From a virus (lineage: Duplodnaviria; Caudoviricetes): a stretch of 64,000 bases of DNA. The DNA is taken from positions 1,292 through 65,291 of the IMG/VR virus record IMGVR_UViG_3300025889_000109; one strand, 5' to 3'. The notes under the pieces are model-generated. The model searched no databases, was not told the origin of the DNA, and saw only the letters and a list, made by a program, of their open reading frames with translations. Within the stretch, counting starts at the first letter, position 1, and each line of letters starts with the position of its first letter. Of the stretch, positions 1 through 64,000 are shown piece after piece. The translations under genes were made by a program, and so were the position numbers.

Positions 1-167
1 TAATTTTCTTCATGCATTTTAGACCTATCATAGAATTCGCTTAAAATGCTATACACAGCTGCCGGAACATCTACAACTTGAAAACCTTTTTCAGTTGCTC
101 TTGTTATTGGTTGTAGCGGAGAAGGATCATATGGTATATAATCTCTTTGCTCTTTTACTAATATCAT
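1..167 (-). CDS. N-terminal part of an ORF truncated by the window edge; possible 2OG-Fe(II) oxygenase (prolyl-hydroxylase-like)
   Basis: ATG at 167 gives MILVKEQRDYIPYDPSPLQPITRATEKGFQVVDVPAAVYSILSEFY..., open to position 1. The T-x-x-GF-x-x-x-x-x-P start resembles viral 2OG oxygenases from memory; catalytic motifs lie outside the window. Confidence 0.45.
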   Translation of the reverse strand, partial: MILVKEQRDYIPYDPSPLQPITRATEKGFQVVDVPAAVYSILSEFYDRSKMHEEN

Positions 168-186
168 GATTTAAAATAATTTATAT

Positions 187-5094
<4,908 letters not shown>

Positions 5095-5098
5095 TTAA

Positions 5099-5989
5099 TT
5101 AGTGTTTAATTTGTTTACCTTTACCACGCATTATTTGCTCAAGCTCTTTAATCTTAATATTATTTAATCTTAATTTTGCTTTTCTTTTTGCAGCAATACT
5201 TTCTTTTCTTAATCTTTGCACTCTATACTCAGGAGTATCCATTTTATTAGACACAATTGCATAAGCTATATATTTATAAACCGCTTCTTCTGCAAATTTG
5301 TGTACTTTCATTTCTTCTTCTGTAGCAAGACTATCAGATATATATTTTAATGTGATTATTTTACCTTGTAAATCACTGCTAAAAGATATTCTTCCACCTA
5401 TTTCATCAATATAATAGGCGCCATTTTTTGTTGCTGTTTCTGGATTAATACCATAACGCTTACCATAATCAACATTATAACCATACCCTTCTTCTAAAAA
5501 ATCTATATTCGTATCTTGTCTAGAATTATCAATACCTGTTGCAGCATGCCATCTTGTTTCTGTTTCAGATTTATTAGCATATAATAGATTACCATTTTGA
5601 TCAAATAAAAATCTATAATTTTGATCTTGTAATGGTGCTTCTGGCGTAGAAGACAATCTATTAGACATGATTAATTGTTCTAGCCCAGCATCATCTACAA
5701 AAGATAATTGAACATAATTAACATAATCATGAGGCAAAACCATTGATAATGACGGGGGTACTTCAATTTCCATTGATTTAATAGAACGTAAAGTATCATA
5801 GCTTAATTCTTGAAGAGCACGTTGCGCATGGAAAGCTACTTCTGTTCTTTTTGCAGTATTAATTATTTTATCATCACCTATATAAGAAATAATAAAATTA
5901 TTTATAAGATCAGCTAATGTTACGTATTGGTAAGTTCCAAATGCAGTACCATTGTAATATTGTTCATGCGTTTGTGTAAGTAAAGCCAT
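5099..5989 (-). CDS. Putative tail adaptor/gatekeeper ring protein
   Basis: 296 aa, contains LPHDYVNYV; lies between the capsid and nozzle genes. Confidence 0.6.
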   Translation of the reverse strand: MALLTQTHEQYYNGTAFGTYQYVTLADLINNFIISYIGDDKIINTAKRTEVAFHAQRALQELSYDTLRSIKSMEIEVPPSLSMVLPHDYVNYVQLSFVDDAGLEQLIMSNRLSSTPEAPLQDQNYRFLFDQNGNLLYANKSETETRWHAATGIDNSRQDTNIDFLEEGYGYNVDYGKRYGINPETATKNGAYYIDEIGGRISFSSDLQGKIITLKYISDSLATEEEMKVHKFAEEAVYKYIAYAIVSNKMDTPEYRVQRLRKESIAAKRKAKLRLNNIKIKELEQIMRGKGKQIKH

Positions 5990-5992
5990 TTA

Positions 5993-6691
5993 TTAAGATT
6001 TTTCTTGAGTTATTTTTTTATTTTCTTCGGCTTCAGCAATTTCAGTTATTTCAAGTTGTCTTATTATAATACCAGAATAACTTAATATTTTTATAACCAA
6101 GCTTGTTTCATCAATTTCATGCAATTCACAATCAATAGTGTTAGAAGCATTATATAAAGCAGTGCCATTGACTTCAGTATAAGCCCATTGTACTTCATTT
6201 GGTTTTCTAACGTAAGTACAGCTAATTCCACTATTTATAGTAGTAGGATATACTTTTATTCCCCAATGCCCACTTGAATTATCTATATTTTGTATAAATA
6301 CAGGTCTTGCAGTACTTGGAGCAGCTAATGGAGATTGGTTATAATATAAAACTTCTTTTGCATCTACTTTTTCAACCTCAATATTATTATATATAACAGT
6401 TCCTAATTTATGTAAGTCTGACGGAAAATGAAAATGATCAGTCATATATGTTAATGTGCCAGACTTTTTAAACCTACTAATTTTTTCATCAATAAGTTTT
6501 ACCATATTAGAGTACTCTGTATTATTATCACGCATTCTTTTGAACTGTTGAAGATCATAAAAATATTGTTCAAATATTTCTAATTGTGCCTGATTTGCTT
6601 TTAGATTAAACTCTTGCGGTGTTATATATCCCCTTTGCTCTTTGTTTAATATAGCAAGTACTCTTTGATAAACGGTATCGATGCTAATCAT
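5993..6691 (-). CDS. Putative head-tail adaptor (tail tubular protein A-like)
   Basis: 232 aa, VYQRVL.ILNKEQRGYITPQEFN and YVRKP..V.W motifs; position in the structural operon. Confidence 0.6.
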   Translation of the reverse strand: MISIDTVYQRVLAILNKEQRGYITPQEFNLKANQAQLEIFEQYFYDLQQFKRMRDNNTEYSNMVKLIDEKISRFKKSGTLTYMTDHFHFPSDLHKLGTVIYNNIEVEKVDAKEVLYYNQSPLAAPSTARPVFIQNIDNSSGHWGIKVYPTTINSGISCTYVRKPNEVQWAYTEVNGTALYNASNTIDCELHEIDETSLVIKILSYSGIIIRQLEITEIAEAEENKKITQEKS

Positions 6692-6703
6692 ATGTTTTTA
6701 TTA

Positions 6704-6743
6704 TTATTATGAAGGGCCACCCTATTGTGACCCCTCACAATAA
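6704..6743 (-). terminator. Intergenic hairpin (possible terminator or processing site)
   Basis: Minus strand TTATTGTGAGGGGTCAC-AATAGG-GTGGCCCTTCATAATAA; no clear U-tail. Confidence 0.45.
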
Positions 6744-6749
6744 GATAAT

Positions 6750-7523
6750 TTATTTAAGTTTCTTTTCTATAGATTTATAGACTTCTGTTCCTTCATCTGT
6801 TTTTAAATATGCAGCAAATGCTGAATATGGATTTTCTTCAAAAGGTACAGCCATTAATTTTTTATTATTACTAGCCCAATGAAAAGATCTTTGATCAGGT
6901 GATAATTGGATAATACCAGCTTCAACAGCTTTAATTCCAATATTTCTTAATTGAACATTATCATCTTCAACTAAACTAATAAATAATTCAGGATTACGTT
7001 TTGCAAATAAAAGTAAATCTCTTCTAATTTCTGAAGAAGTCATTTTTGATACTGCAGATCCTGATTCAACTCTAAGTACAGCTTCAGCGTGATCTATATC
7101 TAAATCTTTTGCTAAATTAAGTGCTGTAATTTCAAGTTCAATATCATAAAGGTCATCTTTTGCTTCAACCACCGCATCTAATTCTCTATATGTCATATCT
7201 TTTTGTGGATGATATATAGATAATAGTTTTTGTAATGCTTGATCTGATTTTGATACAAATAATGATCCATTTCTAAATACAATATGTCTTAAGGTTGAAA
7301 ACCCATCTTGTTCATCACGGAATGGTGATTTTTGATTTGAAGCATATCGTAATTCTCTTGCATAGCCTTTTTCTTCATCAAACCACATTAGTGGATTTCT
7401 ACTATGATGTTTTGAAGCTAATGTAAATGTAATTGGGGCTTTATTGCCCATTAAAACATAAGTTCTATCTTTTACAACCCAGTCTTGTTCTGAGGCTGTT
7501 ATTTTCTTTTCTTTTGTAGCCAT
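6750..7523 (-). CDS. Conserved phage protein downstream of the major capsid gene
   Basis: 257-aa ORF co-oriented with the structural operon. Confidence 0.6.
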   Translation of the reverse strand: MATKEKKITASEQDWVVKDRTYVLMGNKAPITFTLASKHHSRNPLMWFDEEKGYARELRYASNQKSPFRDEQDGFSTLRHIVFRNGSLFVSKSDQALQKLLSIYHPQKDMTYRELDAVVEAKDDLYDIELEITALNLAKDLDIDHAEAVLRVESGSAVSKMTSSEIRRDLLLFAKRNPELFISLVEDDNVQLRNIGIKAVEAGIIQLSPDQRSFHWASNNKKLMAVPFEENPYSAFAAYLKTDEGTEVYKSIEKKLK

Positions 7524-7544
7524 AATATAATATAATAAAATTGT

Positions 7545-7588
7545 AAAAAAGTAAAGATAGAGGCGCCTTAATGACGCCTCATCCTTAC
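7545..7588 (-). terminator. Rho-independent terminator after the major capsid gene
   Basis: Minus strand GTAAGGATGAGGCGTC-ATTAA-GGCGCCTCTATCTTTAC followed by TTTTTT. Confidence 0.8.
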
Positions 7589-7596
7589 ATTACTAA

Positions 7597-9030
7597 TTAT
7601 GCAGACTGAGTAACAGACTTGAATAATACAAAGTTGTTAGCTCCTTGTACACATAAACATCTTTCAGATAAGAAGTGTACATTCATTTCATCAACATCAG
7701 AAGTATAAACTCCACCTACAGATCCAGTGATCCAAGATTTCATTTTTCTATCATCAGCTTCAGAAGCTCGGTAACGAACATGTAGGAAAGGACGCTTAAT
7801 GTTCTTGCCTAATTGTTGATCGTATACAGTTGAAGTACCAGCAGGTACAAGTACACCATCAATATCTTCAGTAAGACCACGAGTAGCAGCGTCATTTAAA
7901 TATTTCCAGTCAGTTTTGTAGAAGTCATAAGAACCTCTGCGGAAACCGCTGAATCCTAAATTAAGAGCCATATCCTCACTGTTGTTGAATACTCCATAAG
8001 AAGATCCACCGTTATAGTGAGCATTTACAGCACCTAACATATCATCAAATGCAAGAGCAGTAGCGCGATTTAAGAAAAGCATGTTTTCTTCAATAGCACC
8101 TTGCTTGTCAAGATTTTTTAGAATTTCATCAAAATCTTGAAGAGCAGTACGATCAGCACCGGCATTAGAAAGAGTTCCTTCTCCTGAATTGAAGTTTTGG
8201 TAGATATTACCTCTGCTTTCAATTGCAGCAAAAAGACCTTCAGTACCTTTGTATCCAGCACCAATAGCAGCAGAACCACTAGCAGCTAATTCTCCTTCTA
8301 CCATTGCCATTTCAAGATAATCTTCAAAACGAAGTCTTGTTTCATGCTCTGATTTTAAATACCAAAGGTATCCAGAAGCACCGTTTTCAGTTGTTACTTC
8401 AACCCATCCAATTTGAGCAGTATCAGAACCAGAGATAGAATATTTATCTTTAATAATGATAGGTGAATTGCTAAATTGTTGGAATCCAGCATCAATTGAA
8501 CCAGCCATTCCAGCAGTTCCTTTTGCAAATTCAGAACCATAAACAAATACTTTTACAGTTACCGCAGTACCAGTTGAAAGTCCAGCAGCATCAAGATCAG
8601 CTCCGCTATAAGGTTTTACAGTGAAAGTATCTGTTGCTACAGCAGTAACTACAGCTTTAACAGTTACAAGACCTTCAGCAATAGCTACAGTTTGGCCAAC
8701 ACGTACAGCGTGTCCAGCTTCAGTAATTACACCAGTGCTAGTATTAGCGACTGCTGCATCATAAGCAATATGTAATCTTCCTTGTTCTGACCAGATAACT
8801 TGATCTGAAGCAGAAGGAATTTCAGCTCCTACCATGCGTAAGAAAGAAGAAACAGAGCGATTTCCGTAACGCTCAACTTCCTTTTCGTATACATCTGGTA
8901 AAAATTGTTGTGCGAAAGTTCCGCCGCCAGTTGAACTATCAAAAGTAAGATAGTTACCAGCAAAAAGTGATTTGGTTGGTGAAGGCGTTAACCCAGCAGG
9001 AAACGATCCACCTGTTGCAAATAATCCCAT
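7597..9030 (-). CDS. Major capsid protein
   Basis: 477 aa, follows portal and scaffold, followed by a terminator; QFLPD.YEKE.ERYG, WSEQGRLH and LGFSGFRRG.YDFYK motifs. Confidence 0.8.
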   Translation of the reverse strand: MGLFATGGSFPAGLTPSPTKSLFAGNYLTFDSSTGGGTFAQQFLPDVYEKEVERYGNRSVSSFLRMVGAEIPSASDQVIWSEQGRLHIAYDAAVANTSTGVITEAGHAVRVGQTVAIAEGLVTVKAVVTAVATDTFTVKPYSGADLDAAGLSTGTAVTVKVFVYGSEFAKGTAGMAGSIDAGFQQFSNSPIIIKDKYSISGSDTAQIGWVEVTTENGASGYLWYLKSEHETRLRFEDYLEMAMVEGELAASGSAAIGAGYKGTEGLFAAIESRGNIYQNFNSGEGTLSNAGADRTALQDFDEILKNLDKQGAIEENMLFLNRATALAFDDMLGAVNAHYNGGSSYGVFNNSEDMALNLGFSGFRRGSYDFYKTDWKYLNDAATRGLTEDIDGVLVPAGTSTVYDQQLGKNIKRPFLHVRYRASEADDRKMKSWITGSVGGVYTSDVDEMNVHFLSERCLCVQGANNFVLFKSVTQSA

Positions 9031-9047
9031 TTTAGTGTTATTTTAAG

Positions 9048-10292
9048 TTATTGTTTTAGTTTTATTCTAAGTTTTGAACTATCATCACCACTAATTGCTC
9101 TGATTTTTATGCCAGAATCTGTTGTAACCGCTTCATGAGTACCACGTGGATTCATATCTACGTTTTTAGATTGTGCCATTGCTTCTTTAATAGCATCGGC
9201 TCTTCCTTGCTCATAAAAATGATTAGCAATAGAATCAGCATTCATAGCTGTAAATAATGCTTTGTGATAACCTGCTGCATCAGACATATTGTTATTGTTA
9301 TCAACAAACTTGCTGACTAATGAATTAATATCTGATTGTGAAGATTTCACGTTATTAACATCACCTACATTAAATCTATATTTGTTATTACCAACCTTAT
9401 ATTCAAAACCTTTGAATGAGTCAGAAAACAATTCATTTGTTTTTTGTTCAAATATAGATCTTTGCTGTTTAGCTAATTGTTGTGATTGATTTTGTTCTTG
9501 TTTATAATTATTGTAAAACTCAACCGCTTCTCTGGCTTCCGGAGATAACTTTGAACTTAACTTAAGATCATTGTAATATTTACTCTTTAGGCTACTTAGA
9601 TTTGATTTTGCTTCAGCAATACTTTCTTTTAATAATAATTTTTTTCTTTTAATATCTCTTTCTTCATCAACTTCTTCGTCATATGAAAAAGAGTCTTCCA
9701 TTAGAAAACTTATTTCGTCTTCTGATAGATGTGGTTTTGTTCGGCGATAGTGTTCACGAAGTATTTCCATTTCGTTCATACTATCATAATCTTTATTAAG
9801 ATTTACATAATCTTCAAGCGATCCACCTGTTTCCCGCATAAAATCTACCAATTTGGTAATATTTTCTGGTAACTCGCTGGCTTCTTGATTATTATTTACA
9901 CTTTCTGATTCTTCTTTAAGCTTATTTGGTATATCTTTTATTTTATCCGCTAAGCTTACTTTTTGTTCTACCTTTTCTTCATTCTGTACGAGCTCGATGA
10001 CTTGGTTTTCTTCTCCCACGCTTTGCAATTCCACTGCGGGGTTTTCCCTGCTTTCGTCGCCCTGTTGTACTGGCTCCAACACGCTGCTCTCTGTGCTTGA
10101 TTTTTGAATGGCATTTTCTTTTTGTTTAGGTTTTTTTCTTAAATCAATTTTAATGGTACCATCTTCAGCTTTTGTAATATTGGTATCATCATCTTGTGTC
10201 TCAACAACTTTTGCTTCCGCTGGTTGTTCTTGTACTTGTTGTTCAACCGCTTCTTGTGCAGTTGCTTCAACATTGGTTGTTTCTTCAGCCAT
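9048..10292 (-). CDS. Capsid scaffolding protein (putative)
   Basis: 414 aa, very acidic disordered N-terminus, helical C-terminus; sits between portal and capsid genes. Confidence 0.65.
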   Translation of the reverse strand: MAEETTNVEATAQEAVEQQVQEQPAEAKVVETQDDDTNITKAEDGTIKIDLRKKPKQKENAIQKSSTESSVLEPVQQGDESRENPAVELQSVGEENQVIELVQNEEKVEQKVSLADKIKDIPNKLKEESESVNNNQEASELPENITKLVDFMRETGGSLEDYVNLNKDYDSMNEMEILREHYRRTKPHLSEDEISFLMEDSFSYDEEVDEERDIKRKKLLLKESIAEAKSNLSSLKSKYYNDLKLSSKLSPEAREAVEFYNNYKQEQNQSQQLAKQQRSIFEQKTNELFSDSFKGFEYKVGNNKYRFNVGDVNNVKSSQSDINSLVSKFVDNNNNMSDAAGYHKALFTAMNADSIANHFYEQGRADAIKEAMAQSKNVDMNPRGTHEAVTTDSGIKIRAISGDDSSKLRIKLKQ

Positions 10293-10330
10293 AATAAAAT
10301 AATATATAATTAATAAAAATGTAACTTATG

Positions 10331-12754
10331 TTACCTTGGTTCAAACATTTCTAAATTAAATCCACTACCCATTGTATCATTTCCAGCAGATTCAAATGCT
10401 TGCTCGCCTTTTCTATCCTTACGTTGTTCTATAAGTTTAGATTGTTGCGATGCTTGTATTCTTGTTCTTTCGTCTTTACGATCTTCTTTATATTTTTCTT
10501 TGTCATTTAGCATTTGAGAATCACGATCCTTTAATGCCATATTAAGATCAAACTCATATTTCATAAGTTCTTTCTTAAGCTCTTTTTCTTGTTGCATTTT
10601 TTGCATTTCAAGATCAGCTTCAATTTGAATAAGCTGCGCTTTTTGGTTAGTTAATGCTTCATTTTTTTGCACTTCCATTTGTGCTGCAACTTGAGTGTTT
10701 TGCGAATTAGCATCTGCTTGTGCTTGTATATTAGCTTGTTGACGTTGTTGATCTTGTTCAAGTTTTTTACGTCTACGTACTTTTAATAATTGATTAGCAA
10801 GCTTAATATTTTTTATTTCTCTAATATCAATAGCATCTTCAAGATAAATTTGATCTTTAGCTAATGCTTGTTGAATATTATTTTCAAGTAATTGTTTTTC
10901 TTCTTCGTCTGGTGCTAATTCAATAAATATACCAAAATCATGCAAATGCATATTTTTAATATCATCTAAAGCCCCAACATTAAATCTTCCAATGCTAGAT
11001 ATAAATGCATCCCTAGTTGGTGAAAATTCTAATACATCAGATATTCTTAAGCTAATAGCTTCTGCTGTTCTTACAGTTAAGAATAAGCTTGATTGTAATA
11101 TATGACGTGTTGCAGTATTTGAATTTGCTGCAGCAAGTTTTTGTAATCCAACTAAAGCATATTTATCAGGTGTAGAACCATCACGAGCTTCATTTAATCC
11201 CGTAACATCTCTAATCATTTGTAAATAATAATTATAAGTACTAATAAGCGAACTTATTTTATTATTACCACCATTTGATGTTAATTCTTGAATAGGTACT
11301 TTTCCGGGGTTCATATCCCCATCTTGTGTATATGATCTACCAATTACAGAACCCGTTTGGAAAAACATGTTTAACGCTTCTTGTGGATTGTAATTTGTAC
11401 CATTGCCTAAATCAATTTCAGCTAAACCATCAGCATCAAGATAAACCCCATCTGGAATCATTCTTGATAATACTTGCTGTAGCTTTAAATGAGTTAATTG
11501 AATCATATCGGCAAATCCAGTTATACGACTTACCAATGACTCAATTCTTCCTTTATATATTCTAGGTGCTACAACATTATAATTCATCATTACTTTAGTT
11601 GTATCACTTTTAGGTCTTACCATATTTTTAGCAAGCTCCCATTTTAATAATTTTTTAGTGCCTAATACAAATGCACCATCATAAACCACCTCTATTGATC
11701 TTGCTGCTTTTTCAAAACGAGTTCTTTGATCTTTTGGTGGATTGAATTGATCATCTTTACGTATGGCTTTATCTGCCCCACTTGCGGTTTGCTTGATTTT
11801 AAATACTTCGTTATTATATGTTTTATAATTAAAATACAATATTTGAATAGTATTAGCATCAAGTACACTGTCTTCATTTATAAATCTATTATGAGACGCA
11901 GGCGTTTGCACGCCTTGTTTGGTTAACTCATTCAAATCTTCATCAGTAAGATCTGGGAATTGCATTTTTAACTCATTGATAGTCACGCTTTTAACTTCTC
12001 CAACATAATATATGTCATCAAAGTATGGTGATTCAGTATACGAATAAACTAAGTTTGCTGGATCTACATATTTAATTTTGATACCTTCAGACTTATTAAA
12101 TTCATTTTTAGTAGAACCAATACCAATAACAGTTAAATCATAATTTATACGACGTTGTGTTAAATCATAATTATTTTTATTAAATACTGCATTGATTGCC
12201 TGTTCTTCTGCAATTTCAATAGATTGTTTATATTCAAGTTGCATATGTAATGACAATTCTTCTTCACTTTCAGGTAAAGTAGCAGGATCATTATTATATA
12301 CATTAATACCAAGTTGTTGTTGAATTTTATCTGATATCTCTCTAGTTTGCATATCAGTTAGTATAGACTCAACATATTTTGTTCTTTTCTCTACAGATGA
12401 TGGGTCTTGCGAAAAAGCTTTAATATCATAAAGCCTATCTGACATACCATTAACAACTATATCTACAAATTTAGGTATAATTGGTACAGGTTTCCAGTCA
12501 AGGTTTAAATAAGAAAGATCACCATTTATGGAAAGCTCATCTTTATATTTTTTAACAGATTGTTCTCCTCGTGCATATAAGCGAAGTCTATGATACTCAT
12601 CTCTATTAGAATAAAAACGAGTGGCACCTGAATCTCTTTTGAACCATTCATGTTCAATAGCACGGGCTACTTTTAATCCGTATTCTGAACTAGCCTTTTC
12701 AGCATCACTTGCTATTTGACTTGGAAATGAACTTTTTAATATTGTTTCAGCCAT
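10331..12754 (-). CDS. Portal protein
   Basis: 807 aa directly after terminase; PIIPKFVDIVVNG, IRDVTGLNEARDG, Gln-rich coiled-coil C-terminus. Confidence 0.8.
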   Translation of the reverse strand: MAETILKSSFPSQIASDAEKASSEYGLKVARAIEHEWFKRDSGATRFYSNRDEYHRLRLYARGEQSVKKYKDELSINGDLSYLNLDWKPVPIIPKFVDIVVNGMSDRLYDIKAFSQDPSSVEKRTKYVESILTDMQTREISDKIQQQLGINVYNNDPATLPESEEELSLHMQLEYKQSIEIAEEQAINAVFNKNNYDLTQRRINYDLTVIGIGSTKNEFNKSEGIKIKYVDPANLVYSYTESPYFDDIYYVGEVKSVTINELKMQFPDLTDEDLNELTKQGVQTPASHNRFINEDSVLDANTIQILYFNYKTYNNEVFKIKQTASGADKAIRKDDQFNPPKDQRTRFEKAARSIEVVYDGAFVLGTKKLLKWELAKNMVRPKSDTTKVMMNYNVVAPRIYKGRIESLVSRITGFADMIQLTHLKLQQVLSRMIPDGVYLDADGLAEIDLGNGTNYNPQEALNMFFQTGSVIGRSYTQDGDMNPGKVPIQELTSNGGNNKISSLISTYNYYLQMIRDVTGLNEARDGSTPDKYALVGLQKLAAANSNTATRHILQSSLFLTVRTAEAISLRISDVLEFSPTRDAFISSIGRFNVGALDDIKNMHLHDFGIFIELAPDEEEKQLLENNIQQALAKDQIYLEDAIDIREIKNIKLANQLLKVRRRKKLEQDQQRQQANIQAQADANSQNTQVAAQMEVQKNEALTNQKAQLIQIEADLEMQKMQQEKELKKELMKYEFDLNMALKDRDSQMLNDKEKYKEDRKDERTRIQASQQSKLIEQRKDRKGEQAFESAGNDTMGSGFNLEMFEPR

Positions 12755-12755
12755 G

Positions 12756-14966
12756 CTATTTAATTATTTGCGAGTGCATTCCTTTGTTATTAAATCTTTT
12801 TATTTGTATACCTAAATTTTGTTTTTCGTATTTTGGTTTTGGATGATATAAGTGCCTATTACAAGCCATAATAGCGAGCCCGGAACTAATAGTAGCGTCA
12901 TATTTTGTTCTTTTATTTATATCAAATTTTGCCCAATCATTCAATGTTCTATTGAAATATATATTACCAGAATTACCTTCTTCGTTATAACCTACATATT
13001 TATCTATATATGATTCAATTGCAGCTGCATGAGCTTGCTTTATATCTTCAGAGGTGTTGGGTATTCCACCTATTTCTCTTTCTGTTACAGATAAATTATT
13101 CCAAACTTTATCTGGTCTATTCATTGAAAATCCTCTGTAACCTCTTCGTTTTAAATGATATAGTAATCTTGGTTTGTTATTTTCCGCTAGTATTGGCATA
13201 CCATAAAAAGCAATTGCCATAAGTACGTCTTCAAAAAATATTTCAGCGGTTTGAGGTCTTGCTACATATTCTAAAAAGAATGTATGCGGCGGTGCATCTT
13301 CCATACTAAATGTGGTTAATCCGTGCAAAGAACCTTTTGATCCTACTCCATCGGTTGTGCCTGATATATCATATGAGTCACATCCAAAAGCGCCTATATG
13401 TTCATTACCAGGTACTTTAACCCCATTCTTTACTATTACATTGTTTTGCAGATTCTTAGGGGGTACCCATGAAACTAAAAACCTACCTTGAGGATTAGGA
13501 GTAAACATTACTCTTGAATCTTTAATTCCATTTTCCCAAGAGAAAGATCCTTTTGTTACTAATCCGTCTCTTACAGCTTCCTCATTAAAATCAATTTGCT
13601 CATATATTTTAGCTAAATTGAATATACTATTTTTAGCTTCATCCCTAAATGCATGCTCTTCAGTGCGTGGAAATTGACGATAATATTCATTTAATCCGTC
13701 ACTGTCGTGCTTTAATCCTTCAACTTCATTTTCCCAAAAGTCTATTACGCCTGTATCAATGTATTGACCATCGACTCCAAGTGTGGCTTCTTCTGGAGTA
13801 TTAAAGACAGGGTATCCAAAAGCATCAATGTATCCTTCGTAGTTCCATTCCATAGGTATGAACAAACTATATAATCCCGAACTAGTCTGTCCATTTCTAT
13901 TTCTTCGTGTAACATCTGAATCATAATAAAGCTTTTTAAAGTTATCACCTCCTTTGTCAAGAGCATTAGAGGTAGAGCCCATCATACATTTACCTATGAT
14001 TCGACTACCAAGTCTTAGAGTTGTTTTTGTAACCCTCCAGTTATTTAATATATTATCAGGTCTTTCCCATTTACCAGATTCATCATGAACAAGTAATCTG
14101 AGTTTTTCACCATCATAACTATTGTCCCCAGTATTTTTCCAGTCTATTGTTGTATCAAGCCCCTCGAGTATTTGCTTTTCACTCGTTTCTGCAATTGACT
14201 TTCTTGTAAGCTTTGATGCGGGTACGCGGTATGCAAGTTCCGATTTCGGCCTATCCATTCCATCTTGTATCGGTTTGAAAAAGAAGGGGTAATTGACCGA
14301 GATAGGTACCACTTTATCGGTAAACATCTTCTTAGCATCAGATCCGGATTTTGATAATATCCCAAATCTAGCATCTGATGTAATTGTTGCCTGGTTAACA
14401 GTCTCTGCTGATGACATGAAACTAAACCCAGAGCGTCTGTTTTTAAGGTAGCACATTCCATAACATCTTTTATCTGCCTTGCATGCTTCCCAGAATATAA
14501 AGAATAATCTGTTTGCTTCCCTATAGTCTGGCTGCCCAACATCAATCTTGGTGTGCTGCAGGTACATGTAATGAGAACCAGTAATATAAGTAGGTATATT
14601 CTTGTTATAGAACCAATATCCTTCCTCGCGTTTGGTAAACTCTCTATCAATATATGCATACCATTTGTTTTTAAAAGCTTCAGGATAATTTTCCCAATCA
14701 AATATACTTTTTATATTTTTAAGCTCATTGGGCGGCTCGTGTGCAACCCATCTATTATTAGTGTTATCAATTTCTTTTGGTACAGATGGCAATGCTATAC
14801 ACAAATTCTGTATTTCAATTATTTCACCTATTGTACCGTCTTTACTGATAACTATAATATCGTATTCTTTATTATGACCATATTCCCATTTTTTATATCT
14901 GTTATTTTTTTTAATAACATTTTCTTTTATAGGATTTATAGTTTTAACTAAATATTGTTCGTACAT
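12756..14966 (-). CDS. Terminase large subunit
   Basis: Walker A-like KNRRSGFS, Walker B LLVHDESGK, coupling motif GST, nuclease acidic motifs FGCDSYD and YDATIS. Confidence 0.85.
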   Translation of the reverse strand: MYEQYLVKTINPIKENVIKKNNRYKKWEYGHNKEYDIIVISKDGTIGEIIEIQNLCIALPSVPKEIDNTNNRWVAHEPPNELKNIKSIFDWENYPEAFKNKWYAYIDREFTKREEGYWFYNKNIPTYITGSHYMYLQHTKIDVGQPDYREANRLFFIFWEACKADKRCYGMCYLKNRRSGFSFMSSAETVNQATITSDARFGILSKSGSDAKKMFTDKVVPISVNYPFFFKPIQDGMDRPKSELAYRVPASKLTRKSIAETSEKQILEGLDTTIDWKNTGDNSYDGEKLRLLVHDESGKWERPDNILNNWRVTKTTLRLGSRIIGKCMMGSTSNALDKGGDNFKKLYYDSDVTRRNRNGQTSSGLYSLFIPMEWNYEGYIDAFGYPVFNTPEEATLGVDGQYIDTGVIDFWENEVEGLKHDSDGLNEYYRQFPRTEEHAFRDEAKNSIFNLAKIYEQIDFNEEAVRDGLVTKGSFSWENGIKDSRVMFTPNPQGRFLVSWVPPKNLQNNVIVKNGVKVPGNEHIGAFGCDSYDISGTTDGVGSKGSLHGLTTFSMEDAPPHTFFLEYVARPQTAEIFFEDVLMAIAFYGMPILAENNKPRLLYHLKRRGYRGFSMNRPDKVWNNLSVTEREIGGIPNTSEDIKQAHAAAIESYIDKYVGYNEEGNSGNIYFNRTLNDWAKFDINKRTKYDATISSGLAIMACNRHLYHPKPKYEKQNLGIQIKRFNNKGMHSQIIK

Positions 14967-15241
14967 TATTTAGATCTTCTTTCAGCAAAACCTTTTAAAC
15001 TTTCTTTGGTTTCAACTGGTTTATTTTCCATTAAATTCTTTTCAGCTTCAATACGTGAAAGAATTTCAAAAGCGTCAAATATTGCAAGCTTTTTAGTAGC
15101 AGCAGCATTTTTTAATCTATCCGCAGCAAGTTCATCCTCGCCACCATCCACAATTATTTCTTCTTCTGCTACTCTTATAAGCTCGTGTACTGCTTTATAT
15201 CCAGCTTGGACAATTTGTTTTTTAAGATCTTTTGCGTCCAT
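14966..15241 (-). CDS. Putative terminase small subunit
   Basis: Small helical ORF abutting terL; likely start MDAKDLKK at 15241. Confidence 0.55.
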   Translation of the reverse strand: MDAKDLKKQIVQAGYKAVHELIRVAEEEIIVDGGEDELAADRLKNAAATKKLAIFDAFEILSRIEAEKNLMENKPVETKESLKGFAERRSK

Positions 15242-15245
15242 TATA

Positions 15246-15797
15246 TTAAATAAAATTATAATTATTAAATTTATCATTAAGGCACCTTTCTTTTATTGTT
15301 TTATGTGTAGTATTTAAAGCTTTTGCACATTCCCTTAATGAATTATATTGAATATTATCAACTTCTAATTTAATTCTATTTTTTTGACCCAGCATATCAT
15401 TATGCTTTTGCTCAGCACTTAATTTTCTGCCTTTTAAGGTATTTGATATTTTTTTATTTCTTTCTTTTGAATATATAATATTATTTGCTCCCTCACCTCC
15501 ATCAGTCATATTATATAAGCATCCTGTATTTAAATCTTTTCTGCCATATAAACAAATAAATTCTTTTTCCTTATCTATAGCCTGCTCTTTTGTTAAATTT
15601 TCAAAAAGAATTTCAACTTCATATTCTGATTTATTCAGAACGCTAAGCCAAGCTTTATTTCTGTATTTTTTAGAATATGGTCTATATTTATCTTTAAATA
15701 TACCAATATAAAATGGTTCATTTTTATCTAAGCGTATATGCCTATAAACTCCCCACCCATTTTGGATTGTATTCGATTTCAGTTCCTTTGCGTTCAT
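15246..15797 (-). mobile_element. Free-standing GIY-YIG-type homing endonuclease with NUMOD-like C-terminus
   Basis: GVYRHIR...PFYIG, E..FI..YGR, LYNMTDGGEG, KKISNTLKGRK, Y-N-SLRECAKAL. Confidence 0.75.
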
Positions 15798-16350
15798 ATT
15801 TAATTGAAATTGAATTAAGTGGTACTCTATATAATTTTTCTGAGTCAATTATAAACTCATATTCGCTATTTGGTGTAAAACCAATCAAATCATTATCTTG
15901 TAGTCCAAAAGCTTTTATATCGTCTCCTAAATGCTTTAAAACACCAATTAATGGTTCTTCTTTAGTATCATAAAATATATTTAGACTATGTATTGGTTTT
16001 ACAAAGCAGAAACCGCTTGGAGTATACCATTTACCATTCCTTTTGTACAAAAATATTTGATCTGAAAAACAAAAGTATTTGTTTTCTTCAAAATAATTAC
16101 GACTGTTTTTTTCATTGCCGCGAATATCATAATATCTTCTAAATACATTATGGTGAATAATTACTTCATCACCTATTTGTAAATCATATTCATCTTTAAT
16201 AATAGGAGTTTCAATTATAATACCATTCCTATTTACAAATTTATGATCTTCTATTGATGTATTTAATATTAATTCCTTGTCTTCAACATTTTTCTTATTA
16301 TTGTATCTTCCTTCAATTGGTTCTACAATATAAGCATGTGTATGCTTCAT
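15742..16350 (-). CDS. Conserved phage protein, possibly a tandem GroES-like fold
   Basis: 202 aa; IVEP...LILNT...G.II..P...IGDEVI.HH, with a second similar FVKP...G half. Confidence 0.45.
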   Translation of the reverse strand: MKHTHAYIVEPIEGRYNNKKNVEDKELILNTSIEDHKFVNRNGIIIETPIIKDEYDLQIGDEVIIHHNVFRRYYDIRGNEKNSRNYFEENKYFCFSDQIFLYKRNGKWYTPSGFCFVKPIHSLNIFYDTKEEPLIGVLKHLGDDIKAFGLQDNDLIGFTPNSEYEFIIDSEKLYRVPLNSISIKYERKGTEIEYNPKWVGSL

Positions 16351-16568
16351 TAATAATCTAGATTAAATTCAATTGATATTGCCATGTTTTTATTAAAATG
16401 TTTCCAAGGCAATACTTCGTCATTCTTTTTTATATATATTACGTATCCTTCTTCTTCTTCAAGTATTTCAGATATTGTATGGCCTCCAAATACTTCTTGG
16501 CCAATTGAATAATGCATTGCGTCGTTTTTATAATCACGACCAATACTAATTTTTCTTATTAAATTCAT
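16350..16568 (-). CDS. Hypothetical protein
   Basis: 72-aa ORF, translationally coupled to the downstream gene. Confidence 0.65.
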   Translation of the reverse strand: MNLIRKISIGRDYKNDAMHYSIGQEVFGGHTISEILEEEEGYVIYIKKNDEVLPWKHFNKNMAISIEFNLDY

Positions 16569-16638
16569 TTTTATTTTATTTAATTTTTCTATTGTTTATG
16601 CTATTGCATTAAATCCGTAAATCTTTAATTGTTCCATT

Positions 16639-17319
16639 TTATTCGTTGTATAACGCAGAAATTTCATCGATATCAAGAACCCTTGAAAAAATATACATTT
16701 GGTCAACAATTACATTTGGTATGTGAAAACTACCATAAGACGAACGACCAAAAACGCATTGTGATGCATTTGGTAAATCGGTTCCATCAGCAGTGTAGCT
16801 TCTACTGAAGCTTCCATTTACATAAGTTGAAACGGTGTTAGTACTACTATCGTAAGTAACAACACAATGATAATAATTTGTATTGTCATAAGCGGGAAAA
16901 TCGTTTGAAGAAAAATCGTCATAAGCGCCTCCGCCATAAATTTGTCTATTTGTTCCGTCATCTCTAACAGAAAAGACATAACCTGTTGAAATACTACCTT
17001 TACTTAACAATTTATGAACCGAATTTGTCGGAATTCCGTTAAATTTTAGCCAAGCAGAAGCACTATAAGATTCAAATGCACCGCCCGAAGTAAAATCCAT
17101 TGAAATTGTGGCATATTCACTGCTTCCATTAAAATTTGTTCCATAAGTATCGAATTTGGAATTTGTTGAATATTCAAAAGTTCCACTTGCAACACTCATG
17201 TTGTAGTTTCCCGTTTCATCATTTAAGTTGTTTTCAAACTTATACAATGCATCGTAATCGGTAGGAATACCACCTGCAGCACCACCCACTTGGTCAATAA
17301 GTCTTTTATTTAATCCCAT
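16639..17319 (-). CDS. LamG/concanavalin-like lectin domain fibre protein
   Basis: YKFENNLND, SASAWLK, YYHCVVTYD...YVNG, DQMYIFSRVL...EI..LY. Confidence 0.75.
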   Translation of the reverse strand: MGLNKRLIDQVGGAAGGIPTDYDALYKFENNLNDETGNYNMSVASGTFEYSTNSKFDTYGTNFNGSSEYATISMDFTSGGAFESYSASAWLKFNGIPTNSVHKLLSKGSISTGYVFSVRDDGTNRQIYGGGAYDDFSSNDFPAYDNTNYYHCVVTYDSSTNTVSTYVNGSFSRSYTADGTDLPNASQCVFGRSSYGSFHIPNVIVDQMYIFSRVLDIDEISALYNE

Positions 17320-17781
17320 TTATATAAAACTTGGAAGTTCATAATCAATAACACTTGCCTTTGTTGTTAAAGCATTTATTTCTGCCTCCTTATCATTTGC
17401 TTCATTTCTTAAATTAGCTCTTTCGTATTTAATTGTATCAGGAGTAACAACACCTGTTTCAGACTCTCTAACAATATACCAATCAGTTTTTGCAAGTTGT
17501 GAATTGTACATTGCTTTTAAATTAGCAATCTTTTGTTCTTTTAATTCAGCAACCGTTTGGGTGTATGTTCTTGATTCTACGGGATAAGTAAATACTTCAG
17601 CATCCGCATCAAAAAATATGTCGCCAAGTCGTTCCGATTGTTTTGTAGCTGGGGTCACTACAGGATAGAATCCATAGGAAGCTCCATCTGTTATGTTTAA
17701 ATGTGTTCCATTCTCATCATTCCAAACCTTTGGGAGTTTAGAAAATGTTTTTATAGTTCCGTTTAAATCTATTGCTATCAT
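17320..17781 (-). CDS. Tail fibre assembly chaperone-like protein
   Basis: L..TDWYIVR..E..R..LR motif; ATGA overlap with the upstream gene at 17778-17781. Confidence 0.55.
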   Translation of the reverse strand: MIAIDLNGTIKTFSKLPKVWNDENGTHLNITDGASYGFYPVVTPATKQSERLGDIFFDADAEVFTYPVESRTYTQTVAELKEQKIANLKAMYNSQLAKTDWYIVRESETGVVTPDTIKYERANLRNEANDKEAEINALTTKASVIDYELPSFI

Positions 17782-18128
17782 ACCGCTTCTTGACTTATAG
17801 ATGCCCACTGTTCAGTTGCACCGTTGGTTGCTACTATTTGAATTAGGTTTGATACTGTCCCATCATATGTCCCAGATATAACCTTAACTGACGCTGGAAG
17901 AGTCAATGTAAAGTCCCCTGTGATTACAAGGTCTTTAACCATCCCAGTTGATACGTTTGAAAATGTCAATGTATCGTTTGCTGTTAATGTCTTAGTAAAC
18001 ACTTGAGCTGTATTAAAGTCTACATCGCTTGCAGATAATGCAGCAGCTGTTGTAAACTCAGCCCCAAGTTTATCATATGATACAGCATCGTCATTTAATA
18101 CTGCTGATGTTACTCTAGTTAAAGCCAT
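17778..18128 (-). CDS. Small virion fibre-associated protein
   Basis: MALTRV N-terminus similar to neighbouring fibre genes; beta-rich. Confidence 0.5.
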   Translation of the reverse strand: MALTRVTSAVLNDDAVSYDKLGAEFTTAAALSASDVDFNTAQVFTKTLTANDTLTFSNVSTGMVKDLVITGDFTLTLPASVKVISGTYDGTVSNLIQIVATNGATEQWASISQEAV

Positions 18129-18155
18129 AATTATTTATTTATTCTGTTTTTTTTA

Positions 18156-18440
18156 TTAATATTCAGCGTCTTTTAAAAACAAAGAGTTAAATATTGTGTT
18201 GTCCTCTAACGCCACTGCTTCATGAAAAACATTAGCCGGCAGCGTAATACTATTTGTTATTTTATTCAATATATGTTTTTCACTACCTATTGTTATAAGC
18301 ATACTTCCTGAAAGAACATCTATTGTATGCTCCGCTTTATGTTCGTGTCCAGGTAATCCATAGCCTTTATTTACAAAATAATTAAAAACATTTACATTCC
18401 CAAAACTATAAGTATATTCTACGTCTTTAGCTAAAACCAT
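18156..18440 (-). CDS. Cupin-fold protein
   Basis: HEH...H..DVLSG and LPANVFHEAVALEDNT. Confidence 0.7.
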   Translation of the reverse strand: MVLAKDVEYTYSFGNVNVFNYFVNKGYGLPGHEHKAEHTIDVLSGSMLITIGSEKHILNKITNSITLPANVFHEAVALEDNTIFNSLFLKDAEY

Positions 18441-18441
18441 A

Positions 18442-19941
18442 TTAATAAAATAATCTTACTACTCCATTTGCTCCATTACCGCCTGTTCTACCATTATAAT
18501 TAGAGTGGGCTTCGGGCTGGTCATTAATAGCGGCTGTGATAGTTGGTGCAAATCCATTACCCGCTGACCCTGTTGAATTTATAGTTGAATTTGTTCCAGA
18601 TGTAGATAAGTTACCAAATGAGGTTTGTCCTCCCGCTGCTCCAGCGCTACCACCTCGTGGACCATTTGAACCGTTCGCATAGCCCCCTCTAAAATAACCA
18701 CCTACACCACCAGCGCCTCCAGCACCGATAGTTACAGAAATTGAATCCCCAGGAGTAGTTGATATTGTTGTTGGAGAAGTATATACAGCACCACCGCCAT
18801 TACCGCCCGCTCCACCTACGTAATTTCCTCCAGTTGAACCAGATCCACCTTTGTATGAACTAGCAGCCCCAACACCACCGCCAGCTCCGCCACCACCCGT
18901 AGCATATCCACAACCGCCACCAGAGCCGCCGCCGCCACCGCCGCCGCCACCAGCAGCTAATTCCACTTGAACGGATGTAATGCCAATAGGAACAGTCCAT
19001 GTGCCCGAAGTCGTTATAAGCTCAGAAGTTTGATCTCTAAATGAAATAGAAAACGCCCGTGGCGTAGATTGCCCTTCGTTATCTGTAGCCGTAATTGTAA
19101 AATTAAAAGTTGTTACACCAGGATTGTACATAGTACCCGTAATGTCACCTGTACTCGTATTTAAAGAAAAACCATTTGGTAATGATCCTGATGTTAATGA
19201 ATACGTTATTGTTCCGTTATCTGGCTCTGTTGCTCGTACAGGTATTGTTACATTTCCTGTATTAGTTCTTAATAAAGAAGCCAACGATCCAGAAGGAGTT
19301 GTCCATGCTGGCACCCCGTTATAAGATATACCATTTACAGAAGTTGCAACAAATCCGCCATTACCCGTTACTACTACATTGTAGTCTCCAGCAGATAAAG
19401 CAGGCGTTGTAAACCTTAATTCTGTTCCAGAAATATAGGTTACAGAAGATACTGTTGTACTCCCTATAGTTACTGTTGAACTTGGTATAAAATTTGTCCC
19501 TATAATAGTTATAGTTTCACCACCTGCAGGATCAGTAGCTGTATTTGATCCTGAATAACTAATAGATGTAATTGTAGGAGTAGTACCAGAACCTGATGAT
19601 TCTGTAACTAAAAGCCAACCTCTTCCGCTGCCTGAATAAACAAGCCTAGCTGTTTGTTCGTTTGTATCTAATGTTAAATTATTATTTGCTCCTTTTATAT
19701 TTAAAGAACCTGGATTTATAATAATATTATTAGTAGAAGCAGAAGAAGAATAATCTACTATGATAATCTCATCCCCTATTAATGGGTTTGAAGGCAATGT
19801 AACTGTTATTGCAGCTGAAGAAGTATTTAATAAATATCCCTCTCCGCTTACTGCTGTAAAATCTTCAGTTTTAGGGTCAGCTTGCCAGTCTGTCCCTAAA
19901 GAGCCGTCAATTAAATCTGTTGTAAGTTTTGTTAATGCCAT
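18442..19941 (-). CDS. Fibre/adhesin protein with IPT/TIG and Ig-like domains and a Gly-rich C-terminus
   Basis: PTITSIS...GGETITIIGTNF, GSLPNGFSLNTSTGDITGT, GTWTVP.G...GGGGGG. Confidence 0.7.
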   Translation of the reverse strand: MALTKLTTDLIDGSLGTDWQADPKTEDFTAVSGEGYLLNTSSAAITVTLPSNPLIGDEIIIVDYSSSASTNNIIINPGSLNIKGANNNLTLDTNEQTARLVYSGSGRGWLLVTESSGSGTTPTITSISYSGSNTATDPAGGETITIIGTNFIPSSTVTIGSTTVSSVTYISGTELRFTTPALSAGDYNVVVTGNGGFVATSVNGISYNGVPAWTTPSGSLASLLRTNTGNVTIPVRATEPDNGTITYSLTSGSLPNGFSLNTSTGDITGTMYNPGVTTFNFTITATDNEGQSTPRAFSISFRDQTSELITTSGTWTVPIGITSVQVELAAGGGGGGGGGSGGGCGYATGGGGAGGGVGAASSYKGGSGSTGGNYVGGAGGNGGGAVYTSPTTISTTPGDSISVTIGAGGAGGVGGYFRGGYANGSNGPRGGSAGAAGGQTSFGNLSTSGTNSTINSTGSAGNGFAPTITAAINDQPEAHSNYNGRTGGNGANGVVRLFY

Positions 19942-19957
19942 AGTGCAAAATTACAAT

Positions 19958-20284
19958 TTATAATTCAGCTGGTGCTGTTGGTTTTATATTTGGAAAATCT
20001 TCTGTTGTTGTCCAGTCTCTTAATTGTTGTCTGTATGTTATCCAAGCTGCGTGATTTGGAAAATCTGTTAATGGAACTATGAAGTCTGTTCTTGCGAGCT
20101 CTGTGTTTCTCCAAATTTTAGATTGAATTGCATTAGAATTGCTTATAGCTTCTTGCGATGCTTCAATATGATGTTTTTTAACAACAAGTCCATCTGAATA
20201 TGTATACTCTATTAAATCATTATTAATAGGATTTTCATTTCTTGATGAATCAGTTAAGTTTATTTTATTAATAATAGTTCTCAT
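19958..20284 (-). CDS. Phage tail assembly chaperone-like protein
   Basis: WRNTELARTD...W.TYRQQLRDW..FP..P motif. Confidence 0.65.
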   Translation of the reverse strand: MRTIINKINLTDSSRNENPINNDLIEYTYSDGLVVKKHHIEASQEAISNSNAIQSKIWRNTELARTDFIVPLTDFPNHAAWITYRQQLRDWTTTEDFPNIKPTAPAEL

Positions 20285-20286
20285 AA

Positions 20287-21060
20287 TTACAATGTTTGTA
20301 ATAAACAGCCTGCTTGACCATATCCTGTCCCACTGGTTGCGTATGCTTGGTTCACATAATATTCTACCTTACAAGAATTTTCAAAATATAACTTAGGAAG
20401 ATCTCCAGCATATATTGCAGCCTCTGTTGGTAATACTGATTGCCAAGATGTGGAAGCAGGGGTAAGCCCCGCTTTAATTGTTATATAGTCAGAAGACGCT
20501 GATGGATATTGAAGATACGAAGATCTTGAAAGTACCAGCGGGCTTGGTATTGAACTATTGGAAGCTGTGCTCCATCCAGTCCATATATTAGCGCCTAACC
20601 AACAACCAAGAAGCATTGCATAATTCCCTGACGTATTTACAGCATTTGCAAGTATTTCGTTTGTAAAAGTATATACAGTGCCATCAATTGTTAATCTAAC
20701 GGAAGATTGAGTACCAACGGTGCTTTGAGCTTCATGAGGCGTAATAACCCAAAATAAAAATCCACCGTTTGTTGCGCCTGTAATGTCAGCTATAGTATTC
20801 CATTGAGCATCATTAGATGTTGTTAGTGCGTGAGTATAAAAATTTGGCGATAATTGGTATCCATTAGTAGTAGCCCAGCTAATGTCATTTGCGCTTGTCC
20901 CACCTACTCCAACATAATTTGTATATTGGCTTGCTTGTCTTGCCCATGCCTGCGTTGGCTTTGTATAAACATTGTTATATATTTCGCCACCTACTTCTTT
21001 TGTTATTGCCTGTGATGGACCGCCTCCTGCTGCTGGAAAAAAATCTGAAAAATTACTCAT
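20287..21060 (-). CDS. Putative fibre tip/virion protein
   Basis: MSNFSDFFPAAGGG start; located in the fibre cassette. Confidence 0.5.
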   Translation of the reverse strand: MSNFSDFFPAAGGGPSQAITKEVGGEIYNNVYTKPTQAWARQASQYTNYVGVGGTSANDISWATTNGYQLSPNFYTHALTTSNDAQWNTIADITGATNGGFLFWVITPHEAQSTVGTQSSVRLTIDGTVYTFTNEILANAVNTSGNYAMLLGCWLGANIWTGWSTASNSSIPSPLVLSRSSYLQYPSASSDYITIKAGLTPASTSWQSVLPTEAAIYAGDLPKLYFENSCKVEYYVNQAYATSGTGYGQAGCLLQTL

Positions 21061-21071
21061 AATTTATTTAT

Positions 21072-23486
21072 TTATGCCCCTTCAACGCCTATTAGTACCC
21101 ACCCTTGTGTAGAGCCAGCGTATATAAGCTCAAATCCAGAGTTTAATTTATCTATTGTTAAATCTGTTGCGCTACCCATTATGTTTTCTCCATTTCTTGC
21201 TATAATACAAGTTGCAACACCTGATCTATTTGAAACCTTAATACTATCCCCATCGCTGGGTGTAGCTGGTAGAGTAAGAGTTAAATTTGCTGTTAATACA
21301 TACAAAGTATTTTTAACTGCAGTTGTATCTGTTGAAATTACAGACACATTGATATTTGGATTAGAAACAACATTATTCAACCCCCCTGTTGATTTAACCT
21401 CTATAGTTGAACCATTTGGAGGTGCAGTTGAAAATGTCAAGGTACTTCCAGATAGACTAAATGTATCTTTCTGCTGATATAATCCATTAATGTAAACATC
21501 TATAGCATTCTCACTAGCAGGGCTTGTTGAAAGTGTATAATCAACTTGTGATCCTGTTCCGTTAAAATTGTCTACATAAAGAGTGTCATTGAATATAGAC
21601 ACTGCACCCACTGTAATAACCTCAATACTATAACCACTTAGAGGTGCCGTAGTGAAAGTTAATGTTGTTCCGCTTATAGAATATGTATCCTTCTCTTGAT
21701 ACACACCCTGTATAAATACAAAAGAATTATCAACTGTAACGCCTTGTGTTAAAGTGAAATCTGTTTGCAACCCTGTACCAGTAAACTGGTTGCTATTCAA
21801 AGTTGAATAAGTTGCGGGTGTAAAATGCACGACCTCTATTGCACTACCACTTGGAGGTGCGGTGGAAAAAGTGATAGTAGTTCCAGAAGTCGTATAATTA
21901 TCTTTAGACTGATAAACTCCGTCTATGTATACTTGTGTAACGTTTTCGTCTGTAACGTCCTTAGAAGCCGTGAAATTGACTGTAGAAGCGTCCCCAGTAA
22001 ACGTATCTGTATAAACTTTTGATAATACGGAAATAAAATGTACAACTTCAACTTCAGCTCCTGCTGGAACTCCTGTTGAAAATGTTATTGTTGATCCGTT
22101 TGTTGTGTAATTACTTTTAGCTTGATATACCCCATCAATATACACTTGTGTATTACTCGATGCAGTTATAGCTGATGATATTGTAAACGCTGTTTGTAAT
22201 GCAGTGGCAGTAAATACGTCTCTTTCTATTAAGAGCTCTCCTCCTCCACCGCCTCCAGAACCTGCAATAGCACCCCATGCGGTACCATTGTATCCTTCAA
22301 ACTGATTACTAGTAGTATTGAATCTAAACATACCAGCAACACCTGTTGGGCGCTCAGCGTCTGTGCCAGTTGGCATTTCAACTGCTCCAGTAGAATTAAC
22401 GTGTAATCCACCAACAGTAACACTATTTGTAGTAGAATTACCTCTGCCAGTTACATCATCTAATGTATCTGTTTCAGTATACCCTACACCTGCATTCCAA
22501 TTTGATATATCTTGAGCTGTAATACCCGAAGCTGCTGAAGCCGAAAACACTGGGTCTGTTTCACTAAATGAAGTTAAATACCCTTGTGTACTATGATCTC
22601 CCCAGCTATAAGCTGTATCCCAATTTGTAATATCTGTACCTATAATACCAGCAGCGGGTGATGCACTAAATACAGGATCTGTTTCAGATATTAAATATGT
22701 ATTACTATCTACAGAACCATCTGCTTTTAAAAACTCTGTTGCGGAACCACCTGTTTTTGTAAATGACGTAGCTTCTAATCCACCAGTCATTGTATCACCA
22801 GCTACATCAACAAACTTAGTATCTGCTTCTGTTTCTGTATAATATGTATCGTTTAAGCTAGCATTAACCCAATAACCTAATGTTGAATCATATCTTATTA
22901 CATCATTAGGAGCTACTGTGGTAATTTTAACATCATGTATTTCACCAAGTTCATATCCGTTTTGAATTTTAACAAATATAGAACCATTATTTTGCTGGCA
23001 TCTTACTGCATACCCAATAAAAACTGCATGATTAGGGGTAGTTGGAATTGTATTGATAATTTGTCCAGCAGTTGTAGAAAGCCATAGTGTTTGTCCAGGC
23101 GAAAAACTACCTGTATTTATTCCTTCAACAATACCTTCTAATACGACTTTACCAGTTGAGTTATTTGCTATTGTTTCTGCTGTTACGGCAAATGTTTTTG
23201 AAGATCCAACTTCAGTAGATGCTGTTGACAATGCTATTGTAACATGATCAGAGGATCCAGAACCACCATTAACGTAAACAACAGAACCGATTGGTATTGA
23301 TGATCCTGTTTCGTTTCTTACCTCGTAAGATATAACTGAAACCTCTGCTGCTTGCCCTAAATCAGACCACGCTGTAGTACCTGTTGCTGCATCAGTTAAT
23401 TTAATATACTGACCAGTAGTACCTACATTAGGTGGCAAAACATAGGCATCGTTTATTTTTACGTTATTAAGAAAACGATTTGCCAT
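21072..23486 (-). CDS. Fibre/baseplate-wedge-like structural protein with four internal repeats of about 75 aa
   Basis: Four copies of F.G...T.F......VYIDGVYQ..Y...G.T.TFSTAP..G..IEV; two ETDPVFSAS repeats; G.FRFNTT..FEGY motif. Confidence 0.7.
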   Translation of the reverse strand: MANRFLNNVKINDAYVLPPNVGTTGQYIKLTDAATGTTAWSDLGQAAEVSVISYEVRNETGSSIPIGSVVYVNGGSGSSDHVTIALSTASTEVGSSKTFAVTAETIANNSTGKVVLEGIVEGINTGSFSPGQTLWLSTTAGQIINTIPTTPNHAVFIGYAVRCQQNNGSIFVKIQNGYELGEIHDVKITTVAPNDVIRYDSTLGYWVNASLNDTYYTETEADTKFVDVAGDTMTGGLEATSFTKTGGSATEFLKADGSVDSNTYLISETDPVFSASPAAGIIGTDITNWDTAYSWGDHSTQGYLTSFSETDPVFSASAASGITAQDISNWNAGVGYTETDTLDDVTGRGNSTTNSVTVGGLHVNSTGAVEMPTGTDAERPTGVAGMFRFNTTSNQFEGYNGTAWGAIAGSGGGGGGELLIERDVFTATALQTAFTISSAITASSNTQVYIDGVYQAKSNYTTNGSTITFSTGVPAGAEVEVVHFISVLSKVYTDTFTGDASTVNFTASKDVTDENVTQVYIDGVYQSKDNYTTSGTTITFSTAPPSGSAIEVVHFTPATYSTLNSNQFTGTGLQTDFTLTQGVTVDNSFVFIQGVYQEKDTYSISGTTLTFTTAPLSGYSIEVITVGAVSIFNDTLYVDNFNGTGSQVDYTLSTSPASENAIDVYINGLYQQKDTFSLSGSTLTFSTAPPNGSTIEVKSTGGLNNVVSNPNINVSVISTDTTAVKNTLYVLTANLTLTLPATPSDGDSIKVSNRSGVATCIIARNGENIMGSATDLTIDKLNSGFELIYAGSTQGWVLIGVEGA

Positions 23487-23494
23487 AATTTAAA

Positions 23495-24652
23495 TTATAA
23501 TTTGTATATCAATACTCTTATATCGTTTGTAGATGGAGCATTTGCAAATGTTACTGTAATTTGATTAATACTGTTTCTAACTACATCAGCATAAACAGTA
23601 TCGTATGTTGAATTATCATAAAGTTGTACAATAACATCCAATGTACCTAAATTGTGCGAAACAGCATAAGCTAATGTAGAACCATCACCAATAGATGTTT
23701 TATAAGTGAAATCTGTAAAATCTAATGCTAGACCATATTCTTTAATTCTATTATCTGTACCAGATAATGTTTCAGAAACTGTAATTCCACTTCCGCTTGC
23801 TGCAGTAACAGTTACATCTTCTACTGAATCCGCATATGTTGCAATTCTTTGGTAATTACCATTTGCATCTTGAATTTCCCATACATCAGTTGATTCATTC
23901 CAAATTAATGATCTATTTGCTGAAGTACCTCTTTCAATTTCAATCCCTGCATCTTGTGATGGCGCACCTGTTTCGTCAGCATTTAATACAATAATATTGT
24001 CGCCAATATTTACAGTATTTGAATTTACTGTTGTAGTTGTGCCATTTACAGTTAAATCACCATCAATAACCATATTACCAGCAATATCAACAGTATCTGT
24101 TGTAGCATTACCTAATGTTACATTACCGTTTACAGTTAATGCATTAGTTACTGTAAGATCATTTGTAACTGTTAAATCATTACCAATAGTTACATTATTT
24201 GGTAATCCAATTGTAATTGTATCACCGTCACCAAATGTTTGGCCTGTACCTGATGTTACAACCTCAATTTCATTTAAAGTACCATTTGCTGTAATTGATA
24301 TAGCGCCTACGGCATTTGTAATTACATTTGTTACATAACTATAAATTTGATCCCCAGTAGCTAAAGCTGTACCCCCTTGCGTAACAGCAGCAGTTACAAT
24401 AGCAACTGTTGGATTTGGGCCATTTGGATTTGTTACTGTAATTTGATTTCCAGTTGTAGTCGTGACACTTCTAATGTCACCAGAAGCATCAATCCAAGCT
24501 GTACTGTCATAAAAATACAGTTTCCCATCTGTTGAATTATAATAAATCTGCCCTGTAGCTGGATTTAAAGGTGCAGTTGCTAAAACATGAATAACCCCAT
24601 TTTGGATTTCATTCTTGTTTAAGTCAATACTGTTTAAATAATTTATTGCCAT
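23495..24652 (-). CDS. Fibre-like structural protein
   Basis: GDLTVNGTTTTVNS..DNIIVLN..AGIEIERGT..WNES, C-terminal HNLGT.DV.VQLYD. Confidence 0.65.
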   Translation of the reverse strand: MAINYLNSIDLNKNEIQNGVIHVLATAPLNPATGQIYYNSTDGKLYFYDSTAWIDASGDIRSVTTTTGNQITVTNPNGPNPTVAIVTAAVTQGGTALATGDQIYSYVTNVITNAVGAISITANGTLNEIEVVTSGTGQTFGDGDTITIGLPNNVTIGNDLTVTNDLTVTNALTVNGNVTLGNATTDTVDIAGNMVIDGDLTVNGTTTTVNSNTVNIGDNIIVLNADETGAPSQDAGIEIERGTSANRSLIWNESTDVWEIQDANGNYQRIATYADSVEDVTVTAASGSGITVSETLSGTDNRIKEYGLALDFTDFTYKTSIGDGSTLAYAVSHNLGTLDVIVQLYDNSTYDTVYADVVRNSINQITVTFANAPSTNDIRVLIYKL

Positions 24653-24658
24653 GTGTGT

Positions 24659-24991
24659 TTAGTTTAAATATGCCTTACCCGCAAAAGGTGCAGAAAATTG
24701 CAATGTTAATCGGTTATTATTATTATATGTTTGGTATCCGACAACAACATTATCTGCAGAATCAACAATTGTTACAGATGGAAACGATTCTAAATCGTGT
24801 TGTATTATCCATGTACTTGCCGGTATAATTTGTTCAAAAATATATGTTGGCGTTAATGATTGGCTTACATATTCTGCTAATACGTTTAATGGAAAGTTAA
24901 CGGTAGCATTGTTATTATCATAATCTGTACCAATTACCATATCCTGATTACTCAGGTTAGTATCTTTTATATATGTACTTATTCTAGCCAT
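24659..24991 (-). CDS. Small structural protein
   Basis: MARISTY start; W.I.H.L..FPSVT...F.GKAYLN C-terminus. Confidence 0.55.
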   Translation of the reverse strand: MARISTYIKDTNLSNQDMVIGTDYDNNNATVNFPLNVLAEYVSQSLTPTYIFEQIIPASTWIIQHDLESFPSVTIVDSADNVVVGYQTYNNNNRLTLQFSAPFAGKAYLN

Positions 24992-25451
24992 TCTTATCGT
25001 CTTTTTTTACAGCAGCACCAAAATAATATCCAAAAATACTTAATGCAACCCCTTCAACAATACCAATCATATGAATAAAGATTTCTTTATTTGTTTCTGG
25101 TACTTGTGTTGTTACAACAGTATAAACTAAAAAAGCAAAAGCCGCAAGCCCAACAATACCCGTTAAGGACATCATCCAATCCTTTTTACCAGAAGCAGCA
25201 ACGGCCGCTTCACGCTTTCTAGCTGAATCTCTATCTTCTACTTCTAAACGATAAAGTTCAACCAGTTGGTCATGAGCAGCTGCTTTTTCCTCTTCAGACA
25301 TATCAGGGTCAGAATCAATAAGATTTTTAATAACACCTAATACACCTGAATTTGGTAATACTTTGCTTGCGCCTTTAACAACACCAGGCAAAACACCTAA
25401 TAGTATTTTACCTAGTCCTGTTTCTTTAAAAGGTTTTTTTTCTTTAGACAT
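24984..25451 (-). CDS. Holin-like membrane protein
   Basis: DR.SAR.RE followed by two hydrophobic helices ending YYFG. Confidence 0.6.
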   Translation of the reverse strand: MSKEKKPFKETGLGKILLGVLPGVVKGASKVLPNSGVLGVIKNLIDSDPDMSEEEKAAAHDQLVELYRLEVEDRDSARKREAAVAASGKKDWMMSLTGIVGLAAFAFLVYTVVTTQVPETNKEIFIHMIGIVEGVALSIFGYYFGAAVKKDDKNG

Positions 25452-25733
25452 TTATTCTTTTGGTTTTCTACCAGTTCTTGGTTTGCCGGTTATAGCACCG
25501 GGTAAATCACCTATTTGATTACCTACTTCTTTAATCGCTGCACCAACGTCATTCATTTCTTGAACTACTCTTTGTGCTCTTTCTTTAATTTCAGCCGCTG
25601 CATCTTCTACAGAATCTGCAATACCGTCTTTGTCACTATCTTTAATTTTACCTGTATATAGATAAATTAAATAAAAGTTCAATAAAATTGATAATAAAGT
25701 GATAATAATTAAAATAGTTGTAATTGTATTCAT
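25452..25733 (-). CDS. Single-pass membrane protein (lysis module, possibly spanin-like)
   Basis: N-terminal TM helix, DSDKDGIAD, coiled coil; likely start MNTITT. Confidence 0.45.
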   Translation of the reverse strand: MNTITTILIIITLLSILLNFYLIYLYTGKIKDSDKDGIADSVEDAAAEIKERAQRVVQEMNDVGAAIKEVGNQIGDLPGAITGKPRTGRKPKE

Positions 25734-25747
25734 AGTATAAAATTTAG

Positions 25748-26080
25748 TTAACAGTTCCATCTTCTTCTTGCGGCTTTACCTCTTTCGCCGGTCCATCCTT
25801 TTGATCTAGCGCAGAATGATTTTCTTCTTTTAGCCGCTTTGCTATCCGGATCTAATTTAGATGGCGGAGTAGTTACAGCTGTTTGCAATTTACTTCCAGG
25901 GTTATCTTTCTTGTATTTATTTACACCCTTTTGAGACATACCGCCGCCAGCAGCAGCACCAGTTCCTGTGGGTTTAGCTTCATTGTAATACCCTAAAGAC
26001 TTCTTTTTTGAGGGGGCTGGTGGTTTCGCTTTTTTAGCAAGTGGTGATGATTTTACTTTTGAGGTAATTGGATTATGCAT
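25748..26080 (-). CDS. Basic conserved phage protein
   Basis: GGM..KGV..Y...NPGSKL..AV..RRKSFCAR..W.C. Confidence 0.6.
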   Translation of the reverse strand: MHNPITSKVKSSPLAKKAKPPAPSKKKSLGYYNEAKPTGTGAAAGGGMSQKGVNKYKKDNPGSKLQTAVTTPPSKLDPDSKAAKRRKSFCARSKGWTGERGKAARRRWNC

Positions 26081-26540
26081 TTGTAATATCTTTATAAATT
26101 GTTTTACCGTTTTCTTTTAATGCTCTAAGGCATCGGCCTCTATTTTCTGATTCTGATATATAACTAACATGCACCCAATCTGGATTATTGTCGTTTCCAA
26201 ATTCCCATATTAATTGATCAAAATTTATATTGTTTTTTATATAGTCAAACATTTCAGCATTTGTTTTATACCCAAATGTATCGTCTATATCAATAGCTCT
26301 ACCTTCGCAATGTTGTGATCTTGTTGACCCCCCAATTGCTTTATTTAATTCTTCGCAACGGTAAAAACTATTTATTTTTATTGGCCCACCAGCCCATTCT
26401 CTAAGAGGTTCAAAAACATTATTAGCAACAGCCACCATATTTGTTAATTCATATGGGCCAGGAGTATTATCAATACCAAGCCTTGTAGCAGTATTTGATT
26501 TTATACCCTCTTTATTACTAATATGATTTGAAATAGCCAT
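26073..26540 (-). CDS. Endolysin, peptidase M15 family
   Basis: INSFYRC..LN.AIGGS..SQH..G.A.D...WVHVS. Confidence 0.85.
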   Translation of the reverse strand: MAISNHISNKEGIKSNTATRLGIDNTPGPYELTNMVAVANNVFEPLREWAGGPIKINSFYRCEELNKAIGGSTRSQHCEGRAIDIDDTFGYKTNAEMFDYIKNNINFDQLIWEFGNDNNPDWVHVSYISESENRGRCLRALKENGKTIYKDITNA

Positions 26541-26541
26541 A

Positions 26542-26688
26542 TTAAGACCCTAAAATATTTTTTTGAATTTTTTTACCGCCTCTCATTTTACATCCACATC
26601 CTTGTGCAATTGGTTCCATACAAGTTGGGCATACTGCAGCTGGTGCTTTTTTCTGAGCGTGTACTTTTTTAGTGATAGGTAGATCCAT
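26542..26688 (-). CDS. Small basic Cys-containing protein (48 aa, not in the ORF track)
   Basis: MDLPITKKVHAQKKAPAAVCPTCMEPIAQGCGCK...; fills the gap between co-oriented genes. Confidence 0.55.
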   Translation of the reverse strand: MDLPITKKVHAQKKAPAAVCPTCMEPIAQGCGCKMRGGKKIQKNILGS

Positions 26689-26690
26689 GA

Positions 26691-27014
26691 TTATTTTTTC
26701 TTTTGTTTATTATATGCTTCTTTTTCCCAAGGAAGGTTTTTAGCACCTTCTTTCATTGATTTTCTTGGGTATTTATTGCCTTTCCAATATACATAATTAT
26801 CATCATAAGATAGATCACCTCTATCCATTTGATGCTTATGTACTTTTTCATGGCTTACGGCTATTTTTTGTTGTACTGGAGATAATCTACTATTAATATA
26901 AATAGTACCATCGTTATGTGTTTCTCCGTGTATGTCAGGGCCTAAATCTTTTTTAATTATAGGACTGTTTCCAGCTAATAAGCTTTCAACATTACTTTTC
27001 ATTTTATAAGCCAT
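26691..27014 (-). CDS. Small zincin-like metallopeptidase
   Basis: G.IYIN...HEKVH..Q...PWEKEAY (HExxH plus downstream Glu). Confidence 0.6.
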   Translation of the reverse strand: MAYKMKSNVESLLAGNSPIIKKDLGPDIHGETHNDGTIYINSRLSPVQQKIAVSHEKVHKHQMDRGDLSYDDNYVYWKGNKYPRKSMKEGAKNLPWEKEAYNKQKKK

Positions 27015-27454
27015 TATCTTTCTAAATCTTTATTCATAATATCAATTGCGGAATTGAATACTTTATCAGTATAACTGCTGTTTTTATTAAAAACGCTTCT
27101 ACGAGACATTGGCAAATCTTCTTGCCCTAAAAGTATTCTGTATATCCGCGCAATGATGTATTTACACTTTGTAGATACTTTGTAAATATTATATTTGATT
27201 GTAGTGTGATTTCGCTTAGCGTATACTTCTATCCAGCCGTTTCCGCGGAGTCGTTCCCAGCGATGTTTATCCCAAGAGTAAATATATGTACCCTTAATAT
27301 AATCATCACGTGTAAAAGTCCCTAAGCAATCAAAATGAATTAATAATTCTAATTCTGCATCTGTAAGATTATAAGTTTTACACGCCCATTTGCGAACGAG
27401 CCTATAATACTTTAATAAACCTATTTCTTTTAAATCAGATGCTTCTATTCTCAT
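27014..27454 (-). CDS. Putative winged-helix DNA-binding protein
   Basis: LTDAELELLI...L...GWI...Y.VS.K pattern resembles MarR-like wHTH. Confidence 0.45.
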   Translation of the reverse strand: MRIEASDLKEIGLLKYYRLVRKWACKTYNLTDAELELLIHFDCLGTFTRDDYIKGTYIYSWDKHRWERLRGNGWIEVYAKRNHTTIKYNIYKVSTKCKYIIARIYRILLGQEDLPMSRRSVFNKNSSYTDKVFNSAIDIMNKDLER

Positions 27455-27711
27455 AATACAACAACTACGTCTTGTTCTTTAATAACATGAAGTAGTTCGC
27501 CGTTGTAATCTATGCCATAGCCAGCAAATCTGTCGTAATAAATATAATCCCCTGCAATAACTCCTTCAACGTAATTACCAACAGAACATACTTCAGCTTT
27601 TCTATATCGTATTTCATCTTGATGCTTTTCGGTCAAAATTAAGCCTGATTCACTTGGTTTAATCTCTTCCTTAATTAATTTAATTATAATAAATTTATTT
27701 ACCGCTTTCAT
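27451..27711 (-). CDS. groES: Co-chaperonin GroES
   Basis: SGLIL...AEV.SVG..V..GD.I.Y...G...IKEQDV; adjacent to groEL. Confidence 0.85.
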   Translation of the reverse strand: MKAVNKFIIIKLIKEEIKPSESGLILTEKHQDEIRYRKAEVCSVGNYVEGVIAGDYIYYDRFAGYGIDYNGELLHVIKEQDVVVVL

Positions 27712-29261
27712 TGCTCTCTAACGTTAGATATTACACAATCTGCGGACATTATAGTAGTTGCAACCGAAATTGCGTTCTTTAATGCTGTTTTTGTTACAAG
27801 TACAGGATCAATAATACCTTCTTTAATAAGATTTACACCTTCACCCGTTATAACATTAATACCCCAGCCTTTTTTCATATAAGGCCCATAAGTTATACCT
27901 GCATTTGCAAGTATTGTCTTGTATGGGGCTTTTATTGCTTCAAGTAATAATTTACCACCCACTTTATTATCAGTTGATATTTCATCTGCAGCATTATGCA
28001 ATGCAATACCAGCACCAGGTACAATACCTTCTTTTAAAGCAGCTTTTACGGCATATATAGCGTCTTCTACTCTATCTTTCTTTTCTTTAAGCTCAATCTT
28101 AGAATCAGCACCTACATATATGATACCGACTGCACCCGAAAGCATTGCTTTACGTTGTTCAAGCTTTTTCAAAGCATAAGGATTTTTTTCTTCCTTTATT
28201 TGCTTTTCTATTGCTAAGATACGATTTTTAATTTCATCTGTTTCAACATTTGTTGCAATAACTGTATTGTGTTCATCTGTTACAGCTTTTGAAGCAATAC
28301 CTAAACAGCTTTCATCAATTAAATCAAGATCATCACCTAATTCTTCATTAATTACTTTAGCGCCAGTGATAATTGCTAAATCATCTAGCATATCACGGCG
28401 TATTGAAGAAAAACCAGGTGGATCAATAACATTTACTTTAATGTTACCTTTAACTTTGTTCATTATAAGTGCAGACATCACTTGCTGTGATACATTACCT
28501 ATAATTAATATAGCTTTTTTGTGCTTTATAGCGTATTCTAGAACACTTTGTATCTTTCTTATACTTTCTACTTGTGAATCAATAATAAGTACAAGAGGGT
28601 CTTCTAAAACAGCTTTATTTTTTTCTTTATCAGTAATTAAATGTTGTGATTTTAATCCAGAGTCAAATTGTACACCATCAACTGTATCAACATATGTTTT
28701 TTCAGTTTCTGACTCTTCCATTAGTACAACACCGTCTTTACCTACTTTATTATAAGCTTCAGCAATAATGCCACCTAATATTTTATCATTATTTGTGGAT
28801 ATTGTTGCAACATGGTCCAGCATATCTGCTTTTACTTCTTTTGCTGAACTTTCTAAGTGTCTTATTACTTTTTCAGCAGTACTATTTATATCTTCTTTTA
28901 TTTGTCGAAGATCAGGGTTTTCTAATTCCCAATATTTTTTTAAAATGGAGTGTGCGAGGACAGTAGCTGTAGTAGTACCGTCACCCGCTTCCTTAACTGT
29001 TTTTTGAGCTGCCTCCTTAATGAGGGTTGCGCCGATATTTTCGACGGGGTCTATAAGAACCACGCTATTAGCAACAGTCACTCCGTCTTTTGTAACTATT
29101 GGCTTTCCAAGTGCATCTTCATAAATAACGCACTTTCCGGACGCTCCCATTGTAGACGCAACGGCTTTTGCTAGTTTGTCTACTCCGGACATAATTTTAT
29201 TTTGAGCGTCATTGCCAAAAGTTAAATCTTTTACAATTTCGCTTGCATGATTAAATTCCAT
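27708..29261 (-). CDS. groEL: Chaperonin GroEL (517 aa, no GGM tail)
   Basis: TKDGVTVA, AGDGTTTATVLA, EKKDRVEDA, GIVPGAG, GIIDPV.V. Confidence 0.95.
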   Translation of the reverse strand: MEFNHASEIVKDLTFGNDAQNKIMSGVDKLAKAVASTMGASGKCVIYEDALGKPIVTKDGVTVANSVVLIDPVENIGATLIKEAAQKTVKEAGDGTTTATVLAHSILKKYWELENPDLRQIKEDINSTAEKVIRHLESSAKEVKADMLDHVATISTNNDKILGGIIAEAYNKVGKDGVVLMEESETEKTYVDTVDGVQFDSGLKSQHLITDKEKNKAVLEDPLVLIIDSQVESIRKIQSVLEYAIKHKKAILIIGNVSQQVMSALIMNKVKGNIKVNVIDPPGFSSIRRDMLDDLAIITGAKVINEELGDDLDLIDESCLGIASKAVTDEHNTVIATNVETDEIKNRILAIEKQIKEEKNPYALKKLEQRKAMLSGAVGIIYVGADSKIELKEKKDRVEDAIYAVKAALKEGIVPGAGIALHNAADEISTDNKVGGKLLLEAIKAPYKTILANAGITYGPYMKKGWGINVITGEGVNLIKEGIIDPVLVTKTALKNAISVATTIMSADCVISNVREQ

Positions 29262-29284
29262 TAAATTAAATTTTAGATTACTTT

Positions 29285-29575
29285 TTATTCAAATGTTTTT
29301 ACCACTATAGGTCCTTCAGTTAACTTTAGCTTTTTTTCGTAGTGTTCAATTGAAGAGTCAATTGCTTTTTCAGCACCGTCAATAGTTTCTCTTCTGGTAA
29401 CACCTGTCCAGCTATTGTCACTGTCTCGCCATTCCGTTTGGTAATAACCATTTGGTAATTGCGTAATCCGCCAGTTTTTCTTTTCTGCATAACGTTTCCA
29501 CAATGATTTGGTTTCTTCGGATACTTGAGGTTCTCCGGTTGTCCATGAATTGGTTTTGTAATAAAAATAAGTCAT
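29285..29575 (-). CDS. Hypothetical protein
   Basis: 96 aa, NWRITQLPNGYYQTE; preceded by an ATGTAATA motif. Confidence 0.65.
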   Translation of the reverse strand: MTYFYYKTNSWTTGEPQVSEETKSLWKRYAEKKNWRITQLPNGYYQTEWRDSDNSWTGVTRRETIDGAEKAIDSSIEHYEKKLKLTEGPIVVKTFE

Positions 29576-29648
29576 AGGTCTTTGGTTTTAAGGTTAATAA
29601 ATAATTGTTTGGTTATATACTATATTACATTGAATTGCATATTTTTAG

Positions 29649-29906
29649 CTACCATTTTCCGGCTGGGCATTTTGCTTGCATGGCTAATGTCTTAGCTGCT
29701 ATATTACATCCACAGCCCCTTACGTCATTACCAGTTACAACATGCTTTATTATGCTATTTGGATCACATACATTATTTTTTCTTATAGGGCATTTGTCGC
29801 AATGGCTAAGCCTTATGGTTGCCACAGCTTTAATTGTTGGATCTAAAGAATTTAATTTGTCTTTAATTAAATTACCCCACCCTTCTAGTATTTGATTAAT
29901 AACCAT
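29649..29906 (-). CDS. Small Cys-rich (Zn-binding) protein
   Basis: C..C.......C...GCGC...K......CP..KW. Confidence 0.65.
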   Translation of the reverse strand: MVINQILEGWGNLIKDKLNSLDPTIKAVATIRLSHCDKCPIRKNNVCDPNSIIKHVVTGNDVRGCGCNIAAKTLAMQAKCPAGKW

Positions 29907-29909
29907 TGT

Positions 29910-31532
29910 TTATGCTATTGCTAAATAGATGAATGTATCAGATGTATTAGAATCTAAACCATTTAATCTAAACCCATCAGTTATTAAACTTGTGTATCCT
30001 GAATTTGAATCATCAGCATTTGTTGAATTTGGATACAAATATATATTGTTGCCTCTTACAGAATCTGTAATGCGCCAACTCGCTGAAGCTGTTGCATTTT
30101 TAACCAATAAAAATCTTGGATTAAATCCTAATCCCGTAATTGTTTGACCTCCTGAACTTCCATTCCCTACATAACTCCCCACCTTTTGATACCCGTCTAC
30201 TGAATGGAAGCAGTACATAATATATTCGTTTGTATTTCCATTGAAGTCTGCCGTTGTTCCTGTCCAAGTTATGGTTGAAGAAGAAGGAGTAAAGAATGTA
30301 TCACTTGTTGATGCGTTAGTAGTATTTAAACCTTCAAATCTTCTTGTTGAAGCTCCTGATTTTTCAAATACAAACCAATTCGCTACAGCATTGGTTCTTT
30401 TAAATATAACTAATTCAGGCGCTGAACTTAATCCGTGTCCAACAGATTGCGTTGTTCCCCCATTCCCTGTATACTTCACAATACTAAACCCTGCATTAGG
30501 ATTTGCAGATACTGTTGAGGCGATAGTGCCTTGCGTATTATTATTAAGAGTCGGTATTCCCCCACCTTTAAACGCATAAGAAACAAAAGTTGCATTGTTT
30601 GTATTACTATCCGTCCAAGCACCAATAGACCAGCCGTTTGAATTAAAAGAAGTCAATGAATCTGCCTGTATTGCTTCTGCGTGAGTGCCTGCAGTGTATA
30701 TTCTTTTTGTTGCGCCTCGAACAGAATCAAAAACATTCATTTTTTCAGCAAAAGATCTTGATTTTGTAAGCACCAAATCAGGTTGGAAGTCAAGCGATGT
30801 GATTGATTGTGTGCTTCCGTTTCCCGTATAAGTAACAATGTCAAAATTTTCAGTGTTAACAAAAGCAGCATTAACTGTTATAGAAAAGTTTCTTGGGGTT
30901 GATTGATTTTCATCATCTATAGCTTCAATAGTAAAGCTGTATAATGTTGTTGAGGTTTCTGCAGTTGTAGTACCATTAATATTAGCTCCCGAAAGTGACA
31001 GCCCAGTTGGTAGTGCTCCATTGGTAATATTAAATGTAATAGTACCACCATCGGGTTCTGTAGCTTGTAATGTTATTGTAGATATTGTAGTACTAGATTC
31101 AAATGTACCTAAACTACCTGCGGCAGTTGTCCATGTTGGAACACCATTATATGATATACCATTAACAAATGTACCCGATGCTCCAGTAACACCATTAGTT
31201 ACAACAATATCATAATCTCCAGCTGCTTTTGCTGGGGTTGTAATTGTAAGTTGTGTATTTGATGTATGTGCTACGGAAGGGGCAGCTGTTCCACCAATAG
31301 TTACTGTCATACCACTAGTAGCAAACCCAGTACCTGTTAAAACAACTGTTTGACCACCTGCGGGGTCTGCCGCAGTATCATCACCAGGATAGGTTACAGA
31401 TGTAACTGATGGTCCAGTTGAAGCTTGGCCCCATGTCATGCTGCCATCGCCATTACTCATTAAAAAATAACCATCTGTTCCGTGCCCAACGACACCGTAA
31501 AACATTCCTGCTTTTATATTGGTATTTGCCAT
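29910..31532 (-). CDS. Fibre/adhesin protein with IPT/TIG and Ig-like domains and repeated YTGNG modules
   Basis: Shares a module with 18442-19941; C-terminal F.IV.YTGNG...PDLV..K.R repeats ending IYLAIA. Confidence 0.7.
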   Translation of the reverse strand: MANTNIKAGMFYGVVGHGTDGYFLMSNGDGSMTWGQASTGPSVTSVTYPGDDTAADPAGGQTVVLTGTGFATSGMTVTIGGTAAPSVAHTSNTQLTITTPAKAAGDYDIVVTNGVTGASGTFVNGISYNGVPTWTTAAGSLGTFESSTTISTITLQATEPDGGTITFNITNGALPTGLSLSGANINGTTTAETSTTLYSFTIEAIDDENQSTPRNFSITVNAAFVNTENFDIVTYTGNGSTQSITSLDFQPDLVLTKSRSFAEKMNVFDSVRGATKRIYTAGTHAEAIQADSLTSFNSNGWSIGAWTDSNTNNATFVSYAFKGGGIPTLNNNTQGTIASTVSANPNAGFSIVKYTGNGGTTQSVGHGLSSAPELVIFKRTNAVANWFVFEKSGASTRRFEGLNTTNASTSDTFFTPSSSTITWTGTTADFNGNTNEYIMYCFHSVDGYQKVGSYVGNGSSGGQTITGLGFNPRFLLVKNATASASWRITDSVRGNNIYLYPNSTNADDSNSGYTSLITDGFRLNGLDSNTSDTFIYLAIA

Positions 31533-31768
31533 TATTTAGTATTATTGATTTTTGTGCCCTTACCAAAACCACTACGGTTTCTTTTTGTAGATACAAAGGA
31601 CATTGTAGTATGATCGTAGTCCATACCGTCTATATTCTTACCGTTGCTTTTAGCTACACGGCGTTTACGTTGGTTTTCAGCCTTCATGGCCCGGCGCCGA
31701 GGAGTCATCGCGACAGCTTTATCTCGCGTTTTCTTACGACGCTGGGCTTCTGGTGAAAGCTTTTGCAT
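31532..31768 (-). CDS. Small basic protein, minimal HNH-like
   Basis: Arg/Lys-rich, G.DYDH.....S...NR. Confidence 0.45.
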   Translation of the reverse strand: MQKLSPEAQRRKKTRDKAVAMTPRRRAMKAENQRKRRVAKSNGKNIDGMDYDHTTMSFVSTKRNRSGFGKGTKINNTK

Positions 31769-32232
31769 TAGTATTTCTTTTTAAGAGACGGTTTAGATTT
31801 ACCTTTACCAACTGGTGCATCTTTTTTACCGTACATTTTAGCAGGAGATTTCTTACTTGCGCCTCCTTTTGTTTTGTGGTATACTCTAAGCTCTTGTGCA
31901 GTCATATCACTTCTACGACCACCTGTAGTGTATTTACCTGATTCAATTTCTTCTTTTCTTTTAGCCGATGCTGTTTTGTATTGCCCAGCAGATTCATGCG
32001 CACCAGCAATGTTTCTTTCAACTTGCTCCTTAATAGTTTTAGGTGACTTTGCAGTTACCACAACCTCTTTAAGTTTTTCAGTTTTAATTTTATCCTTACC
32101 TTCAGTTTTCTTTACCGGTGATTCAGGGGCTGCTTCAATAGCATCCTTCAATTGCTGAGGTAGATTCTTTTGTTTTCCTACTAAGGCTTTCATAAGTGGC
32201 CCCTTCGGATTCATTTTAAATGGTGATCCCAT
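31768..32232 (-). CDS. Basic Lys/Pro-rich protein with SP-x-K motifs; first gene of the late arm
   Basis: SPFKM, SPVKK, SPKT, SPAKM. Confidence 0.6.
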   Translation of the reverse strand: MGSPFKMNPKGPLMKALVGKQKNLPQQLKDAIEAAPESPVKKTEGKDKIKTEKLKEVVVTAKSPKTIKEQVERNIAGAHESAGQYKTASAKRKEEIESGKYTTGGRRSDMTAQELRVYHKTKGGASKKSPAKMYGKKDAPVGKGKSKPSLKKKY

Positions 32233-32340
32233 AGTTTAAGTTTTTAATGATTAATCAATATTTTAACATGCATGTATTATAACTTGTTATATTACGTTTA
32301 ATAAAAATTATTTAAATTACTCTTTATTATATACTAAAAG

Positions 32341-32393
32341 TGCGACATTAGCCCCCTACATATATTATATTAACGCCCTATTGTCACAGTTTT
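32341..32393. promoter_or_regulatory. Imperfect palindrome, copy 1 (inverted copy at 39751-39803)
   Basis: TGCGACATTAGC-N24(AT-rich)-CCTATTGTCACA; 42/53 identical to the reverse complement of 39751-39803. Confidence 0.75.
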
Positions 32394-32703
32394 GAGGTAA
32401 ATAAAAAGCAGCCCCACCCGGCTTGAAATATTACGTTAGATAATTATAGGTTATGTATTACACGTAACTACTTGACTACCAGCCACTTAAACAAAACCAC
32501 TTTTACAATACCACCCCCCAACTGTTTGTATATCAATATGTTATGTTTTTAGGTTTTTATATAACTTTTACAAAGTAAACACGAAACTATTTGGATAATA
32601 TATATGAAAATAAATAATAAAGTTTTTAAAAAAATAAAAATAAAATTACAAAGTAAGCACGAAGCAAATTGGATAATATAAATGTAACCAAAAAATAGAA
32701 ATT

Positions 32704-32850
32704 ATGAAAATGTATAAAGTAACTAAAACAACACAATGGAATTGTAAAGGCAATATGCGAAACTATATTAAATATATGAAAGCAAATAGTATTGAAGAAG
32801 TTATAAAACATTTTGGAACTGAAAATATATTAGAAGTAGAAGAATGTTAA
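32704..32850 (+). CDS. Early small hypothetical protein (48 aa)
   Basis: MKMYKVTKTTQW...; downstream of promoter copy 2, ends at copy 3. Confidence 0.55.
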   Translation: MKMYKVTKTTQWNCKGNMRNYIKYMKANSIEEVIKHFGTENILEVEEC

Positions 32851-32906
32851 TTACAAACTAAATACGAACCTCATCGGATAATATATATGAACTTTAAAAC
32901 ACACAC

Positions 32907-33047
32907 ATGCAACTAACTAAACAAGAACTCAACCTCATCTATCATTGCCTACAAGATTGTGCTAACTCCGATGACTGGCAACATATGCAAGAACCCATCT
33001 GGGGAACATTAAGCAAAATACAGCAAATGGCTAATAATATTAAGTAA
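32907..33047 (+). CDS. Early small hypothetical protein (46 aa)
   Basis: MQLTKQELNLIYHCL...; AAAACACACAC leader. Confidence 0.55.
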   Translation: MQLTKQELNLIYHCLQDCANSDDWQHMQEPIWGTLSKIQQMANNIK

Positions 33048-33122
33048 AAATGCTTTTCAAGCTAACAGACTTAGCTTAATAACAGTAAACAATAAAACAT
33101 TAACAAATAAAACACACACCTT

Positions 33123-33299
33123 ATGACTACTAAATTAAAACGTAAAATTGAAAAACAAAACAAATCAACTGAAAAGAAAATGGGTACTTATCTCCTTGGT
33201 ATGAAAGGAACTACAAAAATATCCTTTGCTAGAAATGCACACTGGAACCATATTGACACGACTAAAGTCTACTATGCTTACACTAGACTACAAGCCTAA
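33123..33299 (+). CDS. Early small hypothetical protein (58 aa)
   Basis: MTTKLKRKIEKQ...; AC-rich leader. Confidence 0.5.
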   Translation: MTTKLKRKIEKQNKSTEKKMGTYLLGMKGTTKISFARNAHWNHIDTTKVYYAYTRLQA

Positions 33300-33801
33300 C
33301 ACGATACCAAATGGATAATATAAACGTAAAACAAAAGCAAATGAAAGTAATTGACTGGAACATAACTGGAAGTTTAACCAAAAACAAATACAACCTCAAC
33401 TTAAAATATGTTGATGGCACAAAAAAAACAATAACTGATACACTAACTGAATTAACTAAAATAATTAAAACAATATGAACACATCACACACAAAATTAAT
33501 GGACTGGGTAAACACGCTTGATTTACCATGCGAAGAAAAGATAAACAGAATATACAAGTACTACGATTGGCCACTGAGCTATGATGAGACAAAAGAATAC
33601 TTAATCAACAATTAATATGCTAAACGAATTGCAAATACTAAAAGGTAAAATACAAATGATTGACGAGCTGAAGCTTGACAATATGACGATTGACCAACAA
33701 GAGCAATTGCTATACACACACCAGCGTTTAATTGACGAATACAATAACTTAAGAAACGAAATTAGAAAAACATATATACTATGATGATACGACGAACCAC
33801 A

Positions 33802-34092
33802 ATGAACGAATATCTAATACAAGAATTCTTAAAAGATAACTTAAAAGGTTATGAAGCAAGTCACAATGGCCATTGGTATTTCTCTCTTGAAAACAATACA
33901 CTTTATGGGGGTAAAATACTAAAGCTTAGAAATGATATGGGCTACACAATTATCAGAATAAATAAAGACAACATATATTACTGTGCTGAGCGTATACAAG
34001 AAACATTAAGAAACTTAAATAATATAATCGAACAAGAAAAATCAATTAACGAATATTGTAGCAAGAATGCTTGGACATATTCAGGAACTTAA
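33802..34092 (+). CDS. Early hypothetical protein
   Basis: ORF track 33781-34092; likely start MNEYL. Confidence 0.55.
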   Translation: MNEYLIQEFLKDNLKGYEASHNGHWYFSLENNTLYGGKILKLRNDMGYTIIRINKDNIYYCAERIQETLRNLNNIIEQEKSINEYCSKNAWTYSGT

Positions 34093-34491
34093 AAATAAAT
34101 ATATGGAAACACTATTTCAATTACAAAACCTCGACACAGGCTTTTTATTAGGTCTATTATTAACTGGAGTTATTTTAATTTTAACTGAATTATCATGATA
34201 GATATGAGACCAAACCCATTAATTAAACAATACCACGACAAACTACAAGATACTGTAGATTTGATTGATGAGCTAGTTGAGCTGGGTGTTAATTATGAAT
34301 TCTTTATGAATGCACAAATTTCACATAAGAATTTAAAAAAGATTAAAAAACTTTTAAAATATATAGGATGAATACAATTGAATGTAATTATTGCAAATCA
34401 ACAGAAGTAACATACAACCAATTAATTATGGATAGTTATTGTGCTGAATGTGGTGAATGGCAAGACGGTGAATAACAAGACAATTAATAAG

Positions 34492-34665
34492 ATGACAGCA
34501 AAATACATAACTGTAATTGATTATCATCAAGGCAATGTAAACACATACCCTATAGAATTATGGGATATGGATAATAAAGATATAATTGAAACACTCCTCG
34601 AGCTGGGCCATATATCTACAAATTGCAAATGGTTAATACACACAGACGAACCCATGACACATTAA
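34492..34665 (+). CDS. Early hypothetical protein, paralogue of 35004-35210
   Basis: YITVIDYHQG...WLIH versus YLTILDYNSG...WMTH. Confidence 0.55.
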   Translation: MTAKYITVIDYHQGNVNTYPIELWDMDNKDIIETLLELGHISTNCKWLIHTDEPMTH

Positions 34666-34733
34666 TTGCTATACACAATTACAAACTAAACACGACAACA
34701 AACAGATAATACTAACAAATAACAAACACAATT

Positions 34734-34934
34734 ATGAAAACATTTAACAGATACAAACAAAATTTAAAAATGGTTGGTAACGACGTCTATTCATATGATA
34801 CACACGTTGCTGAAATAAAAGACGGTAAACTATACAAATTAAAATGGCATGTTTTAGGGGTTGGCTCAGCGTCACGAACAACAACAAAGCATATTAATTA
34901 CGTCGCAGAAGAATTAAACCTTGAAATTGCATAA
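34734..34934 (+). CDS. Early hypothetical protein
   Basis: VYSY.THVA.I...S.TTTKHINY; flanked by repeats of about 70 bp. Confidence 0.65.
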   Translation: MKTFNRYKQNLKMVGNDVYSYDTHVAEIKDGKLYKLKWHVLGVGSASRTTTKHINYVAEELNLEIA

Positions 34935-35003
34935 TTTGCTATACACAATTTACAAAGCAAACACGACATTATCAGGATAATATTAACAAATAACAAACAC
35001 ACT

Positions 35004-35210
35004 ATGCACTATTTAACAATTTTAGATTATAACTCTGGAATAATTATCCAGATAGACATGGAAGAAGTAACAGGATACGACTACCATTGGTCAACTGAAG
35101 GATTTGAAAACTTCATAACTGAAGACTTAAAACTAAATCTTGATGAAATTAACTGGATGACACATTCAGACCCAGATATTAGAACAAATAGAGATTTTGA
35201 AAACCTATAA
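35004..35210 (+). CDS. Early hypothetical protein
   Basis: Promoter copy 6 plus TAACAAACACAC leader. Confidence 0.6.
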   Translation: MHYLTILDYNSGIIIQIDMEEVTGYDYHWSTEGFENFITEDLKLNLDEINWMTHSDPDIRTNRDFENL

Positions 35211-35224
35211 ATAACAAACACACT

Positions 35225-35443
35225 ATGACAATTATTTTAACACAAAATGAAGAACCAATCATGGGTATAGACGGTCTAATGTATGTAGACGGACGATTAA
35301 GTATTGATAACGTTCGATTAAAAGTAAAAGAGCATAATGACTCACTAAAGAAAAATTTTCCACACAAAATAGCTGATGGATTTTATTTTGCAGGGTCAAG
35401 CGGTTATCCATTAAAAAGAATTTCAAAAACATATTCATTATGA
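35225..35443 (+). CDS. Early hypothetical protein
   Basis: TAACAAACACAC leader; 72 aa. Confidence 0.6.
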   Translation: MTIILTQNEEPIMGIDGLMYVDGRLSIDNVRLKVKEHNDSLKKNFPHKIADGFYFAGSSGYPLKRISKTYSL

Positions 35444-35557
35444 TAACAGAATGCTCATACTGCAATGAACCATTACAAGAAGAAGAAATAGAATTTTATA
35501 ACACATACGTAGATGCAATGCCACTTTGCACAAACTGCGGAATTAAATTATGGTAAT

Positions 35558-35737
35558 ATGAACAAAATAGTACAACAAATGGCCGACCATTGTATTGAAG
35601 TTATTGACGAATACATTGACAACACAATACACTGGCAACTTGACGACGAAGACCTTGAAGGTAGCGACTTAGATGAATTAGAATTAAAAATTAAACAACA
35701 AATATTATTTACATTAATTAAAAGAGTAACAAAATGA
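35558..35737 (+). CDS. Acidic early hypothetical protein
   Basis: ORF track 35513-35737; likely start MNKIV. Confidence 0.5.
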   Translation: MNKIVQQMADHCIEVIDEYIDNTIHWQLDDEDLEGSDLDELELKIKQQILFTLIKRVTK

Positions 35738-36060
35738 CACACATTGAGCAACTAGAAAAATTACTAAATGTAAAAATTATTGAAGACTGGGAGTGGAATT
35801 CTGAATTGCAAATCTATACTCAATCAACAGCCGATGGCTATGAAGTATATATAATAACTCATAACCCTAAAGAACTTGACTGGGAAAATGATGTATACTA
35901 TTACGAACCAAGCTTTGATGATATTATTGAACGCATTGAAGAAGTTGAAAGCTATAATGATGAACCTGCAATTATCTATTGTTCAGATATTGAACAATTC
36001 TTTAATGAATATGAAATAGAAAATTATATTGAACAACATAAAGACGAAGAAGATGACTAA
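35734..36060 (+). CDS. Very acidic early protein
   Basis: 108 aa, strongly Glu/Asp-rich. Confidence 0.6.
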   Translation: MTHIEQLEKLLNVKIIEDWEWNSELQIYTQSTADGYEVYIITHNPKELDWENDVYYYEPSFDDIIERIEEVESYNDEPAIIYCSDIEQFFNEYEIENYIEQHKDEEDD

Positions 36061-36258
36061 AACTAAAAAAGAAATGCCATATGATTTTTGGAACCACGGT
36101 ATTAATCCAATTTTAGGGTATAGATGGACACAACCACCTATGACACCACAAGAATCAAAACGTAATAAAAATGAATATCCAGAAATTGACGATTACAATC
36201 CAAACACGGAATACTCTGGATAATATTAACAAATAACAAACAATTAAAATTAAATATT

Positions 36259-36489
36259 ATGAACACACAATTACAAAATTACTTAGACCTGTTAAACAAA
36301 GTTGAACGCATTGAAAAATTAACTAATGGCGACTGGGATACAAGATACTATCTTGAAAAAATTATCCCACCACTTTGGGCCGATGGATTTGATGTTGAAG
36401 ATATAATTGATTACATAACAATTAAAATACACAGCACAATAACAAAGCTTGAAAACGAACAACAAATTATAACAACAAACACAAAATAA
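36259..36489 (+). CDS. Early hypothetical protein
   Basis: Downstream of promoter copy 7. Confidence 0.55.
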   Translation: MNTQLQNYLDLLNKVERIEKLTNGDWDTRYYLEKIIPPLWADGFDVEDIIDYITIKIHSTITKLENEQQIITTNTK

Positions 36490-36645
36490 TGGCAGGTAAT
36501 AAATTTGACACACAATTTGCTATACACAAACCAAAAATTTATAGCTTAACTTTCAAAGATTTGTATAATGAAGATTGTACAATGACTGGTACACCAAGTC
36601 AAGTTATAAACTATATACTTAAACAGCAACTATAATATATATAAT

Positions 36646-36827
36646 GGTCCTCTACCACGTTGGCTTCGGTGAGGATAAAGTAGCGTTTTAAGAGCCCAAT
36701 TAAAGGACACCATCATTACTATTATTTTTTTGTTTTCATTTGTGTGTTTGTTAATGCCCTCTTGGGCAGACGTAGCCGGAACGGTTAAGAAGGCTAGGTA
36801 GCCAGCGCCGAATAAAGCTGGCAATAT
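36646..36827 (+). ncRNA. Candidate structured sRNA with a U/G-rich tract antisense to early-gene leaders
   Basis: GC-rich island without a credible ORF; hairpins 36648-36675, 36755-36768, 36773-36796, 36801-36822; tract 36731-36753 complementary to TAACAAACACA..ATG leaders. Confidence 0.55.
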
Positions 36828-36916
36828 GGGCGTGCTAAATACTGACAAAGTTTGAAAATACACTATCGGTATCTATAGGGATGATAGAAGCGAGGGTTCG
36901 AGTCCCTCCACGCTCT
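36828..36916 (+). ncRNA. tRNA-like element (acceptor stem and T arm, no canonical D or anticodon arm)
   Basis: GGGCGTG pairs with CACGCTC; T arm GAGGG-TTCGAGT-CCCTC; internal CTATC/GATAG helix; no encoded CCA. Confidence 0.6.
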
Positions 36917-36936
36917 CTAAATTTAAATCAAACACT

Positions 36937-37206
36937 ATGACAAATCCAATTGACGATCGAATTGAGGCAAAGCTTATATCTAAAATTGCACATTATAGAT
37001 TAAATATTCGTACTCAATTCAGAAACAGACACAACGTTATGTGGCCCGAATTAACTTACAGAGTAATTATGGGTGACATTAAGAATTTAAGAGTATGGTT
37101 ACGCATAGCTGAATTAATCGATGCTGGGCAAGACCGTGTACCAAACAAATCAAAAACCCCGTATGCAATATACCCTGCATACTTAGCTAAACGATTAACA
37201 TTATGA
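36937..37206 (+). CDS. Hypothetical protein
   Basis: 89-aa ORF with AAACACT leader. Confidence 0.55.
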   Translation: MTNPIDDRIEAKLISKIAHYRLNIRTQFRNRHNVMWPELTYRVIMGDIKNLRVWLRIAELIDAGQDRVPNKSKTPYAIYPAYLAKRLTL

Positions 37207-37339
37207 TTATAGATGTACGATCTGAGTATTCAGTATTTATAACAATAGGTACTGAAACATATTATATAGACAATTCAACTGGTGAACATTTAATGGAACA
37301 CTGGGAAACTGATACCGAATATACTAAACCTTTATACTA

Positions 37340-37543
37340 ATGACAATACAAGATTTAAAACTATACGTTGAAATGAAAAAGAAACGTAATGCCGAAAAAT
37401 GGCAAGCTGAATGTGGTGTTCACGGTCATTGTAAACCATTGACTGATGCTGAATGGCAAAAATACCGTGACATTATATTTTCAGGTAAAGACAACTACAA
37501 AGTTAAATTTGCACATAACGAAATGTGGAATTTTACAAGGTAA
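37340..37543 (+). CDS. Hypothetical protein
   Basis: 67-aa ORF. Confidence 0.5.
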   Translation: MTIQDLKLYVEMKKKRNAEKWQAECGVHGHCKPLTDAEWQKYRDIIFSGKDNYKVKFAHNEMWNFTR

Positions 37544-37555
37544 ACACGAATAACT

Positions 37556-37969
37556 ATGGATATTTTAAACAGATACAAAGAAAAGACTTCACCTAAATAC
37601 ATATTAAATTTAGTTGAAAAAGAATTGAATTTACCAAACCTAAAATCTGAAATACGTACACGTGAACGTGTTCAAGCTAGATTTATATATTTTAAATTAG
37701 CTAGAACATTTTGTATGTATTCAAGCTTATCAGCTATAGGCCGTGAGGTAAATCGTGATCATGCTACAGTACTACATGGACTAAGTAGATATGATGAAGA
37801 AGCTAAATACGACATTTATATGGAAGACGTATACAATAAAATATATAATGATATTGTATTGACTAAGTTGCCACCAGCTAAAGAAAAAAATATAGACAAA
37901 GTATTCAAAGATATTATATACCGATTAACTAAATTAGAAAACCAATTAAATGCTATACCCAATGATTAA
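37556..37969 (+). CDS. DnaA C-terminal-like HTH DNA-binding protein
   Basis: R.R..VQARFIY..LAR...SLSAIGREVNRDHATVLHG matches the DnaA domain IV signature. Confidence 0.75.
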   Translation: MDILNRYKEKTSPKYILNLVEKELNLPNLKSEIRTRERVQARFIYFKLARTFCMYSSLSAIGREVNRDHATVLHGLSRYDEEAKYDIYMEDVYNKIYNDIVLTKLPPAKEKNIDKVFKDIIYRLTKLENQLNAIPND

Positions 37970-38186
37970 ATTAAAACAAGAAACAGTAAATGTTAACTCA
38001 GCTGCAATTAAAACTGCTGATTACGATTATGAATTGAATATGTTAACCCTTACATTCAATAACGATAGACAATATGATTACTTTAATGTTGAGCCTTATG
38101 TATATGAAGGTATGAGAAATTCTAATTCTATTGGTAGTTTTATTAATAGAAATATTATTCGTAAACACAATTATGCGCAAAAATAA
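37962..38186 (+). CDS. KTSC domain protein
   Basis: V.S.AI....YD.....L.L.F.....Y.Y..V....Y......S.GSFIN..I. Confidence 0.8.
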   Translation: MIKLKQETVNVNSAAIKTADYDYELNMLTLTFNNDRQYDYFNVEPYVYEGMRNSNSIGSFINRNIIRKHNYAQK

Positions 38187-38379
38187 TATGAGACGTCAAA
38201 CATTACAAGAAATATCTGAAGCTATTTGGGGTTTTACATTAAACCTCAATAGCGGATATTATCACGATAACGGTATACAAGATACTGATGCAATGCATCT
38301 TGATGATATTGTAATTGCCTGTAAAGAAGTAACTAATAAAGCAACTGAAATATATAAATTAATAAATGATAAAGAATGA
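38173..38379 (+). CDS. Hypothetical protein
   Basis: ORF in the operon; start uncertain. Confidence 0.45.
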   Translation: MRKNNMRRQTLQEISEAIWGFTLNLNSGYYHDNGIQDTDAMHLDDIVIACKEVTNKATEIYKLINDKE

Positions 38380-38651
38380 ATTTATCTGATGAAGAATTAA
38401 ATAAAATAGCTGATCTATTATTTCAAAAATTAATTGAACATCAAAATAAATATGAACAACAAACTAGTACATATATTATTAATGATGAATTTGGTAATAA
38501 TAGAACTGTAGATGAATTAGAATATTTACATTTTGAATTACATAAGCTTGAATCATTAGAAACAAAATATGTTGAAGATGAAGATTATGAGAAAGCTAGT
38601 ATAATTAAAAATAAAATTAGACACATAATAAACAAAATTAATAAACTATGA
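38376..38651 (+). CDS. Hypothetical protein with a C-terminal UVR-like motif
   Basis: VEDEDYEKASIIKNKI. Confidence 0.55.
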   Translation: MNLSDEELNKIADLLFQKLIEHQNKYEQQTSTYIINDEFGNNRTVDELEYLHFELHKLESLETKYVEDEDYEKASIIKNKIRHIINKINKL

Positions 38652-39151
38652 ATATTTTTTATCTATCACATGATCCTGAATTAGCAGCAAGCTATCATTA
38701 TAATAAGCATATTGTTAAAATGCCATTAGAAGCTGCCCAAATGCTTTGTACTGCGCATCATGTATTAGGCGAACAATATGGCTATGACACATCATATGTA
38801 CCTTATCGGAAAGCACATGTTAATCATCCATCAACTATATGGGCACGTTCAGAACGTTTACATTATGAATGGTTATATGACTATATGATAAATTTAGGGC
38901 GCTTATATACAGAACGTTACAGTAGACAGCATTTAACTATTGAAAAATGTCGTGATATATTATTTGCACCACCGGAAGGTATACCTGATTCCGGCTACTG
39001 GCAAGACCCACCTCAATGTATGCCAGACGAATATAAATCCAATAATGCTATACACGCTTACTGGAATTACTATATTAACGATAAAAAACGAATAGTAGCA
39101 AAAGATGAAATACCTTATAATTCTATTCCTGCTGACATTTTATACGTCTAA
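38648..39151 (+). CDS. Pyrimidine-dimer DNA glycosylase-like (DenV-related) protein
   Basis: MNIFYL..DP..AA....KHIVKM.LE.AQML.TAH, H.NHPSTIW, PPQCMPDEYK. Confidence 0.75.
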   Translation: MNIFYLSHDPELAASYHYNKHIVKMPLEAAQMLCTAHHVLGEQYGYDTSYVPYRKAHVNHPSTIWARSERLHYEWLYDYMINLGRLYTERYSRQHLTIEKCRDILFAPPEGIPDSGYWQDPPQCMPDEYKSNNAIHAYWNYYINDKKRIVAKDEIPYNSIPADILYV

Positions 39152-39473
39152 AGAAGTAAAAGTTACAGCTACAATATACCATGCTGTTCCTGAACAAACC
39201 AATTCAACCCCTGATCGTACAGCCACAATGTTTAAAATAGATTTAAAAAATCCTAGAAAACATAATATAATAGCTGTATCAAGAGATTTAGAAGCATTAG
39301 GCTTTGAAATGGGTACACAAGTGATTGTGTCTGGCGCTGGAGATCTTGATGGTATTTGGAATATAGAAGATAGAATGAATAAAAGATGGACTAAAAGAAT
39401 TGATTTTTTGGTTAATACTACTCGGGAAGGTGGAAAATGGGAAAATGTAATAATTAAAAAATTAAACAAATGA
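39105..39473 (+). CDS. Secreted 3D-domain (peptidoglycan hydrolase-like) protein
   Basis: Signal peptide; TAT.Y...QT..TP..TA, IAVSRDL, EDRMN.R...RIDF. Confidence 0.7.
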   Translation: MKYLIILFLLTFYTSKEVKVTATIYHAVPEQTNSTPDRTATMFKIDLKNPRKHNIIAVSRDLEALGFEMGTQVIVSGAGDLDGIWNIEDRMNKRWTKRIDFLVNTTREGGKWENVIIKKLNK

Positions 39474-39533
39474 GTTACAAGCTGTACAAGCATTTAATTA
39501 AATCTAATTATGCTAACGTAAAAAAGAAAACCG

Positions 39534-39743
39534 ATGATTTTAAAAAGATTAAAAAGTCGAAAGACGATTCACGTGAACAAGATTAGAGATCATATATTTA
39601 ATATGCATATGTCTTTAAGCCATAAGGCAAAAATATTAGATGAATTAAAAGGAAAAGAATTAAAACAAAAAGTAAAAGAAATACAAAGTATTTCAAAACG
39701 CATGAAGCAATATCAAAGATATTTAAGTTTGATATTGATGTGA
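39534..39743 (+). CDS. Basic hypothetical protein
   Basis: 69-aa ORF. Confidence 0.45.
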   Translation: MILKRLKSRKTIHVNKIRDHIFNMHMSLSHKAKILDELKGKELKQKVKEIQSISKRMKQYQRYLSLILM

Positions 39744-39750
39744 TCGTAAC

Positions 39751-39803
39751 AAAAATGTGACGATAGCGTATTAATTATATATAAGTAGCAGGCTAATGTC
39801 GCA
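39751..39803. promoter_or_regulatory. Imperfect palindrome, copy 2, overlapping the ATG of 39796
   Basis: TGTGACGATAGC-N24-GCTAATGTCGCA. Confidence 0.75.
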
Positions 39804-40413
39804 TAGAAACTTAAATTATTTTCACCGGAATAGAATAGTCTATAGACGAGATCCTATAAATGATACCCCTACTGAAATTTTTAGTTGGGGTAAATTTTAT
39901 AAAAGTGGTACTTATGAATGTTATCATTTATTTAGAAATTCTTCTAAAATAAATACGTTTAAATCATTTAAATGGCATATATTTGTATTATGGTACTTAA
40001 ATCCTAATATGAATAAAGAAGATATTTTAGCTTTAGCAAATCATATGGCTAATAAAGATAATGGATTTATAAGTATCAAGCTAAGTAATAACGCCATTAC
40101 AAACCTAATTGATGAAATTTATAAACTTGACCTTGATCAACCACCAAAAAACAAAATGCGTAAAATAATATTTAATGATCATTCAGGGCTAGAAACAAAT
40201 GAGAAGTTGAGCATCGTAGGTAAATTAATAGGTAAGACTAGATTAGCGGAACCAGAAGATATATATGAAGCAATGTTGCATATACATGATGAAAGTAAAA
40301 AAATAACTATATCAAAGATTGCAAAAATGCTTAATGTATCTACAAGAACAATTTATAGGAATATTACTAATGAAATTAGAGAGGAAAAGATTCTATTAAA
40401 TGAAGAAGTATAA
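39796..40413 (+). CDS. DNA-binding protein with a C-terminal HTH (candidate replication initiator or regulator)
   Basis: ITISKIAKMLNVSTRTIYRN. Confidence 0.65.
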   Translation: MSHRNLNYFHRNRIVYRRDPINDTPTEIFSWGKFYKSGTYECYHLFRNSSKINTFKSFKWHIFVLWYLNPNMNKEDILALANHMANKDNGFISIKLSNNAITNLIDEIYKLDLDQPPKNKMRKIIFNDHSGLETNEKLSIVGKLIGKTRLAEPEDIYEAMLHIHDESKKITISKIAKMLNVSTRTIYRNITNEIREEKILLNEEV

Positions 40414-41131
40414 TGTAGAAAATTATATCCGTTATAAAAATGATTTAGACGAGACTCTTCAAAGAAAAATAAAAAATGAAAGAGAAAAAATAATAGTTGA
40501 AAATTTGCCATTAGTTGAAACTATTGCACGTAAGTTTTCTACATCTGATCAAGCATCAGGTGTTTTAGACATTACAGATATGATACAGGAAGGATCAATT
40601 GGATTAATATATGCTGTAGATCGTATTGATTGGGGAACAATAACTGATTCAGTTGATCCGGAACGTACATTGAAATCATTTCTATCAAAGCGAATTAAAG
40701 GTGCTATCCGTAGAGCTATTGATATTAATAGAGGAAATATTAGAATACCTGAACATAAATTAAATGATATGCGCAGAAATTCTGAACAAGAAAAGAAAAC
40801 TATTGAATTATTTTTTAATAGTATATTTTCTAGTATAGACAATGATGAAGAAAAGTTTATGCAGATAGAAGATAAAACAAAAGAATATAATATAGATATT
40901 CTTAATAAATATCTTTTAGGCATAATGGAAGCACACTTAAATATAAAAGAATATGATGTGCTGCGTATGAGCTACGGTCTTGACTGTGATAAAATGTCCG
41001 CTAAAGAAATTGCGGATAAATTAAAAATAGACGGGACGGCTGCTTATGTACGTATTTCGCAGATAAAACGTGATGCAATTAATAAATTAATAGAGAACGT
41101 AGATCCTGCGCAAGTAATTGATTTTGTGTAA
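40400..41131 (+). CDS. Phage RNA polymerase sigma-70-family factor
   Basis: ENLPLVETIARKF..DMIQEGSIGLIYAVDR..IKGAIRRAI..IRIP (region 2); VLRMSYGL..EIA..RISQIK..AI.KL (region 4). Confidence 0.9.
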   Translation: MKKYNVENYIRYKNDLDETLQRKIKNEREKIIVENLPLVETIARKFSTSDQASGVLDITDMIQEGSIGLIYAVDRIDWGTITDSVDPERTLKSFLSKRIKGAIRRAIDINRGNIRIPEHKLNDMRRNSEQEKKTIELFFNSIFSSIDNDEEKFMQIEDKTKEYNIDILNKYLLGIMEAHLNIKEYDVLRMSYGLDCDKMSAKEIADKLKIDGTAAYVRISQIKRDAINKLIENVDPAQVIDFV

Positions 41132-41168
41132 GTTATGATTCAAAATCAATGTAAGTTTGAGTTTAATC

Positions 41169-41183
41169 ATGTAATATATATAA
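41169..41183 (+). promoter_or_regulatory. Candidate middle/late promoter core ATGTAATA
   Basis: The same (A/G)YGTAATA core precedes operons on the minus strand at 61512, 29623, 32290, 32429 and 32456. Confidence 0.45.
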
Positions 41184-41184
41184 T

Positions 41185-41724
41185 ATGACAATTCACGAAA
41201 AATTAAGTTTAATTCAATCTGAGTTTAAAGCAAAAAAATCTCGCTATAACTCATTCGGCAAATACAACTTTAGATCAGCCGAAGATATTCTTGAAGCACT
41301 TAAACCATTTAATGAGAAGTATAAAGTATACTTTACAGTAAATGAGCAATGGTTAGGCGATGGCGTAATAGAATCTACAGCAACAATTTTTGATGCTGAT
41401 GGAGCAAATTTTATTTCCGCTAGCGCTTTAGTTGGTGTAGACTTTAATCAAAAAGGAATGCAAGTACCACAGCAATTTGGTTCTGCGTCTTCTTATGGTA
41501 AAAAGTATGCACTTGGAAATTTATTGTTAATAGATGATACTGCTGATGCTGACGCAACTAATACGCATGGTAAAGAATCTAAACCTAGATTAATTAAAGG
41601 TACAGACAATTGGACAAAAGCAATTAGTTTTGTTGAATCAGGAGGAGCGTTAAAAGCAATAATGAGTAAATACGATGTGTCATCAGATGACATGCTAACA
41701 CTAAAAGTACATGAACCAAAGTGA
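41185..41724 (+). CDS. ERF-family ssDNA annealing protein
   Basis: K...N.FGKY.FRSAEDILEA.KP, Q..GSASSYGKKYAL..L..IDDT.DAD. Confidence 0.85.
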   Translation: MTIHEKLSLIQSEFKAKKSRYNSFGKYNFRSAEDILEALKPFNEKYKVYFTVNEQWLGDGVIESTATIFDADGANFISASALVGVDFNQKGMQVPQQFGSASSYGKKYALGNLLLIDDTADADATNTHGKESKPRLIKGTDNWTKAISFVESGGALKAIMSKYDVSSDDMLTLKVHEPK

Positions 41725-42442
41725 AATAGTTGAGAAGCTTAAAGATGATAACCATTATTATGGAGAATTTGGATATCAATATTTAAGTAACTCAGACATT
41801 TCCGTATTACTAAGTAATCCATTAAATTTTAAAAAGCCATCAGAATCAAATCCGGCTTTTTTAGTAGGTGGTTATTTTCATACTTGTATTTTAGAACCTG
41901 ATAAATTAAAAAAGTATAAGGTTATAGAATCTTCAACACGTAATACAAAGCAATACAAAGAATTATCTGAAGGAGAGCTTTGTTTATTACAGCATGAAGT
42001 TGATATGATAGAAGTAATGCGAGACAAACTATTTGCAAATTCAATTTGTAGAGAATTTATTCAAAACAAAACAAACGATTATGAGCAACCTGGTATTGTA
42101 AAATTAGAAGGCAATATGTGGAAAGGTAAAGCAGACATAATCAATCATGATGAAAAGCTAATAATTGATTTAAAAACAACAAGTGATGTTACAAAATTTA
42201 GATCAAGTGCTTATCGTTATAATTATGATAGTCAAGCATTTATATATAGAAAGATGTTTGGATATGATTTTTTATTCATAGCTATAGATAAAAATACGCA
42301 TCAAATTGGTATCTTTGATTGTTCAGATAGATTTTATGAATCTGGTTTAGACAAAGTAAAGAGAGCAACTGAGGTTTATGAATTATTCTATAAGACAGAT
42401 GGATTCGATCCATCACAATATTTTTTAACTAAAACACTTTAA
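41711..42442 (+). CDS. PD-(D/E)XK exonuclease (RecE/Exo VIII-like)
   Basis: LSNSD, G..FH..ILEP, KGKADI...IDLKTT, Y.SQA..Y. Confidence 0.8.
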   Translation: MNQSEIVEKLKDDNHYYGEFGYQYLSNSDISVLLSNPLNFKKPSESNPAFLVGGYFHTCILEPDKLKKYKVIESSTRNTKQYKELSEGELCLLQHEVDMIEVMRDKLFANSICREFIQNKTNDYEQPGIVKLEGNMWKGKADIINHDEKLIIDLKTTSDVTKFRSSAYRYNYDSQAFIYRKMFGYDFLFIAIDKNTHQIGIFDCSDRFYESGLDKVKRATEVYELFYKTDGFDPSQYFLTKTL

Positions 42443-42449
42443 TTTTATT

Positions 42450-42617
42450 ATGGCACGAACTAGAAAAAGAACTTGCACTGTAACAGGAATTACAACAAGT
42501 GAAAACAATTTTTACAATGGTCATAACCATGTAAAAGCAGTAGACAATTTACGACGCATGACTGGAGCTAATAAAGAACAGTTACGCAGAATGTTTAATC
42601 AATTAGCTACATATTAA
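42450..42617 (+). CDS. Small hypothetical protein (55 aa)
   Basis: MARTRKRTCTVTG...; fills a gap in the operon. Confidence 0.55.
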   Translation: MARTRKRTCTVTGITTSENNFYNGHNHVKAVDNLRRMTGANKEQLRRMFNQLATY

Positions 42618-42619
42618 TT

Positions 42620-42931
42620 ATGGCTGGTATTATTAAAACAAGTATTAACCTAAGCGCAATTCCAAAAGATAAAATTATTGATGGAAAGAAAGGTAAATAC
42701 TTGCCGATTACAATTACTATAAACAATGAAGTTGACCAATTTGGTAATCAAGGGCCAGTAATTGTATCACAAACAAAAGAAGAACGTGATGCTAAATCAG
42801 AAAAAGTTTATTTAGGTAATGCACAAGTTGTATGGACAGATGGACAATTTCCACAACCAGCTCCACGTGAAGGACAGACTTCTCAACCTCAACAACAATC
42901 AATAGTACAAGAAAATGACTTACCGTTCTAA
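42620..42931 (+). CDS. Single-stranded DNA-binding protein (putative)
   Basis: Pro/Gln-rich linker and C-terminal DLPF tail. Confidence 0.7.
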   Translation: MAGIIKTSINLSAIPKDKIIDGKKGKYLPITITINNEVDQFGNQGPVIVSQTKEERDAKSEKVYLGNAQVVWTDGQFPQPAPREGQTSQPQQQSIVQENDLPF

Positions 42932-42999
42932 TTTTGACGAAGATGTTTTTAATATAGAAGTTGATGAAGATGGTACTATAATAGTAGTAGAAGACTGAT

Positions 43000-44718
43000 A
43001 TGCAAATAAATAATACGGAGATCAATGGCTTTTTGATTGATACATTTAATCAATATGATCTGCAGGTGGGAAAAACGCAGGGGATTTGTCCCCTGTGCTC
43101 ATTTGATAGAAAACCTGAAAATCAAAAACAGAAGTGTGCTTCTTATGATTGGGAACGGGGTCTCGGTACTTGCCACAATTGTAACAGAATTTTTCAATTA
43201 CATACTTACCAAAGAAAAGGTAAAGCTGAAAAAGAATATGTTATACCTGAATTAAAACCCATTGAAATACCGGGTACAAAAATTCAAGAGTGGTTTAAAG
43301 CAAGAGGTATATCTCAGCAGACTCTTGGTGATTTAAAAATTACCGAGGGTCCTGAGTTTATGCCACAAACAGGCAAAACCGAAAATGCTATACACTTTAA
43401 TTATTTCATAGGCGATAACCTTATAAATGTAAAATATAGAGATGCTAGAAAAAACTTTAAATTATATAAAGGAGCAGAAAAAATATTTTATAATATTAAT
43501 AATATTATTGGTTATGAATATTGTATTATTGTGGAAGGCGAGATTGATGTTCTTAGTTTTTATGAAGCTGGTATACCTAATGCAGTTTCTGTGCCCAACG
43601 GGGCAACATTAAATTCAAACAATTTAGAATACCTTGATAATTGTATAGATTATTTTACAGATAAAGATAAAATAATATTAGCAGTTGATCAGGATGAGCC
43701 AGGTCAGGCTTTACAGCAAGAACTAATAAGAAGATTAGGTGCTGAGGTATGTTATATTGCGTCATTTGATGACTGCAAGGATGCAAATGAATATTTATTA
43801 AAATATGGAAAAGAAAAGCTGGTACAGTGTATTGCCAAAGCAAGACCAGTGCCACTCGAAAATGTTACCACATTCAAAGACATTGAAGCAGAAATTACAG
43901 ATTTTGTACGTAATGGGTTTAAAAAGGGGTATCAAGTGGGGTTACCTAACTTTGATGACATATTTTCAACTTATACCGGTCAATTTATTACTGTCACTGG
44001 TATTCCTTCTTCAGGTAAATCCGACTTTGTTGACCAAATGGTGGTTGGATACAATCAAAACTACGGTTGGAAAACGGCGTTTGCTTCGCCAGAGAATGCG
44101 CCAACATACTTGCATGCTCATAAACTCATGCGAAAAGTATGGCAAGGAATGCCAAGCTCAAATGAAATAGGTGGTGAGAAATGGGAAAAAGTTGCTAATC
44201 ATGTAAATGACAATTTCTTTTTTATAGATATGGAAAGATATACTCTTGAATCTGTATTAAAGAAAGGAGCTGAGCTTGTAAAAAGAAAAGGTATTAAATG
44301 CTTGATCATTGATCCATTTAATAAAATTCGAGATGTTGATGCTAAAACAGAAGACGTAAATAGATATACAATGGAATATTTAACAAAGATTGAGATCTTT
44401 GCTAAAAAGTTTGATGTATTAGTTATTGTTGTAGCACACCCAACTAAAATGTATAAAGATTCAAATGGAAAAATTGAAGAACCAACTATGTATAATATTA
44501 AAGGAGGTGGTGAGTGGTATGATGCTTCTTATCATGGCCTCCTTGTTCACAGGGATTACGATAATAAAACAGTTAAGGCAAAAGTTCTTAAAGTTAAGTT
44601 TCAAAATCTTGGAGAAAATGGGGCGGAAGCGCATTTCAAATGGGAACCAAAATCAGGGTGCTTTATCCCGCATGAACCATTAATGTTAGAAAACGAAAAA
44701 ATGCCTTGGGAAGTATAA
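43000..44718 (+). CDS. Primase-helicase (T7 gp4/Twinkle-like)
   Basis: CPLC/CHNC Zn finger, TOPRIM IVEGEIDV and D.D..G, KDANE, Walker A GIPSSGKS, IIDP, VAHP. Confidence 0.92.
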   Translation: MQINNTEINGFLIDTFNQYDLQVGKTQGICPLCSFDRKPENQKQKCASYDWERGLGTCHNCNRIFQLHTYQRKGKAEKEYVIPELKPIEIPGTKIQEWFKARGISQQTLGDLKITEGPEFMPQTGKTENAIHFNYFIGDNLINVKYRDARKNFKLYKGAEKIFYNINNIIGYEYCIIVEGEIDVLSFYEAGIPNAVSVPNGATLNSNNLEYLDNCIDYFTDKDKIILAVDQDEPGQALQQELIRRLGAEVCYIASFDDCKDANEYLLKYGKEKLVQCIAKARPVPLENVTTFKDIEAEITDFVRNGFKKGYQVGLPNFDDIFSTYTGQFITVTGIPSSGKSDFVDQMVVGYNQNYGWKTAFASPENAPTYLHAHKLMRKVWQGMPSSNEIGGEKWEKVANHVNDNFFFIDMERYTLESVLKKGAELVKRKGIKCLIIDPFNKIRDVDAKTEDVNRYTMEYLTKIEIFAKKFDVLVIVVAHPTKMYKDSNGKIEEPTMYNIKGGGEWYDASYHGLLVHRDYDNKTVKAKVLKVKFQNLGENGAEAHFKWEPKSGCFIPHEPLMLENEKMPWEV

Positions 44719-44719
44719 T

Positions 44720-44980
44720 ATGGCAAAGAAAAAACAAGAACCTATGCCAGAATATGCTCCTTCAGAAGAGGAGCAAAAATGGTATACTTATTGTATAGAA
44801 AATGGTATTATTATATCGCCAATGGGTATTAAAGATAACTTTAATGAATGGAAAATTGGTGTTGCTTTTAAAGGCAGCCATAAAAAAGTTAGTCTATCAC
44901 CGAGTATATATAATAGAGATATTATATGGAGTCAATTTTATTTAATGTGCAAATATTATTATGATAAATATAGAAGATGA
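44720..44980 (+). CDS. Hypothetical protein
   Basis: 86-aa ORF in the operon. Confidence 0.55.
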   Translation: MAKKKQEPMPEYAPSEEEQKWYTYCIENGIIISPMGIKDNFNEWKIGVAFKGSHKKVSLSPSIYNRDIIWSQFYLMCKYYYDKYRR

Positions 44981-45791
44981 ATATAGAGGATTATTATCAG
45001 GAATACTCCATGGAGGGGTACCGAAGCAGGACAGAACAGGGACTGGGACGAAGGCTGTCTTTGGAAGAATGCTTAGACATGATATGGCACTCGGATTTCC
45101 AATATTAACTACTAAAAAAATATATTTTGAAAAAGCAGTTACCGAATTACTTTGGATATTATCAGGTTTTACTGACCTTAAGTATCTTAATGATAACGGT
45201 GTTGAGTATTGGAATAGTGATTACAAAAGGTCTGGAAGGACCGACGGAACTCTGGGCCCTGTTTATGGGCATCAGTGGCGTAACTTTGGCGGTGTTGATC
45301 AATTACGAAACTTATTATCTGAGATCAAAACAACGCCTTATTCCAGAAGACTCATGGTTAATGCTTGGAACCCTATTGATATCCCTGATATGGTTCTTCC
45401 TCCATGCCATTACGGTTTCCAAATATATATTAATGATAACAAGATGAGTCTAATGTGGCAGCAACGATCTGCTGATGTATTTTTAGGATTGCCATATGAT
45501 ATTGTAATGTACGGTTTATTATTAGAAATGTTATGTCATGAAACACAATATAAACCCGGACAATTAATAGCAAGTCTTGGTGATTGTCATTTATATAATA
45601 ATCATTTAGAACAAGCTAAATTACAATTATCAAGAGAACCAAAAAAATTACCTACATTAGAATTAAAATTTGGATTAAAAATTGTAGAAGGTGCAAATAA
45701 CTTTATTCATGTACCATCTAAAAATATGATTAAATTAAATAACTATGAGCACCACGAAGCAATCAGAGCAGAACTCTCAGTCGGACAATGA
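44961..45791 (+). CDS. thyA: Thymidylate synthase-family protein (Asp at the Asn177 position)
   Basis: DRTGTGT, LGPVYG.QWR, LPPCH, QRSADVFLGLPYD, GDCHLY.NH. Confidence 0.9.
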   Translation: MINIEDEYRGLLSGILHGGVPKQDRTGTGTKAVFGRMLRHDMALGFPILTTKKIYFEKAVTELLWILSGFTDLKYLNDNGVEYWNSDYKRSGRTDGTLGPVYGHQWRNFGGVDQLRNLLSEIKTTPYSRRLMVNAWNPIDIPDMVLPPCHYGFQIYINDNKMSLMWQQRSADVFLGLPYDIVMYGLLLEMLCHETQYKPGQLIASLGDCHLYNNHLEQAKLQLSREPKKLPTLELKFGLKIVEGANNFIHVPSKNMIKLNNYEHHEAIRAELSVGQ

Positions 45792-45876
45792 GTTTTGGTT
45801 TCAAAAAAATAATTATATGTATCAATACCTATCAGAAGAAAGTAAAAAAATTGTAGAAAAAATAAATAAAAAGTAT

Positions 45877-46299
45877 ATGAAAAATTTAATATTTAGTTTT
45901 ATTTTATTACCTTTAATAAGTTATTCACAAACATATTATACAAGTGGATTAAGATTTCATAATGAAGTAAGATCATTTTATGATTTACCAGCATTAAGAT
46001 ATAACAATGAATTATCATTAGAAGCACAAATGTGGGCAGAGCATATGGCAGCAACAGATTCTTTTACAACAAGTAAAGATGGCTATGGCGAAAATATATT
46101 TTGGATTGACAGAAATTATGCTCGTCTACATAATAAGAATATATTATTAGAAGCTTCTATAAATTGGATATTAAATTCAGATGATTATTCAACTTATAAT
46201 CAAGCTTTATATGAAGGCGCAAGTAATATTGGATTTGGAATGGCTGAAAATGAAAATACAATATATGTTGTAGCTAAGTACGACAAGCTATATGAATAA
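45877..46299 (+). CDS. Secreted CAP/SCP-domain protein
   Basis: Signal peptide MKNLIFSF; HN..R.....L.Y...L...AQ.WA..MA, YGENI, IGFG...YVVA.Y. Confidence 0.7.
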   Translation: MKNLIFSFILLPLISYSQTYYTSGLRFHNEVRSFYDLPALRYNNELSLEAQMWAEHMAATDSFTTSKDGYGENIFWIDRNYARLHNKNILLEASINWILNSDDYSTYNQALYEGASNIGFGMAENENTIYVVAKYDKLYE

Positions 46300-47056
46300 T
46301 ATGTTTTATATTTATCATATTCCTGGTAAAAAAATAGGTGTAACGCGTGATCTAAATAATAGAGTTACGTTAGTACAGGGCTATAAGCCTGATGAATATG
46401 AGGTTCTTGATTCTTCTGATGATATTGAATATATATCTATGAAGGAAATAGAACTTCAAAAGTCTTATGGATATAAAGTTGATAGAAAATTATATAAAAA
46501 TTTATTTAAATCTAAAATGGAAGTAAACGTAACTGAACAAACAACAACTTTCCCTTGTCCTGAAAGTGAATTACCAATTATGCTTGGTAAAAATAAAGGA
46601 TTAAAATGGGAAACATCACTTGGTGAATTTGAAATTACGCCTGAATCAACATTATGGATAGTCAGAAATGCTAAAACATCAATGTATAATAAAGAACGTT
46701 CCTACATTTATAATAAAGCTTTTTATGAAGCTTTTTTGGCAGAAACGACTTATGGCAAAGAAAACATATTTGGACTCATTAGAAGCTGGGCAGAAGAGCG
46801 TGGTATATATGATAAAGGAGATGTTAAAACTCAATTAATTAAATTATATGAAGAATCAGGAGAATTATCCCAAGGCGTACTTAAAAATAATAAATCGGAT
46901 ATTATTGACGCTATTGGTGATTGTGTTGTTGTTCTCACTAATCTCGCCCACCTTGCAGGTACCGACATTGAAAGCTGTATTCAGTCTGCTTATGATGAAA
47001 TATCTAATAGAACTGGCAAAATGGTAAATGGTACATTTGTAAAAACTACATTATAA
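46292..47056 (+). CDS. Fusion of a GIY-YIG-like N-terminus and a MazG-like NTP pyrophosphohydrolase
   Basis: YIYHI...KIGVT..L..R; WA..RG....Q..KL.EE.GEL...DAIGD..VVL. Confidence 0.7.
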   Translation: MNNMFYIYHIPGKKIGVTRDLNNRVTLVQGYKPDEYEVLDSSDDIEYISMKEIELQKSYGYKVDRKLYKNLFKSKMEVNVTEQTTTFPCPESELPIMLGKNKGLKWETSLGEFEITPESTLWIVRNAKTSMYNKERSYIYNKAFYEAFLAETTYGKENIFGLIRSWAEERGIYDKGDVKTQLIKLYEESGELSQGVLKNNKSDIIDAIGDCVVVLTNLAHLAGTDIESCIQSAYDEISNRTGKMVNGTFVKTTL

Positions 47057-47283
47057 TGCGAGATAAAATAATAGAACAAGTAATAAATAAAATTAAATCA
47101 AGATCTGACGTTGGCTATAAAAAGTATGGTATTACTTTAGCTGATGACAATCAACCGCTTGATGCATGGCTACAACATTTACAAGAAGAATTAATGGATG
47201 CTGTTAATTATCTTGAAAAAGCAAGATCTGTATTAAGAGAAGAAATAGAAGAGTGTTATATTAATGATGCAAAGGAGAACTAA
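47056..47283 (+). CDS. Small all-alpha pyrophosphatase-like protein
   Basis: G.KKYG.TL...WL.HLQEELMDA..Y. Confidence 0.55.
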   Translation: MRDKIIEQVINKIKSRSDVGYKKYGITLADDNQPLDAWLQHLQEELMDAVNYLEKARSVLREEIEECYINDAKEN

Positions 47284-47713
47284 AAAAAGAGGGCCCGTTG
47301 TAGCTAAAAAGATTAGTTATGACGGGCATAATTTTGCATCTGGTTTAGAAAGATATATGTATACTGCTTTAAAAAAGCATAAGATTAGAGCAAAATATGA
47401 AAGTGAAACATTTGTTTTAGTAAATGGATTTCATTTTGAAAATGAATGTTATGAAAGACAATCAAATGGTAAAGGAGAACTTGTAAATAGAGGTAGTAAA
47501 AGAATACTACCAATTAAATATACTCCAGACTTTATTGGCGATGATTTTATAATTGAAACTAAAGGTAGAGCGAATGAATCATTCCCAATCAGATGGAAAT
47601 TATTTAAAAAATTAGTTACAGAACAGTTTCCAGAATATACATTATATAAACCACAAAATCAAAAAGAATGCGACAGGGTAATAGAATTAATAAAGAACAA
47701 GAGAAACATATAG
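47264..47713 (+). CDS. Endonuclease I-like Holliday junction resolvase
   Basis: FASGLE, YE, YTPDF...IIETKG. Confidence 0.8.
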   Translation: MMQRRTKKRGPVVAKKISYDGHNFASGLERYMYTALKKHKIRAKYESETFVLVNGFHFENECYERQSNGKGELVNRGSKRILPIKYTPDFIGDDFIIETKGRANESFPIRWKLFKKLVTEQFPEYTLYKPQNQKECDRVIELIKNKRNI

Positions 47714-47833
47714 CGCGTGTAAGATATGCCCAAAGACAAATTGATAAATGGATAAAGTGGTCTATACAAAATAGAGGGTATATTAAATATAAAGAAATAG
47801 TTGAGATACACGACAAATATGAAATAAAATGTT

Positions 47834-47974
47834 ATGGCTAAAGCAAAAATGAACTTTGTGGTTTTTAAGAAAAAACCTAAAGTTAAAAGACCGGGTGTTC
47901 ATGCAAAAACAAAAACATCTAAATTAAAGAGTAGTAAAAATTATGTTAAACTTTATAGAGGACAAGGTAAATGA
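47834..47974 (+). CDS. Small basic peptide (46 aa)
   Basis: ...KRPGVHAK.K.S..K.SKNY.K.YRGQG. Confidence 0.55.
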   Translation: MAKAKMNFVVFKKKPKVKRPGVHAKTKTSKLKSSKNYVKLYRGQGK

Positions 47975-48109
47975 GAAACTGGGAACTTAGTATTGGGTTT
48001 TATTCTGGTATACTTTTTGGTATAAGAACTTACGAAGAAAAAGATTATGTGCAACATGTATTGTACTTACCATTTATTGATATATGTTTAGAAATAGATA
48101 AAGAATAAT

Positions 48110-49078
48110 ATGGGATTATTTGACGAAAGAATACCGTACAAACCATTTGAATATCCAGAGTACTACACTGAAGGATGGCTTAAACAAGCCCAAGCATTCT
48201 GGTTACATACCGAAATACCAATGTCGGGCGATGTTAAGGACTGGAACGAAAGACTTACAAAGTCAGAAAAAAACTTGGTTGGAAATATTTTATTGGGCTT
48301 TGCGCAAACAGAGTGTGCGGTATCTGATTATTGGACACAAAAAGTTGTATCATGGTTTCCAAAACATGAGATACAACAAATGGCAATGATGTTTGGATCG
48401 CAAGAAACAATTCATGCCGTAGCATATAGTTATTTAAACGAAACATTAGGACTTGAAAATTTTGAAGCATTTTTACATGAACCTGCGACAGCAGCGAGAT
48501 TTGATAATCTTGTGTCTTATAGCGGTAACGATCCTGTTGGTATTGGACGTTCACTTGCAATTTTCTCAGCATTTGCCGAAGGGGTTAGCCTTTACTCTGC
48601 GTTTGCTGTATTGTACAGTTTTCAATTGCGAAATCTTTTAAAAGGTATTGGACAACAAATGAAATGGAGCGTAAGAGATGAATCTTTACATTCTAAAATG
48701 GGTTGTCAATTATTTAGGCATATGTGTGAAGAAATACCAACATTATTAGAAGATTGCAGGGAAGATGTTATTAAAGCAGCAGAAACAATGCTCGAAGCAG
48801 AAGAGCGATACATTGACAAAATGTTCGAACAAGGAGATATTGAAAATCTTAAAGCCAACGATCTCAAACAGTTTATTAGAAAAAGACTTAATGAAAAATT
48901 ACAAGAACTTGGTTACCTCGACCTCGGGCAATACTTTGCGTTTAACCAAAAAGGAGCAACAAATCTTGATTGGTTCTATCATCTTACCGGGGGGCATACT
49001 CATACTGATTTCTTTGCTATTCGTCCGACTGATTATTCCAAAGCAAATGAAGGAGAAGATTTTGAAGATATTTGGTAG
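48110..49078 (+). CDS. nrdB: Ribonucleotide reductase class I beta subunit
   Basis: FW...E, E.IH..AYS, EG..LYS.F, RDESLH, DFF. Confidence 0.92.
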   Translation: MGLFDERIPYKPFEYPEYYTEGWLKQAQAFWLHTEIPMSGDVKDWNERLTKSEKNLVGNILLGFAQTECAVSDYWTQKVVSWFPKHEIQQMAMMFGSQETIHAVAYSYLNETLGLENFEAFLHEPATAARFDNLVSYSGNDPVGIGRSLAIFSAFAEGVSLYSAFAVLYSFQLRNLLKGIGQQMKWSVRDESLHSKMGCQLFRHMCEEIPTLLEDCREDVIKAAETMLEAEERYIDKMFEQGDIENLKANDLKQFIRKRLNEKLQELGYLDLGQYFAFNQKGATNLDWFYHLTGGHTHTDFFAIRPTDYSKANEGEDFEDIW

Positions 49079-49238
49079 TATAATATTATTAATATTTTTA
49101 AATTGTACAAAAGAAAAACATTGTACAGTATCTAAAATATATACTGGCAGCGAAAATGTAAAAGAAATATCTGTTAGTGAAGGCGTAACAGTACTCAGTA
49201 TTGAAAAAGAATATATAGTTGCATTAGAATGTTATTAA
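49047..49238 (+). CDS. Small putative lipoprotein
   Basis: MKEKILKIFGSIILLIFLNC, lipobox-like. Confidence 0.4.
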   Translation: MKEKILKIFGSIILLIFLNCTKEKHCTVSKIYTGSENVKEISVSEGVTVLSIEKEYIVALECY

Positions 49239-49589
49239 ATGAGAAAATGTAATAAATGTCATAAAGAAAAAGAAACATCTAAGTTTAGATATGGTAAGCG
49301 TACTTGTAAAAAATGTGAATATCGATTTAAACAAAGATTTTTAAGAGCATTAATACATGACCGCAGATTATCCGCTGTTGAAAGACTTGCGAATAGACTT
49401 GGTTATATGGGTACTGCATTCATAATGATGTCGCCATATTTATTAACGCATAGTTATATTGGCAGTATTACTTATATTATTGGCGGAATACTATCAATTC
49501 CGCAAGTATGGGTTGCTAAACAATGGAATTTAGTTTTAGTAAATTTAAATGTTACAATTGGGTATTTAATTTATTTATATAATGTATAA
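49239..49589 (+). CDS. Zn-ribbon plus membrane protein
   Basis: CNKC..CKKC followed by three hydrophobic segments. Confidence 0.55.
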   Translation: MRKCNKCHKEKETSKFRYGKRTCKKCEYRFKQRFLRALIHDRRLSAVERLANRLGYMGTAFIMMSPYLLTHSYIGSITYIIGGILSIPQVWVAKQWNLVLVNLNVTIGYLIYLYNV

Positions 49590-49795
49590 TGAAAGAAAAC
49601 AAATTAATAGAGATGTGGAACAGAATAGAAGTGCTTGGTTCCATAGTACAACAAATGAATCAAGAATTAGCGAACCTCAGAGATTTATCTATTGGGACGA
49701 TGAGCCTTGTTAAAAAGTTTGATGGGTACGATAAAGCAATTGAAGCTTTAACTGAAGATCTTAAAAAAGAAAAAGAAGAAACTAATGTGGAATAA
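49589..49795 (+). CDS. Hypothetical coiled-coil protein
   Basis: 68-aa coupled ORF. Confidence 0.55.
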   Translation: MKENKLIEMWNRIEVLGSIVQQMNQELANLRDLSIGTMSLVKKFDGYDKAIEALTEDLKKEKEETNVE

Positions 49796-51527
49796 TAATT
49801 GGGTAAAAGGTGAAGACTACCCAGTTTGGGGTGATACCGAGGTATATAAGAAAACTATAACTGGTGGCTATTTATTATCATATGAATCGCCTAGAGATGC
49901 TTATATGCGTGTTGCAAGTGCTGTAGCAAAGCGTTTATACAAGCCAGAATTAACCGAAAAGTTTTTTGACTATATATGGAAAGGCTGGCTATGCTTAGCT
50001 TCACCAGTACTTTCTAATACAGGTACAGACAGAGGTTTACCTATATCATGCTTTGGTATTGATGTTGCTGATAGTATTCAAGATATTGGACAAAAGAATT
50101 TAGAAATGATGCTCCTTGCCAAGCATGGCGGCGGTGTTGGTATAGGAGTTAATATGATAAGACCCGCTGGTTCTAAAATTACAGGTAATGGAACATCTGA
50201 TGGAGTGGTGCCGTTTTGCAAGATATACGATTCAACTATACTTGCCACTAATCAAGGATCTGTCCGGCGAGGAGCTGCGTCAGTTAACATCAATATTGAT
50301 CACCCCGACTTTGAAGAGTGGTTGGAGATTAGAGAACCAAAAGGGGACGTCAATAGACAATCCCTTAACTTACACCAGTGCGCTGTGGTCGGTGACAAGT
50401 TTATGCGAAGACTTGAGAATGGCGATCAAGAAGCTCGACGCAAATGGTCCAAGCTACTCCAAAAGCGTAAGGCAACTGGAGAACCTTATATCCTCTTTAA
50501 AGGAAATACAAACAAGGCAAATCCAAATGCGTATAAATCAAATGGGCTCAAAGTCCATATGACAAATATATGTAGTGAAATAACATTACATACAGATGAA
50601 TCGCATAGCTTTGTTTGTTGTTTATCTTCTTTAAACCTTGCTAAATATGATGAATGGAAAAATACTAATTTAGTATATGATTCTATATGGTTTTTAGATG
50701 GAGTATTAGAAGAGTTTATACAGAAAGCAAAAAATATGCGAGGTTTTGAAAACTCTGTAAGATCAGCCGAAAAAGGTAGAGCATTAGGATTAGGAGTTTT
50801 AGGATGGCATACTTTATTACAGCAGAATGGTATTGCATTTGAAGGATTATTAGCGCAGTTTAAAACACGTGAAATTTTTAGTAAAATTAAAATTGAATCT
50901 GAAAGAGCTTCGAGAAAGCTTGCAGAAGTATATGGGGAGCCGCTCTGGTGTGTTAATACTGGTATGCGGAACACTCATCTTCGGGCTTTGGCCCCTACAG
51001 TCTCTAATAGCAAGCTTAGTGGTAACGTATCTCCTGGAATTGAGCCTTGGGCTGCTAACGTATTTACTGAGCAAAGTGCTAAAGGAACATTTATAAGAAA
51101 AAATAATGAGCTTAGAAAAGTATTTAGAAAAATTAATATTGATACCAAAGAAACTTGGGATCAAATTTTGCGCGATGGCGGATCCGTTCAAGGAATTAAA
51201 GAACTCGATGGATGGTTTTACGACCACCTTGGACGATTAAATGAAGAGGAAGGCGAACCTGTAAAGAATGTATTTAAAACATTTAAAGAAATAAATCAAT
51301 TAGAATTGGTTAATCAAGCAGGCATTAGACAAGATTATATAGATCAAGCTGTAAGTTTAAACCTTGCTTTCCCATCTGTTGCTGAGCCTAAATGGATTAA
51401 TAAAGTTCATTTAGAAGCATGGAAACGTGGTATTAAAACTTTATATTATATGAGAACAGAATCTGTTCTTCGTGGTGATATTGCCGCTAAAGCAATGGAT
51501 CCAGAATGTTTATCATGTGATGGATAA
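49785..51527 (+). CDS. nrdA: Ribonucleotide reductase class I alpha subunit (no ATP cone)
   Basis: ISCF, GGGVG, QG..RRGA, NICSEI, APT.S, KTLYY, C-terminal CLSCDG. Confidence 0.93.
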   Translation: MWNNNWVKGEDYPVWGDTEVYKKTITGGYLLSYESPRDAYMRVASAVAKRLYKPELTEKFFDYIWKGWLCLASPVLSNTGTDRGLPISCFGIDVADSIQDIGQKNLEMMLLAKHGGGVGIGVNMIRPAGSKITGNGTSDGVVPFCKIYDSTILATNQGSVRRGAASVNINIDHPDFEEWLEIREPKGDVNRQSLNLHQCAVVGDKFMRRLENGDQEARRKWSKLLQKRKATGEPYILFKGNTNKANPNAYKSNGLKVHMTNICSEITLHTDESHSFVCCLSSLNLAKYDEWKNTNLVYDSIWFLDGVLEEFIQKAKNMRGFENSVRSAEKGRALGLGVLGWHTLLQQNGIAFEGLLAQFKTREIFSKIKIESERASRKLAEVYGEPLWCVNTGMRNTHLRALAPTVSNSKLSGNVSPGIEPWAANVFTEQSAKGTFIRKNNELRKVFRKINIDTKETWDQILRDGGSVQGIKELDGWFYDHLGRLNEEEGEPVKNVFKTFKEINQLELVNQAGIRQDYIDQAVSLNLAFPSVAEPKWINKVHLEAWKRGIKTLYYMRTESVLRGDIAAKAMDPECLSCDG

Positions 51528-51533
51528 AAAATT

Positions 51534-51558
51534 AAGGGGCTTTGCGGCCCCTTTTTTT
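51534..51558 (+). terminator. Rho-independent terminator between convergent arms
   Basis: AAGGGGC-TTTGCG-GCCCC-TTTTTTT with an A-tract upstream (possibly bidirectional). Confidence 0.85.
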
Positions 51559-51904
51559 AATCTATACACTTTTCTAATTCTTTTACCTTTAGTTTAAGAT
51601 CATCAATATCATTATCATATTTTTCAGAACTTTTTTCAAGGTATATTAATCGCATATTTTGTTCTGCATCATCAGGTAATGCTCCTAACTCGCCTCTAGG
51701 CCATTTAACTCGGAATTCACTATTCATTTGTAATTCCGATTCCATACGCATTACGGTAACATGCATAGCCTGTATTTCTGCCATCAATGTAAAATAAACT
51801 CCAGCTATAGAAAATAACCCCATAGCTATAGCTACAAGGGTTTTAATATCTACTTTAAAATCTGGTTTTCCATCTCCATCAACGTCAACCCCCGCTTGTG
51901 TCAT
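51557..51904 (-). CDS. Membrane-anchored coiled-coil protein
   Basis: DVDGDGKPD, one TM helix, coiled coil. Confidence 0.55.
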   Translation of the reverse strand: MTQAGVDVDGDGKPDFKVDIKTLVAIAMGLFSIAGVYFTLMAEIQAMHVTVMRMESELQMNSEFRVKWPRGELGALPDDAEQNMRLIYLEKSSEKYDNDIDDLKLKVKELEKCID

Positions 51905-51906
51905 AT

Positions 51907-52053
51907 TTATTTTTTTAATCGTTTATAAATTCCGATTAAAGTATATACAATTGATAATAATAATACTATTAATTTTAAAGCTGGTTCTATTTCTGAAACT
52001 GAACTGAGTAATAATGCACCTGTACTAACACTTAAAATTTTTATGTCGCTCAT
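51907..52053 (-). CDS. Small membrane protein (48 aa, holin-like)
   Basis: MSDIKILSVSTGALLL...LKLIVLLLSIVYTLIGIYKRLKK. Confidence 0.5.
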   Translation of the reverse strand: MSDIKILSVSTGALLLSSVSEIEPALKLIVLLLSIVYTLIGIYKRLKK

Positions 52054-52157
52054 TTCTTCTTAGTTTTAGAAGTTACAGGTACACAATTAGGTACTTTCTT
52101 ACCATTTTTATTTTTAGTACCAATCATTTGGTATCCTGTCCAGCATGCTTTTTTCAT
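52050..52157 (-). CDS. 35-aa peptide with CW.GY...G.K...GK.VPNCVP motif
   Basis: ATGA overlaps with both neighbours. Confidence 0.6.
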   Translation of the reverse strand: MKKACWTGYQMIGTKNKNGKKVPNCVPVTSKTKKK

Positions 52158-55100
52158 CTTGTTTTTCTTGTATTTCTAGAACCTCTGGTTCTTGATTTTG
52201 AACTTTTATATATTACTCCTGATTTTTTAGTTTGTTTTTCAATCATACCTAAATCCCATTCAGACCATCCAAGTGATAATGCTATTGATTGCCATAATTC
52301 TGTTTCAGGTTTCATAGCAGTATAAATATGATCAGCTTTTTGCACAATTCTATCAACAGGTATATTTGCTACTGCAGATATAACTTGACCACCAGCTAAA
52401 AATGCTGGATTTTCTAAATTAAAGCCTTCAGTAAATACTTTTTCTTTTGATTGTTTATAAGTAAAAGTTTTGCCGGCTGATATTAATTTACGTAATTTAG
52501 AATTTACAGGTGGTGAAATTGTGGTTGCTGCGATTGCCGCTTGAGTATAATCAGGGCGGCTTGACTTAGCTTGATCAATTATTTCCATTATTACGTTTTT
52601 AGCGGTTGATGCTACAGCACCATAAACTCCAGCGCCGCGTAAAAATGTATCAAGCATTGAATTCCCAACTTTAAAATATCTTTCTTTTTCTTTTTCATCT
52701 TCTTCATCAGAAAATAATAAAGCAAAAAGACCTTGTTGTAAAGCAGAGAATATTATATTCTGTATTACACCATAATACATAATCTTACTTACATTTGTCT
52801 TCCAATCTCCTCTATTATTTATTAAATCTAATGCGGCCTTCTTTTGAATGCGAGCATATTGCATTGGTGTATTACCCCAAGCAAGTATTAAACGCCCTAA
52901 AGAACTTGCTTGTTGCATTGAAATTCTATCGGGTCTTGCAGATTGTTGAGACTCTTCAGCTGTTTCTTGAAAATCTTCAAATGCTTTCTTTTGTGCTTCT
53001 TCTTGCGTTAGTCCCTCTTTTAAATATTTATTTATTCTATTGCGATAAAATGTTGCACCACCAGAAGCGATAGCAAATGAGTCAGCAATTTGAGTTGGTG
53101 TAAATCCAGCTTTTAATATTGTACTTAATACTGCTTTAGCTTTATTTTTAGAGGTAGCTGCCGCATTAGCAATTTCATCAGCATTAATATCTATTTGTAA
53201 ACCAGACCTTCTTTGCTTTAAAAAGTCTGATGTAAATAATTCAACAAAATCTGACCAATATTGTTTTTGATTAGCAAAAGCTTTAGCAGCATTTATTGGA
53301 TTATTATCTGTAAAATTAATAAAGTTAATTGCAGATATTGTTTGAAGTAATGCAGAACGAGAGTTAAAGAACATTACAGTTCCAACGGAATTATTAATCC
53401 ATTCTTGAAATGCTCTTTCTTTTTTAGTAACACCCATTCTTTTATTTCTGCCATTCCACATTCTATAAAGCATGTCATCTAATGACTCTATATATGATGT
53501 TCCGTATAACGCCTTAAGTTTATTTTTATTTTTATCAGAAAATATTATATCAACATTATCCTTCCATGGTTGCAAATATTCTTTTCTTTTTACATCATTG
53601 ATATAAGAAACAAGGTCAGTTGTAATATCTCCTGCTGTCCAACCTGATGTAGGATCAGGATAACCATCAACATTTAATACCATTAATTTATCAGCAAAAG
53701 CTTTTAAAGCAGCATTATTACGAATATATTTTAAATTATCATTTAAATCGGCTTTACTCATACCCATTTCTTTTGATGTCATATCAACGCCTTGAGTATG
53801 CCAAATATATATACGTACAGAGTCTTGATTTCTAAAACCAGTTTCGTTTTGTTTATTTAAACCAGCTGGCACATCTTTTTTAATTTGTGCTTTTAAATCT
53901 GCCCAATCCCTAAGTGCTCTTTGTTTAGCAGCTTCATATTGTTGAATACCACGAGAAAATGGTTTTAATAAGTTTTCCTTATACCATTCCATCTGTGCAT
54001 CACCAGTTTTGCCTTTGCCTAAAGTTGTGTATAGCAAACCTACAAAATCATCAGCATCATAAGGTACAAAGAATTTAAATTTACCTTTACCTCTTCCTAA
54101 AAGTTCTGCTTTAACAGGTGAATATTCTTTATAAAATTCTACGCCTGTAGAATCTTGTAATATTTTATTAAATTCAGTATCTAATGATTTAGAGGCTTTT
54201 ACAGCTTGCGATCTATATTTTATATCATATGCAGATAATGTTTCTGCTACGGCTTTAACATTTTTCAATGCATCATCAGCAAAATATACATCATTATACC
54301 CTAAATTTAATTTAGAAGCAATCCAGTCAGCTTTTGCTTGCGGCGAACCGTTTCCTAAGCCAATTATATTTTCTAGTCTAAATGGCAACCCTAAACCTTC
54401 TAAGAAAGGTTGTATTGCATATTTAGCTTCAGCTGGTCTTGCAGTTAATATAAATAAATCCTCATCACCTCTTTTATCCAATATAGCTTTTGCTACATCA
54501 AACATAGGGCCTTTTTCACCTTCAATAACTTTACTAAATTCAGTAAAATCAAATTCAGCTCCTTGTTGCAATAAATCATCACCTTGTTTTGCAAATTGTT
54601 CAGCATTTAATTTTCCTTTAGTGCCGTCAGGCATTGTGTATAATACATTAGATTTAGATCTTGCTAGTGTATCATCAAAATCAAATACTCTTAATTTTTT
54701 ATTTGTTGATTTAGAAGGTTTTATTACTAAACTTTCTGTTAATAAATCTTCTAATTCTAACTTAGGTAAATTTTCATTATTAAAAATTTCAATAACTTCT
54801 TTTTGATTATATCTTATTACATTTACGCTACTGCCTTTTATTAAATCACCATTTTTATCCCTTGGCCCATTACTTTTAAAACCGGTAGAATTTATAATTT
54901 TATCATAAGATTTAGGTATTATAGCCACTCTAAATCCTTGCATAATATCATTAAATGTAAATTTATAGTCTTTTATAGTTATATATTTAGCTAAATCGGT
55001 TAAAGTGTCAGATGCTGTTTGTGTATGTTCATATCTATAATCACTATCGGTTAAACCATCTATTTTAAATTGCAACCCTGGATAAGCAGCCGTTCTAATT

Positions 55101-58100
55101 AAAGCATTTATGCTAGAATTAAATGTAGCTAAAATCATACCTACATCATTTTTCGTAATTTCATTATTTGTATATAACTGCTTTATAGAATTTATAATTT
55201 TTTCTAATCCTTCTCTTTGCGTTTGCGCAAAATATAATCTATTTTTTAATTGTTCCCCTTCAAATTTTCCACTGGTAAATCCTTTTGGTGTTTGATTAGG
55301 GACTGCTAATATTGGTATTTCTTCTCCATTTATATTAACAAATCTTTTTCGCTTTTTATATTCTACACTATTAAATATTTTTTTTGCTTCTTCAAAAAAA
55401 TCTGCTCTTCCTATAAATAAAAATTGATTTGTTCTAAAAGAATTTTCATCATTTGGGTCTTCTAATTCTTTTACAATTAATTTATTTAAATCTTTTTCTG
55501 GTATAAATTTTCCGCCAATTTTACCCCAACCGCCTTGTACTGTGGGTAATAAATATTGAACTGCTTTTTCAGGGCCTAATATTTTTGCTAATTTAAGCAT
55601 TGCTTTTCTAGCAGATAATACTTGATTTTTATTTTTAAAATCTATAGCTCCAGCTGGAAGGTCTAATGCTATTCTAGCTTTACTAAATTTAAAATTAATA
55701 GGTCTACCAATTATACTACTTACTTTGTCTACAAAATTATCTGTTAATTCTATTCCTTGTAATTCTGCAATATCCATTGCTTTTTGCATAATAGCAGGAT
55801 CAGATAATACCTCCATTGTGGCGTCTAAAGCAAATGCTTCTGACAATGCTTCCGCTAAAGCAGTTTTTCTAGCACCTTGAGTTGATCTTCCAACTTCATT
55901 TCCTAAAAAATATTTAATCCATTCAGCTTTACTTATTTTCTTTTTAGTAAATACTTTATTACCTTCTGCTGTTTTTTCTCTAACCTGTTTGCCATCTTTC
56001 ATGACAGGCTCAGCAAATTCTGTTAACCTTTTATTTATTATAGATTGTGGTAATGCATCATATATAGCCTCAAAATTATTAGAAAGAAAAGACCTATAAT
56101 CCTCTGTTCTACCCATTAATTTTGCAATAGGATTTTTAAGTTCTGTTCTAAAACTTTTTTCTAATTCCGTTTTAAAAGCTTTTTCTGTAATACTTGGTAA
56201 TTTTGTTCCAAAAGTTTTTCTTACCGCATCAAATACAATTGGTTTAATTTCATCACCAATATTCATTTTTTTGCGTAAACTTTGTAATTTTTCAGATGGT
56301 TTTTCTATAACCTCTTCTGTAATTTCTTCTGTAGTTGTATCTGTAATACCTTTAGCTTCAGTTACATCTAATTTAAAATCAGTGTCTAATATACGATTAG
56401 CTGCTTCAATAGCTCTTTTTTCTAATTGGCCTTGAATATATGTATTTAAAGTAGCCCCCTTAGATATGTCATATTTTTGTATTAAATCTAATAATCCTCT
56501 TGGGCCTAATTCAATTTCACTTTGTAATAATTCAAAATCAAATCCAGGAACATTTTTATATTTATTTGTTATACGCGCAGTTAAAGGTTTATAGGCTTTT
56601 ATTATTTCAGCAGCACCTTCTTTACCTTTTTCTTCATATATTTGATTTACTTTAATTGCTTCAGAAGCTTTAGATTTTAATATATCTCTTTTTTGTTGTT
56701 TTTGAGTTTTTGTAGAAATCAAAGAACCTGATATTTCACCTTTTGCTATTTTAATTTGTTGTAAGGTTAATGTGCCTTTTTCTAAAGAAGAATTAATATC
56801 TTTTATAAAATTTAACACATCTTGTCCTTTATCAAATTTTGCAGTAATACCTATAGTACCAATAGCTTTTCTTATTAATCCACTTATATTATCATCAACA
56901 ATTTTTATATCACCAGTTTTTAATGCATCAGAAAATAAAGTCAATATTTCTTCTGCTTTTGAAGCTTTATCAATACTTTTATCTTTTTTATATTGATTTA
57001 ATCTTTGTCTAAATTCTGAATTTTTTATTTGTTCAGGATCTAATCTATTAAGTTCTTCTTCTAATGCTTTTCCTAAATTTAATGCAGTTTCAGGGTTATT
57101 TTTTAAAGATTGAAATAAAAGGGCATGGATAAACTCATGATTAGCTACATTAACTCCCACTCTGCTTTTAGCAGCTTGTTCTTTATTTATAATAATTATT
57201 TGTTTATCAGTATTTTTATCTTGTATTATAAAACCATAATCATTAGATCCCTTTTTGTATTCATCAGAATAATTATTTTTTTCTATAAATTCATTTATTT
57301 GATCAGCATTATTAAAAGCTTGAATATCTAAATTTTGAACATATTTTGCCGCTTGTTGTGTTTTATCAATACCTTTTGAAACATCTTCAGCATTTTTTCT
57401 TATATTATATATAGCATTTTGTGCTTGATTTGCTTTTTGTTGTAATTCTAATATTAATTCTTTTTTTATTTCATCAGATAATTCATTATTAGAATTTATT
57501 CTTTTAATTTCATTAGCTGTAGAAATTAAAGTTTTAGAATAATTATCAATATCATTTATTTGATTTTCTGTTAAAGCAAATACAATTTTATTATTTTTTT
57601 CAACAGATGATTTAAGCTCTGTTATTATAGTATTTTGTCTATCAGTAATAAGTTTTATATCTTTTTCAGAAATGCCTTTTTGCATTTTAGATCTTTCTAG
57701 CATTCCAAATAAAGATACTTTTTCAGCAATAAAGTCTTGCTCTTCTTTTGTTCTTATATTAGAAGCCGCTACTATACCTTTTCCAGCTAACGAAAAGCCT
57801 GTTGCGCCAAATGCTCCTTGTAAAAAGCTTTCAATACCCTCTTTTGATTTCATAAAAGCCCAGGCATCATCCTCAGCTTCAATTAAATTTTTTCCTTCGG
57901 CTAAAGATGTATTAATATTTTCTAATCCGACATCAAACCATTCTTGTAGACCATTCGTGCCTGTTGTTAATCCTAAATCAACAATATTTTTTAATACAGA
58001 AGTTGAAGAATTAAATATTGAATTTGAAATTTTTTCTAGCCCTGCTTTTTCTAAACCCCATCTTAAAACACCAATTGCTGCCGGCGTAAACATTTCTAAT

Positions 58101-59050
58101 TTACCTGCAGCAGCTAATTCTTCTAAATTTTTTCCAGTAGTTTCTGAAACTTTTCTATTATAATCAGCAACTGTTTGCCCAACAATTTCTAATCCTAATC
58201 CAGCACCAAAAGTTAGCCCGCTTACTGCCATGCTAGATCCTACGTTTGCAAAAGCATTTATTAAAGCCCCTGCTCCAAATTTTATATTTTCTTTTATTGT
58301 TTTGTCCTTGCCTATATCTGTAAAGCCATAGGCAGGCTCTATCATGCGAGAATACGTTTTTAATTTATTTTCAACTTTACCTAATTGTACTCTATTATAT
58401 TCATTTATTTTTTTACCCGTTTTTTCGCCAAATATATTGTAAACTATATCTGTATCTGAAAGTAAAAAATGATATAAATATTCTCCATAATCATCAATTT
58501 GAGCAAACCTATTCATAGCCTGCCCAGCTGTATTTGAAATTGATTGACCTAAAGTTTTTGGAAGTTCTTTTTGTTTTTTTCTTTCTTCTAATTCAGCCGC
58601 AGAAACTCTTTGTGTTTCTTCATATTCTGTTATTGGTAAAAGCTGGCCTTGATCTTTAGGTAACATTTTTGGTATACCCATAAGATCCAAAGCGGCAGAA
58701 GCTTCTCTTGATTTATACTCATTTGCGGTTATTATAACTTCTTCTAGTTCAACAGGTTTTACTGCCCAATTGTATTCATCAATTTGCTCTCCTCTTAAAA
58801 TAATTTCACCTTCCTTTGTGTATTCCGATAAACCATTTTCCGGCTTGGAATCCATAACGGGTGCTGCATTTTCCTCCACAACCGCACCCGGTGTTGTGGG
58901 AGTTGTCTTTCCCAATTCTGCTGGTTTTCTTTTATCAATTAAACCATCTTGTTTTGCTTTTTCAATATAAGAATCAATATCCATATTAGATTCTTTTGCT
59001 GATTCTTCTACTTGCTCTAAAGTAATAGGCATTCCGTCAAATTCAAACAT
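52154..59050 (-). CDS. Giant multidomain protein (2298 aa), putative ejection protein: zincin HExxH, sigma-region-2-like segment, HAD domain
   Basis: HEFIH (57125-57139); AYKPL..I..KY..DFE..GLL..IQKYD.SKG..LNTYI (about 56385-56615); VFDFDDTL..ILTAR..K..FADD (about 54230-54695); third and largest gene of an ejection-like trio. Confidence 0.65.
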   Translation of the reverse strand: MFEFDGMPITLEQVEESAKESNMDIDSYIEKAKQDGLIDKRKPAELGKTTPTTPGAVVEENAAPVMDSKPENGLSEYTKEGEIILRGEQIDEYNWAVKPVELEEVIITANEYKSREASAALDLMGIPKMLPKDQGQLLPITEYEETQRVSAAELEERKKQKELPKTLGQSISNTAGQAMNRFAQIDDYGEYLYHFLLSDTDIVYNIFGEKTGKKINEYNRVQLGKVENKLKTYSRMIEPAYGFTDIGKDKTIKENIKFGAGALINAFANVGSSMAVSGLTFGAGLGLEIVGQTVADYNRKVSETTGKNLEELAAAGKLEMFTPAAIGVLRWGLEKAGLEKISNSIFNSSTSVLKNIVDLGLTTGTNGLQEWFDVGLENINTSLAEGKNLIEAEDDAWAFMKSKEGIESFLQGAFGATGFSLAGKGIVAASNIRTKEEQDFIAEKVSLFGMLERSKMQKGISEKDIKLITDRQNTIITELKSSVEKNNKIVFALTENQINDIDNYSKTLISTANEIKRINSNNELSDEIKKELILELQQKANQAQNAIYNIRKNAEDVSKGIDKTQQAAKYVQNLDIQAFNNADQINEFIEKNNYSDEYKKGSNDYGFIIQDKNTDKQIIIINKEQAAKSRVGVNVANHEFIHALLFQSLKNNPETALNLGKALEEELNRLDPEQIKNSEFRQRLNQYKKDKSIDKASKAEEILTLFSDALKTGDIKIVDDNISGLIRKAIGTIGITAKFDKGQDVLNFIKDINSSLEKGTLTLQQIKIAKGEISGSLISTKTQKQQKRDILKSKASEAIKVNQIYEEKGKEGAAEIIKAYKPLTARITNKYKNVPGFDFELLQSEIELGPRGLLDLIQKYDISKGATLNTYIQGQLEKRAIEAANRILDTDFKLDVTEAKGITDTTTEEITEEVIEKPSEKLQSLRKKMNIGDEIKPIVFDAVRKTFGTKLPSITEKAFKTELEKSFRTELKNPIAKLMGRTEDYRSFLSNNFEAIYDALPQSIINKRLTEFAEPVMKDGKQVREKTAEGNKVFTKKKISKAEWIKYFLGNEVGRSTQGARKTALAEALSEAFALDATMEVLSDPAIMQKAMDIAELQGIELTDNFVDKVSSIIGRPINFKFSKARIALDLPAGAIDFKNKNQVLSARKAMLKLAKILGPEKAVQYLLPTVQGGWGKIGGKFIPEKDLNKLIVKELEDPNDENSFRTNQFLFIGRADFFEEAKKIFNSVEYKKRKRFVNINGEEIPILAVPNQTPKGFTSGKFEGEQLKNRLYFAQTQREGLEKIINSIKQLYTNNEITKNDVGMILATFNSSINALIRTAAYPGLQFKIDGLTDSDYRYEHTQTASDTLTDLAKYITIKDYKFTFNDIMQGFRVAIIPKSYDKIINSTGFKSNGPRDKNGDLIKGSSVNVIRYNQKEVIEIFNNENLPKLELEDLLTESLVIKPSKSTNKKLRVFDFDDTLARSKSNVLYTMPDGTKGKLNAEQFAKQGDDLLQQGAEFDFTEFSKVIEGEKGPMFDVAKAILDKRGDEDLFILTARPAEAKYAIQPFLEGLGLPFRLENIIGLGNGSPQAKADWIASKLNLGYNDVYFADDALKNVKAVAETLSAYDIKYRSQAVKASKSLDTEFNKILQDSTGVEFYKEYSPVKAELLGRGKGKFKFFVPYDADDFVGLLYTTLGKGKTGDAQMEWYKENLLKPFSRGIQQYEAAKQRALRDWADLKAQIKKDVPAGLNKQNETGFRNQDSVRIYIWHTQGVDMTSKEMGMSKADLNDNLKYIRNNAALKAFADKLMVLNVDGYPDPTSGWTAGDITTDLVSYINDVKRKEYLQPWKDNVDIIFSDKNKNKLKALYGTSYIESLDDMLYRMWNGRNKRMGVTKKERAFQEWINNSVGTVMFFNSRSALLQTISAINFINFTDNNPINAAKAFANQKQYWSDFVELFTSDFLKQRRSGLQIDINADEIANAAATSKNKAKAVLSTILKAGFTPTQIADSFAIASGGATFYRNRINKYLKEGLTQEEAQKKAFEDFQETAEESQQSARPDRISMQQASSLGRLILAWGNTPMQYARIQKKAALDLINNRGDWKTNVSKIMYYGVIQNIIFSALQQGLFALLFSDEEDEKEKERYFKVGNSMLDTFLRGAGVYGAVASTAKNVIMEIIDQAKSSRPDYTQAAIAATTISPPVNSKLRKLISAGKTFTYKQSKEKVFTEGFNLENPAFLAGGQVISAVANIPVDRIVQKADHIYTAMKPETELWQSIALSLGWSEWDLGMIEKQTKKSGVIYKSSKSRTRGSRNTRKTR

Positions 59051-59060
59051 ATTTTTTTAT

Positions 59061-60464
59061 TTAATTATATCTTGGTAAAATACTAGGAAGAAAAGCTTTT
59101 TGTATTTGATTTAATTGTTCGTCTGTTAAAGGATAATTATTAATATTATAAATTAAATCAACATCATTTTTATAATCGTATGATGCAATATATTTTGCGA
59201 GCGCTGCCACACCCTCTTTTGTTTTTAAATCAAATTGTGCATTTATTACCTTATTGTTATCTTTATCAAGATCATAAAAAGTAATTTTATTATTTTTAAC
59301 TTCAGTTTTATCAGGCATACCGCTTTTTTCAATAGCTTTTATTGGATCAGATATTATAGAAGTTATTGTTTGATCAGTAATATCTTTATTGCGCTGTCTT
59401 TTTTTATCCGCTTCTGTACCTGTATCAAATTTATCAGCATAATCTTTTTTATAATCTTCATATGCATCTGTAGCCGCCTTTTTTAATTGGCTTTTAACCC
59501 ATAAATTTAAATCTTCAGGTTCACCAAACTTTCCATCATTATCCATATCAATATTGCTTTTAAATTTAGCAATATCTATATTACCATTTTTATCTGTAAA
59601 ATCCGCTATAGTAACATATTCTGGCATTTCTTTTCCTAAATAATCAAATGCGATTGACAAAGCTTGCTCAGGCGTAAAATTTAACCCAGATATAGTCGCA
59701 TCAATATCTTTGTTAAAACTATCTAAAGACTTACCTTTGCTTGCGGCTTTATCAGCAGCAGCGTTAACAGTAGTAAAAGCTGCAGTAAAAGCTTCAGTGT
59801 CTACAGGTATATAAGTTGGATTTGCAATTTCATCAAATGGTATTTCAAAATTTTTATTATTTACTTTTACTTTTGCTATAATTTTACTCCTTCCTTCTTC
59901 GTCTTTTTCTGTTGGAGAAAAACCAAGCTCAAATTTTCCACCCATAATTTGATTAGAAATTTCTATATCTTCAGATGAATTAATCATACTAGGCTCTGCA
60001 TCTAAATAATTTTTTAATATTTTAGGCATTGCATTTGCTATATCATTGCCCCTTTTAACATCCTCATTTATGCTTTCTCGTATCATAACAGCTCCAGCTT
60101 CACCAATATCTCCTCTTAAAATGCGATCATTTAATTCTTTTGTTCTATTTTTAGCATCTTTCATCATTAAAGTTAATAAAGCTTTAGATTGGACAGGCAT
60201 AGTATCTATAGACCACTCGGCTTTTTGAATTTTATCTAAAGTTTTTGCTGCTAGATTTTGTCTATTTTCTAAAGCCTTTCTAAAAGCCTCTGCCTCTAAT
60301 TTTCTTTTTTCAAATCTAAGCTCTTGTTGTTTTAATTGCTTAGCTTGTTGTCTTTCAAAAGCCATTTGTCCTTTTTCAACAGCAGGTGTAATACTAACAT
60401 ATTGTTCTGCGCTTGCAGCCCCTACTTTTTGCGCTAAACTTGGATTATAATATCTTGATGCCAT
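59061..60464 (-). CDS. Putative internal virion/ejection protein
   Basis: 467 aa, coiled-coil N-terminus; between the 234-aa and 2298-aa genes. Confidence 0.5.
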   Translation of the reverse strand: MASRYYNPSLAQKVGAASAEQYVSITPAVEKGQMAFERQQAKQLKQQELRFEKRKLEAEAFRKALENRQNLAAKTLDKIQKAEWSIDTMPVQSKALLTLMMKDAKNRTKELNDRILRGDIGEAGAVMIRESINEDVKRGNDIANAMPKILKNYLDAEPSMINSSEDIEISNQIMGGKFELGFSPTEKDEEGRSKIIAKVKVNNKNFEIPFDEIANPTYIPVDTEAFTAAFTTVNAAADKAASKGKSLDSFNKDIDATISGLNFTPEQALSIAFDYLGKEMPEYVTIADFTDKNGNIDIAKFKSNIDMDNDGKFGEPEDLNLWVKSQLKKAATDAYEDYKKDYADKFDTGTEADKKRQRNKDITDQTITSIISDPIKAIEKSGMPDKTEVKNNKITFYDLDKDNNKVINAQFDLKTKEGVAALAKYIASYDYKNDVDLIYNINNYPLTDEQLNQIQKAFLPSILPRYN

Positions 60465-60479
60465 AATTAAAATTTATTT

Positions 60480-61184
60480 TTAGCCATAATTTTGATCTTC
60501 ACCACCAAAACCTGGAACGCCTTTAGCCCCAAGAAATGCAGCGCCGCCGGCCCCAACAGCCTCAGAAACTCCGCCAATCAAATCTTGTTTAGCCTGTTGT
60601 CTTGCATAATCAGTTCTTAATTTTTCTTCAGCTGACATACCAAGTAATGTTTCTGTTCTTCCTAATTCAAACTCTTGCTGTTGAGCAGCGCCTGCAGCTT
60701 CCAGCTGTTGTAACCTAGATGCTTCTCTCGCTTTCATCATTTCTATTTCTTTTTCTTGCTGGCTAATACTAGCAGATGCAGCTTGTAAATTTGATGCTTG
60801 TTGTTTTGCTAAAGCTTGAGCCAATGCTGCAGCACCCATTCCTCCTCCTCCGCTTTTTAACGCTTCTAATGTTTGAGCTAAGCCTTGTTGCTCTTGTTGT
60901 GCTTGAAAATCTGCTGCTGCAGTTGATACTTTTAAATCTTCAAAAGTATTTTCTAAATTAGCATAAGGATTAGTAAATTGAAAACTTTCATAAGCTTGTT
61001 TTCTTTGCCCTAATTCTAAATTAGCCGCTTTTTGTGCTCTTTTTCTTTTTCCAGAGCCAAACATAGAGCCAACAGATTTAATTATGCCAGGAGCCGCTGC
61101 AATAGCCGCTATAGCTAATGGTGCAATTGCTTTATGCACATTAGGATCATTTGTTCCAAATAAAAAATCAATTAATATATTCAT
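60480..61184 (-). CDS. Putative DNA pilot/ejection protein
   Basis: Ala/Gly/Gln-rich with hydrophobic Gly-rich ends. Confidence 0.55.
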   Translation of the reverse strand: MNILIDFLFGTNDPNVHKAIAPLAIAAIAAAPGIIKSVGSMFGSGKRKRAQKAANLELGQRKQAYESFQFTNPYANLENTFEDLKVSTAAADFQAQQEQQGLAQTLEALKSGGGGMGAAALAQALAKQQASNLQAASASISQQEKEIEMMKAREASRLQQLEAAGAAQQQEFELGRTETLLGMSAEEKLRTDYARQQAKQDLIGGVSEAVGAGGAAFLGAKGVPGFGGEDQNYG

Positions 61185-61185
61185 C

Positions 61186-61503
61186 TTAATTACTGCTTAA
61201 AAATACTTCTGAACTAACTGCAAATATTTCAGCTTCAGAAGTTGATTCGTTCTTAAATTCTACTTCGGCATAATAACCTATTAAGCCAGATGTGTTTATT
61301 TGACTGTCTTTACCAAAAAATATAAAAGATGTTGGTAATAAGCCAGTTGCATCTCCATCAATAGTACATACAATAGAGCCGGTATTTATTTCACCAACAG
61401 GGCCTATTCTTTTTACAGTTCCGTTGTCATTATAATAAATAATATCACCAATCTGCAAAGATGCGTTTTTATTAAAACTAGTATTTAGTGTTATTTGACT
61501 CAT
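61186..61503 (-). CDS. Conserved structural-type protein
   Basis: N.SLQIGD..Y...F.KD...N.SGL.GYYA...E.FAV.SE. Confidence 0.55.
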   Translation of the reverse strand: MSQITLNTSFNKNASLQIGDIIYYNDNGTVKRIGPVGEINTGSIVCTIDGDATGLLPTSFIFFGKDSQINTSGLIGYYAEVEFKNESTSEAEIFAVSSEVFLSSN

Positions 61504-61549
61504 ATTGTTATTATTACATTTTAATCAAGCATGTTAAAAGTTTTTTACT

Positions 61550-62095
61550 CTATTGTAATAAGAATCCTGAAATTTGTAGTGTAAATTTATCTTTCATGCC
61601 CGCATTAGCAGATAAATGCAATGGTTTTGAATCCCATATATAGCCATCACCAGCCTTCCAGTTGTCAGATGTTTTCCAAATATTATCTTCTTCTGATTTA
61701 TATTGTAGCATATGCCCTACTTTCCAGTCTTCAAGATATATATTAGCTCTAACCTTTAATCTTTTATCATCAGGAAATTTTTTATTTATTTGATAAAAAG
61801 TATCTCTATGTAAAGCAATTGTATTACCAGGAGGTTGTAAAATGCTTGATATTGTAACAACTTCTATACCTGTTTGGTTACCTAATTCTTTAAAATCAAC
61901 TTGTTTGTCCGTATACCAAAGCTGTTGTATTACAGTATTATCTTTAGTTAAAGTTTCTCCAAGTCCGTATTCTTCATGTATATCAGTAAGCTCGTGTAAT
62001 TGATGCGCTAAACAAGTTCCTTTATGTACTGAGTAGTCTTGCATTGGAGGTAAAAAGTAACTCCAATCATAATTTAATTTTATTTTTCTTAACAT
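61550..62095 (-). CDS. 2OG-Fe(II) oxygenase/cupin (Asp/Asn beta-hydroxylase-like)
   Basis: PG..I.LHRD (HxD)...WK.GD...W....H..AN.G. Confidence 0.7.
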   Translation of the reverse strand: MLRKIKLNYDWSYFLPPMQDYSVHKGTCLAHQLHELTDIHEEYGLGETLTKDNTVIQQLWYTDKQVDFKELGNQTGIEVVTISSILQPPGNTIALHRDTFYQINKKFPDDKRLKVRANIYLEDWKVGHMLQYKSEEDNIWKTSDNWKAGDGYIWDSKPLHLSANAGMKDKFTLQISGFLLQ

Positions 62096-63555
62096 TATAA
62101 TATATATTTATCGGTTATAACTTCATCTATTCCTGTATTTTCTTTCATCCATAAAGCTTCTTTGTAAGTATTTAATATTGGTTTCCCCTGAATATTAAAA
62201 GAAGTATTTAATAAAACCGGATGATATTCTAATAAATCATATATAAATTTATTTTGGTCTTTAGTTACGGTTTGTAATCTGCAAGTGCCATCTACATGCG
62301 TAATACCTGGAAAACTTTTATCTATAACTTTAACGTTATGTGTCATCCATTTATGTTTACCAAAAGTTTTAAAATACTTATAAGCCTCTTCTTCTCTGCA
62401 AATAGCAGCAAATGGCCTAAACCATTCTCTGCGTTTAACTTCTGCATTAAGTCTTTCTTTTACACCGGCTTTTGGAGCACATAATATAGATCTATTGCCT
62501 AAAGCCCTTGCACTATATTCTGCTCTGCCCTGTATAATACCAATTATTTTATCATTAGATAACATATCTGATATTTCTTTTATAGATATATTTTTTGCTT
62601 CTGGCATATTATCATAAGGTTCAGAACCTAAATATGCGCTATCTATTGGATTTTGTGGTTTAATTAAACTTAATAAGCAACCCAATGCAATACCTCTATC
62701 ATCTGCATTTGGCGAAACAAAAGATTTATAAATAGAATTATTTAATATATTCATTGCTCCACCCCCTGCAAATTGTAATTTTTTATTTGGATATTGAAAT
62801 ATAAAAGGCATTACTATATCAGCAAAGTTTTTTTCAAACATATATTGCGCTGCATATGCTAAATTTTTAGCATTTTCATCTATTTGATTACAGCTACAAA
62901 ATATATCAGCCCAATTTTTATGAGCAATATCTACTTCATTAGTATTACTCCTATTATAGAGTTCTGTAACATATTCAAAAAGTTTATAGTCTCTTTCGCC
63001 ATAAGCGGACAACCCCATTATTTTTCCAGCATAGGTTAAATTTCCAACCCAATAATCTTTTTCTTTATTTATGTCATTTATATAGTGCCCTAATGCAGCA
63101 TATGGTACACACAAATCTTTTTGTGATTGATGTATTAGTTGCAATGGACTTCCTTTGCTACCTAAATATATATTAAAATGCCCATTATCAGATCCGCCAT
63201 CAAAAGAAATAATTAATGATTCTTGTGCTTCTGAATGGTACATTACATTATATGCATGGGCATCATGATGAGGTACATAAATAATATTTTTAGCTCTTAA
63301 ATGCTTTGTTTGATCTTGTGGCCATGAGTTTATCATAGCGTAATCATATTCTTTTACATTGTATTTAGATTCAAAATAATCTAATATTTCGTTCAATACT
63401 TCTATTGGGTTTGGTATTGGATGATAATAAAAAAATGCAGCATTTTTTATTTTAACCCATCTTTCAAGTTCTATAGCCTCAAGTATTGTTCCGCCATAAG
63501 ATATGACTATTGTAGAGTTATGTGAGCCGTGTACTCCTAAATTAAATTTTTCCAT
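62095..63555 (-). CDS. O-carbamoyltransferase (NodU/CmcH family)
   Basis: HHDAHA, DGG, GKIMGLSAYG, AGG..MN, RALGNRSIL, KRRE.FRPFA, HVDGT.RLQTV, LLNTSFN. Confidence 0.9.
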   Translation of the reverse strand: MEKFNLGVHGSHNSTIVISYGGTILEAIELERWVKIKNAAFFYYHPIPNPIEVLNEILDYFESKYNVKEYDYAMINSWPQDQTKHLRAKNIIYVPHHDAHAYNVMYHSEAQESLIISFDGGSDNGHFNIYLGSKGSPLQLIHQSQKDLCVPYAALGHYINDINKEKDYWVGNLTYAGKIMGLSAYGERDYKLFEYVTELYNRSNTNEVDIAHKNWADIFCSCNQIDENAKNLAYAAQYMFEKNFADIVMPFIFQYPNKKLQFAGGGAMNILNNSIYKSFVSPNADDRGIALGCLLSLIKPQNPIDSAYLGSEPYDNMPEAKNISIKEISDMLSNDKIIGIIQGRAEYSARALGNRSILCAPKAGVKERLNAEVKRREWFRPFAAICREEEAYKYFKTFGKHKWMTHNVKVIDKSFPGITHVDGTCRLQTVTKDQNKFIYDLLEYHPVLLNTSFNIQGKPILNTYKEALWMKENTGIDEVITDKYIL

Positions 63556-64000
63556 AATATAATTCTCCCCATAAATCATGCCAGCTATAAGCCTCTACTT
63601 CCCATGGGTATTTATTGTATTGTATTTTATTTCTATTAAAATTTAAAGACTCTCTATGGTTGTCTATTTTATTATTATACCCTCTAATTATATTTATATA
63701 ATCACTATAAGTAGACATTCTTGAACCAAAAAAATTATAAGCATTTGCACATATTATAGTATCTAAAACTAATTCTTTGCTTTTACTTTCCTGTATTAAA
63801 TCTTTTAAAAAAATTATATTGTATTTTTTCTTTAAAAAATTAAATAATGATAAGTCTTGTTCATCTGTGGCTATATATAAAGGCACAGAATTTCTAACTT
63901 TACCATCCAATAATTGCTCAAGATTTGAATATAAATCTTCCGTCCATTTTGTTTGTGTAAATTTAAAATCACACCTTCTTATATGAACAGCATCATAATC
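63542..64000 (-). CDS. GDP-fucose-type (O-fucosyltransferase-like) glycosyltransferase, N-terminus outside the window
   Basis: Frame open from 64000: YDAVHIRRCDF, LYIATDE, D..IC..A..F.G...STYS..I...R. Confidence 0.8.
   Translation of the reverse strand, partial: DYDAVHIRRCDFKFTQTKWTEDLYSNLEQLLDGKVRNSVPLYIATDEQDLSLFNFLKKKYNIIFLKDLIQESKSKELVLDTIICANAYNFFGSRMSTYSDYINIIRGYNNKIDNHRESLNFNRNKIQYNKYPWEVEAYSWHDLWGELYYGKI

Follow-up and report, generated by a model that had tools for sequence, protein, structure and literature searches.

The window analysed here, a stretch of 64,000 nucleotides from a caudoviricete phage whose nearest cultured relatives infect Flavobacteriia, contains on its + strand an early operon that harbors an array of structured-RNA cassettes of about 275 nt (36645-36917). 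The operon is headed by a copy of the early promoter cassette (TTACAA.., ACACGA, GGATAATAT) together with the common A/C-rich leader (36193..36242, +). This copy belongs to a direct-repeat family with D1/D2 sites at 32568, 32646, 32851, 33288, 34679, 34950 and 36193, and is a putative promoter. The first gene of the operon encodes 76 amino acids beginning with MNTQ (36259..36489, +) and is followed by a gene of 48 amino acids (36489..36635, +), the stop codon of which forms the upstream border of the array, while a gene of 89 amino acids (36937..37206, +) marks the downstream border. For genes 36259, 36489 and 36937 no family match was found in Pfam or PHROG, and a blastn search of 36400-37100 against cultured phage records returned no match. 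Between the two bordering small early genes the + strand carries, in this order, cassette A (36645..36716), a linker composed of a U-run and a G/U tract (36717..36753), cassette E (36754..36827) and a tRNA-like element of the tmRNA-TLD kind (36828..36917). The tract itself spans 36731-36753, with its core at 36740-36751. With a GC content of 0.39-0.51 over 36700-36850 compared to about 0.27-0.33 in the flanks, part of this array had stood out as a GC-rich island in an earlier sequence-only reading, in which it was taken for one small RNA with four hairpins.

Related arrays were found by searching with gene 36937, and the conserved C-terminal coding sequence of gene 36489 served as anchor pattern. 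At the array site of these relatives the cassette order varies, the elements encountered being A, C, D, E, F, G, H and a TLD or, in some relatives, a true tRNA-Met. The cassettes are freely exchanged between related phages, each independently of the others, as follows from a cassette E that is identical at 74 of 74 positions in relative L012 despite a flanking protein of only 76% identity, and from near-identical strains, present in two DNA runs of two studies, that lack exactly 36828-36917. In L137 a chimera of cassettes C and D is joined at a short common sequence and the tract is deleted. The island is therefore not a single four-hairpin RNA, since A, tract and E shuffle independently, with the tRNA-like element following as a fourth part, and its stability in single-sequence folding against shuffles is unremarkable as well (z -0.77 and -0.60).

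These phages trade no fewer than eight unclassified structured-RNA cassettes in the manner of gene cassettes. Phage tRNA clusters are mosaic, and the array resembles them in placing stable RNA genes, presumably co-transcribed, between early or middle genes with a content that varies among relatives; unlike in such clusters, most of its cassettes (A, C, D, E, G and H) are not tRNAs and belong to no Rfam family. An Rfam search, which the sequence-only reading had named as a check, gave no match at the gathering score for the whole window (Rfam 15), and on 36400-37100 chance-level matches only (E 1-7), apart from a tmRNA T-arm, so that cassettes A and E and the tract match no family at gathering score or low E. 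In seven relatives nothing besides tmRNA- or tRNA-type matches was obtained at E ≤0.1. A candidate hammerhead in cassette C′ was rejected, as by eye CTGACGAG is not kept in cassette C. Literature searches turned up neither the array nor the tract nor TLD-only tmRNA mimics in Flavobacteriia phages; the 8,495 candidate structured RNAs from IMG/VR in PMC10690425 may include the cassettes.

Cassette A occurs in 20 copies in the relatives, 16 of which are unique, and its structure was read by eye from these copies. The 5′ half is conserved, its 34-35 nt being 88-97% identical to copies in L009, L011 and L012, whereas the 3′ half is unmatched and specific to the window. The hairpin at the loop TTGGCTT is found, likewise by eye, in ACG/CGT, CTG/CAG and CCG/CGG variants. 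Cassette E consists of three hairpins with the stems GCCC/GGGC, TAGCC/GGCTA, which carries ACGGTTAA in its loop, and GCCAGC/GCTGGC. In the second of these hairpins two of the four predicted pairs are changed on both sides, and a shorter variant of the cassette exists in L132 and L144. It had been proposed that GCCCAA of the island pairs with TTGGGC and thereby displays the tract in a loop. Both motifs lie where they were reported (36694-36699 and 36762-36767), but the display helix is not conserved: GCCCAA is situated in a 3′ half of cassette A that only one of the 16 unique copies has, and TTGGGC comprises the loop and 3′ strand of cassette E's own first hairpin.

The element at 36828-36917 is built from a 7-bp acceptor stem, a hairpin K with a conserved 20-nt loop where a tRNA has its anticodon arm, one additional hairpin and a T-arm whose loop reads TTCRAnT. 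The window element matches the Rfam tmRNA model (RF00023) in the T-arm only (13.8 bits, E 0.0021), while the elements of relatives align to this model from end to end with 28.1-38.3 bits, the interior of the model being deleted; all of them score below the curated Rfam tmRNA score of 47 bits. An alignment with 14 relatives contains 19 pairs, seven of which are changed on both sides, with acceptor stem and T-arm kept, and in the consensus fold two pairs of the T-arm are changed on both sides. The window element has G2:U71, G3:C70 and a discriminator U and hence does not carry the alanine identity of G3:U70 and discriminator A; G3:U70 is present in 27 of 33 related elements. An mRNA-like domain was not found within the 90 nt of the window element, which has no tag frame and in which no frame ends. 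Furthermore, ARAGORN reported no genes in the window, the tRNA model (RF00005) had no match there at the gathering score, and an exact T-arm/acceptor pattern had no match in viral contigs.

For mycobacteriophage DS6A a tmRNA without tag frame, designated 'TLD only', is described, which is reported to inhibit the tmRNA of the cell, perhaps because it titrates SmpB (PMC4131195, PMC11915505). Going by what these reports state of it, the element at 36828-36917 and its relatives are alike in consisting of little beyond the tRNA-like domain of tmRNA. Differences are found in the phage group and the host phylum, in the missing G3:U70, the discriminator U, hairpin K and the extra hairpin of the window element, as well as in its location within a shuffling array and its absence from near-identical strains. 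TLD-only tmRNA mimics are common in environmental phages, the earlier reports cited describing a single mycobacteriophage.

Of 38 related arrays, 28 have an intact G/U tract, and in all 28 it lies on the + (transcribed) strand. Throughout the arrays it stands directly 5′ of a stable stem, the next element 3′ of the intact tract being D in 16 arrays, H in five, E in three, G in two and the end of a short contig in two. L137, L152, L163, L170 and L173 lack it, and L015 and L132 have a shortened version. Within the window the core has a single exact occurrence (36740-36751), and the three copies with one mismatch are minus-strand images of leaders at 34993, 35214 and 36475. While the placement of these copies is striking, motif counts over the whole window are unremarkable: AATAACAAACA with at most one mismatch has 10 matches versus 6.4 expected (11 of 100 shuffles reach as many), and TTGTGTGTTTGT with at most two mismatches has 16 versus 11.5 expected (12 of 100 shuffles). 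Both the tract and its targets are of low complexity, GU set against CA repeats, and A/C-rich starts may serve translation alone.

On the minus strand the window does encode the MKTKK-stop peptide that had been reported, but this is not conserved in the relatives. No conserved minus-strand gene accounts for the tract, because its ATG is missing or shifted in most relatives, MKTKK is missing as well and a conserved ORF was not found; a 77-aa minus-strand ORF (36630-36863) covers three independently shuffling cassettes. The anti-start triplet CAU (CAT in the DNA) is not conserved in the relatives either.

With respect to early start regions, the sequence facts listed in the sequence-only reading, including the position of the 23-mer tract and its reverse-complement matches, all proved correct. 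The best predicted partner in the window is the start region of gene 34734 (34720..34742, +), which matches the tract at 20 of 23 positions with a duplex energy of -23.3 kcal/mol and is also recovered as inverted repeat I3 (87%). Exact 12-nt complements are located in the leaders of gene 35004 (34991..35002, +; -16.3 kcal/mol) and gene 35225 (35212..35223, +; -18.6 kcal/mol), and shorter exact runs of 9 nt at 32897 and 36234 and of 10 nt at 36474. This complementarity goes beyond base composition: for 36 early ORF starts, the tract surpasses all 200 of its mononucleotide shuffles in both minimum and mean duplex energy, and 13 of the 36 starts are at -12 kcal/mol or lower compared to an average of 3.0 for shuffles. 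Leaders of the window average -10.8 kcal/mol versus -8.9 kcal/mol for segments within genes. In the relatives the mean duplex energy is better than that of shuffles in 11 of 11 cases at p ≤0.05 (a set containing L149, a duplicate of L016), albeit with complementarity weaker than in the window, and the minimum energy is better in only five of 11 at the same threshold. The best duplexes of the relatives reach just -13.5 to -18.3 kcal/mol; the very strong match to gene 34734 is particular to the window.

The only partner kept across all clades is a complement of the tract core in the first codons of gene 36259 (36262-36270). Homologues of this gene begin with ATGAACACA.. in 46 loci, 39 of which have the tract downstream, and none of the six loci with a homologue beginning ATGAAT.. 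has the tract. To judge from these sequences, the link between the tract and the ATGAACACA start holds at the level of clades and may go back to a single evolutionary event. The start of the 36259 homologue is the top predicted target in seven of 13 distinct genomes, where it ranks first among 13-56 ORF starts (L009, L010, L015 in a tie, L016, L065, L133 and L160), while in the window it ranks only 10th of 53 predicted targets. Pairing of the tract with the start of the gene after the array, at which whole-array folds had hinted, was also considered and rejected; the duplex energies do not bear these hints out, being weak outside of D-type arrays (-8.6 to -11.8 kcal/mol).

It is quite improbable that the tract has no function and is simply an inherited GT run of low complexity, its fit to A/C-rich leaders arising as a by-product of strand composition. 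The whole-window motif counts and the ordinary single-sequence folds would agree with such an origin. However, the tract is kept in clades in which the neighbouring protein is about 50-60% identical and the surrounding cassettes have been replaced, and none of the 200 shuffles of the same composition pairs equally well.

As to its transcription, the 13-mer TAATATATATAAT ahead of cassette A (36633..36645, +) has exactly two copies in the window, the second, identical one being at 41172-41184, and a promoter role is conceivable. In relatives the AT-rich sequence before cassette A is related to this 13-mer, not identical. At 36633 there is neither an equivalent of the -35-like part at 41157 nor a convincing consensus promoter. 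The consensus scan for sigma-70 promoters and terminators gave 63 promoter-like sites versus 71 expected, and no terminator-like sites on the + strand within 36193-37300; a promoter and terminator forming an own transcription unit for a tract RNA were thus not found. Bacteroidota promoters have a -33/-7 motif, for which inspection by eye of 15 arrays yielded no consistent match in or around the tract. Contrary to the suggestion that the RNA is made later in infection, the tract is located within the early operon behind promoter copy 36193 and no sign of later timing is seen. Metatranscriptome run X20 provides three contigs in this region (35032-35182, 36290-36496 and 36474-36696), which carry no strand information and none of which extends over the tract.

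The interpretation given in the sequence-only reading is partly supported. In its full form, that is, a separate late small RNA made of A, tract and E that has a dedicated promoter at 36633, presents the tract in a loop closed by GCCCAA/TTGGGC and silences the starts of the early class as well as A-rich host starts, it is very improbable. The exact 13-mer common to 36633 and 41172 and the strong complementarity statistics speak in its favour. On the other hand, the closing helix is not conserved, the three parts shuffle independently, the tract directly follows the stop codon in many relatives without A or the 13-mer, the -35-like part is lacking at 36633 and no terminator-like site follows E.

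A different partner of the tract is found in arrays with cassette D. In 12 of the 16 arrays in which the tract precedes D, an A/C-rich arm located 3′ of D pairs with the tract, forming a helix of 8 bp that is 95.8% paired across the 12 D units; when the strands are slid out of register, just 32-46% of the cells pair. Three pairs of this helix are variable, with changes from G-C to G-U only, and covariation is weak in that no pair is changed on both sides. To the eye, the A/C arm behind D is similar to the start of gene 36259. In the window, E and the TLD fill the place of D, so that the arm is missing and the tract sits between stable hairpins. An intact core without arm is present in the window, L012 and L131, and the tract is also kept without cis arm in the H-type (five) and G-type (two) arrays, which come from clades with no more than 51-70% identity in the flanking protein. 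When 20 arrays were folded whole, the mean probability of being unpaired was 0.09-0.37 for the tract, which is mostly paired with a nearby CA motif.

Processing stems are known to flank stable RNAs, for instance the stalks of rRNA operons and the RNase III sites of T7 early mRNA. By analogy, tract and A/C arm of the D unit could be such a stem, since they form a lower helix, an asymmetric internal loop and an upper helix around a structured RNA; they differ in that cleavage of the D unit is putative and that the tract of the window has no 3′ arm. The tract could then be a structural or processing arm only, with no regulatory target: in the D unit it would serve as the 5′ strand of a long outer stem, for example a stalk cut by a double-strand RNase to free the cassette, and in the window it would be what remained once D and its arm had given way to E and the TLD. 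This explanation is a serious one, even if rather unlikely. It agrees with the presence of the complementary arm in 12 of 16 tract-D arrays, with a helix whose changes preserve G-U pairing, with the shortened and degenerate tracts of the armless E-type arrays L015 and L132 and with the complete loss of the tract from some natural genomes. It does not account for the H- and G-type arrays or for the intact armless cores, and the persistence of start-region complementarity across clades is left unexplained.

The composition of the tract could also matter at the level of DNA. GT-rich DNA favours recombinase pairing, and the tract might be a GT/CA junction for cassette-swapping recombination or be bound by a protein that recognises the early leaders as well. 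Behind three early promoter copies the motif recurs, the block common to the window and L012 starts at the tract and extends through E, the L137 chimera joined at a short common sequence lacks the tract, and natural gain and loss of cassettes is observed. A role of this kind is nevertheless unlikely, as a DNA site could face either way whereas the tract is on the + strand in 28 of 28 arrays, and as every change in the arm replaces C by U across from a G, a pattern more in keeping with an RNA helix than with a protein site. Moreover, any conserved sequence could serve recombination.

The tract is best explained as an ancient and conserved RNA strand, lying outside any cassette, that pairs with A/C-rich start-type sequences. 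As an antisense strand it may mask start regions, either in cis or after processing, a reading that the sequence comparisons suggest and that is put forward tentatively. In most relatives the tract pairs in cis with the A/C arm behind D. In the window, its best predicted partners are the starts of early genes 34734, 35225 and 35004, and the clade-wide partner is the start of 36259, the first gene in the tract's own operon. Masking could take place in cis on the operon transcript, or in trans after processing of this transcript, for example if RNase P cuts at 36827/36828 and thereby makes a 3′ end at this position.

A similar arrangement is described for the small RNAs FopS and GibS of Bacteroides thetaiotaomicron, in which a single-stranded seed adjoining a stable hairpin pairs with the start of a polycistron's first gene and prevents its translation in a system without Shine-Dalgarno pairing (PMC11697453). 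Like the seed of FopS/GibS-type RNAs, the tract is conserved and complementary to target start regions. As far as these RNAs are portrayed in that source, further common features are the phylum, which is that of the likely host of the phage, the position beside a stable hairpin and the first-gene start as predicted partner. According to the same source FopS and GibS are stand-alone genes with promoter and terminator of their own, whereas the tract is positioned inside an early phage operon among RNA cassettes, with no terminator-like site. No sequence relation exists between FopS and the array, the Rfam match to FopS being elsewhere and at chance level (E 5.2).

If the tract masks starts, it would represent a phage antisense regulator directed against a whole class of the phage's own early mRNAs, acting in a phylum whose translation initiation dispenses with Shine-Dalgarno pairing and about whose post-transcriptional control little is known. 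For uncultured marine and freshwater Flavobacteriia phages, the early-to-middle switch would then be open to direct test. A considerably wider and improbable extension of the masking proposal would regard the array as a toolbox. Flavobacteriia phages would use a conserved G/U antisense strand on interchangeable stable RNA scaffolds in order to switch off translation of their own early operons in a self-timed manner via A/C-rich, Shine-Dalgarno-free starts; the D-type arm would be a target mimic that holds the strand until D is reshaped or cut, and the neighbouring TLD mimic would simultaneously disable host ribosome rescue. The cassettes, the TLD mimics and hairpin K, whose one conserved loop is carried on different scaffolds, are candidates for RNA-based host takeover or counter-defence.

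The GC-rich island between the 48-aa gene (36489-36635) and the 89-aa gene (36937-37206), whose local rise in GC is borne out, had been taken for one four-hairpin sRNA in a sequence-only reading; comparison of 49 distinct downstream regions, the window included, instead reveals a shuffling array of RNA cassettes in an early operon. The 89-aa protein served as one query for relatives (7 and 12 loci), and the stretch coding for the conserved C-terminus of the 48-aa gene product led to a further 11 viral and 53 metagenome loci. RNA modules are present in 38 of the 49 regions, and 11 lead straight into ORFs. The arrangement of the modules, here called A, C/C′, D, E, F, G, H, I, TLD (an element resembling the tRNA-like domain of tmRNA) and a true tRNA-Met, takes many forms among the relatives, the order in the window being A (36645-36716), a G/U tract (36731-36753), E (36754-36827) and TLD (36828-36917). 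We consider this reading of the island as an array very probable. When window and relatives were searched against Rfam, no cassette matched any family.

Exchange of the cassettes is seen at several levels. Cassette E is identical at 74 of 74 positions in the related locus L012, where the adjacent protein is only 76% identical, and the window's cassette A has only its 5′ half in common with the other 15 unique A copies. Two DNA runs, each from a different study, contain near-identical strains in which precisely 36828-36917 is missing and three other bases stand instead; the 90-nt TLD cassette (junctions 36827/36918) varies naturally in presence and absence. That cassettes recombine with one another is shown directly by L137, where the array after the anchor gene holds a C/D chimera joined at a short shared sequence, the tract being deleted along with half of C and half of D. 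Structural support varies, with changes on both sides in two of four pairs of E hairpin 2, one compensatory pair in each of the D helices, and support by eye only for A. Two A-rich single strands, a short hairpin and a 7-bp helix characterize cassette D (L009, L010, L013, L019, L095, L133 and others), a conserved small RNA; by eye the 7-bp helix appears as ACCGTCG/CGGCGGT versus ACTAACG/CGTTAGT. The cassette matched no Rfam family and may be a fold that binds a ligand or a protein. In cassette A an internal 6-nt palindrome is kept while changing from TAGCTA to TAATTA (L123 and L163 versus the others), which would suit a loop-loop dimer contact.

The viral record comprises 65,291 bp at 32% GC, nearly all of it within the window, and encodes a GroEL-like chaperonin (27708-29261, minus strand; PHROG 5725, E 1.7e-132), a primase/helicase, a ribonucleotide reductase, a sigma factor (40400-41131, plus strand; PHROG 351) and a small protein with a DnaA C-terminal helix-turn-helix domain (37556-37969, plus strand; PF08299, 42.5 bits). 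The hosts of the nearest cultured relatives are Cellulophaga, Tenacibaculum, Riemerella and Flavobacterium, and the best of these relatives, Cellulophaga phage phi10:1, shows 42.6% identity in the primase/helicase. Early leaders are A/C-rich and devoid of Shine-Dalgarno sequences. The early region holds seven copies of a roughly 50-nt promoter-like cassette (32568, 32646, 32851, 33288, 34679, 34950 and 36193), in which TTACAA.., ACACGA and GGATAATAT are the conserved blocks and which departs from both the sigma-70 and the Bacteroidota promoter consensus. The shared leader follows three of these copies (34679, 34950 and 36193) and is thus the 5′ UTR of early genes proximal to a promoter. The island is located downstream of the copy at 36193 and of the 76-aa gene 36259, and no plus-strand terminator-like site was found between 36193 and 37300. 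None of the 76-aa, 48-aa and 89-aa proteins matched a Pfam or PHROG family. The 13-mer TAATATATATAAT, pointed out earlier ahead of the island and at a candidate middle promoter, indeed has exactly two copies in the window, at 36633 and 41172.

The G/U tract is where it was described, and its reverse complement matches early start regions as claimed: 20 of 23 positions are complementary to 34720-34742 (inverted repeat I3), exact 12-nt complements lie at 34991 and 35212, and exact complements of 9-10 nt at 32897, 36234 and 36474. Motif counts in the window are not significant (10 versus 6.4 expected, and 16 versus 11.5 expected). The placement of the copies, unlike these counts, is informative: the tract core (36740-36751) has itself as sole exact copy, and all three copies with one mismatch are images of the leaders at 34993, 35214 and 36475. 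Against 36 early ORF starts the best duplex reaches -23.3 kcal/mol, with gene 34734, and none of 200 tract shuffles attained the observed minimum or mean, so that the duplex energies of the tract exceed what composition provides.

Among the 38 arrays the tract is conserved with an intact TGTGTGT core in at least 28, a count that leaves out L144 and L145 (cassette order as in L132); it appears shortened or degenerate by eye in L015 and L132, is absent from L137, L152, L163, L170 and L173, and the contig of L134 stops short of its position. Wherever present it is on the plus strand. It is followed by D in 16 arrays, H in five, E in three and G in two, and by the contig end in two. In deeper clades it comes right after a stop codon and U-run, and in the clade of the window it is preceded by an inserted A, either alone or together with F and C. 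The tract might instead be a junction or operator acting at the DNA level; its constant strand speaks against this reading, which we hold to be improbable. The minus strand over the tract does read MKTKK and then stop in the window, as had been stated, but neither this peptide nor the CAT anti-start is conserved in relatives.

Predicted pairing with start regions recurs in the relatives. In all 11 relatives tested, each with at least five upstream ORF starts, mean pairing of the tract with these starts beats 100 shuffles (p ≤ 0.05); 12 loci were left out (three in which the anchor pattern failed, six with fewer than five leaders and three lacking the tract). The single best duplex beats the shuffles in only five of the 11 and is modest (-13.5 to -18.3). 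The fit of the tract to A/C-rich start regions goes beyond composition, and its conserved partner is the start of gene 36259. The homologues of this gene begin with ATGAACACA.. in 46 loci (same-contig duplicates included), 39 of which have the tract downstream, and six loci in which the start is ATGAAT.. have no tract. Among 13-56 ORF starts per genome, the 36259-homologue start ranks first in seven of 13 distinct genomes and third to sixth in four, and was not found in two; in the window it is only 10th of 53. In L065 extra codons at this start create an 11-nt complement of the tract. That the tract has no function at all is quite improbable.

In D-type relatives the tract also has a partner in cis. 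The tract is followed by D in 16 arrays, and in 12 of them an A/C arm, by eye resembling the start of gene 36259, is present 3′ of D and forms an 8-bp helix with the tract outside an asymmetric internal loop and the inner stem of D. Over these 12 D units the helix is 95.8% paired and has three variable pairs, all G-C to G-U and none changed on both sides, a pattern that fits an RNA helix without proving it; sliding the D structure out of register as a whole lowers pairing to 32-46%. Whole-array folds place the tract mostly in pairing with the nearest CA motif (P(unpaired) 0.09-0.37), and, except in D-type arrays, it pairs only weakly with the start region of whichever gene follows the array. 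The tract may be a purely structural or processing arm of which the window copy is a relic; the cis helix is in keeping with this reading, which leaves the fit to early starts unexplained and which we rate as unlikely, albeit the strongest competitor of masking.

Three readings are nested, each stricter than the one before: the array, action of the tract by RNA pairing with A/C-rich sequences, which we favour slightly, and masking of early start regions in cis or in trans, which we put forward tentatively. For masking, the tract would be transcribed, would be free in the RNA of the window, and its pairing would block initiation. Masking, the structural arm, the DNA-level element, absence of function and the full original model together account for nearly all of the probability. 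That model, a separate late sRNA with loop display and host targets, is very unlikely. Both GCCCAA (36694) and TTGGGC (36762) are present, yet the proposed display helix is not conserved: GCCCAA falls within the window-specific half of A, and TTGGGC is part of E's own first hairpin. The sequence-only reading is confirmed as an observation and partly supported as an interpretation. The putatively expressed tract would act much like the Bacteroides sRNAs FopS and GibS, whose seed, located beside a hairpin, base-pairs where translation of a polycistron's first gene starts (PMC11697453); having no transcription unit of its own, it falls outside that kind as defined. The literature searches yielded no description of array or tract, although the structured-RNA catalogue of PMC10690425 may list some cassettes.

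The element at 36828-36917 consists of a 7-bp acceptor stem, a T-arm with canonical loop, a hairpin termed K (36841-36866) and an extra hairpin. Hairpin K has a conserved 20-nt loop and replaces the anticodon arm in the window and 14 relatives, whose alignment contains 19 consensus pairs, seven of them changed on both sides. In L140, where the array comes right after the anchor gene, K resides inside an H-like stem outside the TLD; K behaves as a portable sub-module. Identification as a tRNA or standard tmRNA was rejected, ARAGORN calling nothing at the element and Rfam matching its T-arm only (as tmRNA, E 0.0021). Six relatives align to the tmRNA model from one end to the other while lacking its interior (28-38 bits, below the Rfam cut-off of 47 bits; E 1e-7 to 5e-12). 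A pattern scan for T-arm and 3′ acceptor strand returned 98 viral stretches, 59 of them not called by ARAGORN; a matching 5′ strand is present in 47 unique candidates, 33 of which were not called, and 27 of these 33 have G3:U70. The subtype of the window, L132 and L144 lacks G3:U70 and has discriminator U. Since RNase P acts on the 5′ ends of tRNA-like structures, a cut at 36827/36828 would leave the A-tract-E RNA upstream of it with a defined 3′ end.

About 2.3% of phage genomes encode a complete tmRNA (PMC9004378). For mycobacteriophage DS6A a TLD-only tmRNA has been recorded, a type of molecule that reportedly inhibits cellular tmRNA, perhaps through SmpB titration (PMC4131195 and PMC11915505). 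The window element is a divergent member of this kind, deviating in three of the family's defining tests. Short (69-102 nt) TLD-like RNAs that have an acceptor stem and a T-arm yet lack a tag frame are found in many unrelated viral contigs (L014, L019, L024, L034, L041, L043, L065, L095, L133, L140 and others). In a more distant clade the array closes with a true tRNA-Met (CAT anticodon, 63-65 bits) where the window has TLD (L008/L018, L015, L016, L017, L047, L095, L110, L133, L147, L176), and in L047 and L110 it directly follows a TLD. In a clade without the G/U tract, one or two small cysteine-rich, zinc-finger-like ORFs are situated between the 48-aa gene homologue and the RNAs (L041, L043, L047, L087, L098, L110), the stop codon of one abutting the 5′ end of the TLD.

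What the first reader, a model, noticed from the sequence alone, without database searches (positions are those of the whole stretch)
56385..56615. Sigma-factor region-2-like domain inside the giant putative ejection protein
Seen: AEIIKAYKPLTARITNKYKNVPGFDFELLQSEIELGPRGLLDLIQKYDISKGATLNTYIQGQLEKRAI. Established: the sigma-70 region 2 consensus reads roughly L...Y.PLV..IA.KY....DFEDL.QEG..GL..A..KFD.SKG..F.TY....I...I. Podoviruses eject large internal proteins with their DNA, and crAss-like phages deliver a whole RNA polymerase this way. Inference: this phage may instead inject a sigma module, perhaps released by the neighbouring zincin domain. That would redirect host RNA polymerase to the non-host-like early promoters before any phage gene is expressed.
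Basis: partly seen in the sequence, partly recalled or inferred. Interest (0 to 1): 0.78.

Follow-up and report, generated by a model that had tools for sequence, protein, structure and literature searches.

The report
Sigma-like domain in giant phage protein
A giant protein at the end of the particle-building genes of a marine phage contains a real but very divergent copy of the part of bacterial sigma factors that grips RNA polymerase, which suggests, without proving it, that the phage delivers a polymerase-capturing module together with its DNA.

Summary
The peptide exists as quoted: residues 814-881 of a 2298-aa ORF (window 52154-59050, minus strand). It is a genuine, divergent sigma-70 region-2 (sigma2) domain. 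A family profile aligns to cellular sigma region 2.1-2.3 (hhalign 84% probability, E 7e-6; neighbouring-domain control 0.6%). An AlphaFold model (pLDDT 82-90 over the domain) has sigma2 entries in the first 24 rows of 48,161 PDB chains (Z 8.7-5.9). Pfam's Sigma70_r2 model does not detect it.

No sigma3 or sigma4 follows. The next domain folds confidently and matches nothing known. A zincin-type HExxH peptidase lies about 155 residues upstream.

The gene occupies the slot where three GenBank relatives carry giant proteins, two of them annotated structural. That, with the architecture, fits a virion-delivered 'polyvalent' protein. Packaging is inferred, not shown.

A complex prediction places the region-2.2-equivalent surface on residues 280-312 of a Flavobacterium beta-prime (score 0.67, controls 0.00). 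This may be recall of solved holoenzymes.

The phage also has a complete free-standing sigma gene. An eight-copy, 34-nt early-region motif co-occurs with both, so which factor reads it is open.

The family has 318 clusters, none among GenBank phages.

The parts
52154..59050 (-). Giant ORF of 2298 aa (P0001), a polyvalent-type multidomain protein and the last large gene of the minus-strand structural block.
   Evidence: ORF list and translation. 134 homologues of 1263-4022 aa among 1049 candidates, all from metagenomes. The same slot holds a 3859-aa CDS in MW202828.1, the 1691-aa 'structural protein' gp101 in Cellulophaga phage phi38:1, and the 3694-aa 'structural protein' gp18 in Flavobacterium phage elemoF.
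56360..56671 (-). Sigma-70 region-2-like (sigma2) domain, residues 794-897. The hhalign-aligned core (regions 2.1-2.3) is residues 811-878, window 56417-56620.
   Evidence: Invariant across 61 full-length homologues: G809 I816 P835 L842 E845 I846 G849 G852 D855 Y860 L868 R879 I881 A883 L888 F892.
56891..57253 (-). Zincin-like metallopeptidase region, about residues 600-720. HEFIH is at residues 638-642 (window 57125-57139), with a downstream Glu at 701.
   Evidence: HExxH located. H, E, H and E701 are invariant in 26 sequences. 16 of 26 members match Pfam Peptidase_M78 (best E 3.3e-5), 5 match SprT-like and 5 match DUF3267. The window's own copy matches none at E<=1.
55661..56290 (-). Conserved domain of unknown fold directly after sigma2, residues 921-1130, joined to it by an acidic low-confidence linker.
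   Evidence: AlphaFold2 pLDDT 90.3, pTM 0.86. No Foldseek match at E<=0.001 and no sigma among the rows shown. Best VIA Z 5.2, no sigma in 50 rows. Profile against PDB gave nothing relevant. Atlas gave no usable hit.
57395..58288 (-). N-terminal Gly-rich and coiled-coil region, residues 255-552. It is the only part with detectable similarity to the syntenic giant protein of phi38:1.
   Evidence: hhalign of the 61-sequence alignment A1 against phi38:1 gp101: 93.7% probability, E 1.9e-7, 284 columns. Low-complexity and coiled-coil composition may inflate this.
54206..54724 (-). HAD / polynucleotide-kinase-phosphatase-like domain, residues 1443-1615, with a DFDDT motif at 1457. It lies in the part that varies between family members.
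   Evidence: phrog_415 'polynucleotide kinase', E 1.9e-6. DxDxT motif. Residues about 1130-1620 have no majority consensus in A1.
52157..54193 (-). C-terminal region, residues 1620-2298, which carries the largest share of the protein's conserved positions.
   Evidence: Dense nearly invariant columns. The nearest named Atlas clusters carry LPD39 (28% of members, score 0.95) and LPD38 (88% of members, score 0.93). These are leads only.
40400..41131 (+). Separate, complete phage sigma factor gene of 243 aa, with both region 2 and region 4.
   Evidence: phrog_351, E 4.1e-20. Pfam Sigma70_r2 E 1.3e-6 (above cut-off) and Sigma70_r4 E 2.2e-4. It is the only PF04542 hit in the genome.
32568..37566 (+). 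Eight copies of a 34-nt motif, TTACAA-n3-AAACACGA-n8-GGATAATAT. Several end about 20-33 nt before the ATG of a small plus-strand ORF. These are candidate early promoters.
   Evidence: 8 matches at <=3 mismatches, all on the plus strand; 0 in every one of 100 shuffles. ORF positions. 1-7 copies, always on one strand, in 7 of 7 other genomes with the giant protein; 0 in 3 of 3 GenBank relatives without it.

Best explanation
Residues about 794-897 are a divergent but genuine sigma-70-family sigma2 domain. It covers part of region 1.2 through 2.4 and has no sigma3 or sigma4. It is built into a 2298-aa polyvalent-type protein of a complete 65.3-kb podovirus, whose closest cultured relatives infect Flavobacteriaceae.

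The most likely working is as follows:
1. The giant protein is made late and packaged in the capsid like the syntenic giant proteins of related phages.
2. It is expelled with the DNA at infection.
3. Its sigma2 module docks on the beta-prime clamp helices of host core RNA polymerase, through the surface equivalent to sigma region 2.2. The module may act in cis, or after cleavage by the zincin domain about 155 residues upstream.
4. This gives the phage first call on core polymerase before any phage gene is expressed.

My preferred sub-reading (about 0.2 on its own) is a minimal, -10-only initiation factor in the manner of T4 gp55. It would act at the TTACAA...GGATAATAT motifs of the early region. 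A second sub-reading is a tether that holds polymerase at the entering DNA.

Shown: the domain identity, the neighbouring zincin motif, the synteny and the conservation. Predicted only: the beta-prime contact. Inferred: packaging, delivery, cleavage and any effect on transcription.
For: Domain identity:
- hhalign gave 84.2% probability, E 7.4e-6, against a sigma region-2 profile. The neighbouring-domain control gave 0.6%.
- The same register was found against the phage's own sigma. Query 23-95 aligned to residues 30-106 of that sigma, matching Pfam's r2 stretch at 32-107.
- The first 24 of 48,161 chains are sigma entries, Z 8.7 (rmsd 2.8 A over 86 residues) down to 5.9. They include an entry I take to be T4 gp55.
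- Foldseek local matches: 5h6x_A, 4x8k_A and 8b3z_C at 2.5-3.8 A.

Selection: 16 columns within residues 809-892 are invariant across 61 homologues whose overall identity to the window's protein is 28-72%.

RNA polymerase contact:
- The complex with F. johnsoniae beta-prime residues 1-420 scored 0.67 (median of 3 runs); the best of 3 controls scored 0.00.
- That mark was reached by 58 of 80 solved complexes and 2 of 110 mismatched pairs.
- The runs share at least 21% of contacts and the partner's pLDDT is at least 81.
- The interface is beta-prime 280-312 (an i, i+3/4 helical pattern) plus 41-47. It meets partner positions 42-61, which are residues 835-854 and the region-2.2 equivalent in the alignment.

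Delivery:
- The gene closes the terminase, portal, capsid and muzzle-like protein block.
- Giant proteins occupy the same slot in 3 of 3 GenBank relatives examined, and 2 are annotated 'structural protein'.
- The N-terminal 300 residues align to phi38:1 gp101 at 93.7% probability.
- An invariant zincin motif is present. Iyer et al. 2017 (PMC5512222; abstract and passages read) name zincins as the commonest domain of injected polyvalent proteins and propose that they process them.

Need: no beta-prime-type polymerase domain was found in the genome, with the control positive in 14 of 14 genomes.

The domain is embedded, not free-standing. Of the best 150 of 318 profile hits, 104 are at least 1500 aa (median 2158). 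Only one protein of 57-182 aa was found, on a 1.9-kb contig.
Against: - Pfam Sigma70_r2 never reaches threshold. All HMMER E-values against sigma factors are marginal (0.015-0.7). With the longer domain profile a dynamin-like protein outranked sigma.
- The Trp-Trp pair of region 2.3 is not kept. By the and 89 alignments those positions are G-Q in the window and K-F in the family consensus. Several region-2.2 positions carry different invariant residues (E845, R851, D855). The mapping to E. coli sigma-70 numbering is from memory.
- No sigma4 was found, so no -35 reading of the classical kind.
- There is no virion proteomics for this family.
- No GenBank phage carries the protein (tblastn). The profile found it in 0 of 3 relatives, with positive controls at E 1e-45.
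- The 'structural protein' labels come from GenBank annotation. I did not see their experimental basis.
- The complex prediction used a stand-in host. Because sigma-core complexes are solved, a pass may reflect likeness rather than retained binding.
- The free-standing sigma co-occurs with the early motif in 8 of 8 genomes and has both r2 and r4. It is an equally good or better reader of a two-part motif.
- VIA Z values of 6-9 are in the range that helical models can reach by chance, according to the tool's own note. The argument rests on the exclusivity of the sigma rows, not on Z.
Confidence: 0.45

Rival explanations
1. Structural relic. The sigma2 fold was captured long ago and now serves only as a helical building block or packaging spacer of an internal capsid or ejection protein. 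It has no contact with RNA polymerase.
For: Only 17-27% identity to sigma factors. The melting residues are lost and Pfam does not recognise the domain. It lies between other conserved domains of unknown function. Middling Z values are common for helical domains (note).
Against: The most conserved stretch is the region-2.2 equivalent, including the G849/G852 pair and a hydrophobic face. That is the same surface the complex prediction places on beta-prime. A mere spacer would not be expected to keep 16 invariant positions at 28-72% overall identity.
Confidence: 0.2
2. Injected decoy. The module binds beta-prime clamp helices only to displace or exclude host sigma factors, shutting off host transcription. 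Phage promoters are read by host holoenzyme first and then by the phage's own complete sigma.
For: The predicted beta-prime contact. The Trp-Trp melting pair is lost and sigma4 is missing, so promoter opening or recognition may be impossible. A complete phage sigma is present.
Against: Few copies of a giant internal protein could be delivered per infection, which is an inference from other podoviruses. They could not titrate thousands of core molecules. Tyr871, which aligns with the Tyr of the sigma 'TYA' motif, and the RAIEA helix (region-2.4 equivalent) remain nearly invariant. That would be unnecessary for a pure decoy.
Confidence: 0.15
3. Not packaged. The giant protein is a late polyprotein that stays in the infected cell. 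Its zincin releases a gp55-like late sigma module that sustains late transcription.
For: The gene lies in the late block. T4 gp55, a sigma2-only late factor, is among the structural matches (chain identity recalled). Iyer et al. 2017 describe zincin-mediated processing before packaging for P1 DdrB (passage read).
Against: A late-operon product cannot start late transcription. The phage already has a dedicated sigma. The same slot holds annotated structural proteins in relatives. No free-standing form of the module was found.
Confidence: 0.1

Closest known systems
Sigma-70 family domain sigma2 (regions 1.2-2.4), for example E. coli sigma-70 (1sig), SigB (8x6g), SigE (8b3z) and pro-sigmaK (8vjl)
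   Same: The same helical fold (Z 7.2-8.7, rmsd 2.5-3.4 A over 80-93 residues). The same sequence register through regions 2.1-2.3. The Gly-x-x-Gly of region 2.2 and the Tyr of 'TYA' are conserved. The predicted contact is with a helical stretch of beta-prime.
   Different: It is embedded at residues 794-897 of a 2298-aa protein in a structural operon. It is not recognised by Pfam Sigma70_r2. No sigma3 or sigma4 was detected. The Trp-Trp pair is absent, and about three residues are missing before the region-2.4-like RAIEA helix (alignment).
T4 gp55, the late sigma-like factor consisting of a sigma2-type domain only (function recalled; PDB 7d7d)
   Same: A highly divergent, sigma2-only phage protein. 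It ranks among the structural matches (Z 7.7, rmsd 2.9 A over 90 residues, 8% identity). It is a precedent for a -10-only initiation factor.
   Different: gp55 is a small free-standing protein made in the cell, and it works with gp33 and the sliding clamp. Nothing comparable is known here, and this domain sits in a putative virion protein.
Polyvalent proteins of phages and conjugative elements (Iyer et al. 2017, PMC5512222)
   Same: A giant multidomain protein encoded among virion genes, with a zincin-like metallopeptidase, enzymatic inserts (HAD/PNK-like) and domains of unknown function. The paper proposes roles that include 'jump-start transcription' (abstract).
   Different: The word 'sigma' does not occur in that paper's main text. 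I could not open its supplementary domain tables. The only transcription module it describes in the passages I read is the N4-type virion RNA polymerase.
Virion-delivered RNA polymerases: N4 vRNAP and the crAss-like phi14:2 gp66 (recalled; N4 is also covered in PMC5512222 and in the abstract of PMC13434306)
   Same: A very large protein encoded with virion genes, with a zincin domain in N4, that would act on early transcription before any phage gene is expressed. This phage also has a crAss-type muzzle-domain protein.
   Different: Here no polymerase catalytic domain is detectable. The module would borrow host core polymerase rather than replace it.
T4 Alt, the packaged ADP-ribosyltransferase that modifies host RNA polymerase (as described in PMC5512222)
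   Same: An injected protein that retargets host RNA polymerase at the very start of infection.
   Different: Alt is an enzyme acting catalytically. This would be a stoichiometric binding module.

Membership tests
Sigma-70 family (sigma2 domain) | Sigma2 helical fold | tested here: met
   AlphaFold2 model with pLDDT 82-90 over the domain. The first 24 of 48,161 chains are sigma entries, Z 8.7-5.9. Foldseek local matches of 2.5-3.8 A over 74-95 columns. This is a predicted, not an experimental, structure.
Sigma-70 family (sigma2 domain) | Profile-level sequence similarity to regions 2.1-2.3 in the correct register | tested here: met
   hhalign 84.2% probability, E 7.4e-6, 64 columns. Control 0.6%. 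The top two PDB profile hits are sigma factors at E 0.015 and 0.05.
Sigma-70 family (sigma2 domain) | Match to Pfam PF04542 Sigma70_r2 above the gathering score | tested here: not met
   No match in the window's protein at E<=10. Not among the 25 of 48 families shown for 45 members. The six-frame genome scan hits only the separate sigma gene.
Sigma-70 family (sigma2 domain) | Region 2.2 binds the beta-prime clamp helices of core RNA polymerase | tested here: inconclusive
   The prediction passes: score 0.67 against 0.00 for controls. The mark was reached by 58 of 80 solved complexes and 2 of 110 mismatched pairs. At least 21% of contacts are shared and partner pLDDT is at least 81. It used a stand-in host protein and the pass may reflect memory of solved holoenzymes. 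There is no binding measurement.
Sigma-70 family (sigma2 domain) | Region 2.3 aromatic residues for promoter melting (Tyr and the Trp-Trp pair; E. coli numbering recalled) | tested here: not met
   Y871 is nearly invariant and aligns with the Tyr of 'TYA'. The Trp-Trp positions are G-Q in the window and K-F in the family consensus.
Sigma-70 family (complete initiation factor) | Sigma4 (region 4 helix-turn-helix) for -35 recognition and flap binding | tested here: inconclusive
   Residues 921-1130 fold confidently but show no sigma match in Foldseek, VIA-align or the PDB profile search. Pfam finds no Sigma70_r4 in the whole protein. The rest of the 2298 residues was not folded.
Sigma-70 family (complete initiation factor) | Confers promoter-specific initiation on core polymerase | not testable with these tools
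   This needs in vitro transcription with host core polymerase.
Phage-type polyvalent protein (Iyer et al. 2017) | Very large protein combining several unrelated domains | tested here: met
   2298 aa containing zincin, sigma2, an unknown alpha/beta domain, a HAD/PNK-like domain and a conserved C-terminal region.
Phage-type polyvalent protein (Iyer et al. 2017) | Zincin-like metallopeptidase with HExxH and a downstream Glu | tested here: met
   H638, E639, H642 and E701 are invariant in 26 sequences. 16 of 26 members match Peptidase_M78, best E 3.3e-5. The window's own copy is below detection. The fold was not predicted.
Phage-type polyvalent protein (Iyer et al. 2017) | Encoded among virion and packaging genes | tested here: met
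   Terminase, portal, virion proteins and the muzzle-domain protein are on the same strand. Synteny holds with three GenBank phages.
Phage-type polyvalent protein (Iyer et al. 2017) | Packaged in the capsid and delivered to the host | not testable with these tools
   The only support is GenBank 'structural protein' labels on non-homologous or barely homologous proteins in the same slot, plus a 93.7% hhalign match of the N-terminal region to phi38:1 gp101.

The most novel reading that the evidence does not exclude
A widespread group of marine Flavobacteriaceae-type podoviruses injects a minimal sigma factor. After ejection, the zincin domain frees a sigma2 module, perhaps together with the unknown domain that follows it. 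That module converts host core RNA polymerase into a phage-specific holoenzyme. The holoenzyme opens the TTACAA...GGATAATAT early promoters before any phage protein is made. The phage's own complete sigma then takes over for later genes. This would be a third route to immediate-early transcription, beside host-holoenzyme promoters and injected polymerases.
Probability: 0.2. Interest if true: 0.9.

Novelty: new variant of a known kind. Interest (0 to 1): 0.68.

Why it matters
Phages are known to start their program in three ways:
- with promoters for the host holoenzyme;
- with an injected polymerase (N4, crAss-like and phiKZ-like phages);
- with injected enzymes that modify the host polymerase (T4 Alt).

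A polymerase-binding sigma module carried inside a virion protein would be a further solution. I found no description of one in four full-text searches or in the main text of the polyvalent-protein survey.

The family is large: 318 clusters at 50% identity, with related near-complete genomes of 62-68 kb. The answer would therefore bear on how an abundant group of marine phages takes over its hosts.

It also gives a directly testable object. The fragment is about 100 residues long, has a confident model, and has a predicted partner surface.

Even if the module proves inert, it shows sigma2 domains evolving beyond the reach of Pfam inside giant phage proteins.

Tried and rejected
- Pfam and PHROGs on the whole protein gave no sigma. 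The only hits were noise (T3SS_needle_E at E 0.08) and phrog_415.
- A profile of the full-length alignment against PDB was swamped by coiled-coil and designed proteins, so I cut domains out.
- The search for related loci with the single domain found 1 locus. With the alignment it found 165, of which 80 were kept.
- tblastn against GenBank phages found no match for the whole protein, its C-terminal third, or residues 786-1117.
- The sigma2 profile was not found in MW202828.1, phi38:1 or elemoF.
- BLASTP of the domain against the phage's own sigma gave nothing (E 8.5). hhalign against that narrow family gave only 7.3% probability (P 0.005), though in the right register.
- The genome-contig scan with the phage-sigma alignment found no relatives. 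I then fished cellular sigma genes with a degenerate pattern.
- I tested whether a complete sigma is embedded, using the downstream domain. There was no sigma3 or sigma4 match and Atlas was blank.
- I considered the giant protein as a crAss-like or N4-like polymerase. The DFDDT at 1457 is a HAD-type DxDxT inside a PNK-like match in the variable region. PF00623 was absent with a good control. The PF00940 search is uninformative because its control rang nowhere.
- No 19-residue window reaches Kyte-Doolittle 1.6, so I claim no transmembrane helix.
- Stand-alone small forms: only one fragment was found.
- ARAGORN found no tRNA.
- Papers on phi38:1 (passages only) say nothing about gp101, sigma or promoters.
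Full report
**What is at the coordinates**

The quoted peptide is real. It is residues 814-881 of a 2298-aa ORF on the minus strand (window 52154-59050; peptide at 56408-56611). The plus-strand reading of the interval is full of stops. The window is bases 1292-65291 of a 65,291-bp virus record rated 100% complete. Its G+C content is 32%.

**Is it sigma region 2?**

Curated models do not see it:
- Pfam gives no Sigma70_r2 hit for the protein or for a 200-aa excerpt.
- That family is not among the 25 of 48 families shown for 45 family members.
- A six-frame PF04542 scan of the genome finds only another gene.

Weaker searches, however, point one way:
- 9 of 10 phmmer hits in PDB sequences are sigma factors in the region-2 register, with E from 0.02 upward.
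- 8 of 11 NCBIfam hits are sigma models, with E 0.001-0.012.

I collected the family and built alignments:
- 134 homologues of 1263-4022 aa among 1049 candidates.
- 165 IMG/VR loci, of which 80 were kept.
- Alignment A1: 61 full-length proteins.
- Alignment A2: residues 786-1000, 45 sequences.
- Alignment A3: residues 794-897, 45 sequences.

Profile results:
- With A2, sigma hits were present but not on top (E 0.13-1.3; a dynamin-like protein led at E 0.03).
- With the domain alone (A3), the top two PDB hits were SigE (E 0.015) and SigK (E 0.05).
- For profile-profile tests I fetched cellular sigma genes with a degenerate pattern taken from the phage's own sigma. I then aligned 16 diverse region-2 segments plus that sigma as A6.
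- A3 against A6 gave 84.2% probability, E 7.4e-6, 64 columns.
- The control, the neighbouring domain A5 against A6, gave 0.6%, E 0.094, 13 columns.
- Against the narrow family of the phage's own sigma, probability was only 7.3% (P 0.005). The aligned stretch (30-106) nevertheless coincides with that protein's Pfam r2 match at 32-107.

**Fold**

AlphaFold2 on A2 gave pLDDT 82-90 for model residues 10-105. The acidic linker that follows fell to 31-42.

- In Foldseek against PDB, every row shown is a sigma-containing entry. Global E-values are weak (0.08-0.4). Local superpositions are good: RpoS 5h6x_A at 3.8 A over 95 columns, M. tuberculosis SigA domain 2 (4x8k_A) at 2.5 A over 81, and SigE 8b3z_C at 2.5 A over 74.
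- VIA-align against 48,161 representative chains put sigma factors or sigma-containing initiation complexes in rows 1-24. Z ran from 8.7 (rmsd 2.8 A, 86 residues) to 5.9. Two of those rows (7d7d_F, 9n9q_C) I attribute to sigma-like chains from memory.
- The tool warns that Z below about 13 can arise by chance for helical models. The weight therefore lies on the exclusivity of the rows and on agreement with the sequence register.

I conclude with about 0.9 confidence that this is a homologous, very divergent sigma2 domain.

**What it lacks**

- The next domain (residues 921-1130, alignment A5) folds with pLDDT 90.3 and pTM 0.86. It matches nothing: no Foldseek hit at E<=0.001, best VIA Z 5.2, and no sigma among the rows shown. 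The PDB profile search and Atlas were also blank.
- There is therefore no evidence for sigma3 or sigma4. The remaining about 1700 residues were not folded.
- In the alignments, the Tyr of the sigma 'TYA' motif is kept (Y871, nearly invariant). The following Trp-Trp positions are G-Q in the window and K-F in the family consensus.
- Region-2.2-equivalent positions keep G849 and G852 but carry their own invariant residues E845, R851 and D855.

**The host protein**

- About 155 residues upstream of the sigma2 domain lies HEFIH (residues 638-642) with E701. All four residues are invariant in 26 sequences.
- 16 of 26 members match Pfam Peptidase_M78 (best E 3.3e-5), 5 match SprT-like and 5 match DUF3267. 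The window's own copy is below detection.
- Residues 1443-1615 match a polynucleotide-kinase PHROG (E 1.9e-6) and contain a HAD-type DFDDT motif. They lie in the region that varies between members.
- The C-terminal 680 residues carry the largest share of conserved positions. Their nearest named Atlas clusters carry LPD39 and LPD38. These are 'large polyvalent protein-associated domains' and are leads only.
- This architecture fits the polyvalent proteins of Iyer et al. 2017 (PMC5512222). In that paper zincins are the commonest domain and are proposed to process the polypeptide. Its main text never mentions sigma (abstract and passages read, supplements closed).

**Is it delivered?**

- The minus-strand block encodes terminase, portal and several 'virion structural protein' families. 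It also encodes a 1635-aa protein with a crAss-type muzzle domain.
- The giant gene is the last large gene of that block.
- Terminase and portal relate the phage to Flavobacterium (68 records), Cellulophaga (15), Tenacibaculum (2) and Maribacter (1) phages, and to one uncultured record.
- In all three relatives examined, the same slot holds a giant gene: MW202828.1 (3859 aa), phi38:1 gp101 (1691 aa, 'structural protein') and elemoF gp18 (3694 aa, 'structural protein').
- These proteins are not BLAST-similar to the window's protein and lack the sigma2 domain.
- The N-terminal 300 residues do align to phi38:1 gp101 at 93.7% probability. That stretch is Gly-rich and coiled-coil, which may inflate the score.
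- Packaging is thus a reasonable inference at about 0.6. It is not a result.

**Contact with RNA polymerase**

- No beta-prime-type polymerase domain is in the genome, with the control positive in 14 of 14 genomes. The T7-type search was uninformative.
- I ran a complex prediction of A3 with F. johnsoniae beta-prime residues 1-420. It scored 0.67 (median of 3 runs) against 0.00 for the best of 3 controls.
- That mark was reached by 58 of 80 solved complexes and by 2 of 110 mismatched pairs. The runs share at least 21% of contacts and partner pLDDT is at least 81.
- The interface is a helical face of beta-prime 280-312. I take this to be the clamp helices by position; the E. coli numbering 260-309 is recalled. 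It meets domain residues 835-854, the region-2.2 equivalent.
- Sigma-core complexes are solved, so the pass may show likeness only. The host is also a stand-in.

**The early motif and the second sigma**

- Eight copies of TTACAA-n3-AAACACGA-n8-GGATAATAT lie on the plus strand between 32568 and 37566. None occurred in 100 shuffles.
- Several copies end about 20-33 nt before small ORFs.
- The motif does not resemble the Bacteroidota primary-sigma consensus as I recall it (TTTG / TAnnTTTG). I did not test this.
- Downstream, at 40400-41131, is a complete 243-aa sigma gene with r2 and r4.
- All 8 genomes with the giant protein (the window's own and G001-G007) contain both the motif (1-8 copies) and this sigma. 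All 3 GenBank relatives without the giant protein lack both.
- Phyletic pattern therefore cannot say which factor reads the motif. The complete sigma is at least as good a candidate.

**Distribution**

- The A3 profile finds 318 cluster representatives at E<=1e-3, and 267 at E<=1e-10. No flood of ordinary sigma factors appears.
- Of the best 150, 104 are at least 1500 aa long, with a median of 2158.
- Only one short protein (106 aa, on a 1.9-kb contig) was found in a dedicated search.
- The module is therefore essentially always embedded in a giant protein.

**Verdict**

- The sigma2 identity and the zincin neighbour hold.
- Delivery and polymerase binding are plausible but only inferred or predicted.
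- Promoter redirection is open, at about 0.2.

Four literature searches found no report of a virion-borne sigma module.

Noticed in passing
window 187-5094 (-): A 1635-aa virion protein carries a Pfam crAss_MUZ_C (Crassvirus muzzle protein C-terminal) domain, E 6.9e-11, and matches phrog_14478. The low-coordinate part of the gene (window 476-1868) contains imperfect Gly-codon-rich direct repeats (families D1 and D4).
   Followed up: no
window 39796-40413 (+): A 205-aa protein with a C-terminal helix-turn-helix (Pfam HTH_11, E 3.9e-6) ends inside the start of the free-standing sigma gene. The two overlap at 40400-40413, so this may be a partner or regulator of that sigma.
   Followed up: no
L042's record (G003), bases 8520-9255: In one 99%-complete relative, the free-standing sigma gene appears in two pieces (profile positions 1-114 and 94-246), with 2 TAA stops inside the second match. 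This could be a frameshift, an insertion or an assembly error.
   Followed up: no
window 36891-36908 (+): An 18-nt stretch in a 301-nt intergenic gap resembles the 3' T-arm and acceptor end of tmRNA or tRNA (Rfam RF00023, 13.8 bits against a gathering score of 47, E 0.023). ARAGORN finds no tRNA or tmRNA in the window.
   Followed up: partly
window 27708-29261 (-) and 62095-63579 (-): The phage encodes a GroEL-type chaperonin (phrog_5725, E 1.7e-132). It also encodes a Nol-like carbamoyltransferase (phrog_1601, E 4e-96), which lies on the minus strand about 3 kb upstream of the giant gene.
   Followed up: no
window 29576-29648, 41132-41184, 61504-61549: By eye, the short sequence ATGTAATA(T/A)A recurs just upstream of three genes outside the early region. 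It could be a second promoter class. No statistics were run.
   Followed up: no
proteins P0254, P0259, P0260, P0282, P0337, P0358: Six of the best 150 profile hits show two matched stretches of the sigma2-like profile. Some giant proteins may therefore carry a second, weaker copy.
   Followed up: no
L051's record (G005): One related 66,084-bp genome has direct terminal repeats. Its motif copies lie at 56.0-60.5 kb, within about 6-10 kb of one end. The early region may therefore enter the cell first.
   Followed up: no
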